From positions 1 through 64,000 of the forward strand of contig CAZCRK010000002.1 of the NCBI GenBank assembly GCA_964501035.1: a stretch of DNA of 64,000 nt, in the 5' to 3' direction. Every line of letters begins with the position of its first letter. Within the stretch, counting starts at the first letter, position 1. Shown here piece by piece: positions 1 through 64,000 of the stretch. The translations under genes were made by a program, and so were the position numbers. Under the pieces are notes generated by a model. It saw only the letters and a list, made by a program, of their open reading frames with translations, was not told the origin of the DNA and ran no database searches.

Positions 1-29
1 TTCAAAGGTTTCAAACCTTTGAAAGGGTT
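1..29. repeat. REP-like palindrome, cut by the window edge
   Basis: TTCAAAGGTTTCAAACCTTTGAA is an inverted repeat just downstream of the queC stop; same ACCTT/AAGGT style as the hairpin at 43535-43587. Confidence 0.5.
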
Positions 30-38
30 TGCTGGAAA

Positions 39-695
39 CTAAGCTATTGGGTCTATCACACCTGCTTGTTTAAACCCTCTAGTACGCAGGGCACAGGAAT
101 CACATTTTCCACATGGGATATCTTCATTTTCGTAGCAACTCCACGAAAGTTTAAGTGGTGCTTGTAATGTAACCCCACTTTGAATAATCTCTTTTTTAGA
201 CATCTGTATTAATGGAGTAATAATGGAAATCTTGGTTTCTGGTTTTGTACCCTCATCAATTGTTTTTTCAAATGCATCATAGAATGAACGTCTGCAGTCT
301 GGGTAGCCAGATGAATCTTCTTCCACAGCGCCAATATACAATGCTAAAGCATCGATAACTTCTGCCCAACTAGTTGCAATTGCCAATATATTTGCATTCC
401 GAAATGGGACATAAGAAATAGGTATTTCCACAGAGTCTAAATCTGCTTGAGGTACTGCAATAGAATTATCCGTTAAGCAAGACCCTCCAATTGCAGAAAG
501 GTGTGTCATATCAGCAACTAATCGTTCGGTAATATTATAAAAATTTGCAATATCATTGAATGCTTTAAGCTCACGGTTTTCGGTTCGTTGTCCGTAGTTA
601 ATATGTAAACATGCTGGTGTGTACCCATCCTTGATTGCATGAGCGAGTGTTACACAACTATCCATTCCACCAGACACTAAAACAACAGCTTTCAT
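39..695 (-). CDS. queC: 7-cyano-7-deazaguanine synthase
   Basis: SGGMDS, YVPFRN, GYPDCR and CGKCDSC motifs; start placed at ATG 695 (MKAVVLV), overlapping the queE stop (TAATG). Confidence 0.95.
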   Translation of the reverse strand: MKAVVLVSGGMDSCVTLAHAIKDGYTPACLHINYGQRTENRELKAFNDIANFYNITERLVADMTHLSAIGGSCLTDNSIAVPQADLDSVEIPISYVPFRNANILAIATSWAEVIDALALYIGAVEEDSSGYPDCRRSFYDAFEKTIDEGTKPETKISIITPLIQMSKKEIIQSGVTLQAPLKLSWSCYENEDIPCGKCDSCALRTRGFKQAGVIDPIA

Positions 696-1336
696 TAGAC
701 CCCTTGAGTGAGTTCTGGCCAAATATACTTTTGCATTTGCAATTGGACTTTAACAGGTAGATTATCTTGTAAAACAAGTTTTGATAATTCTTGTGGATGC
801 ATCGTTTCATGAACGGGTGAGAACAACACAGTATGAAATTGGGTTAAATCAAATTGCAAAATTCTGTCTTTTGCCCATTGATAATCTTCTTCATTTGCTA
901 TGACAAATTTAAATTCATCATAGGGTTGAGCATCTTCTAATATTGACCATAGATTATAGTGTGACATTCCACTAGATGGGCATTTGAAATCAATTACTTT
1001 TATCACTTCTTCTGGTACGTTTGCGATTGACAACGACCCACCAGTTTCAAGAAGTACTGTATAATTTTTCTCCAATAATATTTGCATTAGTTCGGAACAT
1101 TTTGGTTGAATGAGTGGCTCTCCACCCGTTATTTCAATTAATTTACAATCGTATTGACTAACTTTTTCTAAGATTTGTTCAATGCTAAACTCTTCACCTT
1201 GGTAAAATGCATATTCGGTGTCACACCAATGGCATCGTTGGTTGCACCCTGTTAATCGAATAAATACACATGGATTGCCAGCAAAAGTTGATTCCCCTTG
1301 AATACTATAAAAGATTTCATTAACCTTCAATTTCAT
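695..1336 (-). CDS. queE: 7-carboxy-7-deazaguanine synthase (radical SAM)
   Basis: EIFYSIQGE, CNQRCHWCDT (CxxxCxxC), ITGGEP; coupled to queC. Confidence 0.93.
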   Translation of the reverse strand: MKLKVNEIFYSIQGESTFAGNPCVFIRLTGCNQRCHWCDTEYAFYQGEEFSIEQILEKVSQYDCKLIEITGGEPLIQPKCSELMQILLEKNYTVLLETGGSLSIANVPEEVIKVIDFKCPSSGMSHYNLWSILEDAQPYDEFKFVIANEEDYQWAKDRILQFDLTQFHTVLFSPVHETMHPQELSKLVLQDNLPVKVQLQMQKYIWPELTQGV

Positions 1337-1460
1337 ACCAAAATTTAACCAAAATATGGTATCAAAATTAAATATTCATTCTTTGATTATACACTAATTA
1401 TTACATTAAGTTAAACCTCCTCTGAGCGGTTATTTTTATATTTTATGATAAATTGAAGGA

Positions 1461-2543
1461 ATGATTATGGAATCATACCCTAAACTATTCATCCCTGGTC
1501 CAACACATGTTCCAGAGGATGTATTACAGTCTATGACAGAACCTCAAATAGGTCATCGTACGCCTGAAATGTCTGAATTGATAGAAATATTGGTGAGAGG
1601 TGTTCAACATATTCTCTACACTCAAAATCATATTTACATTACATCCCACGCAGCAACTGGGTTATGGGAAATGGGTATTCGAAATGGTGTGAAAAAAGGA
1701 ATTTTGCATGCAGTGAATGGTGCTTTTAGTTCTAAATGGGCTACGGTTTCCCAAAAATGTGGTGTACATGCAGATTCCATTGAATATACGTGGGGACATG
1801 GAGTTAAAGCTGAAGATGTTGATGCCCATTTATCAACTGGTAAATTTGATGTATTTGCAATGGTTCACAATGAAACATCAACAGGGGTCCAAAGTGATTT
1901 AGAAGCAATCTCACAATTACTAAAAACAAAATATCCAAATGTGTTATTCATGGTAGATGCCGTGAGTTCAATGGCAGGTTCAAAAATTGAAGTGGATAAA
2001 CTAGGTATTGATTTTATTTTATCCTCCACTCAAAAAGCATGGGGATTACCTGCAGGATTTTCAATGTGTGCTATATCCGATCGAATGATTGAAATTTCTA
2101 AAACTATTGAAAATAAGGGATATTTTTTGGATGTTGAAGTCTATGAAAAATACTTCGCTAAAATGCAGACTCCAACCACTCCATCCATTCCTCATATGTT
2201 TGGGTTGAAATATATTTTGTCTAAAATAGAATCTGAAGGGTTGGAGAATAGATGGGATCGTCATATTGAAATGTCTCAATATGCACAAAATTGGGCATTA
2301 AATCATGGTCAATCTCTTTTTGCTGAAGATGGATGTGCGTCCAATACGATAACATGCATACAAAATGACCAAGAATGGGATATAAACGCAATCAATGAAC
2401 GGTTGTTAGCACGCGGATTCAGAATGGATAGGGGATATGGGAAATTACGAACCAAAGCATTCAGAATAGCCCATATGGGAAATGTGTATATGGAAGATTT
2501 ACAGGAATATTTAAACATTTTTGATGGAGTAATTAATGGCTAA
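1461..2543 (+). CDS. class V PLP aminotransferase (serine-glyoxylate/phosphoserine aminotransferase-like)
   Basis: LFIPGPT, VHNETSTG, VDAVSS, STQKAWGLPAG (PLP lysine), FRIAHMG; overlaps serA start. Confidence 0.9.
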   Translation: MIMESYPKLFIPGPTHVPEDVLQSMTEPQIGHRTPEMSELIEILVRGVQHILYTQNHIYITSHAATGLWEMGIRNGVKKGILHAVNGAFSSKWATVSQKCGVHADSIEYTWGHGVKAEDVDAHLSTGKFDVFAMVHNETSTGVQSDLEAISQLLKTKYPNVLFMVDAVSSMAGSKIEVDKLGIDFILSSTQKAWGLPAGFSMCAISDRMIEISKTIENKGYFLDVEVYEKYFAKMQTPTTPSIPHMFGLKYILSKIESEGLENRWDRHIEMSQYAQNWALNHGQSLFAEDGCASNTITCIQNDQEWDINAINERLLARGFRMDRGYGKLRTKAFRIAHMGNVYMEDLQEYLNIFDGVING

Positions 2544-4116
2544 AGTACTAATAACTGATCCACTTTCAGATAAGGGGTTACACATACTGGAAGAAGCAGG
2601 GCTCGAAGTTATTTATAAACCTAAACCAACCGATGATGAGCTTCATGCTGTCCTCGGTGATGTGAATGGTTGGATTATTCGAAGTGGTACTACCATAACT
2701 GCTGACCATTTAAAAGATGCACGAAATTTACAAGTCATTGGTCGTGCTGGTGTGGGTGTAGATAACATTGATATTCCTGCTGCAACCAATCATGGTGTGG
2801 TCGTAATGAATATGCCGGATGGAAACACAGTATCTGCTGCTGAACATACATTGGCTTTGATTTCTGCAGTTTCACGTAATGTTCAACTCGGTCACTTTGG
2901 ATTAATGAATGGTGAATGGAATCGTCATGCTTTGGTCGGTAATGAACTCCGTGGAAAAACACTTGGTGTTGTGGGTTTAGGTCGAATTGGTCGTGAAGTG
3001 ATTAAACGTGCATCTGCGTTTGATATGAACATTATTGGATTTGACCCGTTTGTAAGTCAAGATATGTTTGACCCGGAATATATTCGAGTTGTTGATATTG
3101 ATGAACTTACTGAAGAAAGTGATATTATCACGCTGCATGTTCCTATGTTGGATTCAACTCGACATCTGTTTAACGCAGAGCGATTAGCTCGAATGAAATC
3201 ATCTGCCAGAATTGTCAATGTTGCTCGTGGGGGTATTATTCATGAAGAAGACTTAGCAGATGCGTTAAATAAAGATGTAATTGCAGGTGCAGCATTGGAT
3301 GTGTTTGAATCCGAACCACTCGGAAATGACCACCCATTAGTGAATGCAAAAAATATTTTACTAACTCCTCATTTGGGTGCATCTACGTTTGAAGCAAAAG
3401 AGGGTGTTTCTTTGGGTATTTGCAATCAAGTTCGGGATTATTTAGTCAGTGAAAAATTATCAAACACCTTAAATATGCCCGTTTCTGATATGGGATTATT
3501 GAAGAAGTTAACTCCATTTTTAGAGCTAGCAGAAACGTTGGGTCATATTCAAACTCAACTTGCAAATGGACCTATCAAAAATGTTTCGATTGAATGTTAC
3601 GGTAATGCTGACGAGTCCAAAATGATGCTTTTAGCATTTTTGAAAGGATTGCTCAAAGACATGACAGATAATCGGTTGAATTTTGTAAATGCAAGTGCCA
3701 TCGCAGAAGAACGCGGAATAACCGTGTCTCATAGTTATAATTCAGAGTCTATGTCTTTTTCAAATTTAATTATGAGTCATGTCCTCACTGAAGATGGTAC
3801 GTTAGAAGTTGCTGGATCTATATTTGGTGATCAGCACCCACGAATTGTTGACATTATGGGATTTGAAGTAGATGTGAAACCAATAGGAAATATGTTATTT
3901 ATTAAGAATAAAGATGTTCCTGGTGTAATTGGTAAAATTGGAACCATACTGGGTGATTCAGGAATAAATATAGGTGGGTATCAATTGGGTCGTTCTACAG
4001 AAAGAGAATTTGCATATGCAATTATACGTTGTGATGAAGCAATTTCAGATGAGTTAATTACGAATTTAAATACACTTGATGAAATTTTAGATATTCAACA
4101 ATTGCATATTTCATAA
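2536..4116 (+). CDS. serA: D-3-phosphoglycerate dehydrogenase, long form with ASB and ACT domains
   Basis: GRAGVGVDNID, GLGRIG, NVARGGI, TPHLGAST, C-terminal DVPGVIGKIG ACT domain. Confidence 0.95.
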   Translation: MAKVLITDPLSDKGLHILEEAGLEVIYKPKPTDDELHAVLGDVNGWIIRSGTTITADHLKDARNLQVIGRAGVGVDNIDIPAATNHGVVVMNMPDGNTVSAAEHTLALISAVSRNVQLGHFGLMNGEWNRHALVGNELRGKTLGVVGLGRIGREVIKRASAFDMNIIGFDPFVSQDMFDPEYIRVVDIDELTEESDIITLHVPMLDSTRHLFNAERLARMKSSARIVNVARGGIIHEEDLADALNKDVIAGAALDVFESEPLGNDHPLVNAKNILLTPHLGASTFEAKEGVSLGICNQVRDYLVSEKLSNTLNMPVSDMGLLKKLTPFLELAETLGHIQTQLANGPIKNVSIECYGNADESKMMLLAFLKGLLKDMTDNRLNFVNASAIAEERGITVSHSYNSESMSFSNLIMSHVLTEDGTLEVAGSIFGDQHPRIVDIMGFEVDVKPIGNMLFIKNKDVPGVIGKIGTILGDSGINIGGYQLGRSTEREFAYAIIRCDEAISDELITNLNTLDEILDIQQLHIS

Positions 4117-4128
4117 AGGTTGTTACAT

Positions 4129-4476
4129 ATGTCTGATATTTTTGAAAATATTTTAAAAAAAATGAATCAACTAAGTGAGACATTCACTAAATCCTCTAGT
4201 GAAGTCTTTTCAAAAGCTTTAGATAAAGGTGAAGATTTAACCAATAAAGGAAAGATTAAACTTGAGATTGAAAAATTAAAATGGGATATTCGGCAGTTAT
4301 CCACTAAGTTAGGCAAATATTGCTCTAATCAAACTATTAAGAGTGAAATTAGTGATTTTTCTCATGATGATTCGTATTTCGAAATGATAGAAGACATTAG
4401 AAAAATGCAGTTGTACATTCAAGATTTAGAGAAAAAAAATAAAGTTACTCAATCTTTGGACGAACCATCAAAGTAA
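4129..4476 (+). CDS. hypothetical coiled-coil protein
   Basis: Open frame with helical, charged composition; ATG at 4129. Confidence 0.65.
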   Translation: MSDIFENILKKMNQLSETFTKSSSEVFSKALDKGEDLTNKGKIKLEIEKLKWDIRQLSTKLGKYCSNQTIKSEISDFSHDDSYFEMIEDIRKMQLYIQDLEKKNKVTQSLDEPSK

Positions 4477-4575
4477 ATTTACAGATAAATCTTGTTTGCA
4501 ATCATATCAAGAAACTTTTAGTTTATATCCAATGAAAATGGGTATAATTTCATCAAAACACCACGAAAATATTAA

Positions 4576-5502
4576 ATGTTGAAAGACGGCTACAAATTAA
4601 TAGTCATTAAAGATGGCCAATTTGATTTAAAACAATACAATGTTTCACCCCTTCATATTCTACTTTTTGCGTTTCTTATAGTTCTGATGACCTCATCACT
4701 ATTTGTTGTGTTTTCTGATGAATTTGTGGATTGGGTTGGTTCACGGGAAATTAAAAAGCATCAAAGTAATAATGAAAAATTAATTCTTCAAATTGATGAA
4801 AATCAACAACGTTTAGAATCATTAATCGATGAATTAGATAAAATTAAAGAAGAAGATAATAATTTAAGAAGACTAGTTAAATTGCCCGTAATTCATGAGG
4901 ATGTCAGAAAAGTTGGGGTTGGTGGGGCGAGCAATAAGGACCAATCTGAAAACCTAGAATATTTACTCCCAAATAACTCTATTGATTTACTCCAAATCAA
5001 CCAACAAATTGACTTTGTTAATCGGCTTGTCAATTTAGAAACATTAAGTTTTTCTGAGATAAGTAAAAAAATTGAAACAGATCTGGATAAAATTAGAGCA
5101 TTTCCAGCTATACATCCTGTACCCACTGATAATATTAAGTTAACATCAACGTTTGGACATCGTAGAGATCCTTTTTCTCGAAGTTTTAAGTTTCATGATG
5201 GACATGATTTTTCTGCTCGAACAGGTACCCCCGTTTATGCAACAGCAGATGGAAGAGTGAAAACATCAAAGTACTATGGGACTTTTGGAAATTATATTGA
5301 GGTGGATCACGGTAATGGCTATGTATCAATTTATGGTCATTTGTCTCGCCGAAAAGTGAATAAGGGAGACAAAGTCGTTCGTGGTCAAAAGATTGGAGCT
5401 GTTGGAAACACAGGTCGCTCGACAGCACCGCACTTGCATTATGAAGTGCAATACAATAAGAAGAGCCAAGATCCTTCACAGTTTTACTTTGATTTAAATT
5501 AG
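4576..5502 (+). CDS. M23 family metallopeptidase with N-terminal TM and coiled coil
   Basis: HDGHDF, YGHLS, GNTGRSTAPHLHYEV motifs. Confidence 0.92.
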   Translation: MLKDGYKLIVIKDGQFDLKQYNVSPLHILLFAFLIVLMTSSLFVVFSDEFVDWVGSREIKKHQSNNEKLILQIDENQQRLESLIDELDKIKEEDNNLRRLVKLPVIHEDVRKVGVGGASNKDQSENLEYLLPNNSIDLLQINQQIDFVNRLVNLETLSFSEISKKIETDLDKIRAFPAIHPVPTDNIKLTSTFGHRRDPFSRSFKFHDGHDFSARTGTPVYATADGRVKTSKYYGTFGNYIEVDHGNGYVSIYGHLSRRKVNKGDKVVRGQKIGAVGNTGRSTAPHLHYEVQYNKKSQDPSQFYFDLN

Positions 5503-5560
5503 TCCTAAAAATCAAAAATTACCGTTAAATTCAACACTTAACTATTCTTAAATTAAACCT

Positions 5561-6898
5561 ATGTCGAATCTTCGATACATAATAGAAACATACGGTTGTC
5601 AGATGAATGTTTATGACTCTGAATTAGTAGCTAAATTATTACAAAATTTAGGGTATTCTGAAACGGATGATTTAGCCGATGCCGATGCTATTTTTTTAAA
5701 CACATGTTCCGTTCGTGAAAAAGCAGAAGAAACGGTTCATAATAGGTTAAATAACCTGCACCACTTAAAACGCAAAAAACCATCTCTAATCATTGGTGTA
5801 TTGGGATGCATGGCTCAAAATTTAAAGAATGATTTGCTTGAGTCTAAACCCTTTGTGGATGTTATTTTAGGACCCGATTCATATCGAAGAATCCCAGAAA
5901 TTATTCAATCTCGACAGCAAGAACAAGACCATTTAGTGGATACTCGTTTATCAAAGTTTGAAGTGTATGAAGATTTGTATCCATCACGACATGATGGTAT
6001 TAATGCATGGATTTCTATTAATCGTGGGTGTGATAAATTTTGCACATTTTGTATTGTTCCGTTTACACGTGGTCGTGAACGAAGCCGAACCATGGATAGT
6101 ATTGTAGAAGAAGCAAATCAAGCTGTTCAAAATGGTTTTGTCGAAATTACATTGCTTGGTCAAAATGTGAATTCATATCGAACAAGTGATGGTGGATTTG
6201 CTGAGTTATTAGAACGTGTGGCTAAGGTAAATGGTGTACAACGTGTTCGATATACGTCGCCACATCCACAAGATATTGATGATGACTTGCTTCAAGTTAT
6301 GCAAAATTATGACAATGTTTGCAACTATATTCACTTACCATTACAAGCAGGATCAGATAGAATTTTAAAACGAATGAATCGTACATATACGAAACGTGAA
6401 TTTTTAGATTTAGTAGATAAAATCCACTATTATTTACCCAATTGTTCTATTTCAACCGATGTTATTGTTGGTTTTCCAGGGGAGACAGATGCTGAGTTTC
6501 AAGAGACTCTTGCTGTTGTGAAAGAAGTTTGTTTTGATGCTGCATTTATGTTTAAATATTCTCCACGCCCTGGAACCAAAGCGGCTGAATATTCTGATTC
6601 AATTGATGAGTCAGAAAAGCAAGCACGACTAGAACAATTGATAAAACTTCAAAAAGAAAATTCATTAAAGGCGAATCAAAAATATATTGGCCAAACAGTT
6701 GAAGTTCTAATTGAAAAAGAAAGTAAGAAATCAAAAAATCAATGGGCTGGACGAACACAAGGAAATACATGGGTTGTGTTTGATAAGACAGACGAAGCAA
6801 TAAAAGATATTGTTCAAATTGAGATAAATGATGCTCAGGGAGTAACCCTGTTTGGACATAAAATTGACAAGAAGGATGAAATTCATGAAGCTGCTTAA
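5561..6898 (+). CDS. miaB: tRNA-i6A37 methylthiotransferase
   Basis: TYGCQMNVYDS, NTCSVRE, GCDKFCTFC, C-terminal TRAM domain. Confidence 0.95.
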   Translation: MSNLRYIIETYGCQMNVYDSELVAKLLQNLGYSETDDLADADAIFLNTCSVREKAEETVHNRLNNLHHLKRKKPSLIIGVLGCMAQNLKNDLLESKPFVDVILGPDSYRRIPEIIQSRQQEQDHLVDTRLSKFEVYEDLYPSRHDGINAWISINRGCDKFCTFCIVPFTRGRERSRTMDSIVEEANQAVQNGFVEITLLGQNVNSYRTSDGGFAELLERVAKVNGVQRVRYTSPHPQDIDDDLLQVMQNYDNVCNYIHLPLQAGSDRILKRMNRTYTKREFLDLVDKIHYYLPNCSISTDVIVGFPGETDAEFQETLAVVKEVCFDAAFMFKYSPRPGTKAAEYSDSIDESEKQARLEQLIKLQKENSLKANQKYIGQTVEVLIEKESKKSKNQWAGRTQGNTWVVFDKTDEAIKDIVQIEINDAQGVTLFGHKIDKKDEIHEAA

Positions 6899-7235
6899 AT
6901 ACCTGTTTTTTATTTTAATTTTAATTGGTAGTTTAATCTTTTTAGTAAAGTTAAATGATCTTAACTCATTAAATATTCGCATTCCGTACCTAGTGGATGT
7001 AGAAGGATATGAGGAAGGGTTTAATGTTTGGTTGGTTATGATTTTAACCTTTACTGCCGGTGTTTTATTAGGTTTTATCCTTTCATTATTTCAAATTATT
7101 ACACAAAAGACAGAAACATTATCCTTGAAATCAAATTTGCGAAGAATGCAGGTTGAATTGGATAGTTTACGTAATCAAGCAATCGATGATGATATTGTAT
7201 TAACCGATGATATTGAAAGTGAAAATTATGAGTGA
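6885..7235 (+). CDS. lapA: LapA-like lipopolysaccharide assembly membrane protein
   Basis: Two TM helices plus coiled coil, directly upstream of a LapB-like TPR gene; ATG 6885 follows AAGGA. Confidence 0.6.
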   Translation: MKLLKYLFFILILIGSLIFLVKLNDLNSLNIRIPYLVDVEGYEEGFNVWLVMILTFTAGVLLGFILSLFQIITQKTETLSLKSNLRRMQVELDSLRNQAIDDDIVLTDDIESENYE

Positions 7236-8463
7236 GATTATTTTAACAATTATTATTCTCGGTGGTGCTGTAGCAGGAATATTATTTTTTGTTTTAAAAT
7301 ATCGCCCACATAAAAAATCTAATATTCGTGATTTATATTCTGAAGGGTTGGATATGCTTATTACTGGTCATCGACGCGGTGCATATCAAAATTTTAGAAC
7401 AATCATTCAAAAAGATACCAATAATATTAAAGCCTATTTACATTTAGGACAAGTTATTCGTGAAGGAGGAAATCCCGAGCAGGCTTTAAAAGTTCATAAA
7501 GGAATTACATTTAGAAAAAATTTAACCCAATATGAGAAATTGGAACTCCATAAAAATCTTTCTCTCGATTATAAAGCATTATCTAACGTTGAAAGTGCAA
7601 TTATTGAAGCACATAATATGCTCACATTGGATAAAGCGAATGAATGGGCAATTTCACAGTTAATTAAATTGTATCGTCAAAAAAATAACTGGGCTAAAGC
7701 AGGTGAATATTTGGAGCTTTATCAAAAAATAACAAATAAGATTGATAATCACAAAGTTGCATTGTTTAAAATTGAAGAAGGTAGAATCCATCTCCAAAAC
7801 AAACAATATTCTGAAGCACGGTTAATGTTTGAAGAAGCATTAAATATTGATGATACTGTTGCATCGGCATACTATTTTATTGGAAATACATATAGTGCTG
7901 AAAGTGAAGATGCATACCAATTAGCCATGGATGCAGAGGAATTTGCAGATCAAAGTAATGATAGCGAAGTAAAATTCAAGGAATATGTAGCAGAAGCAAA
8001 ACAATTATTGGGTAAAGCAATTCCAATGTGGATTAAATATACTGAACTTAGTCCAAATCATGCATGGTTGGTAATTCATTTGCTGAAAGATGCATTATTT
8101 GCGTTAGATAGATACCCTGAAGTGGAAAATATTTTAAAACAAATTAATCGAAATGACCCAGACAACATTGAAGTACTAGCAAGTTTAGCTGATTTTTATG
8201 CACATCGTGGCGATTCACAAGAAGCATTAGAGCTCATTGAAACAGCGCAGGATAAAGATAGTACATCATTATTGGTTCGTTTAATTAAGTTAAAATTGGA
8301 AGCAAGAAAAAATGGGGCAACTGATATTAACAAAGAGCTAGACAGCATCATTCACTTCTTGGTTACTGATAAACAATATCAAATTTATAAAAATACATCT
8401 ACAGATTCTGATTTGATTTGGCTTTATGGAGCCACAGGGCAAGAGGAAAATTTACCTCAGTGA
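7228..8463 (+). CDS. lapB: LapB-like TPR protein without rubredoxin cysteines
   Basis: N-terminal TM anchor, YSEGL..L motif, AYLHLGQVIREGG..EQALKVH, multiple TPRs; follows lapA. Confidence 0.6.
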   Translation: MSEIILTIIILGGAVAGILFFVLKYRPHKKSNIRDLYSEGLDMLITGHRRGAYQNFRTIIQKDTNNIKAYLHLGQVIREGGNPEQALKVHKGITFRKNLTQYEKLELHKNLSLDYKALSNVESAIIEAHNMLTLDKANEWAISQLIKLYRQKNNWAKAGEYLELYQKITNKIDNHKVALFKIEEGRIHLQNKQYSEARLMFEEALNIDDTVASAYYFIGNTYSAESEDAYQLAMDAEEFADQSNDSEVKFKEYVAEAKQLLGKAIPMWIKYTELSPNHAWLVIHLLKDALFALDRYPEVENILKQINRNDPDNIEVLASLADFYAHRGDSQEALELIETAQDKDSTSLLVRLIKLKLEARKNGATDINKELDSIIHFLVTDKQYQIYKNTSTDSDLIWLYGATGQEENLPQ

Positions 8464-9266
8464 AAAATGTAATTGGCATCTTATTGATATCAATGTTTTG
8501 GGCACAATCAAGTGACATTAATGGATTAATTGATGCAGTATTAATTGGTAATCCTGAACCAGCAGAAGAAGCAATTTCATCATTGGTGAAAGAATACCCC
8601 AATCACCCTGGAGTTATATTTTTACAAGGGTTAATTGAAATGAATGGTGAACTTGCAAAAGATCATTTCAAGTCAATATTTGATAAACATCCCAATTCAG
8701 ATTATAGCGATGATGCAGTTATGAAAGTTGCCGAATATTACTATGCAACGGGTTATTATATTCAATCTGCTGATTGGTTAAAGAAAATGCCATTATATTA
8801 TCCTCGATCACCCCACATAGAGCGAGCGGTAAAGCTGTTTTTAAATTCTCTGGTAGTTTCGGGTAGTAAGGATACTGCAATATTTTATTCAAAAGTGTTT
8901 AAGAAGCGATTTCCAAATATGGATATAGATGAGAAAATTTCAAGTATCTTAAACAATGATGAATCATCAAAAAATGAAGATGTTCAGAAAATAGTAACCA
9001 AACCGCCTAAGGAAAATAATCAAGTTAATAATGGGAATTATTCTCTGCAAATAGGTGCTTTTAGTAAGAAAGAGAATGCAATATCTCGAAAAAAAATGCT
9101 CGTAAATTCAGGATTTAACCCACGTGTGGACAATGTAGAATCAAATGGAACTATTTTGTATGCTGTCAGAGAGGGATATTATTCTGATAAAGATAGCGCA
9201 AAGAAAATTGCAAAACAGATTAAAGCCCGTTTGGGTATGGATACGATAGTCGTAACCAATAAATAA
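8460..9266 (+). CDS. secreted TPR + SPOR domain protein
   Basis: Signal peptide, short TPR region, C-terminal YSLQIGAFSKKENA SPOR motif; GTG start overlaps lapB stop. Confidence 0.8.
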   Translation: MKNVIGILLISMFWAQSSDINGLIDAVLIGNPEPAEEAISSLVKEYPNHPGVIFLQGLIEMNGELAKDHFKSIFDKHPNSDYSDDAVMKVAEYYYATGYYIQSADWLKKMPLYYPRSPHIERAVKLFLNSLVVSGSKDTAIFYSKVFKKRFPNMDIDEKISSILNNDESSKNEDVQKIVTKPPKENNQVNNGNYSLQIGAFSKKENAISRKKMLVNSGFNPRVDNVESNGTILYAVREGYYSDKDSAKKIAKQIKARLGMDTIVVTNK

Positions 9267-9287
9267 AATTGTTACTAATGTAACGAT

Positions 9288-9379
9288 GGAAGCGAATGCG
9301 ACCCTGGTGGGCGTCACGGTCTTCAACACCGATGAGTGGCAGTAATGTCACTGGTGGATTCGATTTCCACACGCTTCCG
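9288..9379 (+). tRNA. selC: tRNA-Sec (anticodon UCA)
   Basis: GGAAGCG/CGCTTCC acceptor, CCC-TGGT-GGG D arm, CGGT-CTTCAAC-ACCG anticodon arm (TCA at 9323-9325), 7-bp variable arm with GTAA loop, GTGGA-TTCGATT-TCCAC T arm, G discriminator; CCA not encoded. Confidence 0.9.
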
Positions 9380-9427
9380 CAAAATTTAAGTAGTTGAAAA
9401 TTAAAAGTTTGTAAAGTTGAATGTTGA

Positions 9428-9590
9428 ATGACGAAATTCAAAAACAAATACCGTACTGAGTCCACTCGTTTGAAATATTGGGATTATTCCAATCCCGGGT
9501 TGTATTTTGTTACCATTTGTACCAAAGATTTGATATCGTGGTTTGGAAAAATCAGCAATGATAAAATGGTTATTGTTTGCTCAAATCAAT
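9428..9590 (+). pseudogene. N-terminal fragment of a REP-associated tyrosine transposase (RAYT, Y1)
   Basis: KYRTESTRLKYWDYSNPGLYFVTICT is the typical RAYT N-terminus; similarity ends before the HUH motif where the convergent ACT gene ends. Confidence 0.75.
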
Positions 9591-9591
9591 T

Positions 9592-10068
9592 TTATTCAGG
9601 AAATTTAAATCTTTCGTGCAGGATCGCTCTTGCATTGACTACATCAATTGACTGTATGATGCAGGTGATACTATTTACGGACGTGGAAATTGCATGAATG
9701 TTGATGTTTTTATCACCTAATACGGTGAAAAATTGAGACGCAATTGATGATTTCTCTGCAAAATGAGGACCATAAATAGTCAAAATAGTCAAGCCACAAT
9801 CTAGTTTAATATTTTGAGTTATGAGTTTTGTTTTACTTTTTAAAATTTCTTTAGCTTGGGTGTAATAATTTTGCTTTACTGCTAGGGTTATACTACTCAT
9901 CGAAGTAGAGGTTTGACTTTCGCTTATAAATTCAATTGGGATATGTTTTTCACCAAAGAAACCTAAAATTTTACCAGCATACCCAGGTTTATCCTCAATA
10001 TCTTTTACTTTAATAATGCAGATATTGGGTTTTTCAACCAAACCACCAATTTCAATTTTTTCAAACAT
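9592..10068 (-). CDS. stand-alone tandem ACT domain protein (aspartokinase regulatory-subunit-like)
   Basis: EDKPGYAGKILGFF..IPIEFISES and IYGPHF..IAS.FF.VL..NINIHAISTS ACT repeats. Confidence 0.8.
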   Translation of the reverse strand: MFEKIEIGGLVEKPNICIIKVKDIEDKPGYAGKILGFFGEKHIPIEFISESQTSTSMSSITLAVKQNYYTQAKEILKSKTKLITQNIKLDCGLTILTIYGPHFAEKSSIASQFFTVLGDKNINIHAISTSVNSITCIIQSIDVVNARAILHERFKFPE

Positions 10069-11119
10069 ATTTATTAAATTCTAATGTAAATGTAGTCCCT
10101 TTAGAAATTTCACTTTTAACATGTACTGTGCCATCTAGAAGTTCAGTAAACCGTTTTACGATACTTAACCCCAAACCAGTTCCAATGCGTTCTTTTTCTT
10201 TTGCTTCTGAAGTACGATAAAATTCTTTAAAAATATTACCAATATCGTTTTTATTAATTCCAATTCCATTATCTTGAATCTTAATTAATATAGTTTCATT
10301 TTCATCCTGTACATCTATTGTAATGTATGCATTATTTCCAGAATAACGAACCGCATTGGAAATTAAGTTTGATAGAATCTTTTCCATGAGTTCAGGTTGG
10401 GTAATCAGTTCTAAATCTTCTGAACAGTTTAAGTTGATATTTATTGCTTTTTGTGTATGCTCATTTTCCACTAGATGAATTGCAAACTCAATCAACTTCT
10501 TAATATTTATTAAGGATTTATCGACTACCGAACGCTCTCTTCCTTGGGTCATATCTACAATATCTTTTACAGTATCTAAAACTTGTTTAGTTTTTGTAAT
10601 AGATTTATTAATAAGTTTGTTAGCACGAACATCTAAAGTATTACTTGAAATAGACTTAATAGTCTCTAACGCACTTTGAATCGTTGATATTGGAGATTTC
10701 ATTTCATGAGCAATGAATCTAAAAAAGTCCATTTTAGCTTTATCCGTTTTAATAAGTTCTCGTTGCTTTTTATATAGTTTATCTCGCACTAATCTATAAC
10801 GTTGCATCATAGAAAATGCCATGTAAGCTGAGAAAGAAATAACCATCCAAAACATCAGTAACATCATTATCAAAAAGATTGGATCATGCATATGCTCACT
10901 ACTACTGAAAATATGGTAGTGTGTTGTTAATCCGAACAATTCACAAATTACTTCCAAACTAAATAAAAGTATTGCAAGACCAGCAATCTTGAAAACTTCT
11001 TTACCAGGGAAAATTAGACCTGCAATATACACATGAATAAAATAAATAAAGAAAATGGGATTTTCCGCACCACCAGAAAAATGCATAAGAACTGTTAAAG
11101 CAAACAAATCAACCACCAT
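10061..11119 (-). CDS. membrane sensor histidine kinase, probably 5'-truncated
   Basis: AHEMKSP H-box, NLISNAVRY, DNGIGI, GTGLGLSIV; begins mid-TM region with an in-frame stop about 13 codons upstream. Confidence 0.85.
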   Translation of the reverse strand: MVVDLFALTVLMHFSGGAENPIFFIYFIHVYIAGLIFPGKEVFKIAGLAILLFSLEVICELFGLTTHYHIFSSSEHMHDPIFLIMMLLMFWMVISFSAYMAFSMMQRYRLVRDKLYKKQRELIKTDKAKMDFFRFIAHEMKSPISTIQSALETIKSISSNTLDVRANKLINKSITKTKQVLDTVKDIVDMTQGRERSVVDKSLINIKKLIEFAIHLVENEHTQKAININLNCSEDLELITQPELMEKILSNLISNAVRYSGNNAYITIDVQDENETILIKIQDNGIGINKNDIGNIFKEFYRTSEAKEKERIGTGLGLSIVKRFTELLDGTVHVKSEISKGTTFTLEFNKYV

Positions 11120-11273
11120 CTGTAGTTTAATTATTTTGGATTCATTATAATTAAACTATATCGAACAATATAATTTAAACATAATAAAAGATATATAGGT
11201 AAAAATAAATAATTAAATAAAAGAATTTTTTTAATTCTATAGTTAAAACATGTGTTATTGTTTAAATTTTTCA

Positions 11274-11657
11274 ATGAGTAATAAGATGAAAAAAGAGAAT
11301 CTTACAAATGAGCAATTTGCTGTAACACAGTTATGCGGGACAGAACCACCATTTTCAGGTAAATTTAACAATCATTATGAAATAGGAATGTATCAATGTA
11401 TTTGTTGTGAGAAAAACTTGTTTGCATCCGAGACAAAGTTTGATTCGGGCTCTGGGTGGCCAAGTTTTTTTCAACAAATAAGTCCAAATGCTATACATAT
11501 GAAAGAAGATACATCAGCAGGATTAACTCGCACTGAAATAACATGTGCATCATGCGGTTCTCATTTAGGACATATCTTCAATGATGGTCCAAAACCCACA
11601 GGTAAACGATATTGTGTAAATTCCTTAGCACTAAAATTCAAGAAGGAAATTAAATGA
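11274..11657 (+). CDS. msrB: peptide-methionine (R)-S-oxide reductase
   Basis: GTEPPF, KFDSGSGWPSF, HLGHIFNDGP, RYCVNS; two CxxC zinc motifs; start uncertain (11250/11274/11286). Confidence 0.95.
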   Translation: MSNKMKKENLTNEQFAVTQLCGTEPPFSGKFNNHYEIGMYQCICCEKNLFASETKFDSGSGWPSFFQQISPNAIHMKEDTSAGLTRTEITCASCGSHLGHIFNDGPKPTGKRYCVNSLALKFKKEIK

Positions 11658-14020
11658 TTCATCCAATTTTGAAATGGTTATTTGTCCAATATAATAAACG
11701 TCCTTTGAAAAAAAAATATTTTCATGGCAGTATTAGCATTAAGGGTATTAAAAATGAGATAAGTGTTATTAGAGATACATGGGGTATCCCTCATATTAAA
11801 GCTGAAACTATCGAGGAGTTAATATTTGCACAAGGATGGGTGCATGCTCAAGATCGTTTTTGGCAAATGGAGTTAAATCGCAGAACAGGTCAAGGTAAAT
11901 TAGCTGAAGCTTTTGGTAAAGCGGCATTAGATACAGATAGACTAACTCGTACCCTTGGGTTTAATAGATTGGCACAAGAAGATTACAATTTAATGGATGA
12001 TGTTAATAAAAATTTACTTCATCAATATACAAATGGAATAAACTCATGGTTAACTTCGTCTAAACTTCCGATTGAATTTCTGCTTACAAAAATAAAACCT
12101 GAACCATGGACACCGATTGATTCACTCGCCTTTGGACGGGTTATGACTTGGACGTTATCTCATGGTTGGTCAGGGTCATTAACACGCCAAGATATTATTG
12201 AAAAAGTAGGGATAGAAATGGCAGAGGAATTGGCGATTTACTATCCTGAGGATAATCCAGTTGAATTACCTGAAGGACTTTCGATAAATTTAAACGTTGA
12301 CAAAATGGTAGAGTCTGCAACAGGTCCATTTTTAAACAAAGATTTAGAGGGTGGGGGGCGAGGTTCAAATGCATGGGTAGTTACTGGCAAACTAACAGAT
12401 ACTGGAAGACCTGTCTTGTGCAATGATACACATTTGAAACTATCAACACCTGGAGTTTGGTATATCAATTATTTGAAATCTAATGATGGTTATAATGCTA
12501 CGGGTGCATCTCTTGCAGGAATTCCTGGTGTAATGTTAGGTCATAATGAGTTTACATCATGGGGAATGACGTTAGCATTTACTGATGTGGAAGATATTTT
12601 TATTGAAAAAGTTGATGTCACTGATAAAGAAAAGTATGAATATAAAGGGGAATCAATTTCTTTAGAGTCTTTTGAAGAAATTATTTCGGTAAAAGGAAAA
12701 CCAGACCATGTAGAAAATGTACGTAAAACAATTCATGGACCTCTCATCGGTGGGGTAACTGGAAGAGAAAAATTTGCACTTTCTTTGTCTTCAAAGTCGT
12801 TACAACCCAACCAAATTGTGCGTGGTTTTATGGAAATTAGTCAGTCAAAAAATTGGGATGAGTTTGTCATTGGAGTGAAACGAATTGAAGCCCCTCAACT
12901 TAATATTGTATATGCAGATGTTAAAGGTAATATTGGCCTTGCAGTTACAGGGAATATTCCAATTCGGAATAAAGGAAATGGCCAACTACCTGTTCCAGGT
13001 TGGAGTGGAGAATTTGATTGGGGAGTTGATATTCCACTAGATGAAATGCCTAAAGTTCTTAATCCTAAAGAAGGGTATGTGATTTCAACAAATAATGCAA
13101 TTGCAGATGATTCCTATCCATACTTCCTTGGAAACTCATTTATGAATGGCTATCGAGCAAAACGAGTAAAAAGTGTATTTGAATCTTCAAAACCAATTAC
13201 CCAAGATATTTGTAAGTCTTTGCATGGCGATGTATATTCAATTCCTGGTCAAGAATTCGTAGAAGGCTTGATAAAAGGATTTCGAACAGCAAAACCAAAA
13301 GCACAGAAGATGATTGATATTTTGTCAGATTGGAATTATGTTTTAGATACGGATTCAGTAGGGGGGACTGTATATCAAGTTGTTATATACTTCTTAGTGA
13401 GAAATATTGTTGAGCCAAAACTTGGAAAAGAGTTAACTGATAAATATTTGGGGGTAGGAGAACATCCTTTGTTACTTCCTGTTAGTGAGCTTTTGGGGCA
13501 TACTACACCAGCTTTGTTTAGAATGGTGCAAAATACAAATTCCAAATGGATAAAATCAGATAAGGAGTTATTTTCATTAATTGAAAACTCTCTAAACCAA
13601 ACATGTAATTGGCTTGAAAAACGGTTTGGCATTGATTCTGAGAATTGGAATTGGGGAGAAATCCATCAAGCACAATTTAGACATAGTTTGTCTATTCAGC
13701 CACCCATGGATAAAATTTTTGATATTGGTCCGTATCCAATTGGTGGAGATACAGATACGGTATGTCAAACAGCTTTTAACCCTTCTTCACCATACCACCC
13801 TACTGAATGGTGTCCATCAATACGATTTATCATTGATGTTGGAAATTGGGAAAATTCTCATATAATTTGCCCTCCAGGAATTAGTGGTATTCTTGGAAGT
13901 AAACATTACGATGATTTGGCAAACCTTTGGATAAAAAATGAATATATCCCGTTAAAGTGGAATTGGAAAAATATTGAAAAAAATGGTAGAAATCATCTTA
14001 AATTAGTACCACAAGGTTAA
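11654..14020 (+). CDS. penicillin acylase family (S45 Ntn-hydrolase)
   Basis: RDTWGIPHI, AQDRFWQM, catalytic GSNAW, NDTHL, NIVYADVKGNIG. Confidence 0.92.
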   Translation: MIHPILKWLFVQYNKRPLKKKYFHGSISIKGIKNEISVIRDTWGIPHIKAETIEELIFAQGWVHAQDRFWQMELNRRTGQGKLAEAFGKAALDTDRLTRTLGFNRLAQEDYNLMDDVNKNLLHQYTNGINSWLTSSKLPIEFLLTKIKPEPWTPIDSLAFGRVMTWTLSHGWSGSLTRQDIIEKVGIEMAEELAIYYPEDNPVELPEGLSINLNVDKMVESATGPFLNKDLEGGGRGSNAWVVTGKLTDTGRPVLCNDTHLKLSTPGVWYINYLKSNDGYNATGASLAGIPGVMLGHNEFTSWGMTLAFTDVEDIFIEKVDVTDKEKYEYKGESISLESFEEIISVKGKPDHVENVRKTIHGPLIGGVTGREKFALSLSSKSLQPNQIVRGFMEISQSKNWDEFVIGVKRIEAPQLNIVYADVKGNIGLAVTGNIPIRNKGNGQLPVPGWSGEFDWGVDIPLDEMPKVLNPKEGYVISTNNAIADDSYPYFLGNSFMNGYRAKRVKSVFESSKPITQDICKSLHGDVYSIPGQEFVEGLIKGFRTAKPKAQKMIDILSDWNYVLDTDSVGGTVYQVVIYFLVRNIVEPKLGKELTDKYLGVGEHPLLLPVSELLGHTTPALFRMVQNTNSKWIKSDKELFSLIENSLNQTCNWLEKRFGIDSENWNWGEIHQAQFRHSLSIQPPMDKIFDIGPYPIGGDTDTVCQTAFNPSSPYHPTEWCPSIRFIIDVGNWENSHIICPPGISGILGSKHYDDLANLWIKNEYIPLKWNWKNIEKNGRNHLKLVPQG

Positions 14021-14022
14021 TT

Positions 14023-14634
14023 ATGGAAGATAAAGAATTTAAAGAACCAAATTTTACAATAAATAAAGTGTACACACGTACAGGTGATTCAGGCGACACC
14101 TCACTTGTTGGGGGACAGCGATTACCCAAAGATCATATTCGTATTGAAGCTTATGGTGAAGTGGATGAGTTAATTGCCGTGATAGGTGGTTGTCGAGAAG
14201 AAGCACGTAACTATTTAAAGCAATCATCCGATGCATCAGTGTTAGTTGATAGTTTGCATCGAGTGCAACATGAGCTTTTTAATTTAGGGTCATCACTCGC
14301 AACATTGAATGAAGATTTATCTAACAATATGCCAAAAATTACAGAAAAACAAATTGATGCACTCGAAGCAGATATTGATACGGCAAACGAATCACTTTCA
14401 ACATTACATTCATTTGTTTTGCCGGGAGGTAATTCTGTTAATATTTGGTTACATATTGCTCGAAATGTTTGTAGAAGAGCAGAAAGAAGATGTGTTACTC
14501 TTCAAAGAGCTAATGCAATCGATGAAAATGCACTCAAGTATTTAAACCGATTATCCGATGCGTTGTTTGTCTGGAGTCGATGGGTAAATCATATATTAAA
14601 AAATGATGAAGAATTATGGAACCCTAATATATAA
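14023..14634 (+). CDS. ATP:cob(I)alamin adenosyltransferase, PduO type
   Basis: VYTRTGDSGDT, AYGEVDEL, FVLPGG, RNVCRRAER, YLNRLSD. Confidence 0.93.
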   Translation: MEDKEFKEPNFTINKVYTRTGDSGDTSLVGGQRLPKDHIRIEAYGEVDELIAVIGGCREEARNYLKQSSDASVLVDSLHRVQHELFNLGSSLATLNEDLSNNMPKITEKQIDALEADIDTANESLSTLHSFVLPGGNSVNIWLHIARNVCRRAERRCVTLQRANAIDENALKYLNRLSDALFVWSRWVNHILKNDEELWNPNI

Positions 14635-14662
14635 AAAAAGTCCGGCTTGACCGGACTTTTTT
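14634..14662. terminator. bidirectional intrinsic terminator
   Basis: AAAAAAGTCCGG-CTTGA-CCGGACTTTTTT between convergent genes. Confidence 0.85.
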
Positions 14663-14686
14663 ACTAATGTAATTCATTTCTTTAAA

Positions 14687-16489
14687 TTACTTATTCAATA
14701 GTCCAGCTTTCCTGTAAATATTCATTTGTACTTCTGAAAACTCTCCCTGAATCTCATTTCCAGAAGGGAGCATAATGTTACCTGTTTCTAAGTCAACTTC
14801 AATTTCTTGATTGGTTTCAAGTCCTGTTGAAACTAAATCAGCACGCACTATTGGATACCCTTTATTGATTGCATTTCTCTCATATATTGCACCAAATGAT
14901 TCAGCAATAATCATTGTAACACCAAGGCTTTCAAAACAATCTACAGCTTGTTGCCTAGAAGAACCGGCCCCAAAATTTTTCCCGGTAACAACAATATCTC
15001 CGGGCTTTACTTTTTTGGAAAAATCTTCATATCCAGATAAATTATCAAATGCGTATTGTCCCATTTCGTTAATGTCAGTAATGGTTAAATATCTATTATG
15101 GAAAATCATATCTGTATCAATATTATCTTGGTCAATCACCCAAACCCGTCCTTTAAACTTAGACTGTTTAGCATTCGCTTTAGAATCAGATTTCTGTGTG
15201 ATAACTGGATTACTATTTTTAGAAGAACTAAACAGAATAGGTGTATCAGGAATTTCATTAGACAGAGTAATCACTCCTGCTATTGCAGAAGCAGCAACAG
15301 CTTTTGGTGATGTTAAATACACTTCACCTTTACCCTGCTTACCTGCATAATTCCGATTACCTGTACTAACCGTGGTTTCACCAGGACCATTTTGTCCAAC
15401 CTGTCCTGCTGCACAACCCCCACAGCCAGCATTACTAACCAGCGCACCCGCTTCTTTAAATACTTTGATTAAGCCCTCATCCAAACATTGTTTCCATACT
15501 TCATCTGTACTTGGAACAATTTTTAAAACTACCCCAGGAGCAACTTTGTTTCCTTCTAGAATTTCAGCTGCAGCACGCATATCTTCAATTCGACCATTGG
15601 TACAAGACCCAATAAATGCAGAACCAATTTTCTTACCTGCTAAACTTTTAATATCTGTAACATCTTCAGGGTGTCCAGGTCTTGAAATTTGAGGTTCCAA
15701 CCCATCAACATCAATTTCAATAATTTTATCGTAAATTGCATCATTATCTGCTAGTACAGGTTCGATTTTTTCACCTCTTGCATTTGAACAAAAATCAAGA
15801 ACATCTTGATTTGGTGGAAACAATCCAATGATACCACCCATTTCAGTTGCCATTGAAGACATAGTAATTCTACCTGATAGATCAAGATTATCAATTGCTT
15901 CACCATAAAATTCGGCTGCATACCCTAAAAGTCCATTTGCACCCATAACTTTCAAGACTGCTAAGGTCAAATCTTTTGGAGTAGAAAGTTGTGAAGGTTT
16001 TCCTTTTAAAACCACTTTCATTGATTTGGGTACTTTGAACCATACCTTACCAAAAGCAAAAGCATGGGCAATATCCACATCTCCCATACCTTGTCCAAAG
16101 GCACCAATTGCACCTAAAATATTTGCATGTGAATCTGTTGAAACGAATGTGGAACCCGGAACTACTAAACCGGTATCTATGGCTAAATGCGTTCCAATAC
16201 CAGAGTCTATATCAAAAACTTGAATGGAATGCTCTCTCGCAAATTCTCTACAAATCTGCTGATTTGTAGCATATTTTTGGTCAGAACCACCTGGGTTTGT
16301 ATCAAATGTAAAAAATGTTTTAGATGAATCATCAATATCAAGATTATTTTCTCTTAAATTTTTTACAACATTTGCTCCACCAAAATCACGAGCAACACGA
16401 ACATCGATACCAATATCTACAATATCACCTGGTTTAACATTCTTGTTTGAATGTGATTCAATTATTTTTTCAATTATTGTTTTACCCAT
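14687..16489 (-). CDS. fused large+small subunit aconitase-family hydratase (LeuC/LeuD- or AksD/E-like)
   Basis: STDSHAN, IGSCTNGR, GCGGC Fe-S ligands; C-terminal swivel domain NIDTDMI..NFGAGSSRQQA. Confidence 0.9.
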   Translation of the reverse strand: MGKTIIEKIIESHSNKNVKPGDIVDIGIDVRVARDFGGANVVKNLRENNLDIDDSSKTFFTFDTNPGGSDQKYATNQQICREFAREHSIQVFDIDSGIGTHLAIDTGLVVPGSTFVSTDSHANILGAIGAFGQGMGDVDIAHAFAFGKVWFKVPKSMKVVLKGKPSQLSTPKDLTLAVLKVMGANGLLGYAAEFYGEAIDNLDLSGRITMSSMATEMGGIIGLFPPNQDVLDFCSNARGEKIEPVLADNDAIYDKIIEIDVDGLEPQISRPGHPEDVTDIKSLAGKKIGSAFIGSCTNGRIEDMRAAAEILEGNKVAPGVVLKIVPSTDEVWKQCLDEGLIKVFKEAGALVSNAGCGGCAAGQVGQNGPGETTVSTGNRNYAGKQGKGEVYLTSPKAVAASAIAGVITLSNEIPDTPILFSSSKNSNPVITQKSDSKANAKQSKFKGRVWVIDQDNIDTDMIFHNRYLTITDINEMGQYAFDNLSGYEDFSKKVKPGDIVVTGKNFGAGSSRQQAVDCFESLGVTMIIAESFGAIYERNAINKGYPIVRADLVSTGLETNQEIEVDLETGNIMLPSGNEIQGEFSEVQMNIYRKAGLLNK

Positions 16490-16512
16490 TAAAGATTCCT
16501 CAATTTATATGT

Positions 16513-16554
16513 ATCCTACAGCGATGCAAGATTAATCAATCATCGCTGTAGGAT
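16513..16554. repeat. perfect 14-bp inverted repeat (intra-operon hairpin)
   Basis: ATCCTACAGCGATG-N14-CATCGCTGTAGGAT between the dehydrogenase and aconitase genes. Confidence 0.8.
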
Positions 16555-16571
16555 TTGACTTTTATTAAATA

Positions 16572-17768
16572 CTATAGTTTTGCAATAACTGCATCTGCCA
16601 TTTCTTTGGTGGAAGCAGCACCGTTTTCAACAACATCAGCTCTACCTGACATTTTAGCCATATCATATGTTTGAACTTTGCCTTCAGAAATCACGTCTGA
16701 AACAGCATTTCTAATTTTCTTAGCAATGTCTTGTTCGTCAATAAAGTCTAGCATTTGGCAAGCGGTTTCAATCATTGCGATTGGATTTACTATCGAAGTT
16801 GGATAATCAGCATATTTAGGAGCAGAACCATGTGTAGGTTCAAACACACCAATACCTGTTTCAGGGTTAAACTGCGCTGATGATGCAAATCCCAATCCAC
16901 CAATTAAACCTGCAAATCCATCTGAAACAATATCTCCAAACATATTTCCTGCTACAATGACTCCATAATTTTCAGGATTTTTCGTTAACCACATCATTTG
17001 AGCATCAATATTTGTGTTCCAGAGTTCAATATCAGAAAAATCTGCTTTTTGTATCTGTTGTGCCATTTTATACATCATTCCAGATGTTTCACGAATCACA
17101 TTTGGTTTTTCACAAACCGTTACAGATTTATATCCATATTTTTTCGCATAATCAAATGCTGCCCGTAAAATTCGTTCTGTAAATTTCTTTGAGAAAATAC
17201 GCGTAGAAACAGAAATTTCTTCAACTGGGCACCAACCAAAGTTTTTGGAAAACCGTGGATGTGACATTAATGCATCATACACTGGAGCAGGTGGATTACT
17301 CCATTCAACACCACCATATAAGCCCTCTGTGTTTTGACGGAAAATAACTGCATCAACTAATGGTTCTTCAATTGTATCATTTGGACCCCTTCGAATGAAG
17401 TTTAAAGGATTACCCTTATACGATTTACATGGTCGCATACAAATATCTAAACCAAAATGTTGCCGAAGTCTTACAATTGGACTTGCATAAACTAATCCTT
17501 TTTCTTTTAATTCAGGAGATAGTTCATCAAAAGCTTCATCCTTTGGTTTTGACGTAATTGCTCCAAATAAAGCAATTTTATGTTCTGCAATAAGGTCAAT
17601 CGTTCGTTGGGGTAGTGGGTCTCCTTCATTGCACCAAAACTCCCATCCAATATCACCTTCCACATAGTTTGCATCAAACCCTGCAACATCTAAAACTCTT
17701 ATAGTTTCTTCAAGTACATTTTTACCAATACCATCACCTGGCATTGTAACAATTGTTCTTTTATCCAT
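16572..17768 (-). CDS. beta-decarboxylating dehydrogenase, homoisocitrate dehydrogenase-like
   Basis: PGDGIG, YASPIVRLRQ (cf. fungal Lys12 YSSPIVALR), RQNTEGLY, NMFGDIVSD, FEPTHGSAPKYA. Confidence 0.85.
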   Translation of the reverse strand: MDKRTIVTMPGDGIGKNVLEETIRVLDVAGFDANYVEGDIGWEFWCNEGDPLPQRTIDLIAEHKIALFGAITSKPKDEAFDELSPELKEKGLVYASPIVRLRQHFGLDICMRPCKSYKGNPLNFIRRGPNDTIEEPLVDAVIFRQNTEGLYGGVEWSNPPAPVYDALMSHPRFSKNFGWCPVEEISVSTRIFSKKFTERILRAAFDYAKKYGYKSVTVCEKPNVIRETSGMMYKMAQQIQKADFSDIELWNTNIDAQMMWLTKNPENYGVIVAGNMFGDIVSDGFAGLIGGLGFASSAQFNPETGIGVFEPTHGSAPKYADYPTSIVNPIAMIETACQMLDFIDEQDIAKKIRNAVSDVISEGKVQTYDMAKMSGRADVVENGAASTKEMADAVIAKL

Positions 17769-17829
17769 TATTTTATCCTTTTCTGAATATTAATTACTAC
17801 ATTATTTTACGCAATTTGTTATTATTATA

Positions 17830-19800
17830 TTAAATCTTTTCTTTCACCCAATTTTCCAGACCGCCAGTCAAAATTAACTCTTGTGCGGCTACTCCAACCG
17901 GAGATATAGCATACACTTTTTCATTTACCATTAATTCTGCTTTAGCAAAATTGAGTGTTGAAGTTAATCCTGTTTTTACCGTGAGTTTTTCTTCACCAAA
18001 TTGAGATTTTAAATCATTCACCAGTTCAGGTGCTTCGATTACTAAAAATCCATTATTGATTGCATTTCGTTTGTAGGTTTCGGAAAATGAACCTGCAAGG
18101 ACCATTTTAATTCCGCGATATTTTAGAGCAGTGGCGGCCTGTTCGCGAGATGAACCTGACCCGAAATTATATCCACCCACAACAAAATCACCTTCTTTAA
18201 CTATATTGCCAAATTCAGTGTCATAATTTTCCATCACAACTTCTGCCTGTTGCTCTGGAGTAAAATCATCAATATAAGTGTATTTTCCGGGATAAATACC
18301 GTCAGTGTTCAAGTTATCTTGGTGGCAAAAAATCAATTCACCCGTTAATGATTCTGGAAAACCATCCATTATTGTAACTGATGCAGATCCACTTGTATTT
18401 TTATGATGTTTTTCCATTGTTCCAATCGGTTGAGTGTTGTCAAATCTCGCAGGCGAAGTAATTTCCCCTGCAATTGCCGATGCTGCAACCACAACAGGTG
18501 AGCCCAAATATGCTTTTGCGGATTTTGCACCCATTCTACCTTTAAAATTTCGGTTTGTTGCTGAGATTCCGATTTCATTTTCTTCTAATAATCCCACACC
18601 TAAACCGATGCACATTCCACAACCCGGAGGAATTGTTATTGCCCCAGCATCAACCAATTTTTGCCAATCACCTCGTCGTTCACTTTCGGCTTGAACTTCA
18701 CTTGACGCAGCAGCTACATAAAACTCAACACCATCAGCAACGGATTTGCCAGTGACAACTTCAGCCGCTTGGGCTAAATCCTCAACTCGTGAATTCACAC
18801 AGGAAACCAAATATGCTTTATCAATTTTCATATTCTTTGCTTCTGCATCTGTGATTGTCATTGTGGTTTTGAGGTTATCAGGACCAGCGATAAAGGGTTG
18901 AATTGAACCTAAATCGATAGTAAATGTTTTAGCATAATATGCATCTTCATCTGCTAGTGGGAGATTATCTAGTAATTCTTCTATGCGTATATGATTCATT
19001 CGTGGATGGAGACCATTTACAGAATCAATATCAGATTTTACACCTGCTAACCCACGTTCAGCAACAAAATCTGCACGATTTCTGAGCCAATCAATTGTAA
19101 TTTGGTCGATTGGGAACACACCCGCCAACGCACCCCATTCGGTGGTCATATTGGCAATAGTTAATCGTTGATCAATTGAAAATTGATGTAAACCGTCTCC
19201 GCTAAATTCCAATGCGTGATTGAGCGCTTCATCCTTATTGAAATGTCCACAAATGGCTAAAATCACATCTTTACCTGCAACACCCGGTTTAAGCGTTCCG
19301 TTTAACGCAACTTTGGCAACTGGAGGAACTTGCCACCATGTGCGACCTGTCGCCCAAAGTGCAGCCGCATCCGTACGGACAACCGGAGTTCCAAGAACAC
19401 CCAAACCACCATACATATTCGAATGACTATCAGAAGCAACCATCATTCCGCCTGGGAATGCATAACCTTCTTCACACATAATTTGATGTCCAATTCCACG
19501 ACCTGCAGGATAAAAATCTACACCCATTTCATCGGCAAAACTTTCAATTCCTGCATATTTCTTTAAATTGGCTTCGGATGTGTCTTGAACATTATGGTCA
19601 AGAGCATATACCGGCAAGCGTGGGTCTGCCATTTTGGTGGCACCAATGGATTTAAATTTATTCATCACCGCACCTGTATTATCGTGAGTCATACAGTGAT
19701 CTGGTTTAATAGATATAAAATCTCCACTTTTCACAGTATGTCCGTCTTCTAAGCCAACTGCATATTTTTGGGCTATTTTCTCAATTAAATTCTGTTTCAT
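17830..19800 (-). CDS. lysF: single-chain homoaconitase, fungal Lys4/LysF-like
   Basis: QNLIEKI, HCMTHDN, YPAGRGIGHQIM.EEGYAFP, ASDSHSNMYGG, WATGRTWWQVPPV, LVSCVNSR, GCGMC, LNTDGIYPGKYTY; ATG 19800 after GAGAGG. Confidence 0.85.
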   Translation of the reverse strand: MKQNLIEKIAQKYAVGLEDGHTVKSGDFISIKPDHCMTHDNTGAVMNKFKSIGATKMADPRLPVYALDHNVQDTSEANLKKYAGIESFADEMGVDFYPAGRGIGHQIMCEEGYAFPGGMMVASDSHSNMYGGLGVLGTPVVRTDAAALWATGRTWWQVPPVAKVALNGTLKPGVAGKDVILAICGHFNKDEALNHALEFSGDGLHQFSIDQRLTIANMTTEWGALAGVFPIDQITIDWLRNRADFVAERGLAGVKSDIDSVNGLHPRMNHIRIEELLDNLPLADEDAYYAKTFTIDLGSIQPFIAGPDNLKTTMTITDAEAKNMKIDKAYLVSCVNSRVEDLAQAAEVVTGKSVADGVEFYVAAASSEVQAESERRGDWQKLVDAGAITIPPGCGMCIGLGVGLLEENEIGISATNRNFKGRMGAKSAKAYLGSPVVVAASAIAGEITSPARFDNTQPIGTMEKHHKNTSGSASVTIMDGFPESLTGELIFCHQDNLNTDGIYPGKYTYIDDFTPEQQAEVVMENYDTEFGNIVKEGDFVVGGYNFGSGSSREQAATALKYRGIKMVLAGSFSETYKRNAINNGFLVIEAPELVNDLKSQFGEEKLTVKTGLTSTLNFAKAELMVNEKVYAISPVGVAAQELILTGGLENWVKEKI

Positions 19801-19815
19801 ATATCCTCTCTTTTT

Positions 19816-19844
19816 AACCGCGAATTGCACTAATTGCGCTAATT
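19816..19844. repeat. 9-nt-period repeat arm (left IR of cassette 1)
   Basis: AACCGCGAATT-GCACTAATT-GCGCTAATT; inverted partner at 20041-20066. Confidence 0.8.
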
Positions 19845-20028
19845 AATTTGTTAAAATGATTCTTTCATATTTGAGTGATTCTTCACCAAAGTTGATTAAT
19901 ATTCCAAGTTCTATACCGGTTACTTTCAAATAGTTAATAACCTGGGCTTTTTCAATATCACCTAACTTCTTGACTTATTTAAGTTCAAGTATTATTTTAC
20001 AGGCTAATTCTTTGTGAATTAATGTCAT
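19843..20028 (-). pseudogene. GxxExxY-family protein remnant with internal deletion and stop
   Basis: Translates MTLIHKELACKIILELK*VKKLGDIEKAQVINYLKVTGIELGILINFGEESLKYERIILTN; both termini match the family and the central half is missing. Confidence 0.85.
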
Positions 20029-20040
20029 TTCATTTTTCTT

Positions 20041-20066
20041 TCGCGAAATTAGCGTAATTTGTGGTT
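20041..20066. repeat. 9-nt-period repeat arm (right IR of cassette 1)
   Basis: Reverse complement AACCACAAATTACGCTAATTTCGCGA. Confidence 0.8.
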
Positions 20067-20071
20067 CAGTT

Positions 20072-20602
20072 TTATTTAAATGGTTCGAAACTCACAAAAT
20101 CTGCGTGATGTACTATGATAGATTCAGTGGTTCGTTTGCCTAAATCACCTTCTTTTGAATGTGTTCCAATAATATGTTGGATTTCTGGTGATAAATCAAA
20201 TCGTGCTGCAACGGCTAAACCACTGAATGGATGTCGTACAATTTTACCATAATTTGAAGTGGTTAATTTTCCATCTACAATTTCGTATTCAAACAATTTG
20301 CCAATGTCAATTAAGATTGCACCTGAAATGAGTGTATCCATATCAATTTCAATTTCATCACCAAAATTATCTTGCATTCGTTTGGCAATATCCACTGATA
20401 AATGCACACAAGTGCGTTTATGATTCATAAATGACACATTACAGTCTTTAATGAGCAAGGAAAACGGAATCGTTTCCAAATCTTCTGGAGTTAATACCGA
20501 GTTTTCGATTGCCCACACCCACGCATCAAGTGTTTTCTGTTTTATGGTTTCATCTTTAATCCAGTTTATTTCTGGCCATATTTTTAGTACTTGTTCTTTC
20601 AT
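20072..20602 (-). CDS. HD/HDIG-domain protein with degenerate HD motif
   Basis: MNHKR..., GAILIDIGK (ID in place of HD), RHPFSG, HIIGTHS, HHADF. Confidence 0.8.
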   Translation of the reverse strand: MKEQVLKIWPEINWIKDETIKQKTLDAWVWAIENSVLTPEDLETIPFSLLIKDCNVSFMNHKRTCVHLSVDIAKRMQDNFGDEIEIDMDTLISGAILIDIGKLFEYEIVDGKLTTSNYGKIVRHPFSGLAVAARFDLSPEIQHIIGTHSKEGDLGKRTTESIIVHHADFVSFEPFK

Positions 20603-20620
20603 TTCATTTTCTCCTTTTTT

Positions 20621-20640
20621 ACCCGCGAATGTCGCGAATT
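20621..20640. repeat. 9-nt-period repeat arm (left IR of cassette 2)
   Basis: ACCCGCGAATGTCGCGAATT; inverted partner at 20845-20871. Confidence 0.7.
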
Positions 20641-20832
20641 CATTTTGAAATTTCGGATTCTAATTTTCTAACCAACTTATTGTATTGTCCCTTACTTAGA
20701 TATATTCGATGATAGGGATTCTCCAAAGTTTGCTTAAGGTCTTTTTTTATGATCAAACTGCCATTCTACAATTTGTTGAGTTTCTAAGTTCACATCCACA
20801 ACATATCTTATATCTTTAGTCTCTTTTTGCAT
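20640..20832 (-). pseudogene. small hypothetical gene (63 aa) interrupted by a +1 frameshift in an A7 run
   Basis: Removing one A gives MQKETKDIRYVVDVNLETQQIVEWQFDHKKDLKQTLENPYHRIYLSKGQYNKLVRKLESEISK*; preceded by purine-rich GAGAAG. Confidence 0.6.
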
Positions 20833-20844
20833 TATATCTTCTCT

Positions 20845-20871
20845 TTAGCGAAATTAGTGTAATTCGCGGTT
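20845..20871. repeat. 9-nt-period repeat arm (right IR of cassette 2)
   Basis: Reverse complement AACCGCGAATTACACTAATTTCGCTAA, abutting the citF stop codon. Confidence 0.8.
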
Positions 20872-22433
20872 TACTTCTTTACTTTAAATATTGAATCAAT
20901 GACGGTTCCGTCCACCCATTTGACCACACCAACGACTTCATCAGTAAATTCTGGTTTTTGAGGTGCACCACCAAGCATATCATCCACTTCTGCTTTAATA
21001 TCTTCAATGGTTCGTATGGGTAAACCACTATGTTTGGTTGCTTCAATTAAATCTTGTCGTAATGGATTGATTGCTATTCCACGCTCAGTTACAATTACAT
21101 CAATAAGTTCACCTGGTCCAACTATTGTCGTAACTTCATCAACAATAATAGGAAGTCGATTTCTAAATGATGGAATAGGTAAAATGGTGCATTTTGAGAA
21201 TAAACAATTTTGCCAACCACCAATACCGTGCAACATTTGACCATCAGAATGTGTTACCACATTTGCATTAAAATTCACATCTACTTCCGTTGCACCTAAA
21301 ACAACTGCATCAAGTATTCCAGCAAAATTACCTTTTCCGTGCCAATTATAAGATGTAAATGGAGATGTATTTTGATGTCCACCGTTTTCTCGCATTGACC
21401 GTACACCATCTAAATCAAAAGTTTGCCCATCTAGGATATAGTCGGTTAATCCTTCTTCTAACATTTCAACCAAATATTTATTGGACCCACCTCTAATAAA
21501 TCGTGCTTTGATATTGGCTTCTTTCATCATTTCTTTTAGGTATATTGCAAATGCAAGAGATGTTCCACCTGCACCTGCTTGAAACGAGAATCCATCTTTC
21601 AGAATTCCTGCTTCCCTCACAAACTTTGCAGTGAGTTCAGCAATAAAAAGTCTATCGGGTGATTTAGTGAGTTTGGTTGTTCCTGACACAATTTTTTCAG
21701 GTTCACCGATTTTATCCAGAACAACAACATAATCTACATTTTGCCCTTGAATCTGCCACGGTACACATGGGAAGGGTACTAAATTATCTGTTACTACAAT
21801 CACTTTATCAGCATACATTGAATCTACTAGTCCAAACCCGAGTAAACCGCATGCTGAGGGACCGCGATCACCCGTTGCATTTCCCATCATATCAGCGGTC
21901 GGTGTGGCGATAACAGCAATATCAATATGTACTTCACCATCTTGTACAGCTTGCCAACGACCTCCATGAGATCTCAAAACTGCCAATCCGTCCATATTAC
22001 CTTCAGAAGCATTTTTACCAAGTGGACCGTTTAACGATCCTTCAATATGATGAATCACTCCATTATTCATATGCTCTATCATTGGTTTGTGACATGGAAA
22101 TGCAGCAGATGGAAACCACATCAAATCTTTAACACCCTTTTCAGATGCGATATCAAAAACTTGATTCATGACTAAATCACCATTTCTGAAATGATGGTGC
22201 GATGAAACAGTCATTCCATCTTTGAGTCCGCATTTTTCCAAAGCTACTTGCAATGAATCCACAATTTTGTTTCCATCTAATGGATAATCATTACATGAAC
22301 TGATTGGAGGAGCAGCCTTGGTGCCTGTTGGTGAATGTTTACCCACACCTTTAAAAGGTATTGTCTTTTTTCCATTCACTTCTGTTGGAACCATTCTTCC
22401 AACTGCATTTTTTACTAAATCTAATCCTTCCAT
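20871..22433 (-). CDS. citF: citrate lyase alpha subunit-like (CoA/ACP transferase)
   Basis: GLKDGMTVSSHHHFRNGD, RSHGGR, FSFQAGAGG, LGATEVDVNFNANV, TERGIAINP, DGTVIDSI. Confidence 0.9.
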   Translation of the reverse strand: MEGLDLVKNAVGRMVPTEVNGKKTIPFKGVGKHSPTGTKAAPPISSCNDYPLDGNKIVDSLQVALEKCGLKDGMTVSSHHHFRNGDLVMNQVFDIASEKGVKDLMWFPSAAFPCHKPMIEHMNNGVIHHIEGSLNGPLGKNASEGNMDGLAVLRSHGGRWQAVQDGEVHIDIAVIATPTADMMGNATGDRGPSACGLLGFGLVDSMYADKVIVVTDNLVPFPCVPWQIQGQNVDYVVVLDKIGEPEKIVSGTTKLTKSPDRLFIAELTAKFVREAGILKDGFSFQAGAGGTSLAFAIYLKEMMKEANIKARFIRGGSNKYLVEMLEEGLTDYILDGQTFDLDGVRSMRENGGHQNTSPFTSYNWHGKGNFAGILDAVVLGATEVDVNFNANVVTHSDGQMLHGIGGWQNCLFSKCTILPIPSFRNRLPIIVDEVTTIVGPGELIDVIVTERGIAINPLRQDLIEATKHSGLPIRTIEDIKAEVDDMLGGAPQKPEFTDEVVGVVKWVDGTVIDSIFKVKK

Positions 22434-23620
22434 TTTTCCCCTAACATTCCTGATGCTATTGCTAAGTTAACAGTATGAATTGCCCGTTTTACGACTGGCG
22501 GATCAATCATTTTTGAACCAAGTGAAACCACTCCTAATCCTTTTGCTTCTGCTTCATCAAACGCCAGTACAATTTTCTTTGCTTTTTCGATTTCAGATTC
22601 TGATGGAGTAAATTCTTCGTTTATTGGATTAATTTGTCGTGGATGAATGCATCCCTTACCATCAAAACCAAGTGATTTTGCTTCCTGAACAGATGCTCTT
22701 AATCCTTCTTCATCATTTACATCAGAGAACACAGTATCTATCGGTTGTATTCCTGTCGCTCGCGCTGCATTCACCAACATTGAGCGCGCAAAAAATGACT
22801 CATTACCTTTATGGGTTCGTTGAGTTCCAATATCTGCTGTATAGTCTTCAAGTCCAATCGCTAATGCCACATTATGTTTGCTGGCTTGAGCAATGGATAG
22901 AGCATTTAAAATTCCGAGTGCTGATTCTAAAATTGGCATCAAGTAAACAGGTTTTGAGCGTCCGCATTTTTTCATCACTTCTGAAATTTTGTTGTCAAAC
23001 TTATGTAGTTCTTCAGGAGTTTCAATTTTAGGGATTAAAATTAAATGAACATTATGTGGGACAATTGCTTCGATATCTTGTAATCCCAATTCACCTTGAT
23101 TGATTCTCACCATTCGTTCAGCGCCAAAAAAGTCAAGTGTTCTAAGTGCATTTCGCACAATAAACCGAGCCGACATTTTTTCTGATGGTGCTACAGAATC
23201 CTCCAAATCCAAAATGATACCATCCGGTTTGTGAATTCCTGCATTCATCATTAATTTTGGTTGTGAACCGGGTAAATATAATCTACTTCGTCTAAATCTA
23301 TCGCGAGTAGAATTATATGTACAATGTTCCTTCATTTCAGGGAGTGACTCTAGTTTTAAGCCTGGGTGGGCTGATTTTACTGTGGCTTCAATACGTGCCT
23401 TCAATACAAAATACTGTCCGCCATTATCCTTGATTAAAAACGTACCGGATGTAATGCCTAAATCCTTCAATGTAGAATGCACAACTTCTGTTAGTTTTAT
23501 GTCATGGAGTATTTTTGTTTTAGAAATGATATCTATCTGAAGTTTATCAGATGTATTTGGAGTGTATGAAATAAAAAAATCAGATTTTGTATTTTCATTA
23601 CCGCTTGTATAGGTATTCAT
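22421..23620 (-). CDS. citE: fused CitD-like acyl carrier protein + CitE-like acyl-CoA lyase
   Basis: N-terminal ~80 aa resemble CitD (G...KSD, IKDNGG..FVLKARIE); then RRSRLYLPG, LDLEDSVAP, GLEDY, GFDGKGCIHPRQI, KMIDPPV. Confidence 0.88.
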   Translation of the reverse strand: MNTYTSGNENTKSDFFISYTPNTSDKLQIDIISKTKILHDIKLTEVVHSTLKDLGITSGTFLIKDNGGQYFVLKARIEATVKSAHPGLKLESLPEMKEHCTYNSTRDRFRRSRLYLPGSQPKLMMNAGIHKPDGIILDLEDSVAPSEKMSARFIVRNALRTLDFFGAERMVRINQGELGLQDIEAIVPHNVHLILIPKIETPEELHKFDNKISEVMKKCGRSKPVYLMPILESALGILNALSIAQASKHNVALAIGLEDYTADIGTQRTHKGNESFFARSMLVNAARATGIQPIDTVFSDVNDEEGLRASVQEAKSLGFDGKGCIHPRQINPINEEFTPSESEIEKAKKIVLAFDEAEAKGLGVVSLGSKMIDPPVVKRAIHTVNLAIASGMLGEKWKD

Positions 23621-23716
23621 CTAACCCTCTCATTATGTTCAAGTATATGTTTTTTTGGTTTAAACATATAGGGAAAATTTCACAAGAATAGATATATATA
23701 AAAAGAAAAATATAAC

Positions 23717-23745
23717 AAAAAGCACCGAAAAAATCGATGCTTTTT
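23717..23745 (-). terminator. intrinsic terminator after pepF
   Basis: Minus strand AAAAAGCATCG-loop-CGGTGCTTTTT directly after the stop. Confidence 0.7.
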
Positions 23746-23751
23746 ATATTG

Positions 23752-25554
23752 TTACTCATCAATAAGTGTTTCTAATTGGTCAATTAAAGATTCAATGAAT
23801 TTGACGCTTTTCCTCCAAAAGTTTGCATCATTAATATCTATACCCAATCCAGATGTTAACTCTGTTGGGCTTGCAGATCCACCAGAAGCTAAGAACTCCT
23901 TAAACTTAGGAATAAAATTATCACCTTCATCCAAGAATTGTTGATATAATGCTAACACCAACAGATTAGCAAAATTGTATGCATACACATAAAATGGTAC
24001 ATTTAACATATGAGGGATAGTTGACCATTCCCAATCATATTCATCGGTATATTCAACTGCATCACCAAACATTAACTCAAGTTCTTTACGATACAAACCA
24101 CATAATTCATCTGATGAAGCTAGTTTATTTGAAATTAAATCATGTGAAGCAATTTCAAATCTACTAAACATATTTTGTCTATGACTTGTTGCAAAAATAT
24201 CTTCAAGCTTGCTCGTTAATAGTGTCATTTTTGTTGATTTATCTAAATCTTGATTTAACAACATATTAGTTAACACCATTTCAGAGAAAACTGAAGCTGT
24301 TTCTGCAAGTGGTAGTATTGAATGATAGTTAAACAATGATTGCTTGCTTGCAAGCATTGCATGAATTGCATGCCCTAACTCATGAGCCATTGTTGAAACA
24401 TCTCTTAGATTTCCAGTAAAATTCAGTAACACATAGGGTTTTACATCTGGACTTGAGCTAGAACAAAAAGCACCGCCACGTTTATTTGCTACAGCTGGTG
24501 CATCTATTCTTTGTTCATCAAACATAGACTTTGCCATTTCATAAAAATCATCATCAAATGACTTGAATGCATCCAAAACTAGTTGTTTTGATTCTTCATA
24601 CGAATATTTTTTTGATACATCCGGCAACGGTGCATAGATATCAGCTAAAGTTAGTTTTTCTAAACCTAACATTTTCTTTTTCAGCTTATAGTATCGTTGA
24701 ACCAAAGAATACGACTCCGTTGTAACATCTATGAGCGCTTGAACTGACTTATCATCTAAATCATTGTTAATATTCATCACACTAATAGGTGAGGGATAGT
24801 TTCGAGTATCTTTATTAATGTTGAAATCTTTAATGATATTATTGAAAATATTCGTAAAAATCAACTTATTATCTTTGAAAGTATCTAAAACTGTTTTCAT
24901 TGCACGTTGTCTAACTTTTGCATCAGGGTGCTGTCTTAATGCACGAATTTCTTCTAACGTCATTTTTTTTGTTTTACCATCAATCTCAAAATCAAATGAA
25001 AAGTTAGATGTAAACTCACCATATAATTTTTTAAAAGCATTTTTCCCTGTAATGTTTTTCAAGGTTGATAATTGCTCTTCTTTTTCAGATAGATTATATT
25101 TTTGAGTTTTTCTAGTTTGTTCGAGTGAATATTTATAATTAGACAAAACCGCTGAATTTTCTAATGTTTCTAAATTATCCAGTTTAGCTAATTCTAGGTT
25201 AAAGAATACCAATTGATTTGATATATTTGATAGTTTTTCTTCAACAGACATTTCTAATGTTTTAGTAACATCATCACTCGTATTAACTGAAACCGCAAGT
25301 CCAGAAAATTGACTGATTTTATATAAAGGGGTGAAAATGCTTTCAAATTTTTCAAATGCATCTTTAAGATCAGTATCTGATAGTGTGTTTAATTTTCCTT
25401 TATAATCTTCAGCAAACTGCTTTGCTTCTTTGACTCCATTATTCAGTACGGCTTCAATTTTTGGATCACCAATTCCATTACATAAATCAGTTAAATCCCA
25501 TCGTACATTCTCAGCACCTGTTTTTTGAGCATTTTTAGTTAATATTTCTGTCAT
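23752..25554 (-). CDS. pepF: oligoendopeptidase F (M3B)
   Basis: RWDLTDL, KRGGAFCS, TMAHELGHAIH, AETASVFSE, FYVYAY. Confidence 0.92.
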   Translation of the reverse strand: MTEILTKNAQKTGAENVRWDLTDLCNGIGDPKIEAVLNNGVKEAKQFAEDYKGKLNTLSDTDLKDAFEKFESIFTPLYKISQFSGLAVSVNTSDDVTKTLEMSVEEKLSNISNQLVFFNLELAKLDNLETLENSAVLSNYKYSLEQTRKTQKYNLSEKEEQLSTLKNITGKNAFKKLYGEFTSNFSFDFEIDGKTKKMTLEEIRALRQHPDAKVRQRAMKTVLDTFKDNKLIFTNIFNNIIKDFNINKDTRNYPSPISVMNINNDLDDKSVQALIDVTTESYSLVQRYYKLKKKMLGLEKLTLADIYAPLPDVSKKYSYEESKQLVLDAFKSFDDDFYEMAKSMFDEQRIDAPAVANKRGGAFCSSSSPDVKPYVLLNFTGNLRDVSTMAHELGHAIHAMLASKQSLFNYHSILPLAETASVFSEMVLTNMLLNQDLDKSTKMTLLTSKLEDIFATSHRQNMFSRFEIASHDLISNKLASSDELCGLYRKELELMFGDAVEYTDEYDWEWSTIPHMLNVPFYVYAYNFANLLVLALYQQFLDEGDNFIPKFKEFLASGGSASPTELTSGLGIDINDANFWRKSVKFIESLIDQLETLIDE

Positions 25555-25570
25555 AATATCCTTCTTCTAT

Positions 25571-26830
25571 TTAGTTTAGTTTAAAACTTGAAAACCAGTT
25601 TTTCATAAATGATGTTGATTTGCCTCTTTCTTGGAACATAATCAAGATTGCTGTTAATAGTATGCTAAAGAAAATTACACCGTAAACAATAGCTCTTATT
25701 TCTTCAAACATAACTAAATAATGATCTTCGAAACCCATATGCATTGGAACCTCAGCAAGCACTGCTGCAGCCAATCCTTTTGGAACAATCATTGATATTA
25801 ATGATGCATCCAGCACTGTGGTATTTTTGTTTACAATAATGCGTGTTAAAACTAATCTACTACCATAAATTAGAAATGTTAGAATCAGTGCAAACAATAA
25901 TATTTTTACTTCTCCAAATTGAATTGAAATACCTAGAAAAATAAAGAAAAATGTTTTAACTAAGAAAATAACTTCTGAAAAAAGTGTCTTTTCTATATTG
26001 GTAAACTCAACTAGGTGATCAGTGCCAAATTTTTGAATAAAATGTAATGGAATTTTTTGAGAATTTGCAAGAACCAGTCCAAAAACAAGAATTGCAAGAG
26101 GACCACTATATCCCAAACTTTCAGAAAAACCATAAAGGATGAAAGTAAATGCTAAGGAAGTAAAAATTGTATTAGGGAATTTTCGTAGTTTTTCTAAAAT
26201 AGCTGACCAGATTAACGCACCACCAAAACCCACAAGAAGCGACATAGCCATGGTTGCTATTAAATTAGTGCCTATAAATTCAACCAATGAGGTTTGTCCA
26301 AATTGAAATGCTTTAAGAACTCCCAAAGCCAAAACAATACTCAATACATCTGTAATTGCCGATTCTACAACAAGTAAGGATTTTGTTTTTTCTGATACGT
26401 TTAACATTTTAACAATTGGAACAACAACTGCAGGGGATATACTGCCTAAAACTGCACCAGTAAAGAATGCAGGTAGGATTCCTCCACCAAAAACATAATA
26501 AATGGTGCAAGCTGAAATTACAAAAGTGAAAATAAAAGTTGACACAGCAAGTGAAACACAATTTTTTAATGTAGTTCTTAATACATCTAACGTTAAATGG
26601 CTACCGCCTTCAAATAACATGAGTATTAATGCAATAGCACTTAAAAGTGGTCCCACATAACCAAAATCGTTTACAGATACAATGTTAAACATTGTTGGAC
26701 CTATAATAATTCCCAAAATGATTAATGGAAGTACATCAGGTATTTTGGTGCGTTCAAAAATAGCTGTAAACAAATGTGCAGCAAAAATAATAAGTCCTAC
26801 CGAGAGTACGAAAGGTGCTATATTTTCCAA
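25571..26830 (-). CDS. cation:proton antiporter (CPA)
   Basis: About 12 TM segments, LFEGG, ESAITD, PKGLAAAVLA. Confidence 0.88.
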   Translation of the reverse strand: MENIAPFVLSVGLIIFAAHLFTAIFERTKIPDVLPLIILGIIIGPTMFNIVSVNDFGYVGPLLSAIALILMLFEGGSHLTLDVLRTTLKNCVSLAVSTFIFTFVISACTIYYVFGGGILPAFFTGAVLGSISPAVVVPIVKMLNVSEKTKSLLVVESAITDVLSIVLALGVLKAFQFGQTSLVEFIGTNLIATMAMSLLVGFGGALIWSAILEKLRKFPNTIFTSLAFTFILYGFSESLGYSGPLAILVFGLVLANSQKIPLHFIQKFGTDHLVEFTNIEKTLFSEVIFLVKTFFFIFLGISIQFGEVKILLFALILTFLIYGSRLVLTRIIVNKNTTVLDASLISMIVPKGLAAAVLAEVPMHMGFEDHYLVMFEEIRAIVYGVIFFSILLTAILIMFQERGKSTSFMKNWFSSFKLN

Positions 26831-26887
26831 TAGTTCTCCTTTTTCTTAAATTCTTTTGACGGAGAAAAAACACCCTTGTTCCATGAT

Positions 26888-27802
26888 TTATTCTTCCGCA
26901 TGCTTACCTTCAGTAATATTATTGTAAAATCTAGTTGTTGGATATGCAAAATCAATGTCCTTATGTTCTGCAAATTCAATCAATACATCTTCCCAAATTT
27001 CTTGTTCGCTTTTCCGTCGTTTTCGTGGATTACACAAGTATCGGATTGTTAGATTTATTCCACAATCTTCTACTTTAGTATATACTTCTGGTTTAAACTG
27101 AGGCATCAAAATCATAAATTGTTTTGACGTTTCTTTTAACCGTTTTGTAGCTGCCTTTGTCAAATGGGCTGCATGCTTTGTACCAATCTTTTCCAGAATA
27201 TCTTTTCCTTTTTCCCAATCACTTTCAAAAGTGAGTAGTACAGGAATTTCATTCCAAATATATTTAAATCCTTTACCGTAATTGGCCACTGTTTCTATAA
27301 ACAATTTACCATTAGGTATATGAATAATTCTTCCGGTACTTTGGTCTGCGTCAACCCAGTTACCTATTTCCATTAATGTAAATTTAAATAAATTTACATC
27401 AATAACATCTCCAGCATGCTCGCCAATTTGAACTCGATCACCAACTTCTAGTGGTGACCTCCATAAGATAAATAGAAAACCAAAAATATTTGTAATAGGG
27501 TCTTTTAAAGAAATCGCGATACCTGCAGATAAAAGTCCCAAATATGTTGCAATAGATTGAACCCCTTTAAACCATATACGACCAATAATTATAAATCCCA
27601 GAATAAATACAACATAGCTTGAAATTTTATTCCATTGGTATCGTACTTTTATATTCTCTGTACGATTCATTACGAGTTTGAGAATAATTCTTCTAATTAT
27701 AAAAAAGAGTAAAATTGCTAGAATTGAAGCAATAATCTTGACCTGGATAGAAGAATAGGTGAAAAATTTTGTTAGCCAATGAAGCTCTGTATTAATGCCC
27801 AT
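26888..27802 (-). CDS. small-conductance mechanosensitive channel (MscS family)
   Basis: LGLLSAGIAISLKDPITN, VGDRVQIG, IHIPNG, DFAYPT. Confidence 0.9.
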   Translation of the reverse strand: MGINTELHWLTKFFTYSSIQVKIIASILAILLFFIIRRIILKLVMNRTENIKVRYQWNKISSYVVFILGFIIIGRIWFKGVQSIATYLGLLSAGIAISLKDPITNIFGFLFILWRSPLEVGDRVQIGEHAGDVIDVNLFKFTLMEIGNWVDADQSTGRIIHIPNGKLFIETVANYGKGFKYIWNEIPVLLTFESDWEKGKDILEKIGTKHAAHLTKAATKRLKETSKQFMILMPQFKPEVYTKVEDCGINLTIRYLCNPRKRRKSEQEIWEDVLIEFAEHKDIDFAYPTTRFYNNITEGKHAEE

Positions 27803-28514
27803 TTATATCCTTTTGTTTATAATGAATGATAAATGCTTCAATTGAATGTCTGCTTAAATATGTTGAAATTAATGCCATTATGAGGGAGGGAATATACACA
27901 GTTCCAAATAGAATTGTAAACAATGGTGTTTGGGAATACACAATTGCCAGGAAGATAAAAAACAACCACAGTTCTATTCTCATCCAAATGCTTAAGGGTT
28001 TCAGCAGCCAAGTATGTCCTATAGGGTGAGACATTATTGTGCGCATCAAAATGTATCCATAAAGTCTAAACAAAATAAATTCCAAAACCATTAGTAATTG
28101 GTGAATTATGTTCGGAATATCTGCAAAAAACCATATATCAAAATGTGATACGGGTAATGGCCATAAAAAGTGAATACTTCTAAACCACAAGAATGTATCC
28201 AATACTATGTGAGAAAGCATGCCGATAACAATGCCTTTCCCAATAATTTTAAGATTAGGATTTTTTCTAACTTCACTCAGTATAGCAAAGACCAAAAATA
28301 AAATCAAGCACGTAAATATACTATGGGAAAACGTTCTATGATATAATGAAATGGGGTTCTCAACATTGGTAAAGATGGTTGCAAAAGCAACAATAATTGA
28401 ATCAAGGTCTGGTAAAATAGAACCAAAAATGATAGAGGTATATAGCCATTTCTCTTTTGGAAATAGTTTAGAAAATCCAAAGCCAACAATTGCATGAATT
28501 CCTGCTTGTGGCAT
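27792..28514 (-). CDS. membrane-bound metal-dependent hydrolase (YdjM-like)
   Basis: IHAI, GSILPDLD, HRTFSHS, SHIVLD, FLWPL. Confidence 0.82.
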   Translation of the reverse strand: MPQAGIHAIVGFGFSKLFPKEKWLYTSIIFGSILPDLDSIIVAFATIFTNVENPISLYHRTFSHSIFTCLILFLVFAILSEVRKNPNLKIIGKGIVIGMLSHIVLDTFLWFRSIHFLWPLPVSHFDIWFFADIPNIIHQLLMVLEFILFRLYGYILMRTIMSHPIGHTWLLKPLSIWMRIELWLFFIFLAIVYSQTPLFTILFGTVYIPSLIMALISTYLSRHSIEAFIIHYKQKDINGH

Positions 28515-28635
28515 ATCTTAATTTTTAAGTGGTGAAATCACAACGGAAATTTAAGGTAAATCACATGCAGGATTAAACATATTTACACATTGGATTTTAT
28601 GGTTAAATTTAATTGCAATATAAATGGTTACGTGA

Positions 28636-29499
28636 ATGTTAAATAAAATAGGCAAATGGAAATTAACAGTACTTGAAACTGGTACCTTTCGGTTAGATGG
28701 CGGTGCAATGATGGGTTCTGTTCCCAAAGTTTTATGGGAAAAAACAAACCCACCTGATACATTAAACAGAATTGAACTTGCAATGAGATGTTTAGTATTG
28801 GATGATGGTGTTTCAAAAGTTCTAATTGAAACTGGGATAGGTGATAAGCACCCGGAATCTTTTTACAATATGTTTGATGTAAAACATAAAAATAACATAT
28901 CAAGTAATACTTTAAGCAATAATGAATATAGTCTTAATAATATAACAGATATAATAATTACACATTTGCATTTTGACCATGCTGGAGGTGCTACAAAAAC
29001 AGGTGATAACGATGAGAATATTCCAACATTTTTAGATGCAACATACCATATTTCAAAGGAAAATTGGGATGCAGCAGTAAAGCCAAATCCGCGGGATAAA
29101 GCAAGTTATCTATCTGAAAATTTTATACCAATTCAAGATTATGGAATTTTAAATTTGGTCGATTCCAATGCAGAAATATTGCCTGGTGTTTCTGGAATCA
29201 GAGTTGATGGACATACGCCTGGTCAGCAGTTGGTAAAAGTTGAAAGTGATGGTGACATTTTAGTGTTTTGTGGAGATTTGATACCCCTTAAATCTCATTT
29301 AAAATTACCATGGATTATGGGCTATGATTTACATGCACTGCAAACATTAAAGGAAAAAACAAGATTCTTAAACCAAGCAGCAAAAGAGGGGTGGTGGTTG
29401 TTTTTTTATCATGACCCAGAAACTGTTGCAGTTAAAATTACCAAAGGCAAAAAATATTTTAATATAATTGAAGAAGTCAGGCGATCTGATTATGTTTGA
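28636..29499 (+). CDS. metallo-beta-lactamase-fold hydrolase (YtnP-like)
   Basis: FRLDGGAMMGSVPK, THLHFDHAGG, GHTPG, WIMGYD, FYHDP. Confidence 0.9.
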   Translation: MLNKIGKWKLTVLETGTFRLDGGAMMGSVPKVLWEKTNPPDTLNRIELAMRCLVLDDGVSKVLIETGIGDKHPESFYNMFDVKHKNNISSNTLSNNEYSLNNITDIIITHLHFDHAGGATKTGDNDENIPTFLDATYHISKENWDAAVKPNPRDKASYLSENFIPIQDYGILNLVDSNAEILPGVSGIRVDGHTPGQQLVKVESDGDILVFCGDLIPLKSHLKLPWIMGYDLHALQTLKEKTRFLNQAAKEGWWLFFYHDPETVAVKITKGKKYFNIIEEVRRSDYV

Positions 29500-29863
29500 A
29501 GGAAATTATAAATTTTACGTTGAGACAGATGACATGTATTTATCATCTATTGTTGCCAATGTTTGCAATATGTATTCATGTGAGTTGGAATTTGTAGAAG
29601 GTGATGAGCCATTCTTGTTGGAATGTGATACTCAAGAAAAACGAATCATTATTTTAAATATATCAAACTCAACTAAAGACAAGCTGCAAAGAATCAAGCA
29701 AATTAGAAATTGTTCTACATCAATGACAATTGGATATATGGATACGTTTGATAAAACCCTGCAAGAAATGGCATCTAAGGCCGGTTGTGATATTGTATTT
29801 GTACGTCTATCACTTGTTAAAAATTTAGGTAAAACAATTGAAAAGTTAATGAGTAATGCATAA
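29492..29863 (+). CDS. hypothetical protein, possibly a degenerate receiver-like domain
   Basis: Alternating beta/alpha pattern ending A.KAGCDIVF; coupled to both neighbours. Confidence 0.55.
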   Translation: MFEGNYKFYVETDDMYLSSIVANVCNMYSCELEFVEGDEPFLLECDTQEKRIIILNISNSTKDKLQRIKQIRNCSTSMTIGYMDTFDKTLQEMASKAGCDIVFVRLSLVKNLGKTIEKLMSNA

Positions 29864-30524
29864 CTCACTTCAGAAAGATAAAAATAGAATTGCCCAAGTA
29901 ATTCAATTGCTTAAAAAGGAATACCCAAATTCAAAATGTTCATTAGAATTTAAAACTCCCTTTCAGTTATTGGTCGCAACTATTCTGTCTGCTCAATGTA
30001 CAGATGAGCGCGTAAATAAAGTTGTGATTCCACTGTTTGAAAAATATCCAACAGCTTATGATTTTACTGAGTTATCTATTGAAGAGATTGGAAAGGAAAT
30101 TTATTCTACCGGATTTTATAATAATAAAGCTAAATCTATTTTAGGGATGTCTCAGGCTTTGGTAAATGAGTATAGTGGTAAGGTCCCAACTACATTGAAA
30201 GAACTTATAGCCCTTCCAGGCGTTGGAAGAAAAACTGCCAATGTGGTCTTGGGGAATGTTTTCAATATCCCAGGGATTGTAGTCGATACACATGTTACAC
30301 GAATTTGTAATCTACTGGGATTTGTAACATCTAAAAATGCGGTAATAATTGAAAGAGAATTAGAAAAAATCATTACCAATAAGCAAGATTGGACTCTTTT
30401 TACACATTTAATCATTGACCATGGTAGAGCAGTGTGCATAGCTCGAAGACCTCAGTGCAATGAATGTGTATTAAACAATTTATGTAACTTTTATAAAGGA
30501 AATACAAATGAAAGAACTATTTAA
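29856..30524 (+). CDS. nth: endonuclease III
   Basis: LLVATILSAQCTD, LPGVGRKTANVV, VDTHV, CIARRPQCNECVLNNLC Fe-S motif. Confidence 0.95.
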   Translation: MHNSLQKDKNRIAQVIQLLKKEYPNSKCSLEFKTPFQLLVATILSAQCTDERVNKVVIPLFEKYPTAYDFTELSIEEIGKEIYSTGFYNNKAKSILGMSQALVNEYSGKVPTTLKELIALPGVGRKTANVVLGNVFNIPGIVVDTHVTRICNLLGFVTSKNAVIIERELEKIITNKQDWTLFTHLIIDHGRAVCIARRPQCNECVLNNLCNFYKGNTNERTI

Positions 30525-30693
30525 TGCTTCAGAGATGTTTTTAGCATTTAAAGCTGCTGGATTAGGTTTGATAATAGGTGGCGTATTCGCTTTTTTTAAA
30601 TTTACACCACCTTCACCAGATAACTTAGCTGGGATTTTTGGTATTATTGGAATTTTTACAGGATGGGCTGTAATTAGTTATCTTATTAATTAG
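30508..30693 (+). CDS. XapX/DUF1427-like small membrane protein
   Basis: GLIIGGVFAFFKFTPPSP.NLAGIFGIIGIFTGW. Confidence 0.75.
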   Translation: MKELFNASEMFLAFKAAGLGLIIGGVFAFFKFTPPSPDNLAGIFGIIGIFTGWAVISYLIN

Positions 30694-31387
30694 TAAAACA
30701 CATTGAAACCCCCCGGTTGATATTGCGTCAATGGGAAAATACTGACTATTCTAGATTTGTCCAATGAATGCAGATCCATTGATAATGAAATATTTTCCAA
30801 ATGTGTTGTCCCAATTTGAAAGTAATAATTTAGCAGATAAGATTCGTTCAAACATTGATAATAATGGGTGGGGGTTATGGGCTGTAGAATTAAAGAGTAT
30901 TGAATCGTTCATTGGTTTTATCGGCCTACATAAACCTGATTACCTACCTTTTTCTCCATGTGTTGAAGTAGGGTGGCGATTACCTTCAGCATTTTAGGGT
31001 AATGGTTTTGCCACTAAAGGTGCATTTGCCTCATTACAATTTGCATTTAAACAGTTAAAACTTGATGAAGTTGTATCGTTCACATCAAAGCTAAATACAG
31101 ATTCTATTCGAGTTATGCAGAGGGTGGGTATGCAAAATAGCAAACAGAACTTTTTACATCCAAAGCTTCCATCAAAGCATAAATTAGCTGAACATGTTTT
31201 ATTCAAAGTTACCAAATCTCAATTTGATGAGATAAAATTCAACAAGTGCCCTAAATGCGATACACCTTTTGTTTGTGATATAGAAAACAAGCAAGATTCC
31301 TGTTGGTGTTTTAGATTTCCAGTACAATCTATTGACAAGAGATTGAGTAATTGCTTATGTCAGTCCTGCTTAAACCCTGACCAATAA
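30690..31387 (+). pseudogene. RimJ/RimL-type GNAT acetyltransferase fused to a Cys-rich CWC domain; frameshift and premature stop
   Basis: IETPRLILRQW frame shifts at ~30763 into MNADP..; EVGWRLPSAF*GNGFAT has TAG at 30995-30997 where Trp is expected; same frame continues to CPKC..C..CWC..CLCQSCL. Confidence 0.8.
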
Positions 31388-31453
31388 AGACATATTGACA
31401 TACCATGCAGACAATGTGACATTCCATTAATACATTTTGTCTTGCTTTATTAA

Positions 31454-31470
31454 TTGGTACTTTATTTGTA
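31454..31470 (+). promoter_or_regulatory. possible sigma-54 -24/-12 promoter for hsp20
   Basis: TTGGTAC-TTTAT-TTGTA versus consensus TGGCAC-N5-TTGC; several GACA/TGTC boxes upstream. Confidence 0.3.
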
Positions 31471-31518
31471 ACTAAAAAATCGAGTTTAATTTTAATTTAA
31501 AAATAAAAGGAGAAAAAA

Positions 31519-31950
31519 ATGACACTCGTAAAATGGACAAATAGATTGCCAATAAATAATGTTTTTGATGATATGGATACAGTATTTCATAAGTTGTTCG
31601 AAAAAGGTATTGGTGATAATGGTTGGGTACCTTCATTCAATATAAAAGAAACTGAAAAGCAATTTGTATTATTTGCAGATTTACCTGGACTCACCAAAAA
31701 AGATATTGAAATAGATGTGAGTGAGGGTGTATTAAGTGTTTCTGGAGAACGAAAAAATGAAGAATCACAAGAAAATGATGTTTGGCTAACTTTTGAACAA
31801 AACAGAGGTGCTTTCAGTAGAGCATTTAATTTGCCAGAAAATATAGATGAGAGCAAAATTAGTGCAAAGTTTAAAAATGGAGTATTGAAGGTTGAACTAC
31901 CAAAAACTGAACCCGTTCAACCAGTGGTAAACAGGATTTCAATTAAGTAA
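31519..31950 (+). CDS. Hsp20/alpha-crystallin small heat shock protein
   Basis: ADLPG..KKDIEI, GVLSVSGER, GAFSRAFNLP, AKFKNGVLKVELPK; AAGGAG RBS. Confidence 0.93.
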   Translation: MTLVKWTNRLPINNVFDDMDTVFHKLFEKGIGDNGWVPSFNIKETEKQFVLFADLPGLTKKDIEIDVSEGVLSVSGERKNEESQENDVWLTFEQNRGAFSRAFNLPENIDESKISAKFKNGVLKVELPKTEPVQPVVNRISIK

Positions 31951-31964
31951 CATAATTGAATCTA

Positions 31965-31994
31965 AAAAAAGCCCAGTTTAAACTGGGCTTTTTT
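31965..31994. terminator. bidirectional intrinsic terminator
   Basis: AAAAAAGCCCAGTTTAAACTGGGCTTTTTT between convergent genes. Confidence 0.88.
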
Positions 31995-31995
31995 A

Positions 31996-33684
31996 TTATT
32001 CCTCATAAGAGTAGTTCATATATTCTGGCCAAAACATTTTATGTTTCACAAAATCATACATCCCTGAAGAGGGCAACGTATTGTTAGCTAAATTATTATC
32101 CCGCATATATCTACTTACTTCACTTGCAATCTCAGTTGAAATTGCTCGAATTGATTTAATATCTGGATATACACGGTGGTAGGATAGTTCTTCATCCGTA
32201 ACCAATTCAGCCAGTTTTTTTGCAGCAACATAAAACACGGAGTTAGGAATAAATTTTGCTTGACTTAAAATTGCACCTAAACCAACCCCAGGAAAAATAT
32301 ACATATTGTTTCCTTGCCCCGGAATTAAAGTTTTACCCTTAAAATTAACAGGATTAAATGGACTACCGCTTGCAAAGATTGCTTGCCCATTTGTCCATTT
32401 ATATGCTTGTTCAGCTGTACATTCTGCTTTAGAAGTTGGATTTGATAATGCAAAAATAATAGGCTTTTCGACATGTTTGGACATTTCACGAATGACATCT
32501 TCATTAAATGTGCCTGGTTGACCACTTAATCCCATTAATATAGTTGGCTTTACGTCTTTAACTACTTCAAGTAACGATTCTTTAAAATCTTCATTTCTTG
32601 CGTATGGAATTTTATGTTCCGCAAGTGTGTCACCTCGTCCATTGCACACTAAACCTTTAGAATCTAAAAACCAAAATTGTTTTCTTGCGTCTTCTAAAGC
32701 AATTCCTTCTCCATCACGAATTCCAGCTGAAATTGAGTCTGCAATTCCAATACCTGCAGAGCCAGCTCCTAAAAATATAATTCGTTGGTCAGATAATTTT
32801 TCTTTAGTAATTCTAAGTGATGCTAAAATTCCAGCTAATGCTACAGAACCTGTGCCTTGAATATCATCATTAAAACATAGGATATTCTTTCTATATTTTT
32901 CTAATAGTTTAAATGCATGATCATTGGTAAAGTCTTCAAATTGAATAAGCACATTTGGCCATCTGTGTATAGCAGATTGAATAAATTCATCCACCATTTC
33001 ATAAAAGACATCACCTGCAAGTCTGGGGTGCTTTGCACCTAAATATAATGGGTCTTGTTGGAGAGATTGATTATTAGTTCCTGTATCCAATAAAACAGGT
33101 AGTGTATTTTTAGGATGTATTCCAGCACATGCAACATATAGTGAAAGTTTACCGATTGGAATACCCATTCCATTTGTACCTAAATCGCCCAATCCCAAAA
33201 TTCTACTACCATCAGAAACAACAATTATTTGCACATCATCATTTTTCCAACTTTTGGTCATTTGCTCAAAATTTCCACGATCACTTGTACTGAAATACAT
33301 TCCGCGAGAACGTCGATAGATATGATTATATTTTTGACAAGCTAATCCGACGACTGGTGTATAAATAATGGGGGTGATTTCTTCTACATTTTCAACTAAT
33401 ATTCGGTAATATAATGTTTCATTCCTATCATGTAAAGATTCTAGATGAATGTACCTTTCAATATCCGTTTCTTTGGAATGAAAGTTTTCCATTACACGCT
33501 CAACTTGATCATCGATACTCACAACTTGAGGTGGTACTAATCCTCTTAATTCTAATGCATCTCTTTCACAATCCGGGAAGCCACTTCCTTTATTTAAAAT
33601 TGGATCATGGATAAGTTCAATACCTTTTTTATGAACTTTAATAGTTTTATCTTCAATTTCTAACTCAGCTAAATCATAATGCAT
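31996..33684 (-). CDS. maeA: malic enzyme (MaeA/eukaryote-like large subfamily)
   Basis: PIIYTPVVG, DGSRILGLGDLG, QFEDF, FNDDIQGT, GAGSAG, LSNPT, GQGNNMYIFPG; ATG 33684 after GGAG. Confidence 0.9.
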   Translation of the reverse strand: MHYDLAELEIEDKTIKVHKKGIELIHDPILNKGSGFPDCERDALELRGLVPPQVVSIDDQVERVMENFHSKETDIERYIHLESLHDRNETLYYRILVENVEEITPIIYTPVVGLACQKYNHIYRRSRGMYFSTSDRGNFEQMTKSWKNDDVQIIVVSDGSRILGLGDLGTNGMGIPIGKLSLYVACAGIHPKNTLPVLLDTGTNNQSLQQDPLYLGAKHPRLAGDVFYEMVDEFIQSAIHRWPNVLIQFEDFTNDHAFKLLEKYRKNILCFNDDIQGTGSVALAGILASLRITKEKLSDQRIIFLGAGSAGIGIADSISAGIRDGEGIALEDARKQFWFLDSKGLVCNGRGDTLAEHKIPYARNEDFKESLLEVVKDVKPTILMGLSGQPGTFNEDVIREMSKHVEKPIIFALSNPTSKAECTAEQAYKWTNGQAIFASGSPFNPVNFKGKTLIPGQGNNMYIFPGVGLGAILSQAKFIPNSVFYVAAKKLAELVTDEELSYHRVYPDIKSIRAISTEIASEVSRYMRDNNLANNTLPSSGMYDFVKHKMFWPEYMNYSYEE

Positions 33685-33812
33685 TTTAAAATCTCCATTT
33701 TGCAATTATTTGCTTGTAGTATAAATTAAACAAATAAGATATAATAGTCCTATTTAATATTATTAAAAAATGTGTAAATTTATTTAATCAATTTAATTAG
33801 AATGGGGGAAAT

Positions 33813-34262
33813 ATGGTAGAATCAACCAATAAGTATAAAAATATTATGATAACCACTGATTTTTCAGAGTTATCTAATCATGCAGTAGAGCATGCTTTGA
33901 TGTTAGTAAAAAAGTTAAATTCAAAGCTTTATGTGTTACATGTTGTTGAACCTATTGAGCATTCGTATGATTACCAATGGGCAGAAGTTCCTCCCATTGA
34001 AGTAGATACAAAACGTTCTGAATCTGCTCAAGAGCGATTGATTGAGTGGTGTGACAATCAAATTCCTGAAGAAATTGCAAGCAGAATAATTGTAAAAAAT
34101 GGTAAAGCAGTTTCAGAAATTTTGGATACAGTTGAAGAATTTAATATTGATTTAATTGTAATGGCTACACATGGCTTAACTGGACTTTCTCATTTGTTTT
34201 TTGGAAGCACAACAGAACGTATTGTTAAAAAATCTAAAGTACCAGTTCTAACAGTGAGATAA
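33813..34262 (+). CDS. universal stress protein
   Basis: TTDFSELS, DLIVMATHGLTG..FFGSTTERIV..PVLTVR. Confidence 0.93.
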   Translation: MVESTNKYKNIMITTDFSELSNHAVEHALMLVKKLNSKLYVLHVVEPIEHSYDYQWAEVPPIEVDTKRSESAQERLIEWCDNQIPEEIASRIIVKNGKAVSEILDTVEEFNIDLIVMATHGLTGLSHLFFGSTTERIVKKSKVPVLTVR

Positions 34263-34318
34263 TTCTTATTTAGATATTCATTTCATTGATAAATTTTGCA
34301 TTAATATTTTGAGGAAAT

Positions 34319-34750
34319 ATGAGTTATAAAGTTTGGAGATTAACACACAGGTACGCATTTAGTAATTGGAAATGGTTGATGACAATCTCTTCCATAATTT
34401 TGATTATTATTTCGATTACTGGTATTGTTTTGATACATGAACATGATACACAATTTTTTGCTAAAACACGTGTGCCAACATCCATTTTACCTGATAGTTA
34501 TCAGACAAAGTTAGATAATATGCGGGCAGCTCAGGGTATCACAACCCATTACAAGAAAGATGCAGACTCTGTACCCCTTTCTTGGTTAATGTACGATTTA
34601 CATTCAGGCGAGTTCTTTGGAAAATGGGCTTGGATTTACTATGATTTGATATCTGTAGCACTTATTGTAATGTCTGTAACGGGAGTATATATGTTTTTTG
34701 TTTTAATAAATTCTGAAAGAAGAACTAAGAAAAGAAAGGAAGCAAAGTGA
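34319..34750 (+). CDS. PepSY-associated TM-helix protein
   Basis: WRLTHRY, ISITGIVL.H, YDLHSGEFFG, SVTGVYM. Confidence 0.75.
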   Translation: MSYKVWRLTHRYAFSNWKWLMTISSIILIIISITGIVLIHEHDTQFFAKTRVPTSILPDSYQTKLDNMRAAQGITTHYKKDADSVPLSWLMYDLHSGEFFGKWAWIYYDLISVALIVMSVTGVYMFFVLINSERRTKKRKEAK

Positions 34751-35163
34751 AGAATTTTAGTATTTTATTATTGAGTTTAATGTGGCTTATATCGTGTGGA
34801 AACAATGGTGTTGAAGCTGATTATTTTGGAGATGAAATTACGTTAGAAAATTCAACTTCAATTCAACATATTGTACGTAATTCAGTGGAGAATGCTGGAC
34901 AAGAGTTTCTAATACAAGGAGTAATGACCGAAGTATGTCAGAAAAAAGGGTGTTGGGTGGATGTAAAAGATGGTGAAGAGTCAATCACAGTACGCTTTAA
35001 AGATTACGCCTTTTTTATGCCAAAAGACGGTGCAGGAAGAAATATAAAAGCACAAGGGGTCTTTAACATTGGTACATATGAAGAAGAAGTTGACGGTAAA
35101 AAAGTAGAAAAAGAGTACTTTACTTTCACAGCGAGTGGAGTTGAATTAGAGAAAAGACAGTAA
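34747..35163 (+). CDS. DUF4920-like lipoprotein
   Basis: Lipobox LISC; FGDEIT, EVCQKKGCW, VRFKDYAFFMPKD, FTASGV. Confidence 0.75.
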   Translation: MKNFSILLLSLMWLISCGNNGVEADYFGDEITLENSTSIQHIVRNSVENAGQEFLIQGVMTEVCQKKGCWVDVKDGEESITVRFKDYAFFMPKDGAGRNIKAQGVFNIGTYEEEVDGKKVEKEYFTFTASGVELEKRQ

Positions 35164-35175
35164 AATAAATTTAAT

Positions 35176-35204
35176 AAAAAGCCCAGAACGTTCTGGGCTT
35201 TTTT
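35176..35204. terminator. bidirectional intrinsic terminator
   Basis: AAAAAGCCCAGAACGTTCTGGGCTTTTTT between convergent genes. Confidence 0.88.
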
Positions 35205-35207
35205 ATA

Positions 35208-38039
35208 TTAACCAATAATAATATTTACTAAAGTCACAATATCCAATACATCTATTAAGCCGTCATTGTTTAAATCACCTGCTTGCATCTGAATTGCAGA
35301 CGGATTCACAAGACCAATCACAATATTTACAGTTATAACAATATCCTGAACATTTACCAGTGTATCATTATTTAAATCACCCTGCAAAATATTGGTTAAA
35401 ATGGATTGAAAAGAACCTGTTCTATGCGTGTTCCCTTGATACATATTCCAATAATTGATGTCTGATGCAGATTCCTTTATATCAATTACTGCGAGTCCAA
35501 CATTTGTGCCATAGAGTAGCTCCAAATCACCATCACTATCTAAATTAAAAACAGATGGCGAAGATTCAAAACTATATTCAAAATTCAGGAAATTAGAGGG
35601 ATAGGGTGTCCCATTCAATTGAAAAACAAGTAAATGGCCATCATCGGTTCCGGAAATTACCTCAACCTCACCATCATCATTTAAATCAGCAAAAATGGGT
35701 GAACAATCAATATCAAAGTTTCCAATGTATTGAGGCCAGTTTGGGAGGTGTTGACCAAATTGATCAATTCCATATAGATAACCATCTTGAGAACCAAAGA
35801 AAATTGCAACCCCATCTGCAGTTTCTAAAAATCCAACAGATGATCGTATTTTATCTCCCGTTATAATATCAAAAAGGATATCTCCATTTGCATTCATACC
35901 ATAAAAATGACCATTTTCATTTCCTGCCATAATAACGTGCTGACCATTGGCTTCTAAAATAGATGGAACAGTTTTAAATTTATCATCTGCAGTAAAAATA
36001 TCTTCAATTTCACCGTTATCAAAGATGATAGATAGAAGTTTTTCATTTTCTGTAGCAACAATTATATCATCTTTTCCGTTAAAGTCAATATCAGAGATTG
36101 CAACACCTTTTAATACTTTTTCGTTTAATTGTACAGGGAAATTTGCAACATTGGTTCCATCATGATTTATAGCAAAAACATCCCCAGATGTTGTATAGCC
36201 AGCTATAACAATTTCTAATTCTTCATCGTCATCTATATTTGCTATAGATGGTGTTCCCATCAAATATTGGTCAGCAAAATATTCCATTTCAATATTTCCA
36301 AATCGATTGATTACATAACAATGTTTGTTTTTTGATGTAAAAATAATTTCTATATCACCATCCAAATCTAAATCTGCACCTGCAGGAGCGCCCCAAATTT
36401 CATTACTACTTCCGGGTACTTGAAATGGAAATCCAGACAACGAATTACCTTCTGAATCCAACCCATGTAGTTTGCCTGCATGGTCACCGAAAAAGATTTC
36501 TTTGTCTCCATCATTATCTATATCGATAACAAGTGGTGATGATTCTACTTCACTTGTCACATTGTATGGAAATCCTACTTGATACATCGAAACATTAACT
36601 TGAATTTCAACTTCATCTTCAAAAAATGTATCATTTGCTCCCATGGCAAACATATGTAAGTGCAGAGTATGATTATTTAAATCAATACTCTCAGATGCAG
36701 TGATAACAAATGGTTGGCTTGTATTTTCATATTCTTCACCTGCTTCTAACCCATTGATGTTTACAAAATCATGTTCAACCGTAATGTCTTCACTATTTGA
36801 GCTAAGTGCTAAATCAATGGAAACAGCATCATTCCATGGAATTAAATTTTCAATATTTACTATCAAATTCATACTCTCACCTGGATTAATCACAGAATCA
36901 CCATCGCCATCAATTTCTGATGTAGAATAAGAATTTAACACTAAATGAGGAGTGTTTAAACTTTGTGGTTGAATTTGAATAACTGCAGCTTGTTCACTTG
37001 TAAAACCACCCAATGTGCTTAATAGAAAGTAACCGTTATCATAACCGCCCCAACCCCAGTTACAGTGAAAATATTCATCATCATAACCATCTATATTCCA
37101 AGCATGACCACCATCACTACTATATCCACGGTATATAAGTGGACGGTTGTTATCTAATTCATCTTGAAGTATATTTCTGTATTGAGATGTGGAATATTGA
37201 TAGGGATAGATGTAATCCATACTATTATCAAAAAGAAAATAATTTTTCATAGCATAATATGCAGATGGATTTCCACCAACAACCCATGCACCTGAACCAT
37301 CAGCACCATAGTCCATATTCACTGCAACACCCGCGTGATACAGTAATGTTTGTGACGCTAATGTTCCATAGTTGTTAGGCATATTTTCAAAATCGTAGAA
37401 TGTATCACCAAAGTCAGCACTTAAATATCCATATTGCCAAGAATTATATCCATGAGAGCCAGAACCTTGTTCGGGGTATGACCAATAATGCATGATTTGT
37501 GACATTGAAACTGCAACACATCCAACTAAAGCATGGTTGCTAGGTCCATCAGGGTCATCTGGGCATAATGCGTTCCAACCTGAACCTTGGTCAAAACGAG
37601 CTGAAATTAACGGTGCTACTCCTCTATCATTTCTATCAATAAAAGGGTGTGAGTATTGTTCCCAAGCTTCGCTAACATGTGTCGGAATATCACCACTATT
37701 AATTTGATTTGTTAATTCTTGTGAAAACTGATCAAACAACCACTTAATATTTACTGGGTGATTTCCAGATTTAAAAGAATTTTCAAAACTATATCCGATT
37801 ATAGGGAGTATCGCATCATCTGCAGAAACTAAAATGAATCCATCTGAAGATAAGTGCATAACATAAAATAGTTGAATGCTGTTTTGAGTGTATGCTTCAA
37901 TTTGGTCAATTGAAACATCATTTCTACTTTGAGAAAACAAAAAATTATCTGCAACTGAAAGAGCTGTTTCTTGATTTATAGGTGCAGCCATCAGTACCTG
38001 AAACCACATTAAAATCCCTAAAATATTCAATTTTTTCAC
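35208..38039 (-). CDS. secreted C10 (streptopain-like) cysteine peptidase with Spi-like prodomain, FG-GAP repeats and C-terminal dockerin
   Basis: Signal peptide; GFILVSADD; GCVAVSMSQIMHYW (Cys), GGHAWNIDGY (His), HCNWGWGG; DxDxDG repeats; duplicated GDLNND...D dockerin. Confidence 0.9.
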   Translation of the reverse strand: MKKLNILGILMWFQVLMAAPINQETALSVADNFLFSQSRNDVSIDQIEAYTQNSIQLFYVMHLSSDGFILVSADDAILPIIGYSFENSFKSGNHPVNIKWLFDQFSQELTNQINSGDIPTHVSEAWEQYSHPFIDRNDRGVAPLISARFDQGSGWNALCPDDPDGPSNHALVGCVAVSMSQIMHYWSYPEQGSGSHGYNSWQYGYLSADFGDTFYDFENMPNNYGTLASQTLLYHAGVAVNMDYGADGSGAWVVGGNPSAYYAMKNYFLFDNSMDYIYPYQYSTSQYRNILQDELDNNRPLIYRGYSSDGGHAWNIDGYDDEYFHCNWGWGGYDNGYFLLSTLGGFTSEQAAVIQIQPQSLNTPHLVLNSYSTSEIDGDGDSVINPGESMNLIVNIENLIPWNDAVSIDLALSSNSEDITVEHDFVNINGLEAGEEYENTSQPFVITASESIDLNNHTLHLHMFAMGANDTFFEDEVEIQVNVSMYQVGFPYNVTSEVESSPLVIDIDNDGDKEIFFGDHAGKLHGLDSEGNSLSGFPFQVPGSSNEIWGAPAGADLDLDGDIEIIFTSKNKHCYVINRFGNIEMEYFADQYLMGTPSIANIDDDEELEIVIAGYTTSGDVFAINHDGTNVANFPVQLNEKVLKGVAISDIDFNGKDDIIVATENEKLLSIIFDNGEIEDIFTADDKFKTVPSILEANGQHVIMAGNENGHFYGMNANGDILFDIITGDKIRSSVGFLETADGVAIFFGSQDGYLYGIDQFGQHLPNWPQYIGNFDIDCSPIFADLNDDGEVEVISGTDDGHLLVFQLNGTPYPSNFLNFEYSFESSPSVFNLDSDGDLELLYGTNVGLAVIDIKESASDINYWNMYQGNTHRTGSFQSILTNILQGDLNNDTLVNVQDIVITVNIVIGLVNPSAIQMQAGDLNNDGLIDVLDIVTLVNIIIG

Positions 38040-38205
38040 AAAATCCCCTAATTATTAAGTAAATGCAAGGCTTCATTTTACTAGATTATAAATAAAAAGT
38101 GGGAGGATTTAATTGTAACATGTTTTTACAAAGCATTTGCAAGATTGTTTAATAAACAATTATCTTCTAAATTAAGTGCTTTGAAAATGACAAGTTAAGG
38201 AGAAC

Positions 38206-38679
38206 ATGTTAAGCACAGCTCAGAAAACCACATTATTTATTCGATTATTGGGACTCACCAAAATTCCAATGATATTTTTTTGCAGACCAAAAGTGACCCA
38301 TATATCGGATGAATGCTTATCTATTCGAATCAAATTGAAACGAAAGACACAAAATCATGTAAAATCAATGTATTTTGGTGTGTTAGCAGTTGGAGCAGAT
38401 TTGGCTGGTGGAGTCTTAGCAATGCATCATATCAACAAAATTGATAAAAAAGTGGTACTTGTGTTTAAAGATTTTAAGGCGGAGTTTCACAAAAGAGCAG
38501 ATGGTGATGTTGTGTTTACCTGTAAGGATGGGAATGCAATACGTGATTTAGTCCATAAAGCATCTGAAACGGGAGAAAGACAGAATCTTCCTTTACATTT
38601 AACAGCGACAGTTCCCAGCAAATATGGTGATGAACCCGTTGCGTCATTTGTGCTAACATTATCCATCAAGAAAAAGTAA
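38206..38679 (+). CDS. hotdog-fold thioesterase-like protein (DUF4442/PaaI)
   Basis: TQNHVKSMYFGVLAVGADLAGG, VFKDFKAEFHKRADGDV. Confidence 0.8.
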   Translation: MLSTAQKTTLFIRLLGLTKIPMIFFCRPKVTHISDECLSIRIKLKRKTQNHVKSMYFGVLAVGADLAGGVLAMHHINKIDKKVVLVFKDFKAEFHKRADGDVVFTCKDGNAIRDLVHKASETGERQNLPLHLTATVPSKYGDEPVASFVLTLSIKKK

Positions 38680-38686
38680 ATTAATT

Positions 38687-38930
38687 ATGAAAAAACTATT
38701 AATGTTATCAATAGGGTTATTAGCACTTACATGTGATGAACCCAAAGAAGTGTATGGTTGTACAATTTATTCTGCATGTAATTTTAATGCTGATGCTAAC
38801 GTCTTTGATGATAGTTGTTTATACTTAGACTGTAACGATGAGTGTGTTGGAACAGCAGTATTAGATAACTGTGATGTAGTTTATGTTGCAGACCAAATGA
38901 ATGATGAAGTCGTTATTGTAAATCAAATTA
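38687..38930 (+). CDS. alternative 5' end (allele A) of the beta-propeller lipoprotein with a Cys-rich module; runs into the gap
   Basis: Lipobox-like LALTC, GCT..SACNFNADA..DDSC module, then VVYVADQMNDEVVIVNQI identical to the protein at 39000. Confidence 0.55.
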
Positions 38931-38940
38931 NNNNNNNNNN
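38931..38940. other. assembly gap flanked by duplicated sequence
   Basis: 10 N; 38941-38985 repeats 38619-38663 and 38882-38930 repeats 39075-39123. Confidence 0.95.
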
Positions 38941-38999
38941 CAAATATGGTGATGAACCCGTTGCGTCATTTGTGCTAACATTATCTATAAAAAAAATAA

Positions 39000-40130
39000 A
39001 TGAATAAATTTCTGCTTATAATTTTGGTTCTTTTGTTGGGGTGTAATCAAGAAATTGATAATAACAATGTTGTGTATGTTGCAGACCAAATGAATGATGA
39101 AGTCGTTATTGTAAATCAAATTACAGGAAGTATTGTTGAAACAGTTAATATTGACGATGATTTACAAGACTATCCAGACGAAGTGGACCATACCCCTCAT
39201 TTTATAGTTATAGATAATACAAATAAATACTGGTTTGTAACATGTATTTCAAGTGGTCTTGTATTGCAATATTCAATCGAAACCAATTCACTTATCGATG
39301 TGATTGAAGTGGGGGACTCTCCTGCTTTAATGGCTGTTGATGAATTACGTCAGATTTTGTATGTATCACGTATGATGCCTATGGGAGATATTGGTGCAAT
39401 TTCAAATCATATCCAATCAATTGAATATAACTCCACTGGTTTTTCGGATAATACTCACGTGTTTGATTTAGATTCCCCAGCTCCACACGGCATAGCTATT
39501 TCTGATGATGGAATTGAAATATTTACAACAAGTAATACAGCAGATTGGCTTTATAAAATAAATACAATAACTCACGAAATAATTGATACTTCACTTGGGG
39601 TTAATTTTCAACCAGATTTTGCAATAAAAAGATTAAAACCTATTCAATGTGTAACCCTACCTAATAATAAATTGGTTGTGAGTTGTTCTGCAGGGCTATA
39701 TCAGAATTTTTACACAGGAGAATCCGAAGAAATAATGGGGCAGATTCAATTATGGGATACAGATACCATGTCACTTTTAGATACGCTTCAATTTGACTGG
39801 AATTCCAGTCCATGGCATATTCAGAAAAATTCATTTGGCGATAAAGTATATATTGCGCTCTCTGGTGATAATTTATATGATGGGAGTGCTGGTGTGGCAT
39901 CAGTTTTTGTAAACGGTGATTCTTTGAATTTAGATTGGATAGTGAATGACAATAGTTTTCAAGGGTTGCATGGTATTGATATCTCCCAAGATGACGAAAC
40001 CATATTTGTATCTGGGAGAAGCGATGGTTACCTACATATTATCGATGCACACAATGGTGAGCTGTTAAGTTCAATTCCAATTTCTCCGACAATGCCAATG
40101 TTAGGTGGTATAGCAACAGTAAGTAAATAA
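39000..40130 (+). CDS. YncE/YVTN-like beta-propeller lipoprotein
   Basis: Lipobox LLGC; repeated blades (VGDSPA, PHGIAIS.DG, HGIDIS.D). Confidence 0.8.
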   Translation: MNKFLLIILVLLLGCNQEIDNNNVVYVADQMNDEVVIVNQITGSIVETVNIDDDLQDYPDEVDHTPHFIVIDNTNKYWFVTCISSGLVLQYSIETNSLIDVIEVGDSPALMAVDELRQILYVSRMMPMGDIGAISNHIQSIEYNSTGFSDNTHVFDLDSPAPHGIAISDDGIEIFTTSNTADWLYKINTITHEIIDTSLGVNFQPDFAIKRLKPIQCVTLPNNKLVVSCSAGLYQNFYTGESEEIMGQIQLWDTDTMSLLDTLQFDWNSSPWHIQKNSFGDKVYIALSGDNLYDGSAGVASVFVNGDSLNLDWIVNDNSFQGLHGIDISQDDETIFVSGRSDGYLHIIDAHNGELLSSIPISPTMPMLGGIATVSK

Positions 40131-41479
40131 TGATACGATTTATTTTATTTATAGTTCTAATATTCATAGGATGTGATTCAAATACGTCCAATGAAATCTC
40201 TTGGTCTGAAAAGCTATATACCTTAGATGCAAACGGACACGTTATTACCACTGAAATTGAAGTAGATGATTTTACTCCTGCAACTGAATGTAAAGAATGT
40301 CATGAAGAACATTATGATGAATGGCAACATTCAATGCATGCCTACGCAATGAAGGATCCCGTGTTTTTTTCTGGATGGAATGAAGAACAGACACATAGAC
40401 CAAATACAGGAGAACGGTTCTGTATTCAATGCCATTCACCGGTTGCATTTACAACAGGGACTGATTTGAGTGAATTTGAAACTCCTGAATCTGTTGCAAA
40501 CTCTAGTTTGCCTGAGAGTATTAAAGAGGGAATTGCATGTGATTATTGCCATAGTATAACAGGTTTATCTTCAACCGTTCATGCAATGGATGACATATCT
40601 GCAAATGCGGAGTTTCATTTATTCCCAGGTGAAAATATTAAATTTGGGTCTATTCAAAACCCGGAGCCCACTGCATTTCATGAATCAGAATATTTACCCA
40701 TTTATAAAGAGTCAGACATTTGTCTCCCGTGTCATGACATTACGGTACGTGGTGTGGAAGCTGAAATCACGTTTACTGAATGGAGTAGGATTAATTCACT
40801 TGCAATGAGTGGAGCATTTTCCTGCCAAGATTGTCATATGCTTGAAAAAGCTGATGGAACTCACGACCACAGTTTTGTTGGTGTAGATGTAGATTTAAGT
40901 CTAACCCCAGAAGAAAATCCGCAAATTGATCAAATTAACACTTTATTAGCGAGTGCGTTACAGCTTGACTTTAAATCTCTATCAAATTCCTTGGCAGATA
41001 CCATCTCAGTTGTTGATTCATTGACTATTCCGATTGAAGTTAAAAGTTTAACCGGACATAGCATTCCATCTGGAGTACCATTTGCACGAGAAATGTGGTG
41101 TGAAATTGAAGTTACAGATGAGAGTGGTGATGTAGTATTCTCAAATGGAAAGATTGAATTAAATTCAACCCCTTTAGATTATACTGACCCAGAGCTTTTA
41201 CTTTTTACGGCACACATGTTTGATGAAAATGAAGATACAACATTAGCCGTTACAGATGTACATAGAATGGAAAATTACTCACTTCCGGGAATGGGTGTTC
41301 GATATCATAATTACTATATTGAAATTCCAGAAAATTCAAATAGACTAACTATTACTGCAACAATGAACTTTAGACCATTCAAACCTGCTATTCTTCAAGG
41401 AGGTCATGAGGACTTATTATTAAATCTCCCCGTGTTTGAAATGACTACTATTTCAAAAGAAATTATCATCCAGGAATAA
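40130..41479 (+). CDS. pentaheme c-type cytochrome lipoprotein (c554-like N-terminus)
   Basis: Five CxxCH motifs (CKECH, CIQCH, CDYCH, CLPCH, CQDCH), W..SMHA, lipobox FIGC, C-terminal TGHSIPSG Ig-like domain. Confidence 0.9.
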   Translation: MIRFILFIVLIFIGCDSNTSNEISWSEKLYTLDANGHVITTEIEVDDFTPATECKECHEEHYDEWQHSMHAYAMKDPVFFSGWNEEQTHRPNTGERFCIQCHSPVAFTTGTDLSEFETPESVANSSLPESIKEGIACDYCHSITGLSSTVHAMDDISANAEFHLFPGENIKFGSIQNPEPTAFHESEYLPIYKESDICLPCHDITVRGVEAEITFTEWSRINSLAMSGAFSCQDCHMLEKADGTHDHSFVGVDVDLSLTPEENPQIDQINTLLASALQLDFKSLSNSLADTISVVDSLTIPIEVKSLTGHSIPSGVPFAREMWCEIEVTDESGDVVFSNGKIELNSTPLDYTDPELLLFTAHMFDENEDTTLAVTDVHRMENYSLPGMGVRYHNYYIEIPENSNRLTITATMNFRPFKPAILQGGHEDLLLNLPVFEMTTISKEIIIQE

Positions 41480-43428
41480 TGCCACTCTTTTTACTAGTTT
41501 TCTTGAATATTTCTCTTTTTGGGTTTACAATTGAATTTTCTACAAATCACCCCGAAATGATATTAAATGAAAATAGTGTTGAATACCCTTTTACTGGAGG
41601 GTTTAATACTCCCAAAATTCAATGGTTAGATTGGGATAATGATGAAGATTTAGATTTGTTTCTTCTCGATGAAGGTGGAACTATTCGATTGTATGAAAAT
41701 GTTGGAAATCTAAATAATCCCTCATTTCAATTATCCACACCATCCTTTCAGAATATCCAAAATATTCGATGGTTTTATTTTGCAGACTTCAATAACGATG
41801 AAAATTTAGATTTAATGATTCAAAATCCTGAATCAACCAGTCATATTTTAATGCTGGATAATGTATCTCAAAATTCTGAGGTGTTTACAGATATTATTAC
41901 CGATGAAGGAAATCCTGTACTAAGCGATGGTGTAATGACACCTACGTTTGTGGATATTGATGCAGATGGCGACCAAGATTTCTTTACGGGTAATATGTAT
42001 GGAACGGTAACTTTTTATGAAAATATTGGACAGAATAATATGACTCCGATATATCAATATATTTCTAATACATGGCAGGATATTTACATTGTGGGACCAT
42101 CACACACCCAACGACATGGAGCCAGTGCAATTCACTTTATTGATTTGGACAATGATGGTGATTTTGATTTATCATGGGGCGATTACTATCAGCAAAGTTT
42201 GTACATCATTTGGAATATTGGGACAGCATCACAGCCCCTTTTTGATATAGAAAATATTTTAAATCAATATCCCTTAAATGACCCTATTGTATCGGCTGGT
42301 CAAAATATGCCTACATTTGCAGATATTGATGGTGATAATGACAAAGATTTATTTATAACAGTGTTATCAGGTGCGTATGGATTCCAACTCACGAATAATT
42401 TTTATTTTTATGAGAATACAGGCGGAGCAACGAGTCCGTATTTTGAACTTCATACCCAGAATTATTTTGAAACGATTGATTTTTTCTCTGATGTAGCTCC
42501 CGAATTTGTAGATATTGATGCCGATGGTGATATGGATTTATTTATTGGTACTGCTTTTGATATGTCTGAAATCCCATGGACGGGACGGATTAAATTTTTT
42601 CGAAATATTGGCTCAAACACTACCCCTATGTTCAATCTTGAAGACACAGCATTTTTAGGAACGAATATTGGAAATAATTTAGTACCCGAATTTGTAGATA
42701 TTGATGCCGATAACGATATGGATGTGTTTATTGGTGATGCTAACGGTCATATTTGGTTTTATCGAAACCAGGGTGATGCATTTCAGTTTGATTTTCAATC
42801 TGAAGGATTGTTTGAGAATATTGATTTATCTGGATTTGCTGTGCCACGATTTCATGATATCGACAACGACGGTGATGTTGATTTGTTCATAGGAGAATTA
42901 ACGGGAAATATCCACTATTTTAATAATATGGGTACACCTGAAATGTATGATTTTGAATTTATAACCGACCAATTTCAAAACATACATGTGGAATATAAAT
43001 CAGCTCCTGATTTTATTGATTTGGATGCTGATGGTGATGCTGATTTACTCATTGGTAGTGGAAATAATAATGTAGTTATATATACAAATAATGCTCAACA
43101 ATTTGAACTAGATAACACTACAGAAATCCCATTTTTAGGACAAAATATCATACCTGCAACAACGTTGTTCGGTACAGAAAACAACCATCTGTTTACAGGG
43201 ATATCGACGGGGGGGATGTTTCATCTTAATATTTATTCATGCGAAAAAGGGGATGTTAACCAAGATAGTAGTATCAATGTGAATGATATTCTCATTATTG
43301 TCAATTTTATTATAAATGATATCCAGCCCACCCAATTAGAAAACTGTTCAGCTGATATGAATTTTGATAGTATCATCAATATTCTGGATATTATTGAAAT
43401 AGTACATCAAATAATTGTTAATTATTAA
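41479..43428 (+). CDS. FG-GAP/VCBS repeat protein with C-terminal dockerin
   Basis: Many P.F.DIDxDGDxDLF repeats; CEKGDVNQDSSINVND...ADMNFDSIINILD. Confidence 0.88.
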   Translation: MPLFLLVFLNISLFGFTIEFSTNHPEMILNENSVEYPFTGGFNTPKIQWLDWDNDEDLDLFLLDEGGTIRLYENVGNLNNPSFQLSTPSFQNIQNIRWFYFADFNNDENLDLMIQNPESTSHILMLDNVSQNSEVFTDIITDEGNPVLSDGVMTPTFVDIDADGDQDFFTGNMYGTVTFYENIGQNNMTPIYQYISNTWQDIYIVGPSHTQRHGASAIHFIDLDNDGDFDLSWGDYYQQSLYIIWNIGTASQPLFDIENILNQYPLNDPIVSAGQNMPTFADIDGDNDKDLFITVLSGAYGFQLTNNFYFYENTGGATSPYFELHTQNYFETIDFFSDVAPEFVDIDADGDMDLFIGTAFDMSEIPWTGRIKFFRNIGSNTTPMFNLEDTAFLGTNIGNNLVPEFVDIDADNDMDVFIGDANGHIWFYRNQGDAFQFDFQSEGLFENIDLSGFAVPRFHDIDNDGDVDLFIGELTGNIHYFNNMGTPEMYDFEFITDQFQNIHVEYKSAPDFIDLDADGDADLLIGSGNNNVVIYTNNAQQFELDNTTEIPFLGQNIIPATTLFGTENNHLFTGISTGGMFHLNIYSCEKGDVNQDSSINVNDILIIVNFIINDIQPTQLENCSADMNFDSIINILDIIEIVHQIIVNY

Positions 43429-43453
43429 TGTTTAATGATTAATGATCAGAATC

Positions 43454-43705
43454 ACTATTTTCTGAATTTTGATTTTATTTAAACAGAAATACTGTATTTA
43501 AGTAATAAATAGAAAGTTGAAAGTAAAAAGTTTATAAACCTTGCGAAGGTGCTGTGCTAACATATGTAGAAACCTTCGCAAGGTTTAGATTTTAATCCCT
43601 AGAACCCAGAATCCAGTTTTAACAATTACTATTATCTGAATTTTGATTTTATTTGAACAGAAATACTGTATTTAAGTAATAAATAGAAAGTTGAAAGTAA
43701 AAAGT
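43454..43705 (+). repeat. 78-bp direct repeat, two copies (43454-43531 and 43628-43705)
   Basis: Copies differ at two positions; both end in AAAGTTGAAAGTAAAAAGT. Confidence 0.9.
43535..43587. repeat. REP-like doublet (16-bp inverted repeat, each arm self-palindromic)
   Basis: TAAACCTTGCGAAGGT-N21-ACCTTCGCAAGGTTTA. Confidence 0.8.
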
Positions 43706-43711
43706 AAAAAA

Positions 43712-43792
43712 TACAAAGGAAAATTTTACTGATTTACATAGTTTATGCGAAGAGATATCCAAAATATTATCAGGCTTCATAAAACTTTATAA
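43712..43792 (+). pseudogene. C-terminal remnant of a four-helix-bundle (23S rRNA IVP-like) protein
   Basis: TKENFTDLHSLCEEISKILSGFIK matches the family's last helix; flanked by AAAGTTG / CAACTTT-type short repeats. Confidence 0.6.
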
Positions 43793-43893
43793 CTTTATGA
43801 ACTTTCAACTTGATAAACTTTTCACTTTTAACAGACCTAGAACCAATCGAAGGCCTCACTTTTCAAACTTCAAACTTCCCCATTCAAACTTCT

Positions 43894-43911
43894 CCTGAGC
43901 TTGTCGAAGGG
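43894..43911 (+). repeat. CCTGAGCTTGTCGAAGGG REP-type element
   Basis: Intact copy, with degenerate copies near 43836-43853 and 44947-44964. Confidence 0.65.
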
Positions 43912-44134
43912 CTTCCCCTTTCAAACTTCTTATTTCCTTCATTCAGACGAAAAAATAAAAAAGTTATGTCTTTTTTGTTGGCTTAACACTCATATATAGA
44001 TAGTGAGGAATCACTAGCTCAGTAAATCTAATTGATAATATGCCAAGGTTAAGGGTAAATTAAAGAGCAATTTTAAATGGGAAGTCTATGCGAGATTTCT
44101 CATAAACAACACCTAACCTGAACTGGAGATGTAG

Positions 44135-44422
44135 ATGAAATTCTTGACATTGATAATAAGTTTTCTATTAACTAATGGGTGTGCTATTTACAATACAGCT
44201 ACATCATGTAATGCTGAGTATAATCGTTATATAGACTGGAAAGAACACTTAGATAAAGCTGAAACAAATTATAACATACAAATTGAAGCTGGAAATTTAA
44301 CATCCGAACAAAAAAATGAGTTTGAACTTGATATTATTGATTTGCAGATAAATGTTAATGAATCCTTACTTGATTTTCAAGATTGTAAAATGAGATATAT
44401 ACAAGAAAATGAGTTATATTAA
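44135..44422 (+). CDS. hypothetical small lipoprotein
   Basis: GGAG RBS, signal peptide ending TNGC, helical body. Confidence 0.6.
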   Translation: MKFLTLIISFLLTNGCAIYNTATSCNAEYNRYIDWKEHLDKAETNYNIQIEAGNLTSEQKNEFELDIIDLQINVNESLLDFQDCKMRYIQENELY

Positions 44423-44443
44423 ATTGGAAGATTTGTATTAAAT

Positions 44444-44833
44444 ATGGCTGATATTTTAATCAAAGTTAAACGTGAATCTTGTTTTGGAATGCCACATGAA
44501 CTAAAACCAAAAATCATTGATATTGAGAGGACTGCAGACAATATATATTTTGCAAAGTTAACAAAATATAATTCAAACAACTTAAAAGAAACTTATAAAA
44601 ACGAACTCAAGAAATCTGATGTTGATAGCATACTTAAAGAACTTCAATCGATTACAATACCTGCATTCCCAAACCACTTTATGGGGGATGATGGTGGTTT
44701 TACAGAAATTATAGTAGGTGGGTATGCAGGAAAATCTTCATTTAGGTGGTGGTCTGGTACACCTAAAGGATGGGAGTGCTTAGATGAAATCACAAACAAA
44801 ATTGTAAAATTATCAGGATTCACATTTTATTAG
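44444..44833 (+). CDS. hypothetical protein
   Basis: 129-aa ORF with MGDDGG..EI and FRWWSGTPKGW.L motifs. Confidence 0.65.
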   Translation: MADILIKVKRESCFGMPHELKPKIIDIERTADNIYFAKLTKYNSNNLKETYKNELKKSDVDSILKELQSITIPAFPNHFMGDDGGFTEIIVGGYAGKSSFRWWSGTPKGWECLDEITNKIVKLSGFTFY

Positions 44834-45128
44834 ACTGTTACATCCACTTCTCTTACTCTTTTTTCTGTACCCAGTAAGGTTTGGAGTACATTTCCCTTCA
44901 AATATATTTTACTTTCAACTTTATAAACTTTTCACTTTTAACAGTTCCTAAACCAGTCGAAGGGTTTCCCCTTTCAAACTTCACCCTTCACCCTTCAAAC
45001 TTCCCACTTCACCCTTCGTTTGTAACAGTATGTAAAATGTGACCCATGCACATTGTAGGGATGTCATTCTATGTGTAATTTTTATCAACGCCCAATGGGG
45101 GTGTTTTTATCATTTTAAGGAGAACGAA

Positions 45129-48100
45129 GTGGCAACATTTACCAAATATTTATTATTTATTTTTATGACTGGGTTATATGCACATACTTGGGTCGGAATT
45201 CAATCTGATTACCCAACGAAAGCAGAACCCCAATTAGTTTCATCAAATATTGAACACAGTGTGATTGATTTTAGCATCGATGGATATAGTTTAATTCCTG
45301 TACATACTCAAAACGGAGATGCACATATTGTTCGATTAGATGGTGCTTCATCATTATTGGACTTGGGTGCACCCGATCTGGTAAAACTAACATCATCCGT
45401 TATAATTCCTGATAACGCAAATATGAAAATTTCTGTTATTTCCTCAGAATATCAAGACTATGAAAACGTAGAAATTGCACCTTCTAAAGGAAATTTATCA
45501 CGTAAAATAAATCCAAATGATGTTCCATTTATTTATGGAGATATGTATAATCAAGATGCCTTTTTCCCCGGAAAGCTTGCAGAATTACGTAAGCCATATA
45601 TTTTACGAGAACTTCGGGGGCAAACTGCTATTGTGTATCCATTTCAATATAATCCAATTTCAAAAGTACTTCGTGTATATACCCATATAACCATACAAAT
45701 TGAATCAGATGGACAAAACCCAGTTAATGCTTTTCAGCGGTCACAGAACTCAATCAAAGTCGATGCTGAATTTGCTTCGCTGTATGCAGAACAATTTGAA
45801 AACTATGATGAAATTCGCTATGAACAAGTGGGAGAAGAAGGGTCTATGCTCGTTGTCTGTTATGATGGATTTATGGATGCAATGCAACCATTTGTTGATT
45901 GGAAAAATATGAAAGGAATTCCAACAGAAATGGTGAGCTTGTCGAGTATTGGTGGATCGGAGTTTGATATAAAAAACCTCGCACAAGAACGGTATTTAAA
46001 CAATAATTTAGCATTTTTATTGTTGGTTGGAGATATCAATCAAATGCCATCATTAACCGTGGGTAGTTCAAAGTCAGATAATGCATTTGCCTATGTAGAG
46101 GGAAATGATTCCTATCCTGAATTCTTTGTGGGTCGGTTCTCAGCAGAAAGCATTGCTCATGTAAATACACAAGTGGAACGAACTATCAATTATGAACGAT
46201 ATCCAGATGCAACCGCAGACTGGTATCATAAAGGGCTTGGGATTGCATCGAACCAGGGACCAGGCGATGATAATGAATATGACAATGAACATATTGAGAA
46301 TATTCGTGAATTATTATTGGATTACAATTATACCGAAGTAGATGCACAATACGATTACTCAGGTTCAGTTACGGGTGGAATAAACACGATTAACGAAGGA
46401 GTAAGTGTTATAAATTATTGTGGACATGGATCCCTTACCGCGTGGGGGAATGGTGCACCTCTATCCAGTAATGATGTTAACAACCTTACCAATGTAAACA
46501 AACTACCTTTTGTTTGGTCTGTGGCATGTGATAATGGTGAATTTCATTTAGGTACTAGTTTTTCTGAAGCATGGTTACGTGCAACAGATAATGGTGAACC
46601 TACGGGTGCAATTGCAACACTTATGTCAACAATCAGTCAGTCTTGGGCGCCTCCTATGGATGGGCAAGATGAATTCAATGATATTTTAACTGAGTCCATT
46701 GAAAACAATATTAAACGTACGTTTGGCGGTATATCTATGAATGGGTGTATGCATATGAATGATAATTATGGTGGAGCAGGTGAGACAGAAACCGATTATT
46801 GGACTGTTTTTGGTGATCCATCTGTGGTTGTTCGAACAGACACACCAACACCAATGACCCTATCATATGATGAAAGCATTTTAATTGGTTCACAAGAATT
46901 TATTGTGGATGTCGGTTTCGATGGTGCATTAGTAGCGCTTTCTCAAAATGGGGAGTTAATTTCTTCTGCATATTCAGATGGTGGAATTGCTATATTAGAT
47001 TTAGCGGATTTTGCAAATACACCCAGTACGTGGAACTTAGTGGCAACTGCGTATAATAAGCTTCCTTATGAAACTGAGTTAAATGTTATTGCTCCTGACG
47101 GCCCTTATGTTGTGTTTGATGGGTTTATCATTTCCGATACAGACGCAAATGGACAAGCAGATTATAATGAAGATGTACATCTTTCGATTTCAGCTGTCAA
47201 TGTGGGTGTCGAATATGCCCAAGATGTTTGTGCCTATATTGAATCCAATGATGAATATGTTACCATATTAGAAGAAGGTGGATATTCCTGTTTTGGAAAT
47301 CTAATCGCAGGTGGAGAAAATGTATATAGTCAGAGTGATTATGTTATTAAATTGGCTGGAAATGTTCCAGATGGACATTTTATACCCATTGATATTACAT
47401 TTACATCAGGTAGTAATTCGTGGACCTCATCATTTACTTTAGAGGCACATGCACCTGTGTTTGAAGTAGCAAACCCAATTGTAATTGATGAAAATAATGA
47501 TGGTGTTTGGGATCCGGGTGAATCTGCGCAAATTCAAGTAGAACTCATTAACTCCGGTTCATCAGACTTCATGTATTATCCAAGTGCAAACATTTCAACA
47601 AGCAATTCAAATGTTACATTTTCAGTAGATTCTGAAACGTATTATGGAATCTTTGCTGGCGAAACTTATATTGCTGTATTTTCTGCAATAGCTGATTCTA
47701 ATACACCAACTGGTACGGAAGTAGAATTCACTATTGAATGGGGGGCTGGAATTAACAATGATTGGTGCTTAGATGCGTGTCCTGAGATTGCCATAGAAAC
47801 ATTCGGTGCTGTGATTGGTCATGCAACTATTTTAGTATGGGATGCATCTTCTGTGCATACGTCTGGTGATCGGTTGGTAGAGTACTTTGATTCTCATGGA
47901 ATTGGAGGATATGACTATATTACTTCCAATTCTATTCCGTCGGTAGAATTTTATAACACAGCTTTTGTGTTTTTAGGGATTTACTCTGATAATCATGTTT
48001 TAAGTGAAACCGAAGCAAGTAGCCTTGTGCAATTATTAACAAATGGTGGAAATGTCTATTTAGAAGGCGGTGATACATGGTATTTTGATGTAGCTACCAG

Positions 48101-49241
48101 TTTGCATAATATGTTTGGTTTAACTGGAGTTTCAGATGGCTCATCTGACCTTGGAATCATTCATGGAGTCAATGGTACGTTTACAGAAGGAATGTCATTT
48201 AACTATAATGGTGGAAATAATTGGATTGATAATTTGCAAGCTACAGATGGTTTTGCAATTTTAATGAATGAATCACCAAACTATACAACTGCAGTTGCTT
48301 ATGATCATACAGAATATCCTACGTATCGAACTATAGGTGCATCTCATGAATTAGGTGGTTTATCTGGTGTTGATTCGGATGCATATATTGCAGGTATATT
48401 AGAATTTTTCAACACTGGTGGAACAGATCCAAATGAATGTGTAGGTGGTGATATTAATTATGATGGCAGTAATGATATAACTGATGTAGTACGTATGGTC
48501 AATATTATTGTTGGCATAGGTGATATTGCAACCGATGATGAATTATGTGCTGCAGATATTAATACCGATGGAGAAGTTAACATATTAGATGTTTTGTTAA
48601 ACATTAATATTATCTTAGGTGCTAACAGAACTTCTTCAAGAGGTGAATTTATAGCAGAATCTGTAATTATTAAATCTTCTGAATCAGAAATGTATATGAA
48701 TTCCCAAGGTAAAATTTTCGGAATTGAATTAGTTATCGAATCAAGTGATATCATCTTTAATGAAAATTTGGATATGGACATCATCTACAATACAAAAGAT
48801 GGAATTACCCATGCACTTATCTTTGGTTTTGATAAACAAAGTATAGAAGCAGGTGAGATAAAATTGTTTGATGCTCCGGATGGATTTGAAATTGTTTCTT
48901 CTATTTTTGTAAATTCTTTGGGTTCGGTTGCAACAACTTCAGAAGAGGAATACATTCAACCCGATAATTTTAGTTTACATCAGAATTATCCAAATCCATT
49001 TAACCCATCTACTCAGATTAGTTTTGAGTTAAGCTCTGCTCAGTATGTGACCTTGGCGGTTTTTGACATTACTGGAAGAGAAATTAAAACTCTTTCAAAT
49101 GGTGTATTAGAATCAGGTTCACATACTTTCTCGTGGAAAGGAAATGATGAAAATGGTCAACTAATGCCAACAGGGGTGTACTTGTATCGGTTGGAAAGTG
49201 CACAAAAAGTTGCTACCAAAAAAATGGTATTGATGAAGTAA
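45129..49241 (+). CDS. gingipain-like C25 cysteine peptidase with propeptide, Ig-like domains, dockerin and T9SS/FlgD-type C-terminal domain
   Basis: IAPSKGN, ILRELRGQ, LLLVGD, VGRFSAE, NYCGHGS (His), SVACDNG (Cys), FGDPS; GDINYDG/ADINTDG dockerin; QNYPNPFNPSTQI tail; GTG 45129 after AAGGAG. Confidence 0.92.
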   Translation: MATFTKYLLFIFMTGLYAHTWVGIQSDYPTKAEPQLVSSNIEHSVIDFSIDGYSLIPVHTQNGDAHIVRLDGASSLLDLGAPDLVKLTSSVIIPDNANMKISVISSEYQDYENVEIAPSKGNLSRKINPNDVPFIYGDMYNQDAFFPGKLAELRKPYILRELRGQTAIVYPFQYNPISKVLRVYTHITIQIESDGQNPVNAFQRSQNSIKVDAEFASLYAEQFENYDEIRYEQVGEEGSMLVVCYDGFMDAMQPFVDWKNMKGIPTEMVSLSSIGGSEFDIKNLAQERYLNNNLAFLLLVGDINQMPSLTVGSSKSDNAFAYVEGNDSYPEFFVGRFSAESIAHVNTQVERTINYERYPDATADWYHKGLGIASNQGPGDDNEYDNEHIENIRELLLDYNYTEVDAQYDYSGSVTGGINTINEGVSVINYCGHGSLTAWGNGAPLSSNDVNNLTNVNKLPFVWSVACDNGEFHLGTSFSEAWLRATDNGEPTGAIATLMSTISQSWAPPMDGQDEFNDILTESIENNIKRTFGGISMNGCMHMNDNYGGAGETETDYWTVFGDPSVVVRTDTPTPMTLSYDESILIGSQEFIVDVGFDGALVALSQNGELISSAYSDGGIAILDLADFANTPSTWNLVATAYNKLPYETELNVIAPDGPYVVFDGFIISDTDANGQADYNEDVHLSISAVNVGVEYAQDVCAYIESNDEYVTILEEGGYSCFGNLIAGGENVYSQSDYVIKLAGNVPDGHFIPIDITFTSGSNSWTSSFTLEAHAPVFEVANPIVIDENNDGVWDPGESAQIQVELINSGSSDFMYYPSANISTSNSNVTFSVDSETYYGIFAGETYIAVFSAIADSNTPTGTEVEFTIEWGAGINNDWCLDACPEIAIETFGAVIGHATILVWDASSVHTSGDRLVEYFDSHGIGGYDYITSNSIPSVEFYNTAFVFLGIYSDNHVLSETEASSLVQLLTNGGNVYLEGGDTWYFDVATSLHNMFGLTGVSDGSSDLGIIHGVNGTFTEGMSFNYNGGNNWIDNLQATDGFAILMNESPNYTTAVAYDHTEYPTYRTIGASHELGGLSGVDSDAYIAGILEFFNTGGTDPNECVGGDINYDGSNDITDVVRMVNIIVGIGDIATDDELCAADINTDGEVNILDVLLNINIILGANRTSSRGEFIAESVIIKSSESEMYMNSQGKIFGIELVIESSDIIFNENLDMDIIYNTKDGITHALIFGFDKQSIEAGEIKLFDAPDGFEIVSSIFVNSLGSVATTSEEEYIQPDNFSLHQNYPNPFNPSTQISFELSSAQYVTLAVFDITGREIKTLSNGVLESGSHTFSWKGNDENGQLMPTGVYLYRLESAQKVATKKMVLMK

Positions 49242-49260
49242 TAATTACTTACTTGAAGGG

Positions 49261-49293
49261 AAAGGGGGATGTCAATTGATGTCCCCTTTTTTT
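49261..49293 (+). terminator. intrinsic terminator
   Basis: GGGGATGTC-AATT-GATGTCCCC followed by T7. Confidence 0.75.
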
Positions 49294-49306
49294 ATAGCAA
49301 AGAAAA

Positions 49307-50446
49307 TTAATCATCTAAAAATAAATCAGATGTAATTTCATCTGTGAGTAGTATCCCTGAATCTGTTAATTTTAAGTAATTATTTTCCATTATTAAGTGA
49401 GATTCCCATTTGGCTAAATAAGGTGATAAGTATTGATGAATGTCTTCTGTGATAAATGTAGATAACTCATTTAGATTAACTCCGGAAGCTAATCGTAATC
49501 CATTTAACACATATTCATTGAAATGCATGGAGTCTGAAATATGTTCTTGTCCGTCTATAGGGAGTTCATTTTGTGATAATTTTTGTGTGTAATCGACAAG
49601 TGATCGATAATTCCACCAACGATTTTGACCATCATAACTATGTGAAGATGGTCCAAATGAAATGTATGGATTCATTTTCCAATAGTGGTTATTATGTTTA
49701 CATTCAAAATTGGGTTTAGCAAAATTTGATGTTTCATAGGGTAGATATCCAGCATTGTTAAGTATTTTTCTTGTGGTTGTAAACATGGCAATATCTAAAG
49801 TTTCCGAAGGGAGTTTAACTTTTTCCTTTTGAACTAAACGGTATAACAATGTTTCTTTTTCAACGGTAAGTGAATATGCAGAAACATGTTGAGGATTTAA
49901 TTCAATAATTTGATGTAAATGTTTTTCCCATAACTCCAGAGTTTGTCCAGGAATATCAAAAATCATATCTATACTGATGTTATCAAAGCCAGCTTTTCTT
50001 CCATAATGAAATGCATCAATACAGTCTGATGGTGAATGATGTCTGCTTAAAAACGTGAGCAAATGTTTGTCTAAGCTTTGAAAACCAATTGATAACCGAT
50101 TTATTCCTAACTTTCTAAACTCAATCAATTTTGTTAGAGAAATTTCTCCAGGATTTGCTTCAATTGATATTTCCTTTAACTCAGAAAAAGAAACAAACTT
50201 GCTTAATGAATTAAAAATAGTTTCGAAGTGTTTAGGATCTAAAAGAGAAGGGGTGCCACCACCAAAAAACAATGAATCAAATTTCCAATTATGTTCAAAT
50301 AATTTATGTGATAATTCTATCTCATGACAGATAGATTCTATAAATTTTGGAATTCGATTATTTTGCCCGGCTATTGAATAAAAATCACAATACATACATT
50401 TCGATTTACAAAATGGAATGTGAATGTATATACCAGCAGATTTCAC
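49307..50446 (-). CDS. hemW: radical SAM heme chaperone (HemN-like)
   Basis: IYIHIPFCKSKCMYCDF, GGGTPS, EANP, YETSNFA, HNNHYW. Confidence 0.9.
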   Translation of the reverse strand: MKSAGIYIHIPFCKSKCMYCDFYSIAGQNNRIPKFIESICHEIELSHKLFEHNWKFDSLFFGGGTPSLLDPKHFETIFNSLSKFVSFSELKEISIEANPGEISLTKLIEFRKLGINRLSIGFQSLDKHLLTFLSRHHSPSDCIDAFHYGRKAGFDNISIDMIFDIPGQTLELWEKHLHQIIELNPQHVSAYSLTVEKETLLYRLVQKEKVKLPSETLDIAMFTTTRKILNNAGYLPYETSNFAKPNFECKHNNHYWKMNPYISFGPSSHSYDGQNRWWNYRSLVDYTQKLSQNELPIDGQEHISDSMHFNEYVLNGLRLASGVNLNELSTFITEDIHQYLSPYLAKWESHLIMENNYLKLTDSGILLTDEITSDLFLDD

Positions 50447-52167
50447 TGTGTCTTTTTTCTAGACTGTATAGAAATAATACCTTCGATTATCATCCAGATT
50501 ATCAAAGTAGTCATTACCAATGTTATACCAAGTAGTAAAAAGTTTCCTTGGCTAAAAAAAGTTTGAGCTTTAACGATAAGTGAAATAAATGTAACAATCA
50601 TGATGAAAAACATGGGTATGATCAGAGGTAAAATTGGTTTTTTTCGTTGCCAAAAATATAGAGTTAAAATCATTAAGGTTAAGGCGGCTAACATTTGATT
50701 GCTCGCTCCAAATATTGGCCATAATACCCATGCTGTTTGCTTTAAAGCTCCTGTTGTCGGATCTGGAACAGACCAAAGAGTTAAAAATATTGCAGGGATT
50801 ACTGCTATTGCTGTTGCGATATATCTGTTTGTAAGTTGTTTTACTTTGATTGCACCACCAATTTCTGAAATGATAAACCGTTGAATCCGTGTTGCTGTAT
50901 CGAGTGTAGTTGCTGCAAATGATATAACTAAAACAGCCATAAGGGTTTTAGCCAAAGATGCTGATAATCCAAGTTGTTCTAATAACGCACCACCACCTAA
51001 AACAAATGCAGTTGCTTTATTAGTAGTTGCATGTGCCCATGAATCATAATAAACAGCCCAATTTAAATTGGATACTGCCCCGATGGAAGGGAGATTACAA
51101 TTTGTTACCAATGCAATACCAGCGACTGCAGCAATTGTGGAAGCTACAGCAAGGGTTCCTTCACCAAGCATTGCTCCATATCCGATCATTCGTGCATCAG
51201 ATAATGAGTTTACTTGTTTAGAAGTAGTACCCGAAGAAACTAATCCATGAAATCCACTAATTGCCCCACAAGCAATGGTAACAAATAACAAGGGGAAAAT
51301 AGGGGGGGAACTAGCATCTATCCCAGATCGAATTGCGGGAGCATCCACAACAGGTTGAGCAATAAAAATTCCTAGGAAAATTAATCCTAATCCGACAATT
51401 AGTTGGTGACTATTTATAAAGTCCCGTGGTTGTAGTAGTAGCCAAACTGGCAATAAACTTGCAATTGATGAGTATGCAAACAAAAAAATAATCCAAACAG
51501 TTTGAGTATTTTCTGACGCAATACCGAAGGTAGTCAAAGATATTGGTACTTTTGTACCAATCCACACAAATAAATATAGCACTGCAAGCGCAATTAGTGA
51601 TGGAATTAATGCATCAATTCCTTTTTTGTAAATAAGATACCCAATCAGAATTGCTAACAAAATTTCAATATTAATAGGTAAAACTGATGTTGGTACGGCT
51701 TGAAAAAGTCCTGCAATTGCCATGGCAAATACTGCAAGCACTAACCATACCATCAACATTACAAATATAAGAAACATTAATCGAGTCCGTGAATTAATAA
51801 CATTTGAAGTAATATCAGCAATCGACCGACCTTTTTCCTTTAAGCTGACGACTAGAGCTCCAAAATCATGTACAGCTCCCATGAAAATAGTACCTAAAAC
51901 AATCCATAATATTGCAGGTAACCACCCCCAATATGCTGCAATACATGGACCTATTATTGGTGCTGCACCTGCAATTGATGTAAAATGATGTCCAAATAAG
52001 ATATGTCGTTTAGTAGGTACAAAATCTACACCATCTTCAAATTCATGAGCTGGAGTTGTTAAAGTGTCACTTAAATCATATATTTTATTGGATAAATATT
52101 GACTATAAAATTTAAAAGCCAATCCGAACGCTGTTAAAGCGAGTATTGCAATTAATGCTGAATTCAA
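50443..52167 (-). CDS. cstA: carbon starvation protein A (peptide/pyruvate transporter)
   Basis: TPAH..DGVDFVP, GHHFTSIAGAAPI, LPVWLLLQPRD, TIACGAISGFH, WPIFGASNQ. Confidence 0.93.
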   Translation of the reverse strand: MNSALIAILALTAFGLAFKFYSQYLSNKIYDLSDTLTTPAHEFEDGVDFVPTKRHILFGHHFTSIAGAAPIIGPCIAAYWGWLPAILWIVLGTIFMGAVHDFGALVVSLKEKGRSIADITSNVINSRTRLMFLIFVMLMVWLVLAVFAMAIAGLFQAVPTSVLPINIEILLAILIGYLIYKKGIDALIPSLIALAVLYLFVWIGTKVPISLTTFGIASENTQTVWIIFLFAYSSIASLLPVWLLLQPRDFINSHQLIVGLGLIFLGIFIAQPVVDAPAIRSGIDASSPPIFPLLFVTIACGAISGFHGLVSSGTTSKQVNSLSDARMIGYGAMLGEGTLAVASTIAAVAGIALVTNCNLPSIGAVSNLNWAVYYDSWAHATTNKATAFVLGGGALLEQLGLSASLAKTLMAVLVISFAATTLDTATRIQRFIISEIGGAIKVKQLTNRYIATAIAVIPAIFLTLWSVPDPTTGALKQTAWVLWPIFGASNQMLAALTLMILTLYFWQRKKPILPLIIPMFFIMIVTFISLIVKAQTFFSQGNFLLLGITLVMTTLIIWMIIEGIISIQSRKKTQ

Positions 52168-52358
52168 ACCAATTCCTTAGAAAATAATTCCAAAAATTAA
52201 TTGTAGTTTATTATTTCTGCCTAATGCTTTAAATAAAATCATGGAATATTAATATTTTTCATTCCAATATAAAATAGTTTCGTCATATTTTTGACCTGCG
52301 TTTTCGGGTAAAACGCTTCATATTCAACCATTTATTTTCAACAACCACAAGGACACCA

Positions 52359-54329
52359 ATGTCACACTTTGATATTGAAACCAAAACCATTAATACTCTT
52401 AAAGGATTAATAATGGATATGGTTCGCAAAGCTAATTCTGGTCATACAGGAGGTGCACTTTCATCACTTGATTTTACATATGTCTTATACAATGATTTTC
52501 TAAAATTTAATCCTGATGATCCAAATTGGTTTAATAGAGATAGATTTGTGCTCTCGGCTGGACATGAATCAGCATTACTCTATTCAATTTTTACTCTAAT
52601 AGGTTGGATAAGTGTTGATGATTGTAAGCAATTTCGACAACTTGGTTCAAAGACTCCTGGTCACCCAGAACTTGGTGTTACGCCAGGTGTAGAAGCCACA
52701 AGTGGACCACTAGGCCAAGGTGTTGGACATGCTGTTGGAATGGCAGTTGCAGAAGCTATTTTATCTAAACAATTCGGCGAAGATGCAATAAATCATTATA
52801 CCTATGTTTTGCATGGTGATGGTGATATACAAGAACCCGTTGCACAAGGAGCAATTGCCTTAGCAGGACATTGGAAACTTGGAAAACTAATTGCTTACTA
52901 TGATGCCAATGAAAAACAAATTTCAGGTCATGTTAATCGGTCAGACTCTACAGATTATGCACAAATGTATGCTTCACATGGTTGGCATGTAATTGAAGTA
53001 GATGGTCATAATCGCGATGAAATAAGGTCTGCAATCCGTCAAGCACAAATGGAAATTGAAAAACCCACAGTCATCATAGGACGTACTATTATGGCGAAAG
53101 GGTGTGCAACAATGGAAGGTGATCATAATACACATGGTGCACCATTGTCACCGGAAGAAATTGCTCAAACCAAAAAGAAACTTGGACTAAACCCAGATGA
53201 ACACTTTGGTTTATCAGAAGATGTTGTTGACAATTTTCAACAGTCGTACAAATATGTCAGACAAGAAGTATCTGCATGGAATAAAGTCATTCAACAAAAA
53301 TGTGTAGTTACAGAGTTTGAAGTAAAATGGAATCAAATGCTTGATGGTGAATTTCCTGATATTGAATGGCCAAGATATGAAGCCAATCAAAGTGTTGCAA
53401 CACGTAAAGTTTGGGGCGGTGTAATTGAAGCAATTGCTGAACAATTTGAGCAATTAGTTGGTGGTTCAGCGGATTTAGAACCTTCTAATGTTACTGCTGG
53501 ATTTGCAAAAATGGTTAATGACTTTAATGCTGAAAATCATGCTGGACGAAATTTTGCATATGGAGTTCGAGAATTTCCCATGGGTGCTATCAATAATGGA
53601 ATTGGTTTGCATCGTGGTTTAAAAGCATTTGGGGCTACATTCTTTGTATTTTCTGATTATGAACGACCTGCACTTAGAATGAGAGCTTTACAGAACTTAC
53701 CTGTTGTTTCGGAATACACACATGATTCTTTTTATGTGGGTGAAGATGGACCAACACACCAACCAATTGAACATATTATGGCATGTAGGGCAATCCCTAA
53801 CTTGCTTGTACTGCGTCCGGGGGATGCAAATGAAGCTGTTGTTGCCTCACGAATTGCTTTTGAACAGAAAAATAGACCTTCAGTAATCCTGCTGACTCGT
53901 CAAGGTTTGCCTGTATTGGATAGAAATATTCATCCGTCAGCAGAAGAGTTTAGAAAGGGTGGCTATATTGTATCAGATTGTAAAGGTGTTCCTGAAGTTA
54001 CAATAATTGCAACTGGTTCTGAAGTTTGGGTAGCTCTTGAAACCAAAAAGTTGTTATCTGAGAAACAAGTAAGAGTAGTTAACCTGGGTTGTTGGAAGTT
54101 ATTTGAAGAACAATCTGCTGATTATAAAGAGTCCGTACTTGGTAGAAATTCTGGTTTTAGGGTTTCTATTGAAGCCGGAATTACTATGGGATGGGAGCGC
54201 TATACTGGCATAAATGGTCTAAATATTGGAATTGATACATTTGGTGAGTCTGCTCCGGGTGATGTTCTCGCTGATTATTTTGGATTAACTCCTGAAAAAG
54301 TTGCTCAAAAAATCGCCTCTGAAATTTAA
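52359..54329 (+). CDS. tkt: transketolase
   Basis: ANSGH, RDRFVLSAGH, TPGHPE, GPLGQG, GVREF, THDS..VGEDGPTHQP, FGESAP. Confidence 0.95.
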   Translation: MSHFDIETKTINTLKGLIMDMVRKANSGHTGGALSSLDFTYVLYNDFLKFNPDDPNWFNRDRFVLSAGHESALLYSIFTLIGWISVDDCKQFRQLGSKTPGHPELGVTPGVEATSGPLGQGVGHAVGMAVAEAILSKQFGEDAINHYTYVLHGDGDIQEPVAQGAIALAGHWKLGKLIAYYDANEKQISGHVNRSDSTDYAQMYASHGWHVIEVDGHNRDEIRSAIRQAQMEIEKPTVIIGRTIMAKGCATMEGDHNTHGAPLSPEEIAQTKKKLGLNPDEHFGLSEDVVDNFQQSYKYVRQEVSAWNKVIQQKCVVTEFEVKWNQMLDGEFPDIEWPRYEANQSVATRKVWGGVIEAIAEQFEQLVGGSADLEPSNVTAGFAKMVNDFNAENHAGRNFAYGVREFPMGAINNGIGLHRGLKAFGATFFVFSDYERPALRMRALQNLPVVSEYTHDSFYVGEDGPTHQPIEHIMACRAIPNLLVLRPGDANEAVVASRIAFEQKNRPSVILLTRQGLPVLDRNIHPSAEEFRKGGYIVSDCKGVPEVTIIATGSEVWVALETKKLLSEKQVRVVNLGCWKLFEEQSADYKESVLGRNSGFRVSIEAGITMGWERYTGINGLNIGIDTFGESAPGDVLADYFGLTPEKVAQKIASEI

Positions 54330-54413
54330 TAATATTTCCTATAAAACTCATTGGAAGCAGGATTATATTACCAATAAATTAATACTTTGTTTCTCGATAT
54401 AAAAGGAGCGGTA

Positions 54414-55946
54414 ATGAAAACACTAATTATATATGTATTTGTAATCTCGTTGATTTCTATGTCATTTATGCAAGATGATTCAGACCCCGTTATGACGGGT
54501 ACAATAGGTTCTGTCACTATTGATGGACAAATATACAATCAATTTGCGTTACGTCCTGAACTTTCGTTTGGTAAAGTTGGAGTAGGCTTAGACATTTATT
54601 TATACATCAATGAAGATGGTGGTTTGTACGAAGGGAATTGGGATTTCTCCGATGCTACATCAGCTTACCAAACCATTATTGACAAGATTTACTATATCAG
54701 ATGGGGTCAACCACAAGATCCATTTTATTTCAGAACGGGTGCATTGCCTTCTGCAACTTTAGGGCATGGTATTTTAGTAAATAGATATTCAAATGTAATG
54801 GAATATCCACAAGTTCGAAGAGTTGGGCTAGACCTAAAAGCTGAATTTAGTGGGTTTAAATTAGAATATATTCAATCTGATTTTAAACGAATACCTGGAG
54901 TGATGGGTATTCGCGGTTCAGTTGAATATTTTCCTAAAACCAGTATAGGAATCTCCTATGTAAGAGATGTTAACCAAATGGCTGGTTTGGTAGATTCAGA
55001 TGATGATGGTAGCCCTGATTATTTTGATGAAACTGATTATGATGACACAAGCATTATTGATGAGAACAACTATTATTCAACTTATCTAGAAATTTATACT
55101 GAGGTTAATGGTGATACTGTAGGCTTTTTACAAAGTTTTTCTGATTACATTGATTCGAAAGAAGTAGATCTTAAGAATGGTCTTAGCTCAGATGATGTTT
55201 CTGCAATTTCATTTGATATAACTTATAAACTTAATGATAGAATTTCATTGTATTCACAATTTGCTAAACTTATTGGTGAAACACGTAGTATTGATTTAAA
55301 TGATTTTGATACGAGTTTAGGATATGGGTTAGTTCCTCTAGGATTATCTGCTAAACTTGGAAGGATTCAATTTAATGCTGAATATAGGCAATCATCTCGT
55401 AACTTTGTATTTAATTATTGGGATCAGGCATATGATTTAGAACGGGTCATTATTGATACTAATAATACTGTACAAACTAAAGAAAGTCAATTATATAAGT
55501 ATGGTGCAATGAAAGGATTTTATGCTCAATTCACGGCTGATATTTACAATGTAATTGATATTGGGATTGGATATCAAGATATGACAGGGAAGAAAATGAA
55601 AAAGTTTTGTTCTGAAGAAGGAGATATTTTTGAAGAAAATTGTTTAGTTGTAGATGAAGATGATGTGTTTTATGCTTTTATTGACGATGATAACAAATCA
55701 TTTATTGCTACTGCGAACTTAAACACATCCATTATACCTAAGTTAAGAAAGGCAGAAGCATTCTATCAGCAATCAAATGTTGAAAATCCATTTGATTTTG
55801 AAAAGACTCCAAGTACGATACATGGCTACGATATTGGATTTGAAATATCAAGTGGTGTTTTGTTTGTGTATAAAGGCCGAACATCATACGATGCACATGG
55901 TGAAGCCATGTTTACATCTCAATTTGAAACACAAATTTTATTTTAG
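54414..55946 (+). CDS. hypothetical secreted/outer-membrane protein
   Basis: AAGGAG RBS, signal peptide, amphipathic beta strands, DSDDDGSPDYFD acidic motif, C-terminal Phe. Confidence 0.7.
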   Translation: MKTLIIYVFVISLISMSFMQDDSDPVMTGTIGSVTIDGQIYNQFALRPELSFGKVGVGLDIYLYINEDGGLYEGNWDFSDATSAYQTIIDKIYYIRWGQPQDPFYFRTGALPSATLGHGILVNRYSNVMEYPQVRRVGLDLKAEFSGFKLEYIQSDFKRIPGVMGIRGSVEYFPKTSIGISYVRDVNQMAGLVDSDDDGSPDYFDETDYDDTSIIDENNYYSTYLEIYTEVNGDTVGFLQSFSDYIDSKEVDLKNGLSSDDVSAISFDITYKLNDRISLYSQFAKLIGETRSIDLNDFDTSLGYGLVPLGLSAKLGRIQFNAEYRQSSRNFVFNYWDQAYDLERVIIDTNNTVQTKESQLYKYGAMKGFYAQFTADIYNVIDIGIGYQDMTGKKMKKFCSEEGDIFEENCLVVDEDDVFYAFIDDDNKSFIATANLNTSIIPKLRKAEAFYQQSNVENPFDFEKTPSTIHGYDIGFEISSGVLFVYKGRTSYDAHGEAMFTSQFETQILF

Positions 55947-55981
55947 TTGAAATTTTACAAGACGAAAGTAATTAAGAGTAA

Positions 55982-58588
55982 ATGACAAAATCACCATCTT
56001 TGAAATTATCTTCTAACGAAATTCGCCAGCAATTTATTGATTTTTTTCTTGCTAAAGAACATCAATTTATTCGCAGTTCGTCCGTAGCACCAACTGATGA
56101 CCCCACATTATTATTTACTAACGCAGGAATGAATCAGTTTAAACCTATATTTTTAGATCAAGAAAAGCCTAAAAACACCCGAGCAGTCAATTCTCAAAAA
56201 TGTATTCGTGTGAGCGGAAAACATAATGATTTAGAAGAAGTTGGTGTAGATGATTATCATCACACATTTTTTGAAATGTTAGGAAATTGGTCCTTTGGTA
56301 ATTATTATAAAAAAGAAGCAATCTCTTGGGCATGGGAATTACTCACTGAAGTTTGGAAAATTGATAAAAATCGTCTTTGGGTTACAATTTTCAAAGATGA
56401 TGATGAATCAGGCGAGATTTGGAAACAAGTAACTGATATAAATCCTGAAAGAGTTTTAAAATTTGGGCATAAAGATAATTTCTGGGAAATGGGAGACACT
56501 GGTCCATGTGGCCCATGTACTGAAATTCATTATTACACAGGTGAAAATATTGAAGATCAAGTTCCTGAAGGTGTTAATGTTGAAGCAGAATATCGTGAAA
56601 TTTGGAACTTAGTTTTTATTCAATATAATCGAGATAAAGAAGGTTCCTTACATGATTTGCCTGCAAAACATGTTGATACTGGAGCAGGATTTGAACGATT
56701 AGTTGCAGTACTTAATGGGAAGTCATCTAATTATGATACTGATTTATTTACACCCATCATTCAAAAAATTGAAAATGTATCCAAACAATCTCTAGAATTT
56801 GAAAATGGTGTTCCACATAGAGTCATTGCAGATCATTTACGAATGCTTTCATTTTCAATTGCTGATGGAGCAATGCCAGGGAATGATGGTCGTGGATATG
56901 TACTTCGAAGAGTGTTAAGACGTGCTTGTAGATTCGGCAGAGTGCTAGGAATGCATGAGCCTTTTATCTACACTTTAGTTCAATCTTTAGTTGATATAAT
57001 GGGTGATGCTTATCCCGAGTTAATAGAAAAACAAAAACATATCGAAAAAGTGATTAAAGCAGAAGAAACATCTTTTGGTGAAACCTTAGATAGAGGTTTA
57101 GAAATGTTTGATAAAACAATTTCTCAGTTAAAAGGTGATGTTATTTCTGGAGAAGATGCTTTCAAACTATATGATACCTATGGTTTTCCGTTAGATTTAA
57201 CAGAACTCCTCGCTCGTGAAAATGATTTAACAGTGAATATTGACCAATTTAATTCCTGTATGCAAGACCAAAGAGATAGAGCTAGGTCAGCAGGGAAGTT
57301 TAAAAATGAAGATAATTCGGAAAAGTGGATAGTGGTTAATGATAATAAAAATTCACAGTTTATTGGTTATGAAAGTGAATCAACAGAATCTGAAATTTGT
57401 AAGTATAGATTTAATGAAGATGTTGTTGAAGTAGTTTTAGATAAAACTCCATTTTATGCAGAATCAGGCGGTCAAATTGGTGATGAGGGTGTTTTGAAAG
57501 CAGACGGATTCAAAATGGATATCCTCAATACCGTTAAAATTAATAATTCGATTTGCCATATTGGTAAAATTAATTCTGGGGATGTTGCAAAGCTATCCCA
57601 TGTACAAGCTGAAATTGATACCAATAAACGACAAGCAATCCGACTAAACCATACTGCCACACATTTGTTGCATAAAGCATTAAAAATAGTATTAGGAGAT
57701 CATGTCCACCAGGCTGGATCACTTGTTACTGATGAAAAACTGCGCTTTGATTTAACGCATTTTGAGAAAATCACATCAGAACAATTAATTGATATTGAGA
57801 ATATGGTTAATGATTTGATACGTCAAAATATTGAAATTAAAACTTCAATTCAGGATTATGAAGAAGCTCGAAAAAATGGTGCAGAGGCATTGTTTGGTGA
57901 AAAATACGAAGATAAAGTAAGGGTTGTTGATATTTCTGGGTTTTCACGTGAGTTATGTGGAGGAACACATGCATCTAGAACGGGTGATATTGGATTGTTT
58001 ACAATAACCTCAGAGTCATCTTTAGCTTCAGGTATACGGAGAATTGAAGGAGTAACCGGTTTATTTGCTGAAAAACAAAAAACAACACAATCTAAACTTC
58101 TTGCTTCTTTGCAAAATCAAGTAAAATGCAATTCAAAAGATTTGTTACAGCGTGTTATTGAATTACAAAATGAAAATAAAAAATTAACCAAAGATTTAAA
58201 GGAATTAAAAAAAGAGGGTCAAGGTTCTGTCATCAAATCCATGCTGTCTTCAGCTCAAAAGTATGAAAATGTAAGTTTGATTGTTCAACAAGTAGATGAA
58301 ATTGACGATTTAAAAATATTTGGAGATGAATTCAGAAATTCAATTTCAAAAAAGGGAGTTATATTGATTGGAACCATTCAAAATAATAAACCAATGGTAA
58401 TGTGTGCTGTAACGGATGACCTAACATCAAAAGTAAAAGCAGGGAATATTGTAAGAGAAGTTGGAATGTTTATGGGCGGTGGAGGTGGTGGAAAACCTCA
58501 TCTCGCTACTGCTGGTGGAAAGGATGTTTCAAAACTTAGTGAAGCATTAGAAAATGGGTTACAACTAATTAAATCACAATTGAAATAA
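55982..58588 (+). CDS. alaS: alanine--tRNA ligase
   Basis: DPTLLFTNAGM, HHTFFEMLGN, DTGAGFERL, TPFYAESGGQ, NHTATHLLH, ELCGGTH, GGGGGKP. Confidence 0.97.
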   Translation: MTKSPSLKLSSNEIRQQFIDFFLAKEHQFIRSSSVAPTDDPTLLFTNAGMNQFKPIFLDQEKPKNTRAVNSQKCIRVSGKHNDLEEVGVDDYHHTFFEMLGNWSFGNYYKKEAISWAWELLTEVWKIDKNRLWVTIFKDDDESGEIWKQVTDINPERVLKFGHKDNFWEMGDTGPCGPCTEIHYYTGENIEDQVPEGVNVEAEYREIWNLVFIQYNRDKEGSLHDLPAKHVDTGAGFERLVAVLNGKSSNYDTDLFTPIIQKIENVSKQSLEFENGVPHRVIADHLRMLSFSIADGAMPGNDGRGYVLRRVLRRACRFGRVLGMHEPFIYTLVQSLVDIMGDAYPELIEKQKHIEKVIKAEETSFGETLDRGLEMFDKTISQLKGDVISGEDAFKLYDTYGFPLDLTELLARENDLTVNIDQFNSCMQDQRDRARSAGKFKNEDNSEKWIVVNDNKNSQFIGYESESTESEICKYRFNEDVVEVVLDKTPFYAESGGQIGDEGVLKADGFKMDILNTVKINNSICHIGKINSGDVAKLSHVQAEIDTNKRQAIRLNHTATHLLHKALKIVLGDHVHQAGSLVTDEKLRFDLTHFEKITSEQLIDIENMVNDLIRQNIEIKTSIQDYEEARKNGAEALFGEKYEDKVRVVDISGFSRELCGGTHASRTGDIGLFTITSESSLASGIRRIEGVTGLFAEKQKTTQSKLLASLQNQVKCNSKDLLQRVIELQNENKKLTKDLKELKKEGQGSVIKSMLSSAQKYENVSLIVQQVDEIDDLKIFGDEFRNSISKKGVILIGTIQNNKPMVMCAVTDDLTSKVKAGNIVREVGMFMGGGGGGKPHLATAGGKDVSKLSEALENGLQLIKSQLK

Positions 58589-60042
58589 TGTTTGTAGAAA
58601 CACCAGTTATATTTACAAAATCAAAACCGGGCAAAAAAGGTTATTCATTGCCTAAGACCGACGTTCCAGAGGTGGAATTGTCAAAACATATACCTAAAGA
58701 ACTATTACGTCAAGAAAAAGCTGAGTTACCAGAAGTTTCTGAACCAGAAGTGGTACGACACTTTACTAATTTATCTGTAAAAAACCATCATGTTGATAGA
58801 GATTTCTATCCGTTGGGTTCATGCACAATGAAATACAATCCTAAGGTAAATGAAGTGACATCTGCATTACCTGGTTTTGCACATATTCATCCATTACAGT
58901 CTGAAGAAACTGTGCAGGGTGCATTGCAGTTAATGTATGATTTGGAAACAATGTTGGTTGAAATCACCGGAATGTCTAGAGCAACTCTACAGCCAAGTGC
59001 AGGATCACAGGGCGAGTTTGTGGGAATATTAATGATGAAAAAATACCACGAAAGTAAGGGTGAAGACAGGAAAATTATTATTATTCCAGAAACAGCACAC
59101 GGTACAAATCCAGCAAGTGTTGTTTTGGGTGGGTATGAAACCTGTCAAGTGAAGTCTGATGAACGTGGCCGTGTTGATATTGATGATTTAAAAAGTAAAT
59201 TATCTACAAATGTAGCAGGAATGATGTTGACGCAGCCCAATACATTAGGGTTGTTTGAAGACCGAATAGAAACCATTACAGAATTGGTTCATGGTGTTGG
59301 TGGGCTCATGTACATGGACGGAGCAAATTTAAATGCATTAATTGGCTTAGCCCGACCTGGAGATATGGGATTTGATATAACTCATATAAATTTACACAAA
59401 ACATTTTCTACTCCACACGGAGGCGGGGGACCAGGGTCTGGCCCAATTGCTGTTACTGAAGAGTTAGTTCCATTTTTGCCAGTACCTATGATTCAAAAGC
59501 GAAATGACGGTACATATTATTTAGAGGTTGATAACAAGAGTTCAATTGGTCAACTTCATTCATTTTATGGTAATTTTGGAATTTTAGTAAGAGCATATAC
59601 CTATATTTTAATGATGGGTAAAGATGGATTATCACATATGACTAAAAATGCAATTCTAAATGCAAACTATATAAAACATACACTTCAAGAAAAATATCAT
59701 ATACCATTTTCAGAAGGCACATTACATGAGTTTGTAATTTCTGGCACCAAACAAAAAGAGCGTGGAATTAAAGCACTAGATATTGCAAAATCATTATTGG
59801 ATTATGGATATCATGCACCAACTATTTATTTTCCAATGAATGTTCCAGAGGCCATGATGATTGAACCAACAGAATCTGAAAGTAAAGAAACGCTAGATGA
59901 TTTTATTGATGCTATGCTTGAGATTGATGAAAATTCAATTCTTAATCCTGATGTTTTAAAAGATGCTCCTGTAAATACTGTCGTTAGTCGTATGGATGAA
60001 ACAAAAGCAAATAGAGAATTAGATTTAAGGTGGAAACCGTGA
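58588..60042 (+). CDS. gcvPB: glycine dehydrogenase (decarboxylating) subunit 2
   Basis: YPLGSCTMKYNPK, AHGTNPAS, YMDGANLNA, NLHKTFSTPHGGGGPG, MIEPTESE. Confidence 0.95.
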   Translation: MFVETPVIFTKSKPGKKGYSLPKTDVPEVELSKHIPKELLRQEKAELPEVSEPEVVRHFTNLSVKNHHVDRDFYPLGSCTMKYNPKVNEVTSALPGFAHIHPLQSEETVQGALQLMYDLETMLVEITGMSRATLQPSAGSQGEFVGILMMKKYHESKGEDRKIIIIPETAHGTNPASVVLGGYETCQVKSDERGRVDIDDLKSKLSTNVAGMMLTQPNTLGLFEDRIETITELVHGVGGLMYMDGANLNALIGLARPGDMGFDITHINLHKTFSTPHGGGGPGSGPIAVTEELVPFLPVPMIQKRNDGTYYLEVDNKSSIGQLHSFYGNFGILVRAYTYILMMGKDGLSHMTKNAILNANYIKHTLQEKYHIPFSEGTLHEFVISGTKQKERGIKALDIAKSLLDYGYHAPTIYFPMNVPEAMMIEPTESESKETLDDFIDAMLEIDENSILNPDVLKDAPVNTVVSRMDETKANRELDLRWKP

Positions 60043-60473
60043 ATTATCGAGTAGAGAAAGATAAAATATTTATATCACTTGATCGTGGTGAATTTATCAA
60101 TTTATCGTTAACGGAAGTTGCCAAAAAAGTAGGCCTTAGTGCTGGATGGATTAATGGAATTGGCGCATTAGAAAATGCTGAATTAGGATATTATGATTAT
60201 CCATCTAAAACCTATGTAAAAAAACAATTCTATGATGAATATGAATTGACCAGTTTAAGTGGTAATATTTCAATAAAGGAAAATGAAGTATTTGTTCACA
60301 CACATGTTACGTTAAGTAATAAATCTTTTGAGGTTTTTGGTGGTCATCTCTTTGATGCTCAAATATCAGCTGCGGGTGAATTTGTCATGTATCCCGGATC
60401 AAACGAAATTAATAGAGAATTTAATGATGATATTGGGTTAGCCTTGTGGTGTTTAGGAGAATCTAATGCGTAA
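60030..60473 (+). CDS. PPC/DUF296 domain protein
   Basis: LDRGE, GIGA, YELTSLSGN, HTHV, GGHL. Confidence 0.85.
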   Translation: METVNYRVEKDKIFISLDRGEFINLSLTEVAKKVGLSAGWINGIGALENAELGYYDYPSKTYVKKQFYDEYELTSLSGNISIKENEVFVHTHVTLSNKSFEVFGGHLFDAQISAAGEFVMYPGSNEINREFNDDIGLALWCLGESNA

Positions 60474-60855
60474 AGTTATCTCAACAGACAATTCCCCAAA
60501 AGCTATTGGAACTTATTCTCAGGGTATTCAAATTGACAATCTAGTTTTTACTTCTGGTCAAATTCCTTTACATCCTGAAACAGGAAAGTTAGTACAAAAT
60601 GACTTTAAATCTGAAGTCAATCAAGTTATGCTAAATTTAAAAGGTGTACTTGAAGAAGCCGGAAGTTCTTTAAAAAGTATTGTAAAATGTACCGTGTTCT
60701 TAACAGATTTAACTTTATTTCCTCAACTCAATGAGGTGTTTTCTGAATATTTTATATCTGAACCACCTGCTAGATCTGCAGTTGAAGTTTCAGCACTTCC
60801 ATTAGGGGTTCGTGTAGAAATTGAAGCCATCGCATTAAAGAATAATGATAACTAA
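60466..60855 (+). CDS. ridA: RidA family enamine/imine deaminase
   Basis: PKAIGTYSQG, FTSGQIP, PPARSAVEVSALP..VRVEIEAIA. Confidence 0.9.
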   Translation: MRKVISTDNSPKAIGTYSQGIQIDNLVFTSGQIPLHPETGKLVQNDFKSEVNQVMLNLKGVLEEAGSSLKSIVKCTVFLTDLTLFPQLNEVFSEYFISEPPARSAVEVSALPLGVRVEIEAIALKNNDN

Positions 60856-61216
60856 AATTTTGTCTTTATTTTTAGTTATTTGCTTTGTAACTGGTCAAGA
60901 AACTTTTATTGATTCTTCAAAAGTGAAAAACCCACAGATAGCTTGGAAATTGGGAGCTATCCCTGGAGTCGGTCAATTGTATAACCAAAAATATGGTAAA
61001 AGTGTAGCATTTATTGCTACCCAATCCTATGCGTATAAGCAGTTTGTTACATTTAAAAATGATGGCAATATTTCAAAACGAAATACGTATGCATGGTGGG
61101 TGTTTGGATTATGGGTGTTAAGTATGTTAGATGCTTATGTGGACGCCCAGTTAACTACATTTCCAGTTGAAATAGAAACAGATGAGAGTCAACCAACTCA
61201 CAAAGAGGAGAACTAA
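60845..61216 (+). CDS. hypothetical membrane protein (DUF5683-like)
   Basis: IPGVGQLYN.KY.K, SMLDAYVDAQL. Confidence 0.7.
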   Translation: MITKILSLFLVICFVTGQETFIDSSKVKNPQIAWKLGAIPGVGQLYNQKYGKSVAFIATQSYAYKQFVTFKNDGNISKRNTYAWWVFGLWVLSMLDAYVDAQLTTFPVEIETDESQPTHKEEN

Positions 61217-61222
61217 AATTAT

Positions 61223-62572
61223 ATGTGTGGGATAATTGGTATATATAATAATCCTGAAGCAGCTACCTTGGCGTATATGGGGTTGTACGCACAACAACAT
61301 CGAGGACAAGAAGGTGCAGGGGTTATTTCTTCAGATGGTGAAAAGTTACATCAACATATGGGTCAAGGATTAGTTTCTGATGTATTTTCCGATTCCTCTG
61401 TATTTAATAATTTAGTTGGTGAATATGCCATTGGTCATGTTCGATATTCAACAACTGGGAATTCAAACCCTCAAAATGTTGGACCACTAACGTTTAATTT
61501 AAATGATACACCAATTTCTATTGCTCATAATGGTAATTTGGTAAACTTAAAAGAGACTCGCAAAAAACTCCAAAAATCTGGTGCTTTATTTCAAACAAGC
61601 ACAGATACAGAAATCATTATTCATCTTCTTGCTAGAGAAGAGACTGGAAGCTTAGATCAACGATTAGAAAGAGCATTAAAGCAGGTTGAGGGAGCATTTT
61701 CATTATTATTAATAACACCAGAAGAAATGATAATTGCACGCGACCCTTTAGGGATACGACCTATATGTTATGGAATGTTAGATGATACATATGTCTTTGC
61801 TTCTGAAACGTGTGCTTTGGATTTACTCGGTGCAAAGTATGTTAGAGAAGTTAAACCAGGAGAAATGATTGTTCTAAATAAAGATGGTTTATCATCACGA
61901 CAGTTTGTAGAATCCCAAAAACCAAAACATTGTATTTTTGAATATATTTATTTTTCTCGACCAGATTCAAAAATATTTGGTGAGAGTGTAGATAAAATGC
62001 GTCGAAGGTTTGGGAAAACACTAGCAAGTGAAAGCCCTGCTGAATCAGCAGATATTGTAATATCCGTACCTGATTCCAGTAATACCTGTGCGTTAGGTTA
62101 TTCCTCTAAATCTAATATAAAACACGAGATAGGTTTAATTCGAAATCATTATATTGGTAGAACATTTATTTTTCCTTCACAAAGATTACGTGACATCTCT
62201 GTAAGGTTAAAGTTTAATGCTGTTCAAGGTGTAATTGAAAATAAAGAAGTGGTTATTATTGATGATTCTATTGTCCGTGGAACAACACTTAGAAAATTGG
62301 CAAAACTTTTAAAAGAATCCGGTGTTAAAAAGGTTCATGTTCGGATAAGTTCACCACCTGTTGCAAATCCTTGTTTTTATGGTATGGATTTCCCGACAAA
62401 GGAAGAACTTGCTGCAGGAAATAATTCAATTTCTGAAATTCAAAAAACCTTGGATGTGGAGTCTTTGGGTTACTTAACTTTAGATGGTTTGGTGTTATCG
62501 ACTAAAATGAAAAAAGAAAATTTTTGTACTGCTTGTTTCTCTGGTGATTATCCAATAGATATAAGGAATTAA
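61223..62572 (+). CDS. purF: amidophosphoribosyltransferase
   Basis: N-terminal CGIIG, QHRGQ, GHVRYST, CIFEYIYFSRPDS, DDSIVRGTT, CTACF. Confidence 0.96.
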   Translation: MCGIIGIYNNPEAATLAYMGLYAQQHRGQEGAGVISSDGEKLHQHMGQGLVSDVFSDSSVFNNLVGEYAIGHVRYSTTGNSNPQNVGPLTFNLNDTPISIAHNGNLVNLKETRKKLQKSGALFQTSTDTEIIIHLLAREETGSLDQRLERALKQVEGAFSLLLITPEEMIIARDPLGIRPICYGMLDDTYVFASETCALDLLGAKYVREVKPGEMIVLNKDGLSSRQFVESQKPKHCIFEYIYFSRPDSKIFGESVDKMRRRFGKTLASESPAESADIVISVPDSSNTCALGYSSKSNIKHEIGLIRNHYIGRTFIFPSQRLRDISVRLKFNAVQGVIENKEVVIIDDSIVRGTTLRKLAKLLKESGVKKVHVRISSPPVANPCFYGMDFPTKEELAAGNNSISEIQKTLDVESLGYLTLDGLVLSTKMKKENFCTACFSGDYPIDIRN

Positions 62573-63580
62573 ATGATTAAAAGATTTTTCAAAGAGCATA
62601 CTGTTCATAAAAATATAGTTCCGATATTTGATACATTATTTATACTAAGACCAACTTTGTTTTTCTCCGTGTGGGTTATGATTACAATTGGTATGGCTAC
62701 AGCAACATTGAGTTTTAATCAACATGCAATTTGGTTAACAAATTTACATCTTTCAACCCTGCTAATTTATATTGGTGTTACATGTATTGCAAGTAGTACG
62801 TTTATTCTGAATCAAATTCAGGATAAAGAGGGAGATGAAATAAACAATAAACTCTTTCTAGTTGGCAATTATGTTTCTAAAGATAAAGCTAGCAAAATTA
62901 TGAATACAATTGGACTCTTTGGATTTATTTTATTAGTGGTTTCTGATTGGAAAATTGCAATTTTTGGCATTTTGTTGTATTCTGTATGGGGTGTTTTTTA
63001 TAACTATGAATACTTTTATTGGAAAAGTAAACCTGTTTTAGGTTTAGTTGCCAATATGCTCGCAGGAATTATTTTGTTTATGATTGGTTGGTTGCACATT
63101 TTTCAATGGGATTTTTTCACCAATAAAATTATAAATGAAATGTTAGTTTCTTCTATCCCGTATGTTCTTTCTTTTACATCCGTTTCATTACTCACAACCC
63201 TACCAGATATTGAGGGTGATAAACAAACTGGGGTACGAACATTTCCAATCGTTTTTGGAAACAAGACAACAGTGTTTCTATCAACAATTTTAGTGGCTGT
63301 ATCCATTTATACTGCGTTGATAAATCAAGACCCAATTGCTTCAACAGCAACAATTGTATCGTTTCCATTTTTTCTTTTTGCTTTGTTAAGAGGTTTAGAA
63401 AAAGATATTCTGCGTGCAATTAGATATCCTATATTTATTCTAAATTTCTTTGTTATGGTTGTTTATCCTTGGCTGTTTCCAGCCGTTTTTATTGTATTTT
63501 ATTTGAGTAAATATTATTATTGGCATCGATTTGATTTACATTATCCAACCTTTATAGTAGAACATGATCACGATACGTAA
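62573..63580 (+). CDS. UbiA-family prenyltransferase (divergent)
   Basis: Multi-TM; NQIQDKEGD.IN and TTLPDIEGDK..GVRTFP Asp-rich motifs. Confidence 0.85.
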   Translation: MIKRFFKEHTVHKNIVPIFDTLFILRPTLFFSVWVMITIGMATATLSFNQHAIWLTNLHLSTLLIYIGVTCIASSTFILNQIQDKEGDEINNKLFLVGNYVSKDKASKIMNTIGLFGFILLVVSDWKIAIFGILLYSVWGVFYNYEYFYWKSKPVLGLVANMLAGIILFMIGWLHIFQWDFFTNKIINEMLVSSIPYVLSFTSVSLLTTLPDIEGDKQTGVRTFPIVFGNKTTVFLSTILVAVSIYTALINQDPIASTATIVSFPFFLFALLRGLEKDILRAIRYPIFILNFFVMVVYPWLFPAVFIVFYLSKYYYWHRFDLHYPTFIVEHDHDT

Positions 63581-63743
63581 AGATAGATGTGATTTTTGCG
63601 GTACTTGTGTTGCAGTATGTCCTGAAAATTGTATAGAAGTTCGAGAAGCCTCAATACACATTTATCATTCAGAATGTATTGATTGTGATTTATGTGTAGA
63701 AATATGTCCCATCACTGTTTTGGAATCAGTAAATGAAAAATAG
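63564..63743 (+). CDS. 2[4Fe-4S] ferredoxin, 59 aa (absent from the ORF track)
   Basis: MITIRKDRCDFCGTCVAVCPENCI...ECIDCDLCVEICPI: two CxxCxxCxxxCP motifs; overlaps both neighbours. Confidence 0.93.
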   Translation: MITIRKDRCDFCGTCVAVCPENCIEVREASIHIYHSECIDCDLCVEICPITVLESVNEK

Positions 63744-64000
63744 TTATGATATTATAGTAGTTGGTGGTGGCCCTGCAGGATCGATGGCAGCTTGGGAAAT
63801 TGCAAAAACCGGACTGTCAGTTTGTTTACTAGAAAAGGATAGAGATATTGGATATCCTGTTCGATGTGGGGAAGCAGTTGCTCATAATGGTTTGGCACAA
63901 TTTGTTGAACCAAAAGAAAAGTGGATTGCAGCTACAATTGATAAATTTAGATTGGTTTCACCAAATGGGACTAAAATTGATGCCAATCTCACAAATGAAA
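63733..64000 (+). CDS. geranylgeranyl reductase family FAD oxidoreductase (partial, runs off the window)
   Basis: MKNSYDIIVVGGGPAGSMAAWEIAKTGLSVCLLEKDRDIGYPVRCGEAV...EPKEKWIA...SPNG. Confidence 0.88.
   Translation, partial: MKNSYDIIVVGGGPAGSMAAWEIAKTGLSVCLLEKDRDIGYPVRCGEAVAHNGLAQFVEPKEKWIAATIDKFRLVSPNGTKIDANLTNE

Follow-up and report, generated by a model that had tools for sequence, protein, structure and literature searches.

A citrate-lyase-type operon in a marine Marinimicrobia bacterium as a possible catabolic module for 2-oxoadipate

Citrate-lyase components encoded in one operon with relatives of homoaconitase and homoisocitrate dehydrogenase raise the question of which acid such a lyase splits and in which direction the linked enzymes run. 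The genes lie in a 64,000-nucleotide stretch (the window; contig CAZCRK010000002.1, positions 1 to 64,000) from the 1.87 Mb genome of a marine SAR406 (Marinimicrobia) bacterium; the closest loci are from Marinimicrobia, which belong to the FCB group assumed in a preliminary description of the sequence. Checked on the window, six co-oriented ORFs occupy 14687-23620 on the minus strand, as that description had it, and Pfam and NCBIfam profile searches matched the domain content given there. The ORFs encode a CitD-CitE fusion with ACP and HpcH_HpaI domains (22421..23620; 399 aa), CitF (20871..22433; 520 aa; Pfam CitF, NCBIfam citF), an HD-like protein with a sub-threshold HDIG match (20072..20602; 176 aa), a Lys4-type fused homoaconitase (17830..19830; TIGR00139), an Iso_dh-family dehydrogenase of type a (16572..17768; 398 aa; Iso_dh domain), and a second fused aconitase, Acn2 (14687..16489; 600 aa; hacA_fam). 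The CitD-CitE ORF overlaps the start of citF by 13 bases, and the best PDB relatives of its product are malyl-CoA lyase and CLYBL; the Lys4-type ORF has 666 aa when read from GTG 19830, and ATG 19800 is probably the likelier start. Both terminators claimed earlier were found as hairpins on the minus strand. An intrinsic-terminator-like hairpin with a 13-pair stem and a T run (14634..14662) closes the operon and is common to the convergent cobalamin adenosyltransferase gene, and a second such hairpin (23715..23747; 14-pair stem, then a T run), belonging to the M3 peptidase gene upstream, forms the 5′ boundary. In total, the region holds 8 terminator-like sites, which is not above shuffled sequence (6.0, sd 2.2). 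The claimed absence of a synthase and of lysX from the window also holds: none of the 51 ORFs scanned contains an HMGL-like synthase, a citrate synthase, or a RimK/LysX domain. The window has 57 ORFs of 100 aa or more, and the remaining 6 are overlapping or antisense frames.

We suggest that the operon serves to break down 2-oxoadipate, the keto acid to which lysine is converted via 2-aminoadipate, and give this reading a probability of roughly 55%; its substrates, its direction, and the carrier chemistry we infer from the observed gene content, family membership, linkage, and genome distribution. The module would run the upper alpha-aminoadipate pathway in reverse, and its last step would fall to a lyase rather than to a synthase. 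The Iso_dh protein, a proposed homoisocitrate dehydrogenase, would reductively carboxylate 2-oxoadipate to homoisocitrate. The Lys4-type enzyme would dehydrate homoisocitrate to cis-homoaconitate, which Acn2 (a PrpD-family enzyme in most relatives) would hydrate to homocitrate. CitF would act as an acetyl-ACP:homocitrate ACP-transferase, passing the thioester of acetyl-S-ACP to homocitrate with release of acetate, and the CitE domain would split homocitryl-S-ACP to 2-oxoglutarate, restoring acetyl-S-ACP on the fused CitD domain. The net reaction would thus be 2-oxoadipate + CO2 + NAD(P)H → 2-oxoglutarate + acetate. If this is true, lysine would be broken down via 2-oxoadipate by a route of which no description was found in the literature searched, in keeping with the earlier remark that no characterised pathway has this composition.

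A synteny comparison, named earlier as a check, found the linkage conserved. Across 80 related CitF loci (70-88% identity in CitF), CitDE is present at 61, Lys4 at 46, and Iso_dh at 37, while an HD-like gene adjoins CitF at 51; the conserved core order is CitD-CitE fusion, CitF, HD-like protein, Lys4-type homoaconitase, Iso_dh. All five core genes recur in a different order in a Melioribacteraceae genome (L071). In family f18, Lys4 is swapped for split HacA/HacB and the cluster has become two divergent operons, but HacA/HacB have not parted from CitDE, CitF, Iso_dh, and the HD-like gene. CitF and Lys4 occur together in 37 genomes, Lys4 without CitF in 9, and CitF without Lys4 in 23; the clusters inspected in the families of these 23 (G033, G041, G049) carry split HacA/HacB. 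Four good genomes (G055, G071, G079, G095) retain Lys4 and Iso_dh without CitF, which speaks against the catabolic reading. PrpD follows Iso_dh in 28 of the 29 relatives having enough flank; it is absent from the genome studied here, where Acn2 occupies its slot, and Acn2 is also found in the CitDEF clusters of G033 and L051. The clusters pair either a Lys4-type enzyme or split HacA/HacB with either a PrpD-family enzyme or Acn2, and all four combinations occur (G000, L011, G033, G041). Fungal Lys4 does only one half-reaction; if the Lys4-type enzyme is similarly restricted, this pairing fits the isomerisation of homocitrate and homoisocitrate. Several clusters have further neighbors. A glutaryl-CoA dehydrogenase gene follows PrpD in 19 of the 29 clusters having enough flank, and its product has glutaryl-CoA dehydrogenases as all of its top 10 PDB matches (390-445 bits); this ties the cluster to lysine catabolism. 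A DASS (citrate/dicarboxylate-type) transporter gene lies between CitDE and CitF in 3/80 loci and flanks the two in one more, and an OadA-like carboxylase subunit directly follows CitF in G041; these neighbors are reminiscent of classical citrate fermentation.

The genome encodes a lysine 6-transaminase (641.8 bits, cut-off 520.8) and a piperideine-6-carboxylate (P6C) dehydrogenase (779.8 bits, cut-off 730), in adjacent genes beside an oligopeptide transporter ATPase, as well as many secreted peptidases. In a phylum sample of 101 genomes, 60 CitF-positive and 41 CitF-negative, P6C dehydrogenase is present in 57/60 of the former versus 20/41 of the latter, so it does not depend on the cluster. 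The co-occurrence expected earlier appears for this enzyme of lysine catabolism and not for lysX: LysX exceeds its cut-off in 0/60 CitF-positive genomes. Against the catabolic reading, lysine 6-transaminase does not share the distribution of the cluster (0/20 in f14, 0/15 in f18), nor does a lysine 6-dehydrogenase-like gene. With glutaryl-CoA dehydrogenase sought with one protein query at E<=1e-100, the 77 genomes with P6C dehydrogenase divide into 35 with CitF only, 16 with glutaryl-CoA dehydrogenase only, 22 with both, and 4 with neither. Across the 42 genomes of families f16, f18, f20, and f22, CitF and P6C dehydrogenase are each present in 37 and glutaryl-CoA dehydrogenase in none. The cluster is thus largely complementary to glutaryl-CoA dehydrogenase among genomes that are related rather than independent, with a handful of families carrying the pattern; the 22 genomes with both routes and the frequent position of glutaryl-CoA dehydrogenase inside the cluster count against the proposal. 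The 2-oxoglutarate/2-oxoadipate dehydrogenase E1 was found in 3/101 genomes and in 0/60 CitF-positive ones. In the 35 CitF-only genomes, which have neither glutaryl-CoA dehydrogenase nor E1, 2-oxoadipate made in the forward direction would have no known consumer of these two kinds; further enzymes able to use it could be HglS (DUF1338) and 2-oxoacid:ferredoxin oxidoreductases. For the reverse route, a source and a sink are both present there. Collectively, the conserved linkage, the lysine-to-aminoadipate genes, and this complementarity support the catabolic direction.

Could the complex instead be a true citrate lyase that has an aconitase and isocitrate dehydrogenase set of its own, converting 2-oxoglutarate (from glutamate) via isocitrate and citrate to oxaloacetate and acetate, or splitting imported citrate? 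CitF (Pfam CitF, 465.1 bits) lies just above the citrate-lyase alpha equivalog cut-off (NCBIfam citF, 518.9 vs 501.45). PrpD enzymes act on citrate/cis-aconitate. An additional drain for 2-oxoglutarate would help where its dehydrogenase E1 is absent, as in 98/101 genomes including the present one. The DASS transporters in or beside 4/80 clusters and the OadA-like protein of G041 point the same way, and Hawley et al. (2017) read the citrate lyase of Marinimicrobia clade SHBH1141 as reductive TCA. We nevertheless regard a true citrate lyase as unlikely. The CitE-type part of the fusion (HpcH_HpaI, 191.3 bits) remains under the citE equivalog cut-off (303.6 vs 443.4). Citrate synthase, aconitase, and isocitrate dehydrogenase are encoded elsewhere in the genome; the last two could serve such a pathway, and the redundancy of the cluster with TCA cycle enzymes fits a homocitrate lyase. 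Moreover, citrate needs one aconitase and every cluster keeps two different dehydratases, and the association with P6C dehydrogenase and the complementarity to glutaryl-CoA dehydrogenase would be left unaccounted for.

The same reading is opposed by the relationships of the linked enzymes, which point to homocitrate-pathway substrates. The Lys4-type protein, earlier called a Lys4-like homoaconitase, scores above the cut-off of TIGR00139, the equivalog for homoaconitase of the fungal type (853.5 vs 529.9 bits), and cluster Lys4 is sister to the Lys4-type enzyme of a lysine operon in G055 (support 100/100). HacA from CitDEF clusters likewise groups with the lysine-operon HacA of G006 and not with LeuC (93/87). 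The Iso_dh protein (Pfam Iso_dh, 250.2 bits) has methanogen homoisocitrate dehydrogenases as its best NCBIfam models (AksF2, 243.4 bits, cut-off 540), scoring under every curated NCBIfam cut-off. It has 47% identity to the G055 lysine-operon Iso_dh, whose identity to cluster type b is 60-65%, and has its substrate-loop and cofactor-loop motifs in common with the G055 enzyme. In the tree, cluster Iso_dh is far from LeuB and very far from TCA isocitrate dehydrogenase, and its substrate loop reads S-P-I, hydrophobic at two positions, where the isocitrate dehydrogenase of E. coli contacts its substrate through an Asn.

Somewhat more doubtful is the forward direction, in which the lyase would make homocitrate without ATP, from 2-oxoglutarate and either acetate or acetyl-ACP, and the chain would lead on to 2-oxoadipate, either for lysine/aminoadipate synthesis or for glutaryl-CoA and crotonyl-CoA via the cluster glutaryl-CoA dehydrogenase. 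The overall reaction should be near equilibrium as estimated from values for citrate analogues, the dehydrogenase following PrpD would place almost every operon gene in a single forward sequence, and the genome has no HMGL-type synthase. Relatives of Lys4 and Iso_dh also run forward in the G055 operon, which encodes both together with LysX, LysY, LysZ, LysJ, LysK, and a homocitrate-synthase-like protein. However, the citrate lyase equilibrium disfavours condensation starting from free acetate at the concentrations found in cells, and to our knowledge citrate-lyase-type complexes are all catabolic. The 35 genomes discussed above also argue against it. The three LysX-positive genomes all lack CitF, and the two inspected have HCS-type synthases, one, an HMGL synthase in the lysine operon, above the homocitrate-synthase cut-off and the other just under it. 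The genome studied here has no LysA or LysX and no tblastn match to LysZ, LysY, or LysK; the cluster-bearing f14 genomes have a normal LysA (20/20, E<=1e-40). Replacement of homocitrate synthase by the lyase in lysine synthesis thus lacks support. Of the original proposal that the lyase acts on homocitrate, the catabolic version fits the comparative data and the synthase-replacing version is not supported by them; the anti-correlation expected with HMGL-type synthases as a class fails, with many cluster-bearing genomes keeping LeuA/CimA.

It is improbable that the same chemistry serves another 2-oxo acid, such as 2-oxobutyrate via 3-methylmalate, citraconate, and citramalate to pyruvate and acetate (a citramalate lyase), or 4-methyl-2-oxopentanoate via isopropylmalates to 2-oxoisovalerate and acetate (leucine breakdown). 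Known complexes of CitDEF type include citramalate lyase, and the absence of LeuA, LeuB, and CimA from the genome suggests that these cluster enzymes are not biosynthetic. Acn2, of HacA/LeuC-LeuD type (Aconitase, 289.9 bits; Aconitase_C, 55.2 bits; hacA_fam, 394.8 bits, cut-off 385.7), groups weakly with LeuC (82/83), and the hydrophobic Iso_dh loop would suit such substrates. The best solved relative of both aconitase-type large domains is a methanogen isopropylmalate/citramalate isomerase (229.5 and 278 bits), but the PDB holds few family members, so that this match says little. The homoaconitase equivalog score of Lys4, the grouping of Lys4 and cluster HacA with lysine-operon enzymes, the very long branch separating LeuB from the cluster Iso_dh family, and the loop motifs found again in the G055 lysine operon all speak against it. 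Very improbable is that the order is inherited synteny in one phylum, with the lyase pair and the Lys4/Iso_dh pair unrelated: the conserved surroundings of the cluster also include Thy1, RadC, and a cation-efflux gene, none obviously linked to it, CitF is often alone outside the phylum (L058, L060-L065, L067, L068, L074), and Lys4 and Iso_dh persist at the same locus without CitF in G071 and G079, but the reordered five-gene set of L071, the swapped partners of f18, and the 37 genomes with CitF and Lys4 against 9 with Lys4 only (the 23 with CitF only being from families whose inspected clusters carry split HacA/HacB) oppose it.

In the proposed homocitrate lyase, the carrier would need priming. 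The N-terminal citrate-lyase-type carrier domain of the fusion (about residues 1-90; PF06857, 35.5 bits, residues 12-83) scores under the citD cut-off (37.2 vs 63.5 bits). Its Ser13-Asp14 is invariant in 10/10 aligned CitD-CitE fusions, although CitG was found in 0/101 genomes; a search for CitX and a credible CitC found none. For this reason the HD-like protein, a conserved accessory and fixed member of the cluster, is a candidate factor that may prime or maintain the carrier. It has no Pfam match and scores 24 bits against HDIG (cut-off 27.6). Its earlier description as degenerate is borne out by the dyad, in which His is replaced: I-D in 11/11 aligned relatives and A-D in two distant cluster variants (G033, G041). 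The predicted model (pLDDT 83.4) has a generic HD fold, with YhaM as its best match (TMq 0.66).

Six co-oriented genes bounded by two terminators had been noted in the preliminary description. The open reading frames were found on the minus strand at exactly those positions, and both terminators correspond to strong minus-strand hairpins with T tails, one closing the operon (14662-14634) and the other at the end of the upstream peptidase gene (23747-23715). The first gene (22421-23620) encodes a fusion protein, with a carrier domain of the CitD type and a lyase of the CitE type, as judged by Pfam and NCBIfam models, and overlaps by 13 bases the gene for CitF (20871-22433), which exceeds the equivalog cut-off by a small margin (NCBIfam TIGR01584, 518.9 vs 501.45 bits; Pfam CitF, 465.1 bits). 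Next come an HD-like protein of 176 aa with a sub-threshold HDIG match only (20072-20602) and a Lys4-type fused aconitase (17830-19830), which qualifies as a homoaconitase at the level of the curated fungal-type equivalog (TIGR00139, 853.5 vs 529.9 bits). The start of the latter gene is probably the ATG at 19800 rather than the GTG at 19830, as this ATG is preceded by a purine-rich stretch and yields a product of 656 aa, as in relatives. The last two genes encode an Iso_dh protein (16572-17768), whose best curated models are methanogen homoisocitrate dehydrogenases, all below cut-off (243.4 vs 540 bits), and Acn2 (14687-16489), another fused aconitase, of the HacA/LeuC-LeuD kind. No Rfam family, the lysine riboswitch included, reached its gathering score between 14000 and 24500, a range that covers the operon and its gaps.

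Sequence comparisons suggest, with a probability of about 0.55, that this operon encodes a catabolic homocitrate-lyase pathway. A transaminase would turn 2-aminoadipate into 2-oxoadipate, to which the Iso_dh protein would add CO2 and a hydride, giving homoisocitrate. The Lys4-type enzyme would take water from homoisocitrate to yield cis-homoaconitate, and Acn2 (PrpD in relatives) would hydrate this intermediate to homocitrate. CitF would then replace the carrier-bound acetyl group by homocitryl, releasing acetate, and the CitE domain would cleave the homocitryl-carrier into 2-oxoglutarate and acetyl-carrier. Judging by equilibrium data for the citrate analogues, the sum of the proposed steps should be near equilibrium; if so, the pathway would be steered by the supply of 2-oxoadipate and the removal of 2-oxoglutarate.

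The catalytic cycle proposed for the lyase is copied from that of citrate lyase (CitDEF, EC 4.1.3.6), known from Klebsiella, E. coli, and lactic acid bacteria together with CitC, CitG, and CitX, in which acyl exchange is followed by a cleavage that regenerates the acetyl-carrier. Common to both systems are a transferase of the CitF type, a lyase of the CitE type, and a carrier, putative in the cluster, of the CitD type with a conserved serine. Two observations count against homocitrate as the substrate and would suit true cleavage of citrate, namely that CitF passes the citrate-lyase cut-off and that DASS transporters and, once, an OadA-like gene lie beside the lyase genes. We nevertheless regard true citrate cleavage as unlikely. 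Unlike in citrate lyase, the carrier is fused to the lyase, and both parts fall under their equivalog cut-offs: CitE scores 303.6 vs 443.4 bits with TIGR01588, while passing the Pfam HpcH_HpaI family (191.3 bits), and CitD scores 37.2 bits with NCBIfam citD (cut-off 63.5) and 35.5 bits with Pfam ACP (cut-off 25.1). Moreover, the partners of citrate lyase are a citrate carrier and oxaloacetate decarboxylase, whereas here they are of the homoaconitase and homoisocitrate-dehydrogenase types, and the proposed substrate is homocitrate. The genome that carries the window encodes citrate synthase, aconitase, and isocitrate dehydrogenase of the ordinary kind on contigs other than this one, and the operon is therefore not the TCA set; nor is it a leucine set.

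The carrier raises a problem of its own. Ser13-Asp14 is conserved without exception in the 10 CitD-CitE fusions compared, which stem from several phyla, and Ser13, which by analogy we take to be the attachment site of the prosthetic group, thus argues for a working carrier. The proteins that accompany citrate lyase were not recovered, in contrast, with CitG found in none of the 101 genomes of our phylum sample (a single fixed set that includes the window's genome), CitX not found in the latter genome, and no credible CitC. The CitC model (PF08218) gave partial matches only, of 19-36 bits and mostly from position 9 to about 70-105 of the 182; almost all are in open reading frames of 155-215 aa and they occur equally in families lacking CitF (e.g., 6/6 genomes of f6). 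We read them as generic small nucleotidyltransferases. Another difference from citrate lyase is that the HD-like gene is fixed in the cluster as the constant companion of CitF. Its product has 1719 relatives at E ≤ 0.001 in a large protein collection and a confidently predicted HD-type fold (pLDDT 83.4), for which a fold search returned the generic HD fold and no specific structural neighbor; in a protein atlas it falls exclusively in "HD domain / metal-dependent phosphohydrolase" clusters from Fidelibacterota and Bacteroidota. The H...HD...D metal-binding motif of HD-domain phosphohydrolases is broken, as the His of the HD dyad is replaced by I in 11 of 11 sequences and by A in two distant ones, with the other His and Asp residues kept. 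Our guess is that the HD-like protein primes or repairs the carrier; the lyase enzymes may instead work with free CoA esters.

Turning to the direction of the pathway, the assembly that includes the window (as contig C2) measures 1.87 Mb, is 95.7% complete, and looks like that of a streamlined peptide degrader. Its peptidases in the window include gingipain-like C25 and C10 enzymes with a type-9 secretion tail as well as M3 and M23 enzymes, and CstA is also encoded there. No PF00682 match, and thus no LeuA, CimA, or homocitrate synthase, was detected in this 95.7% complete genome. A tblastn search of it with the homocitrate-synthase-like protein of G055, a genome of the same class, gave no match, nor did LysZ, LysY, or LysK; LysA, PrpD, and the 2-oxoglutarate dehydrogenase E1 component were likewise not found, and no LysX scored over the cut-off. 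In this same genome that gave no LysA, a stand-alone protein of 158 aa (9592-10068, minus strand) is made up of a pair of ACT domains matching the C-terminal regulatory part of aspartate kinases.

The suggestion that the lyase replaces homocitrate synthase in lysine synthesis fails on gene distribution. Among the 101 genomes, CitF occurs in 60 (E ≤ 1e-20; 45 of these over the cut-off), the Lys4-type enzyme in 46, LysX in three, and LysA in 58 (the last three over their cut-offs), and LysX and CitF are never found together: none of the 60 CitF-positive genomes has LysX, and all three LysX-positive genomes are without CitF. In both of the two LysX operons inspected, a homocitrate-synthase-type gene is part of the operon. 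Where the phylum makes 2-oxoadipate for lysine, it does so with a synthase, and the cluster-bearing genomes, searched for LysX, hold nothing known to turn aminoadipate into lysine. In family f14, where the cluster is common, LysA is present in 20/20 genomes (E ≤ 1e-40). An anti-correlation of the cluster with HMGL-type synthases as a class did not emerge, since most matches come from LeuA/CimA pairs, which are found alongside the cluster in families f16 and f18.

A source of 2-oxoadipate appears to exist. On contig C47 of the window's genome, a lysine 6-transaminase gene (TIGR03251, 641.8 vs 520.8 bits) adjoins that of an L-piperideine-6-carboxylate (P6C) dehydrogenase (NF050084, 779.8 vs 730 bits), and the pair, predicted to convert lysine to 2-aminoadipate, lies next to a gene for an oligopeptide-transporter ATPase. 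Co-occurrence of the cluster with lysine catabolism is seen in P6C dehydrogenase, which is found in 57/60 CitF-positive vs 20/41 CitF-negative genomes (76/101 over the cut-off, 77 at E ≤ 1e-150), counts that, like the others from this sample, overstate independence because the genomes of the phylum are related. Families f6, f13, f15, and f17 have neither P6C dehydrogenase nor CitF. Outside the phylum, three of five CitF-bearing genomes carry P6C dehydrogenase, including one of Melioribacteraceae with the whole cluster. That the dehydrogenase also occurs without the cluster counts against the homocitrate-lyase reading, as does the failure to find lysine 6-transaminase in families f14 and f18, where another entry enzyme must be assumed. 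A saccharopine-dehydrogenase-family protein of 387 aa (contig C8, 32925-34085; locus L092:8923-10086), the only Sacchrp_dh protein of the window's genome, has L-lysine 6-dehydrogenase (3ABI, 94.6 bits) as its best solved relative and could provide lysine with a second entry besides the transaminase. We rejected it as a cluster-linked entry enzyme, because proteins closely related to it were found in the window's own order and in f13 only, with a distribution that does not track CitF. In f6 (genomes of about 1 Mb) and f13, lysine 6-transaminase (6/6 and 3/4 genomes) and glutaryl-CoA dehydrogenase (6/6 and 4/4) are present and the P6C dehydrogenase family is not found (0/6 and 0/4); another aldehyde dehydrogenase may perform the P6C step in genomes this small.

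The acyl-CoA dehydrogenase of the clusters is assigned, from its relatives, as glutaryl-CoA dehydrogenase: among the ten solved proteins closest to the ortholog in the window's genome (390-445 bits), all carry that name or a "putative" one save a single entry deposited as an acyl-CoA dehydrogenase, and the next family follows at 262 bits. With this ortholog as query (E ≤ 1e-100), the enzyme was found in 53/101 genomes, missing from 37/60 CitF-positive ones and from all 42 genomes of f16, f18, f20, and f22, in which CitF and P6C dehydrogenase each occur in 37/42. The E1 component of 2-oxoglutarate/2-oxoadipate dehydrogenase occurs in three of the 101 genomes, all of f17 and none with CitF. As in classical lysine catabolism, the earlier steps in the window's genome would be those of lysine 6-transaminase and P6C dehydrogenase, and glutaryl-CoA dehydrogenase is encoded in this genome and in many clusters; unlike in that pathway, E1 is found in 0/60 CitF-positive genomes and glutaryl-CoA dehydrogenase is not found in well over half of them. 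Where the latter lies inside the cluster, oxidative and reductive branches from 2-oxoadipate could, speculatively, balance redox. In the window's genome, it is encoded outside the cluster on contig C7 (L105:2380-3981, 4050-5222, and 5226-6656), where glutaryl-CoA dehydrogenase is followed by a DASS-family symporter and preceded by a divergent GlcD-type FAD-linked oxidase of 533 aa; this unit may serve uptake and oxidation of glutarate or hydroxyglutarate.

These distributions bear on operation of the same enzymes in the forward direction, i.e., from 2-oxoglutarate to 2-oxoadipate. The 77 genomes with P6C dehydrogenase comprise 35 with CitF only, 16 with glutaryl-CoA dehydrogenase only, 22 with both, and four with neither, two of the last belonging to genera whose other members carry CitF. 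In the 35 CitF-only genomes, 2-oxoadipate made by a forward pathway would have no known consumer among those sought (glutaryl-CoA dehydrogenase and the E1-dependent complex), and this favors the reverse direction, for which there are a source (aminoadipate) and sinks (2-oxoglutarate and acetate). The proposed pathway shares its intermediates with the upper α-aminoadipate pathway (fungal Lys4; HacAB of Thermus and methanogens), which the cluster also resembles in its Lys4-type enzyme and in an Iso_dh protein related to that of a LysX-LysK operon of the phylum. It differs from the upper α-aminoadipate pathway in that homocitrate synthase is missing from the window's genome and LysX from all 60 cluster-bearing ones, in having a lyase complex in the place of the synthase, and in the proposed reversed, catabolic flow. 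Collectively, these data make the forward direction quite improbable. The cofactor-loop motif was considered as a clue to direction and set aside, since it is the same in the Iso_dh proteins of the clusters, the biosynthetic enzyme of G055, and TCA isocitrate dehydrogenase.

Three results point to the homocitrate series as substrates: the Lys4 equivalog assignment, the lysine operons of two relatives, and the aconitase tree. G055 has a full α-aminoadipate operon with a normal synthase: it encodes LysX (329.1 vs 275.6 bits), ArgC/LysY, [LysW]-aminoadipate kinase (384.6 vs 223 bits), a LysJ-like transaminase, [LysW]-lysine hydrolase (369.1 vs 363 bits), a homocitrate-synthase-like HMGL protein just below its cut-off (406.4 vs 413.55 bits), a Lys4-type enzyme (660.9 bits), an Iso_dh protein, and an aminotransferase. 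Residues 373-454 of the synthase-like protein (contig C27 of G055; L090:11001-12407) match the ligand-binding part of the lysine regulator LysM (57.6 bits) and may form a built-in lysine-sensing domain. Genome G006 combines LysX to LysJ with a homocitrate synthase (466.3 vs 413.55 bits) and split HacA/HacB. In a small tree of 18 large aconitase domains, the Lys4-type enzymes group in a single clade (100/100), in which that of the G055 operon is sister to all cluster-linked ones; HacA of the CitDEF clusters and of the G006 lysine operon group together (93/87), apart from LeuC of two leucine operons, and Acn2 forms a clade of its own on a long branch close to LeuC (82/83).

The Iso_dh results agree with a homocitrate-series assignment. 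A tree of 12 rows places the two cluster types and the G055 enzyme in a compact family, with LeuB and TCA isocitrate dehydrogenase on very long branches. The G055 protein is 60-65% identical to type b of the clusters and 47% to type a, the kind in the window, and the cluster types share with it motifs in the substrate loop and in the cofactor loop, the latter presumably of the NADP type. In the PDB comparison, the window protein scores 168.5 bits with a putative NAD-IDH and 149.9 bits with Thermus homoisocitrate dehydrogenase. The specificity Arg of the Thermus enzyme, which we take to sit in the substrate loop compared, aligns with V in the window protein, and a neighboring R in the latter is not conserved in relatives. 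Given the relationship to enzymes of lysine operons, a different 2-oxo acid is hard to credit.

The chemistry of the homocitrate series is also consistent with the dehydratases present. Isomerizations of this kind are known to be divided between two enzymes: in fungal lysine synthesis, Lys4 performs only the homoaconitate/homoisocitrate half and the aconitase Aco2 the homocitrate half, and PrpD plays an analogous half-reaction role beside aconitase in the methylcitrate cycle. In the same manner, each cluster keeps two different dehydratases, one of Lys4-type or split HacA/HacB and one of PrpD-family or Acn2, and all four pairings exist; by analogy, this arrangement fits homocitrate-series chemistry. 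The PrpD-family protein of the clusters is, unlike that of the methylcitrate cycle, far under the PrpD equivalog cut-offs (83 vs 458-950 bits), and the window departs from the PrpD-aconitase pairing in that a fused aconitase displaces PrpD.

The linkage itself is conserved, and relatives from the phylum usually keep the order. The best 80 loci encoding a CitF relative, many of them shortened by contig ends, are nearly all from Candidatus Neomarinimicrobiota, Marinimicrobia, or Fidelibacterota. Searched by tblastn with the window proteins, they contain CitDE (61/80), the HD-like protein (51/80), the Lys4-type enzyme (46/80), Iso_dh (37/80; 27 of type a, 10 of type b), a PrpD-family protein (31/80), a cation-efflux protein (30/80), glutaryl-CoA dehydrogenase (19/80), and a DASS transporter (4/80). 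Iso_dh with at least 2.5 kb of sequence after it is available in 29 loci; a PrpD-family gene follows directly in 28 of these, with the acyl-CoA dehydrogenase in 19 and the efflux gene in 23. The usual order in Marinimicrobia is CitDE, (DASS), CitF, HD-like, Lys4, Iso_dh, PrpD, acyl-CoA dehydrogenase, and efflux protein, of which the window is a variant with Acn2 in the place of PrpD and the acyl-CoA dehydrogenase elsewhere. A Melioribacteraceae locus (L071) holds Iso_dh, HD-like, Lys4, CitDE, and CitF together in a different order. Within family f18, G033 has CitF-CitDE divergent from HacA, HacB, efflux, Iso_dh, HD-like, and Acn2, and in G041 the order is HD-like, HacA, HacB, Iso_dh, and PrpD; the small protein there is 47% identical to the HD-like protein of the window. 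Mere synteny of functionally unrelated genes would account for Lys4 and Iso_dh without CitF in G071, G079, and G095 (at the same Thy1-RadC locus in two of the three), which counts against the homocitrate-lyase reading, and for CitF outside these lineages, frequently alone or with CitDE only; set against the conserved linkage, it is very improbable.

All enzyme families discussed here are already known; novelty would lie in how they are combined, in the direction, in what the lyase acts on, and in how the carrier is primed. Our literature search found neither a "homocitrate lyase" nor a report combining these enzymes in catabolism. The known route from 2-oxoadipate to 2-oxoglutarate is that of the HglS (DUF1338) enzyme of Pseudomonas putida, via D-2-hydroxyglutarate (bioRxiv 10.1101/450254). 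The proposed pathway likewise joins lysine-derived 2-oxoadipate to 2-oxoglutarate without glutaryl-CoA, but by carboxylation, isomerization, and C-C cleavage instead of oxidative decarboxylation by a single metalloenzyme. The Melioribacter genome paper mentions, with regard to citrate lyase, only the lack of ATP-citrate lyase. The sole published reading of citrate lyase in Marinimicrobia that we found concerns one clade, SHBH1141, in which Hawley et al. 2017 (PMC5688066) take it as a marker of the reductive TCA cycle. The gene concerned probably belongs to the same family as that of the cluster, the context of which points to a module for heterotrophic use of amino acids and not to CO2 fixation.

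The steps of lysine breakdown below 2-oxoadipate are among the less settled parts of bacterial amino-acid catabolism, and a carboxylating "reverse aminoadipate" branch would, if true, add a third solution to those via glutaryl-CoA and HglS. A well-studied enzyme complex would also gain a new activity, homocitrate lyase. The system further poses a biochemical puzzle, i.e., how a CitD-type carrier is made functional when CitG was found in none of the 101 genomes and CitX not in that of the window. At slightly less than even odds, Marinimicrobia and some Ignavibacteria-type relatives have such an undescribed lysine-catabolic branch via "homocitrate lyase", its carrier primed without CitG/CitX, possibly by the HD-like protein, and their "citrate lyase" genes signify amino-acid breakdown and not the reductive TCA cycle. 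SAR406/Marinimicrobia are among the most abundant deep-ocean heterotrophs and the cluster was seen in 60/101 sampled genomes, so the proposal bears on the processing of peptide carbon in the dark ocean, as well as on metagenome surveys in which "citrate lyase" is taken to indicate autotrophy.

Two further features of the clusters deserve mention. The first is the cation-efflux (CDF) protein, which is about 390 aa long, has a ZT_dimer domain, and is encoded with the cluster in loci L001, L011 (e.g., L011:17907-19079), L017, L019, L025, L093, L095, and L096, and its closest copy in the window's genome is on contig C57; no link to the pathway is evident, and Fe-S enzymes or chelating tricarboxylates may be relevant. 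In addition, the operons of relatives are repeatedly interrupted between metabolic genes by small same-strand genes encoding PDDEXK_3, HepT-like, MazF/PemK, "23S rRNA-intervening sequence", and FmdE-like proteins (L001:3300-3722, 5361-5738, and 11139-11510; L019:20486-20866; L025:11548-12144; L093:11555-11962; L094:4209-4580 and 5924-6316; L096:8787-9158). In the window, the decayed C-terminal end of a PD-(D/E)XK_3 gene (19849-20013, minus strand) survives in the 241-base gap between the HD-like and Lys4-type genes. This remnant has an in-frame stop and a 6-residue deletion and matches the intact L019 copy at 64% identity across 61 aa (E 4.5e-20); one intact copy is present on contig C117 of the window's genome. 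This gap (19831-20071) and the next (20603-20870) each have similar short motifs at both ends, like insertion scars, and the interrupting genes look like mobile mini-genes that tolerate or exploit intergenic sites of operons.
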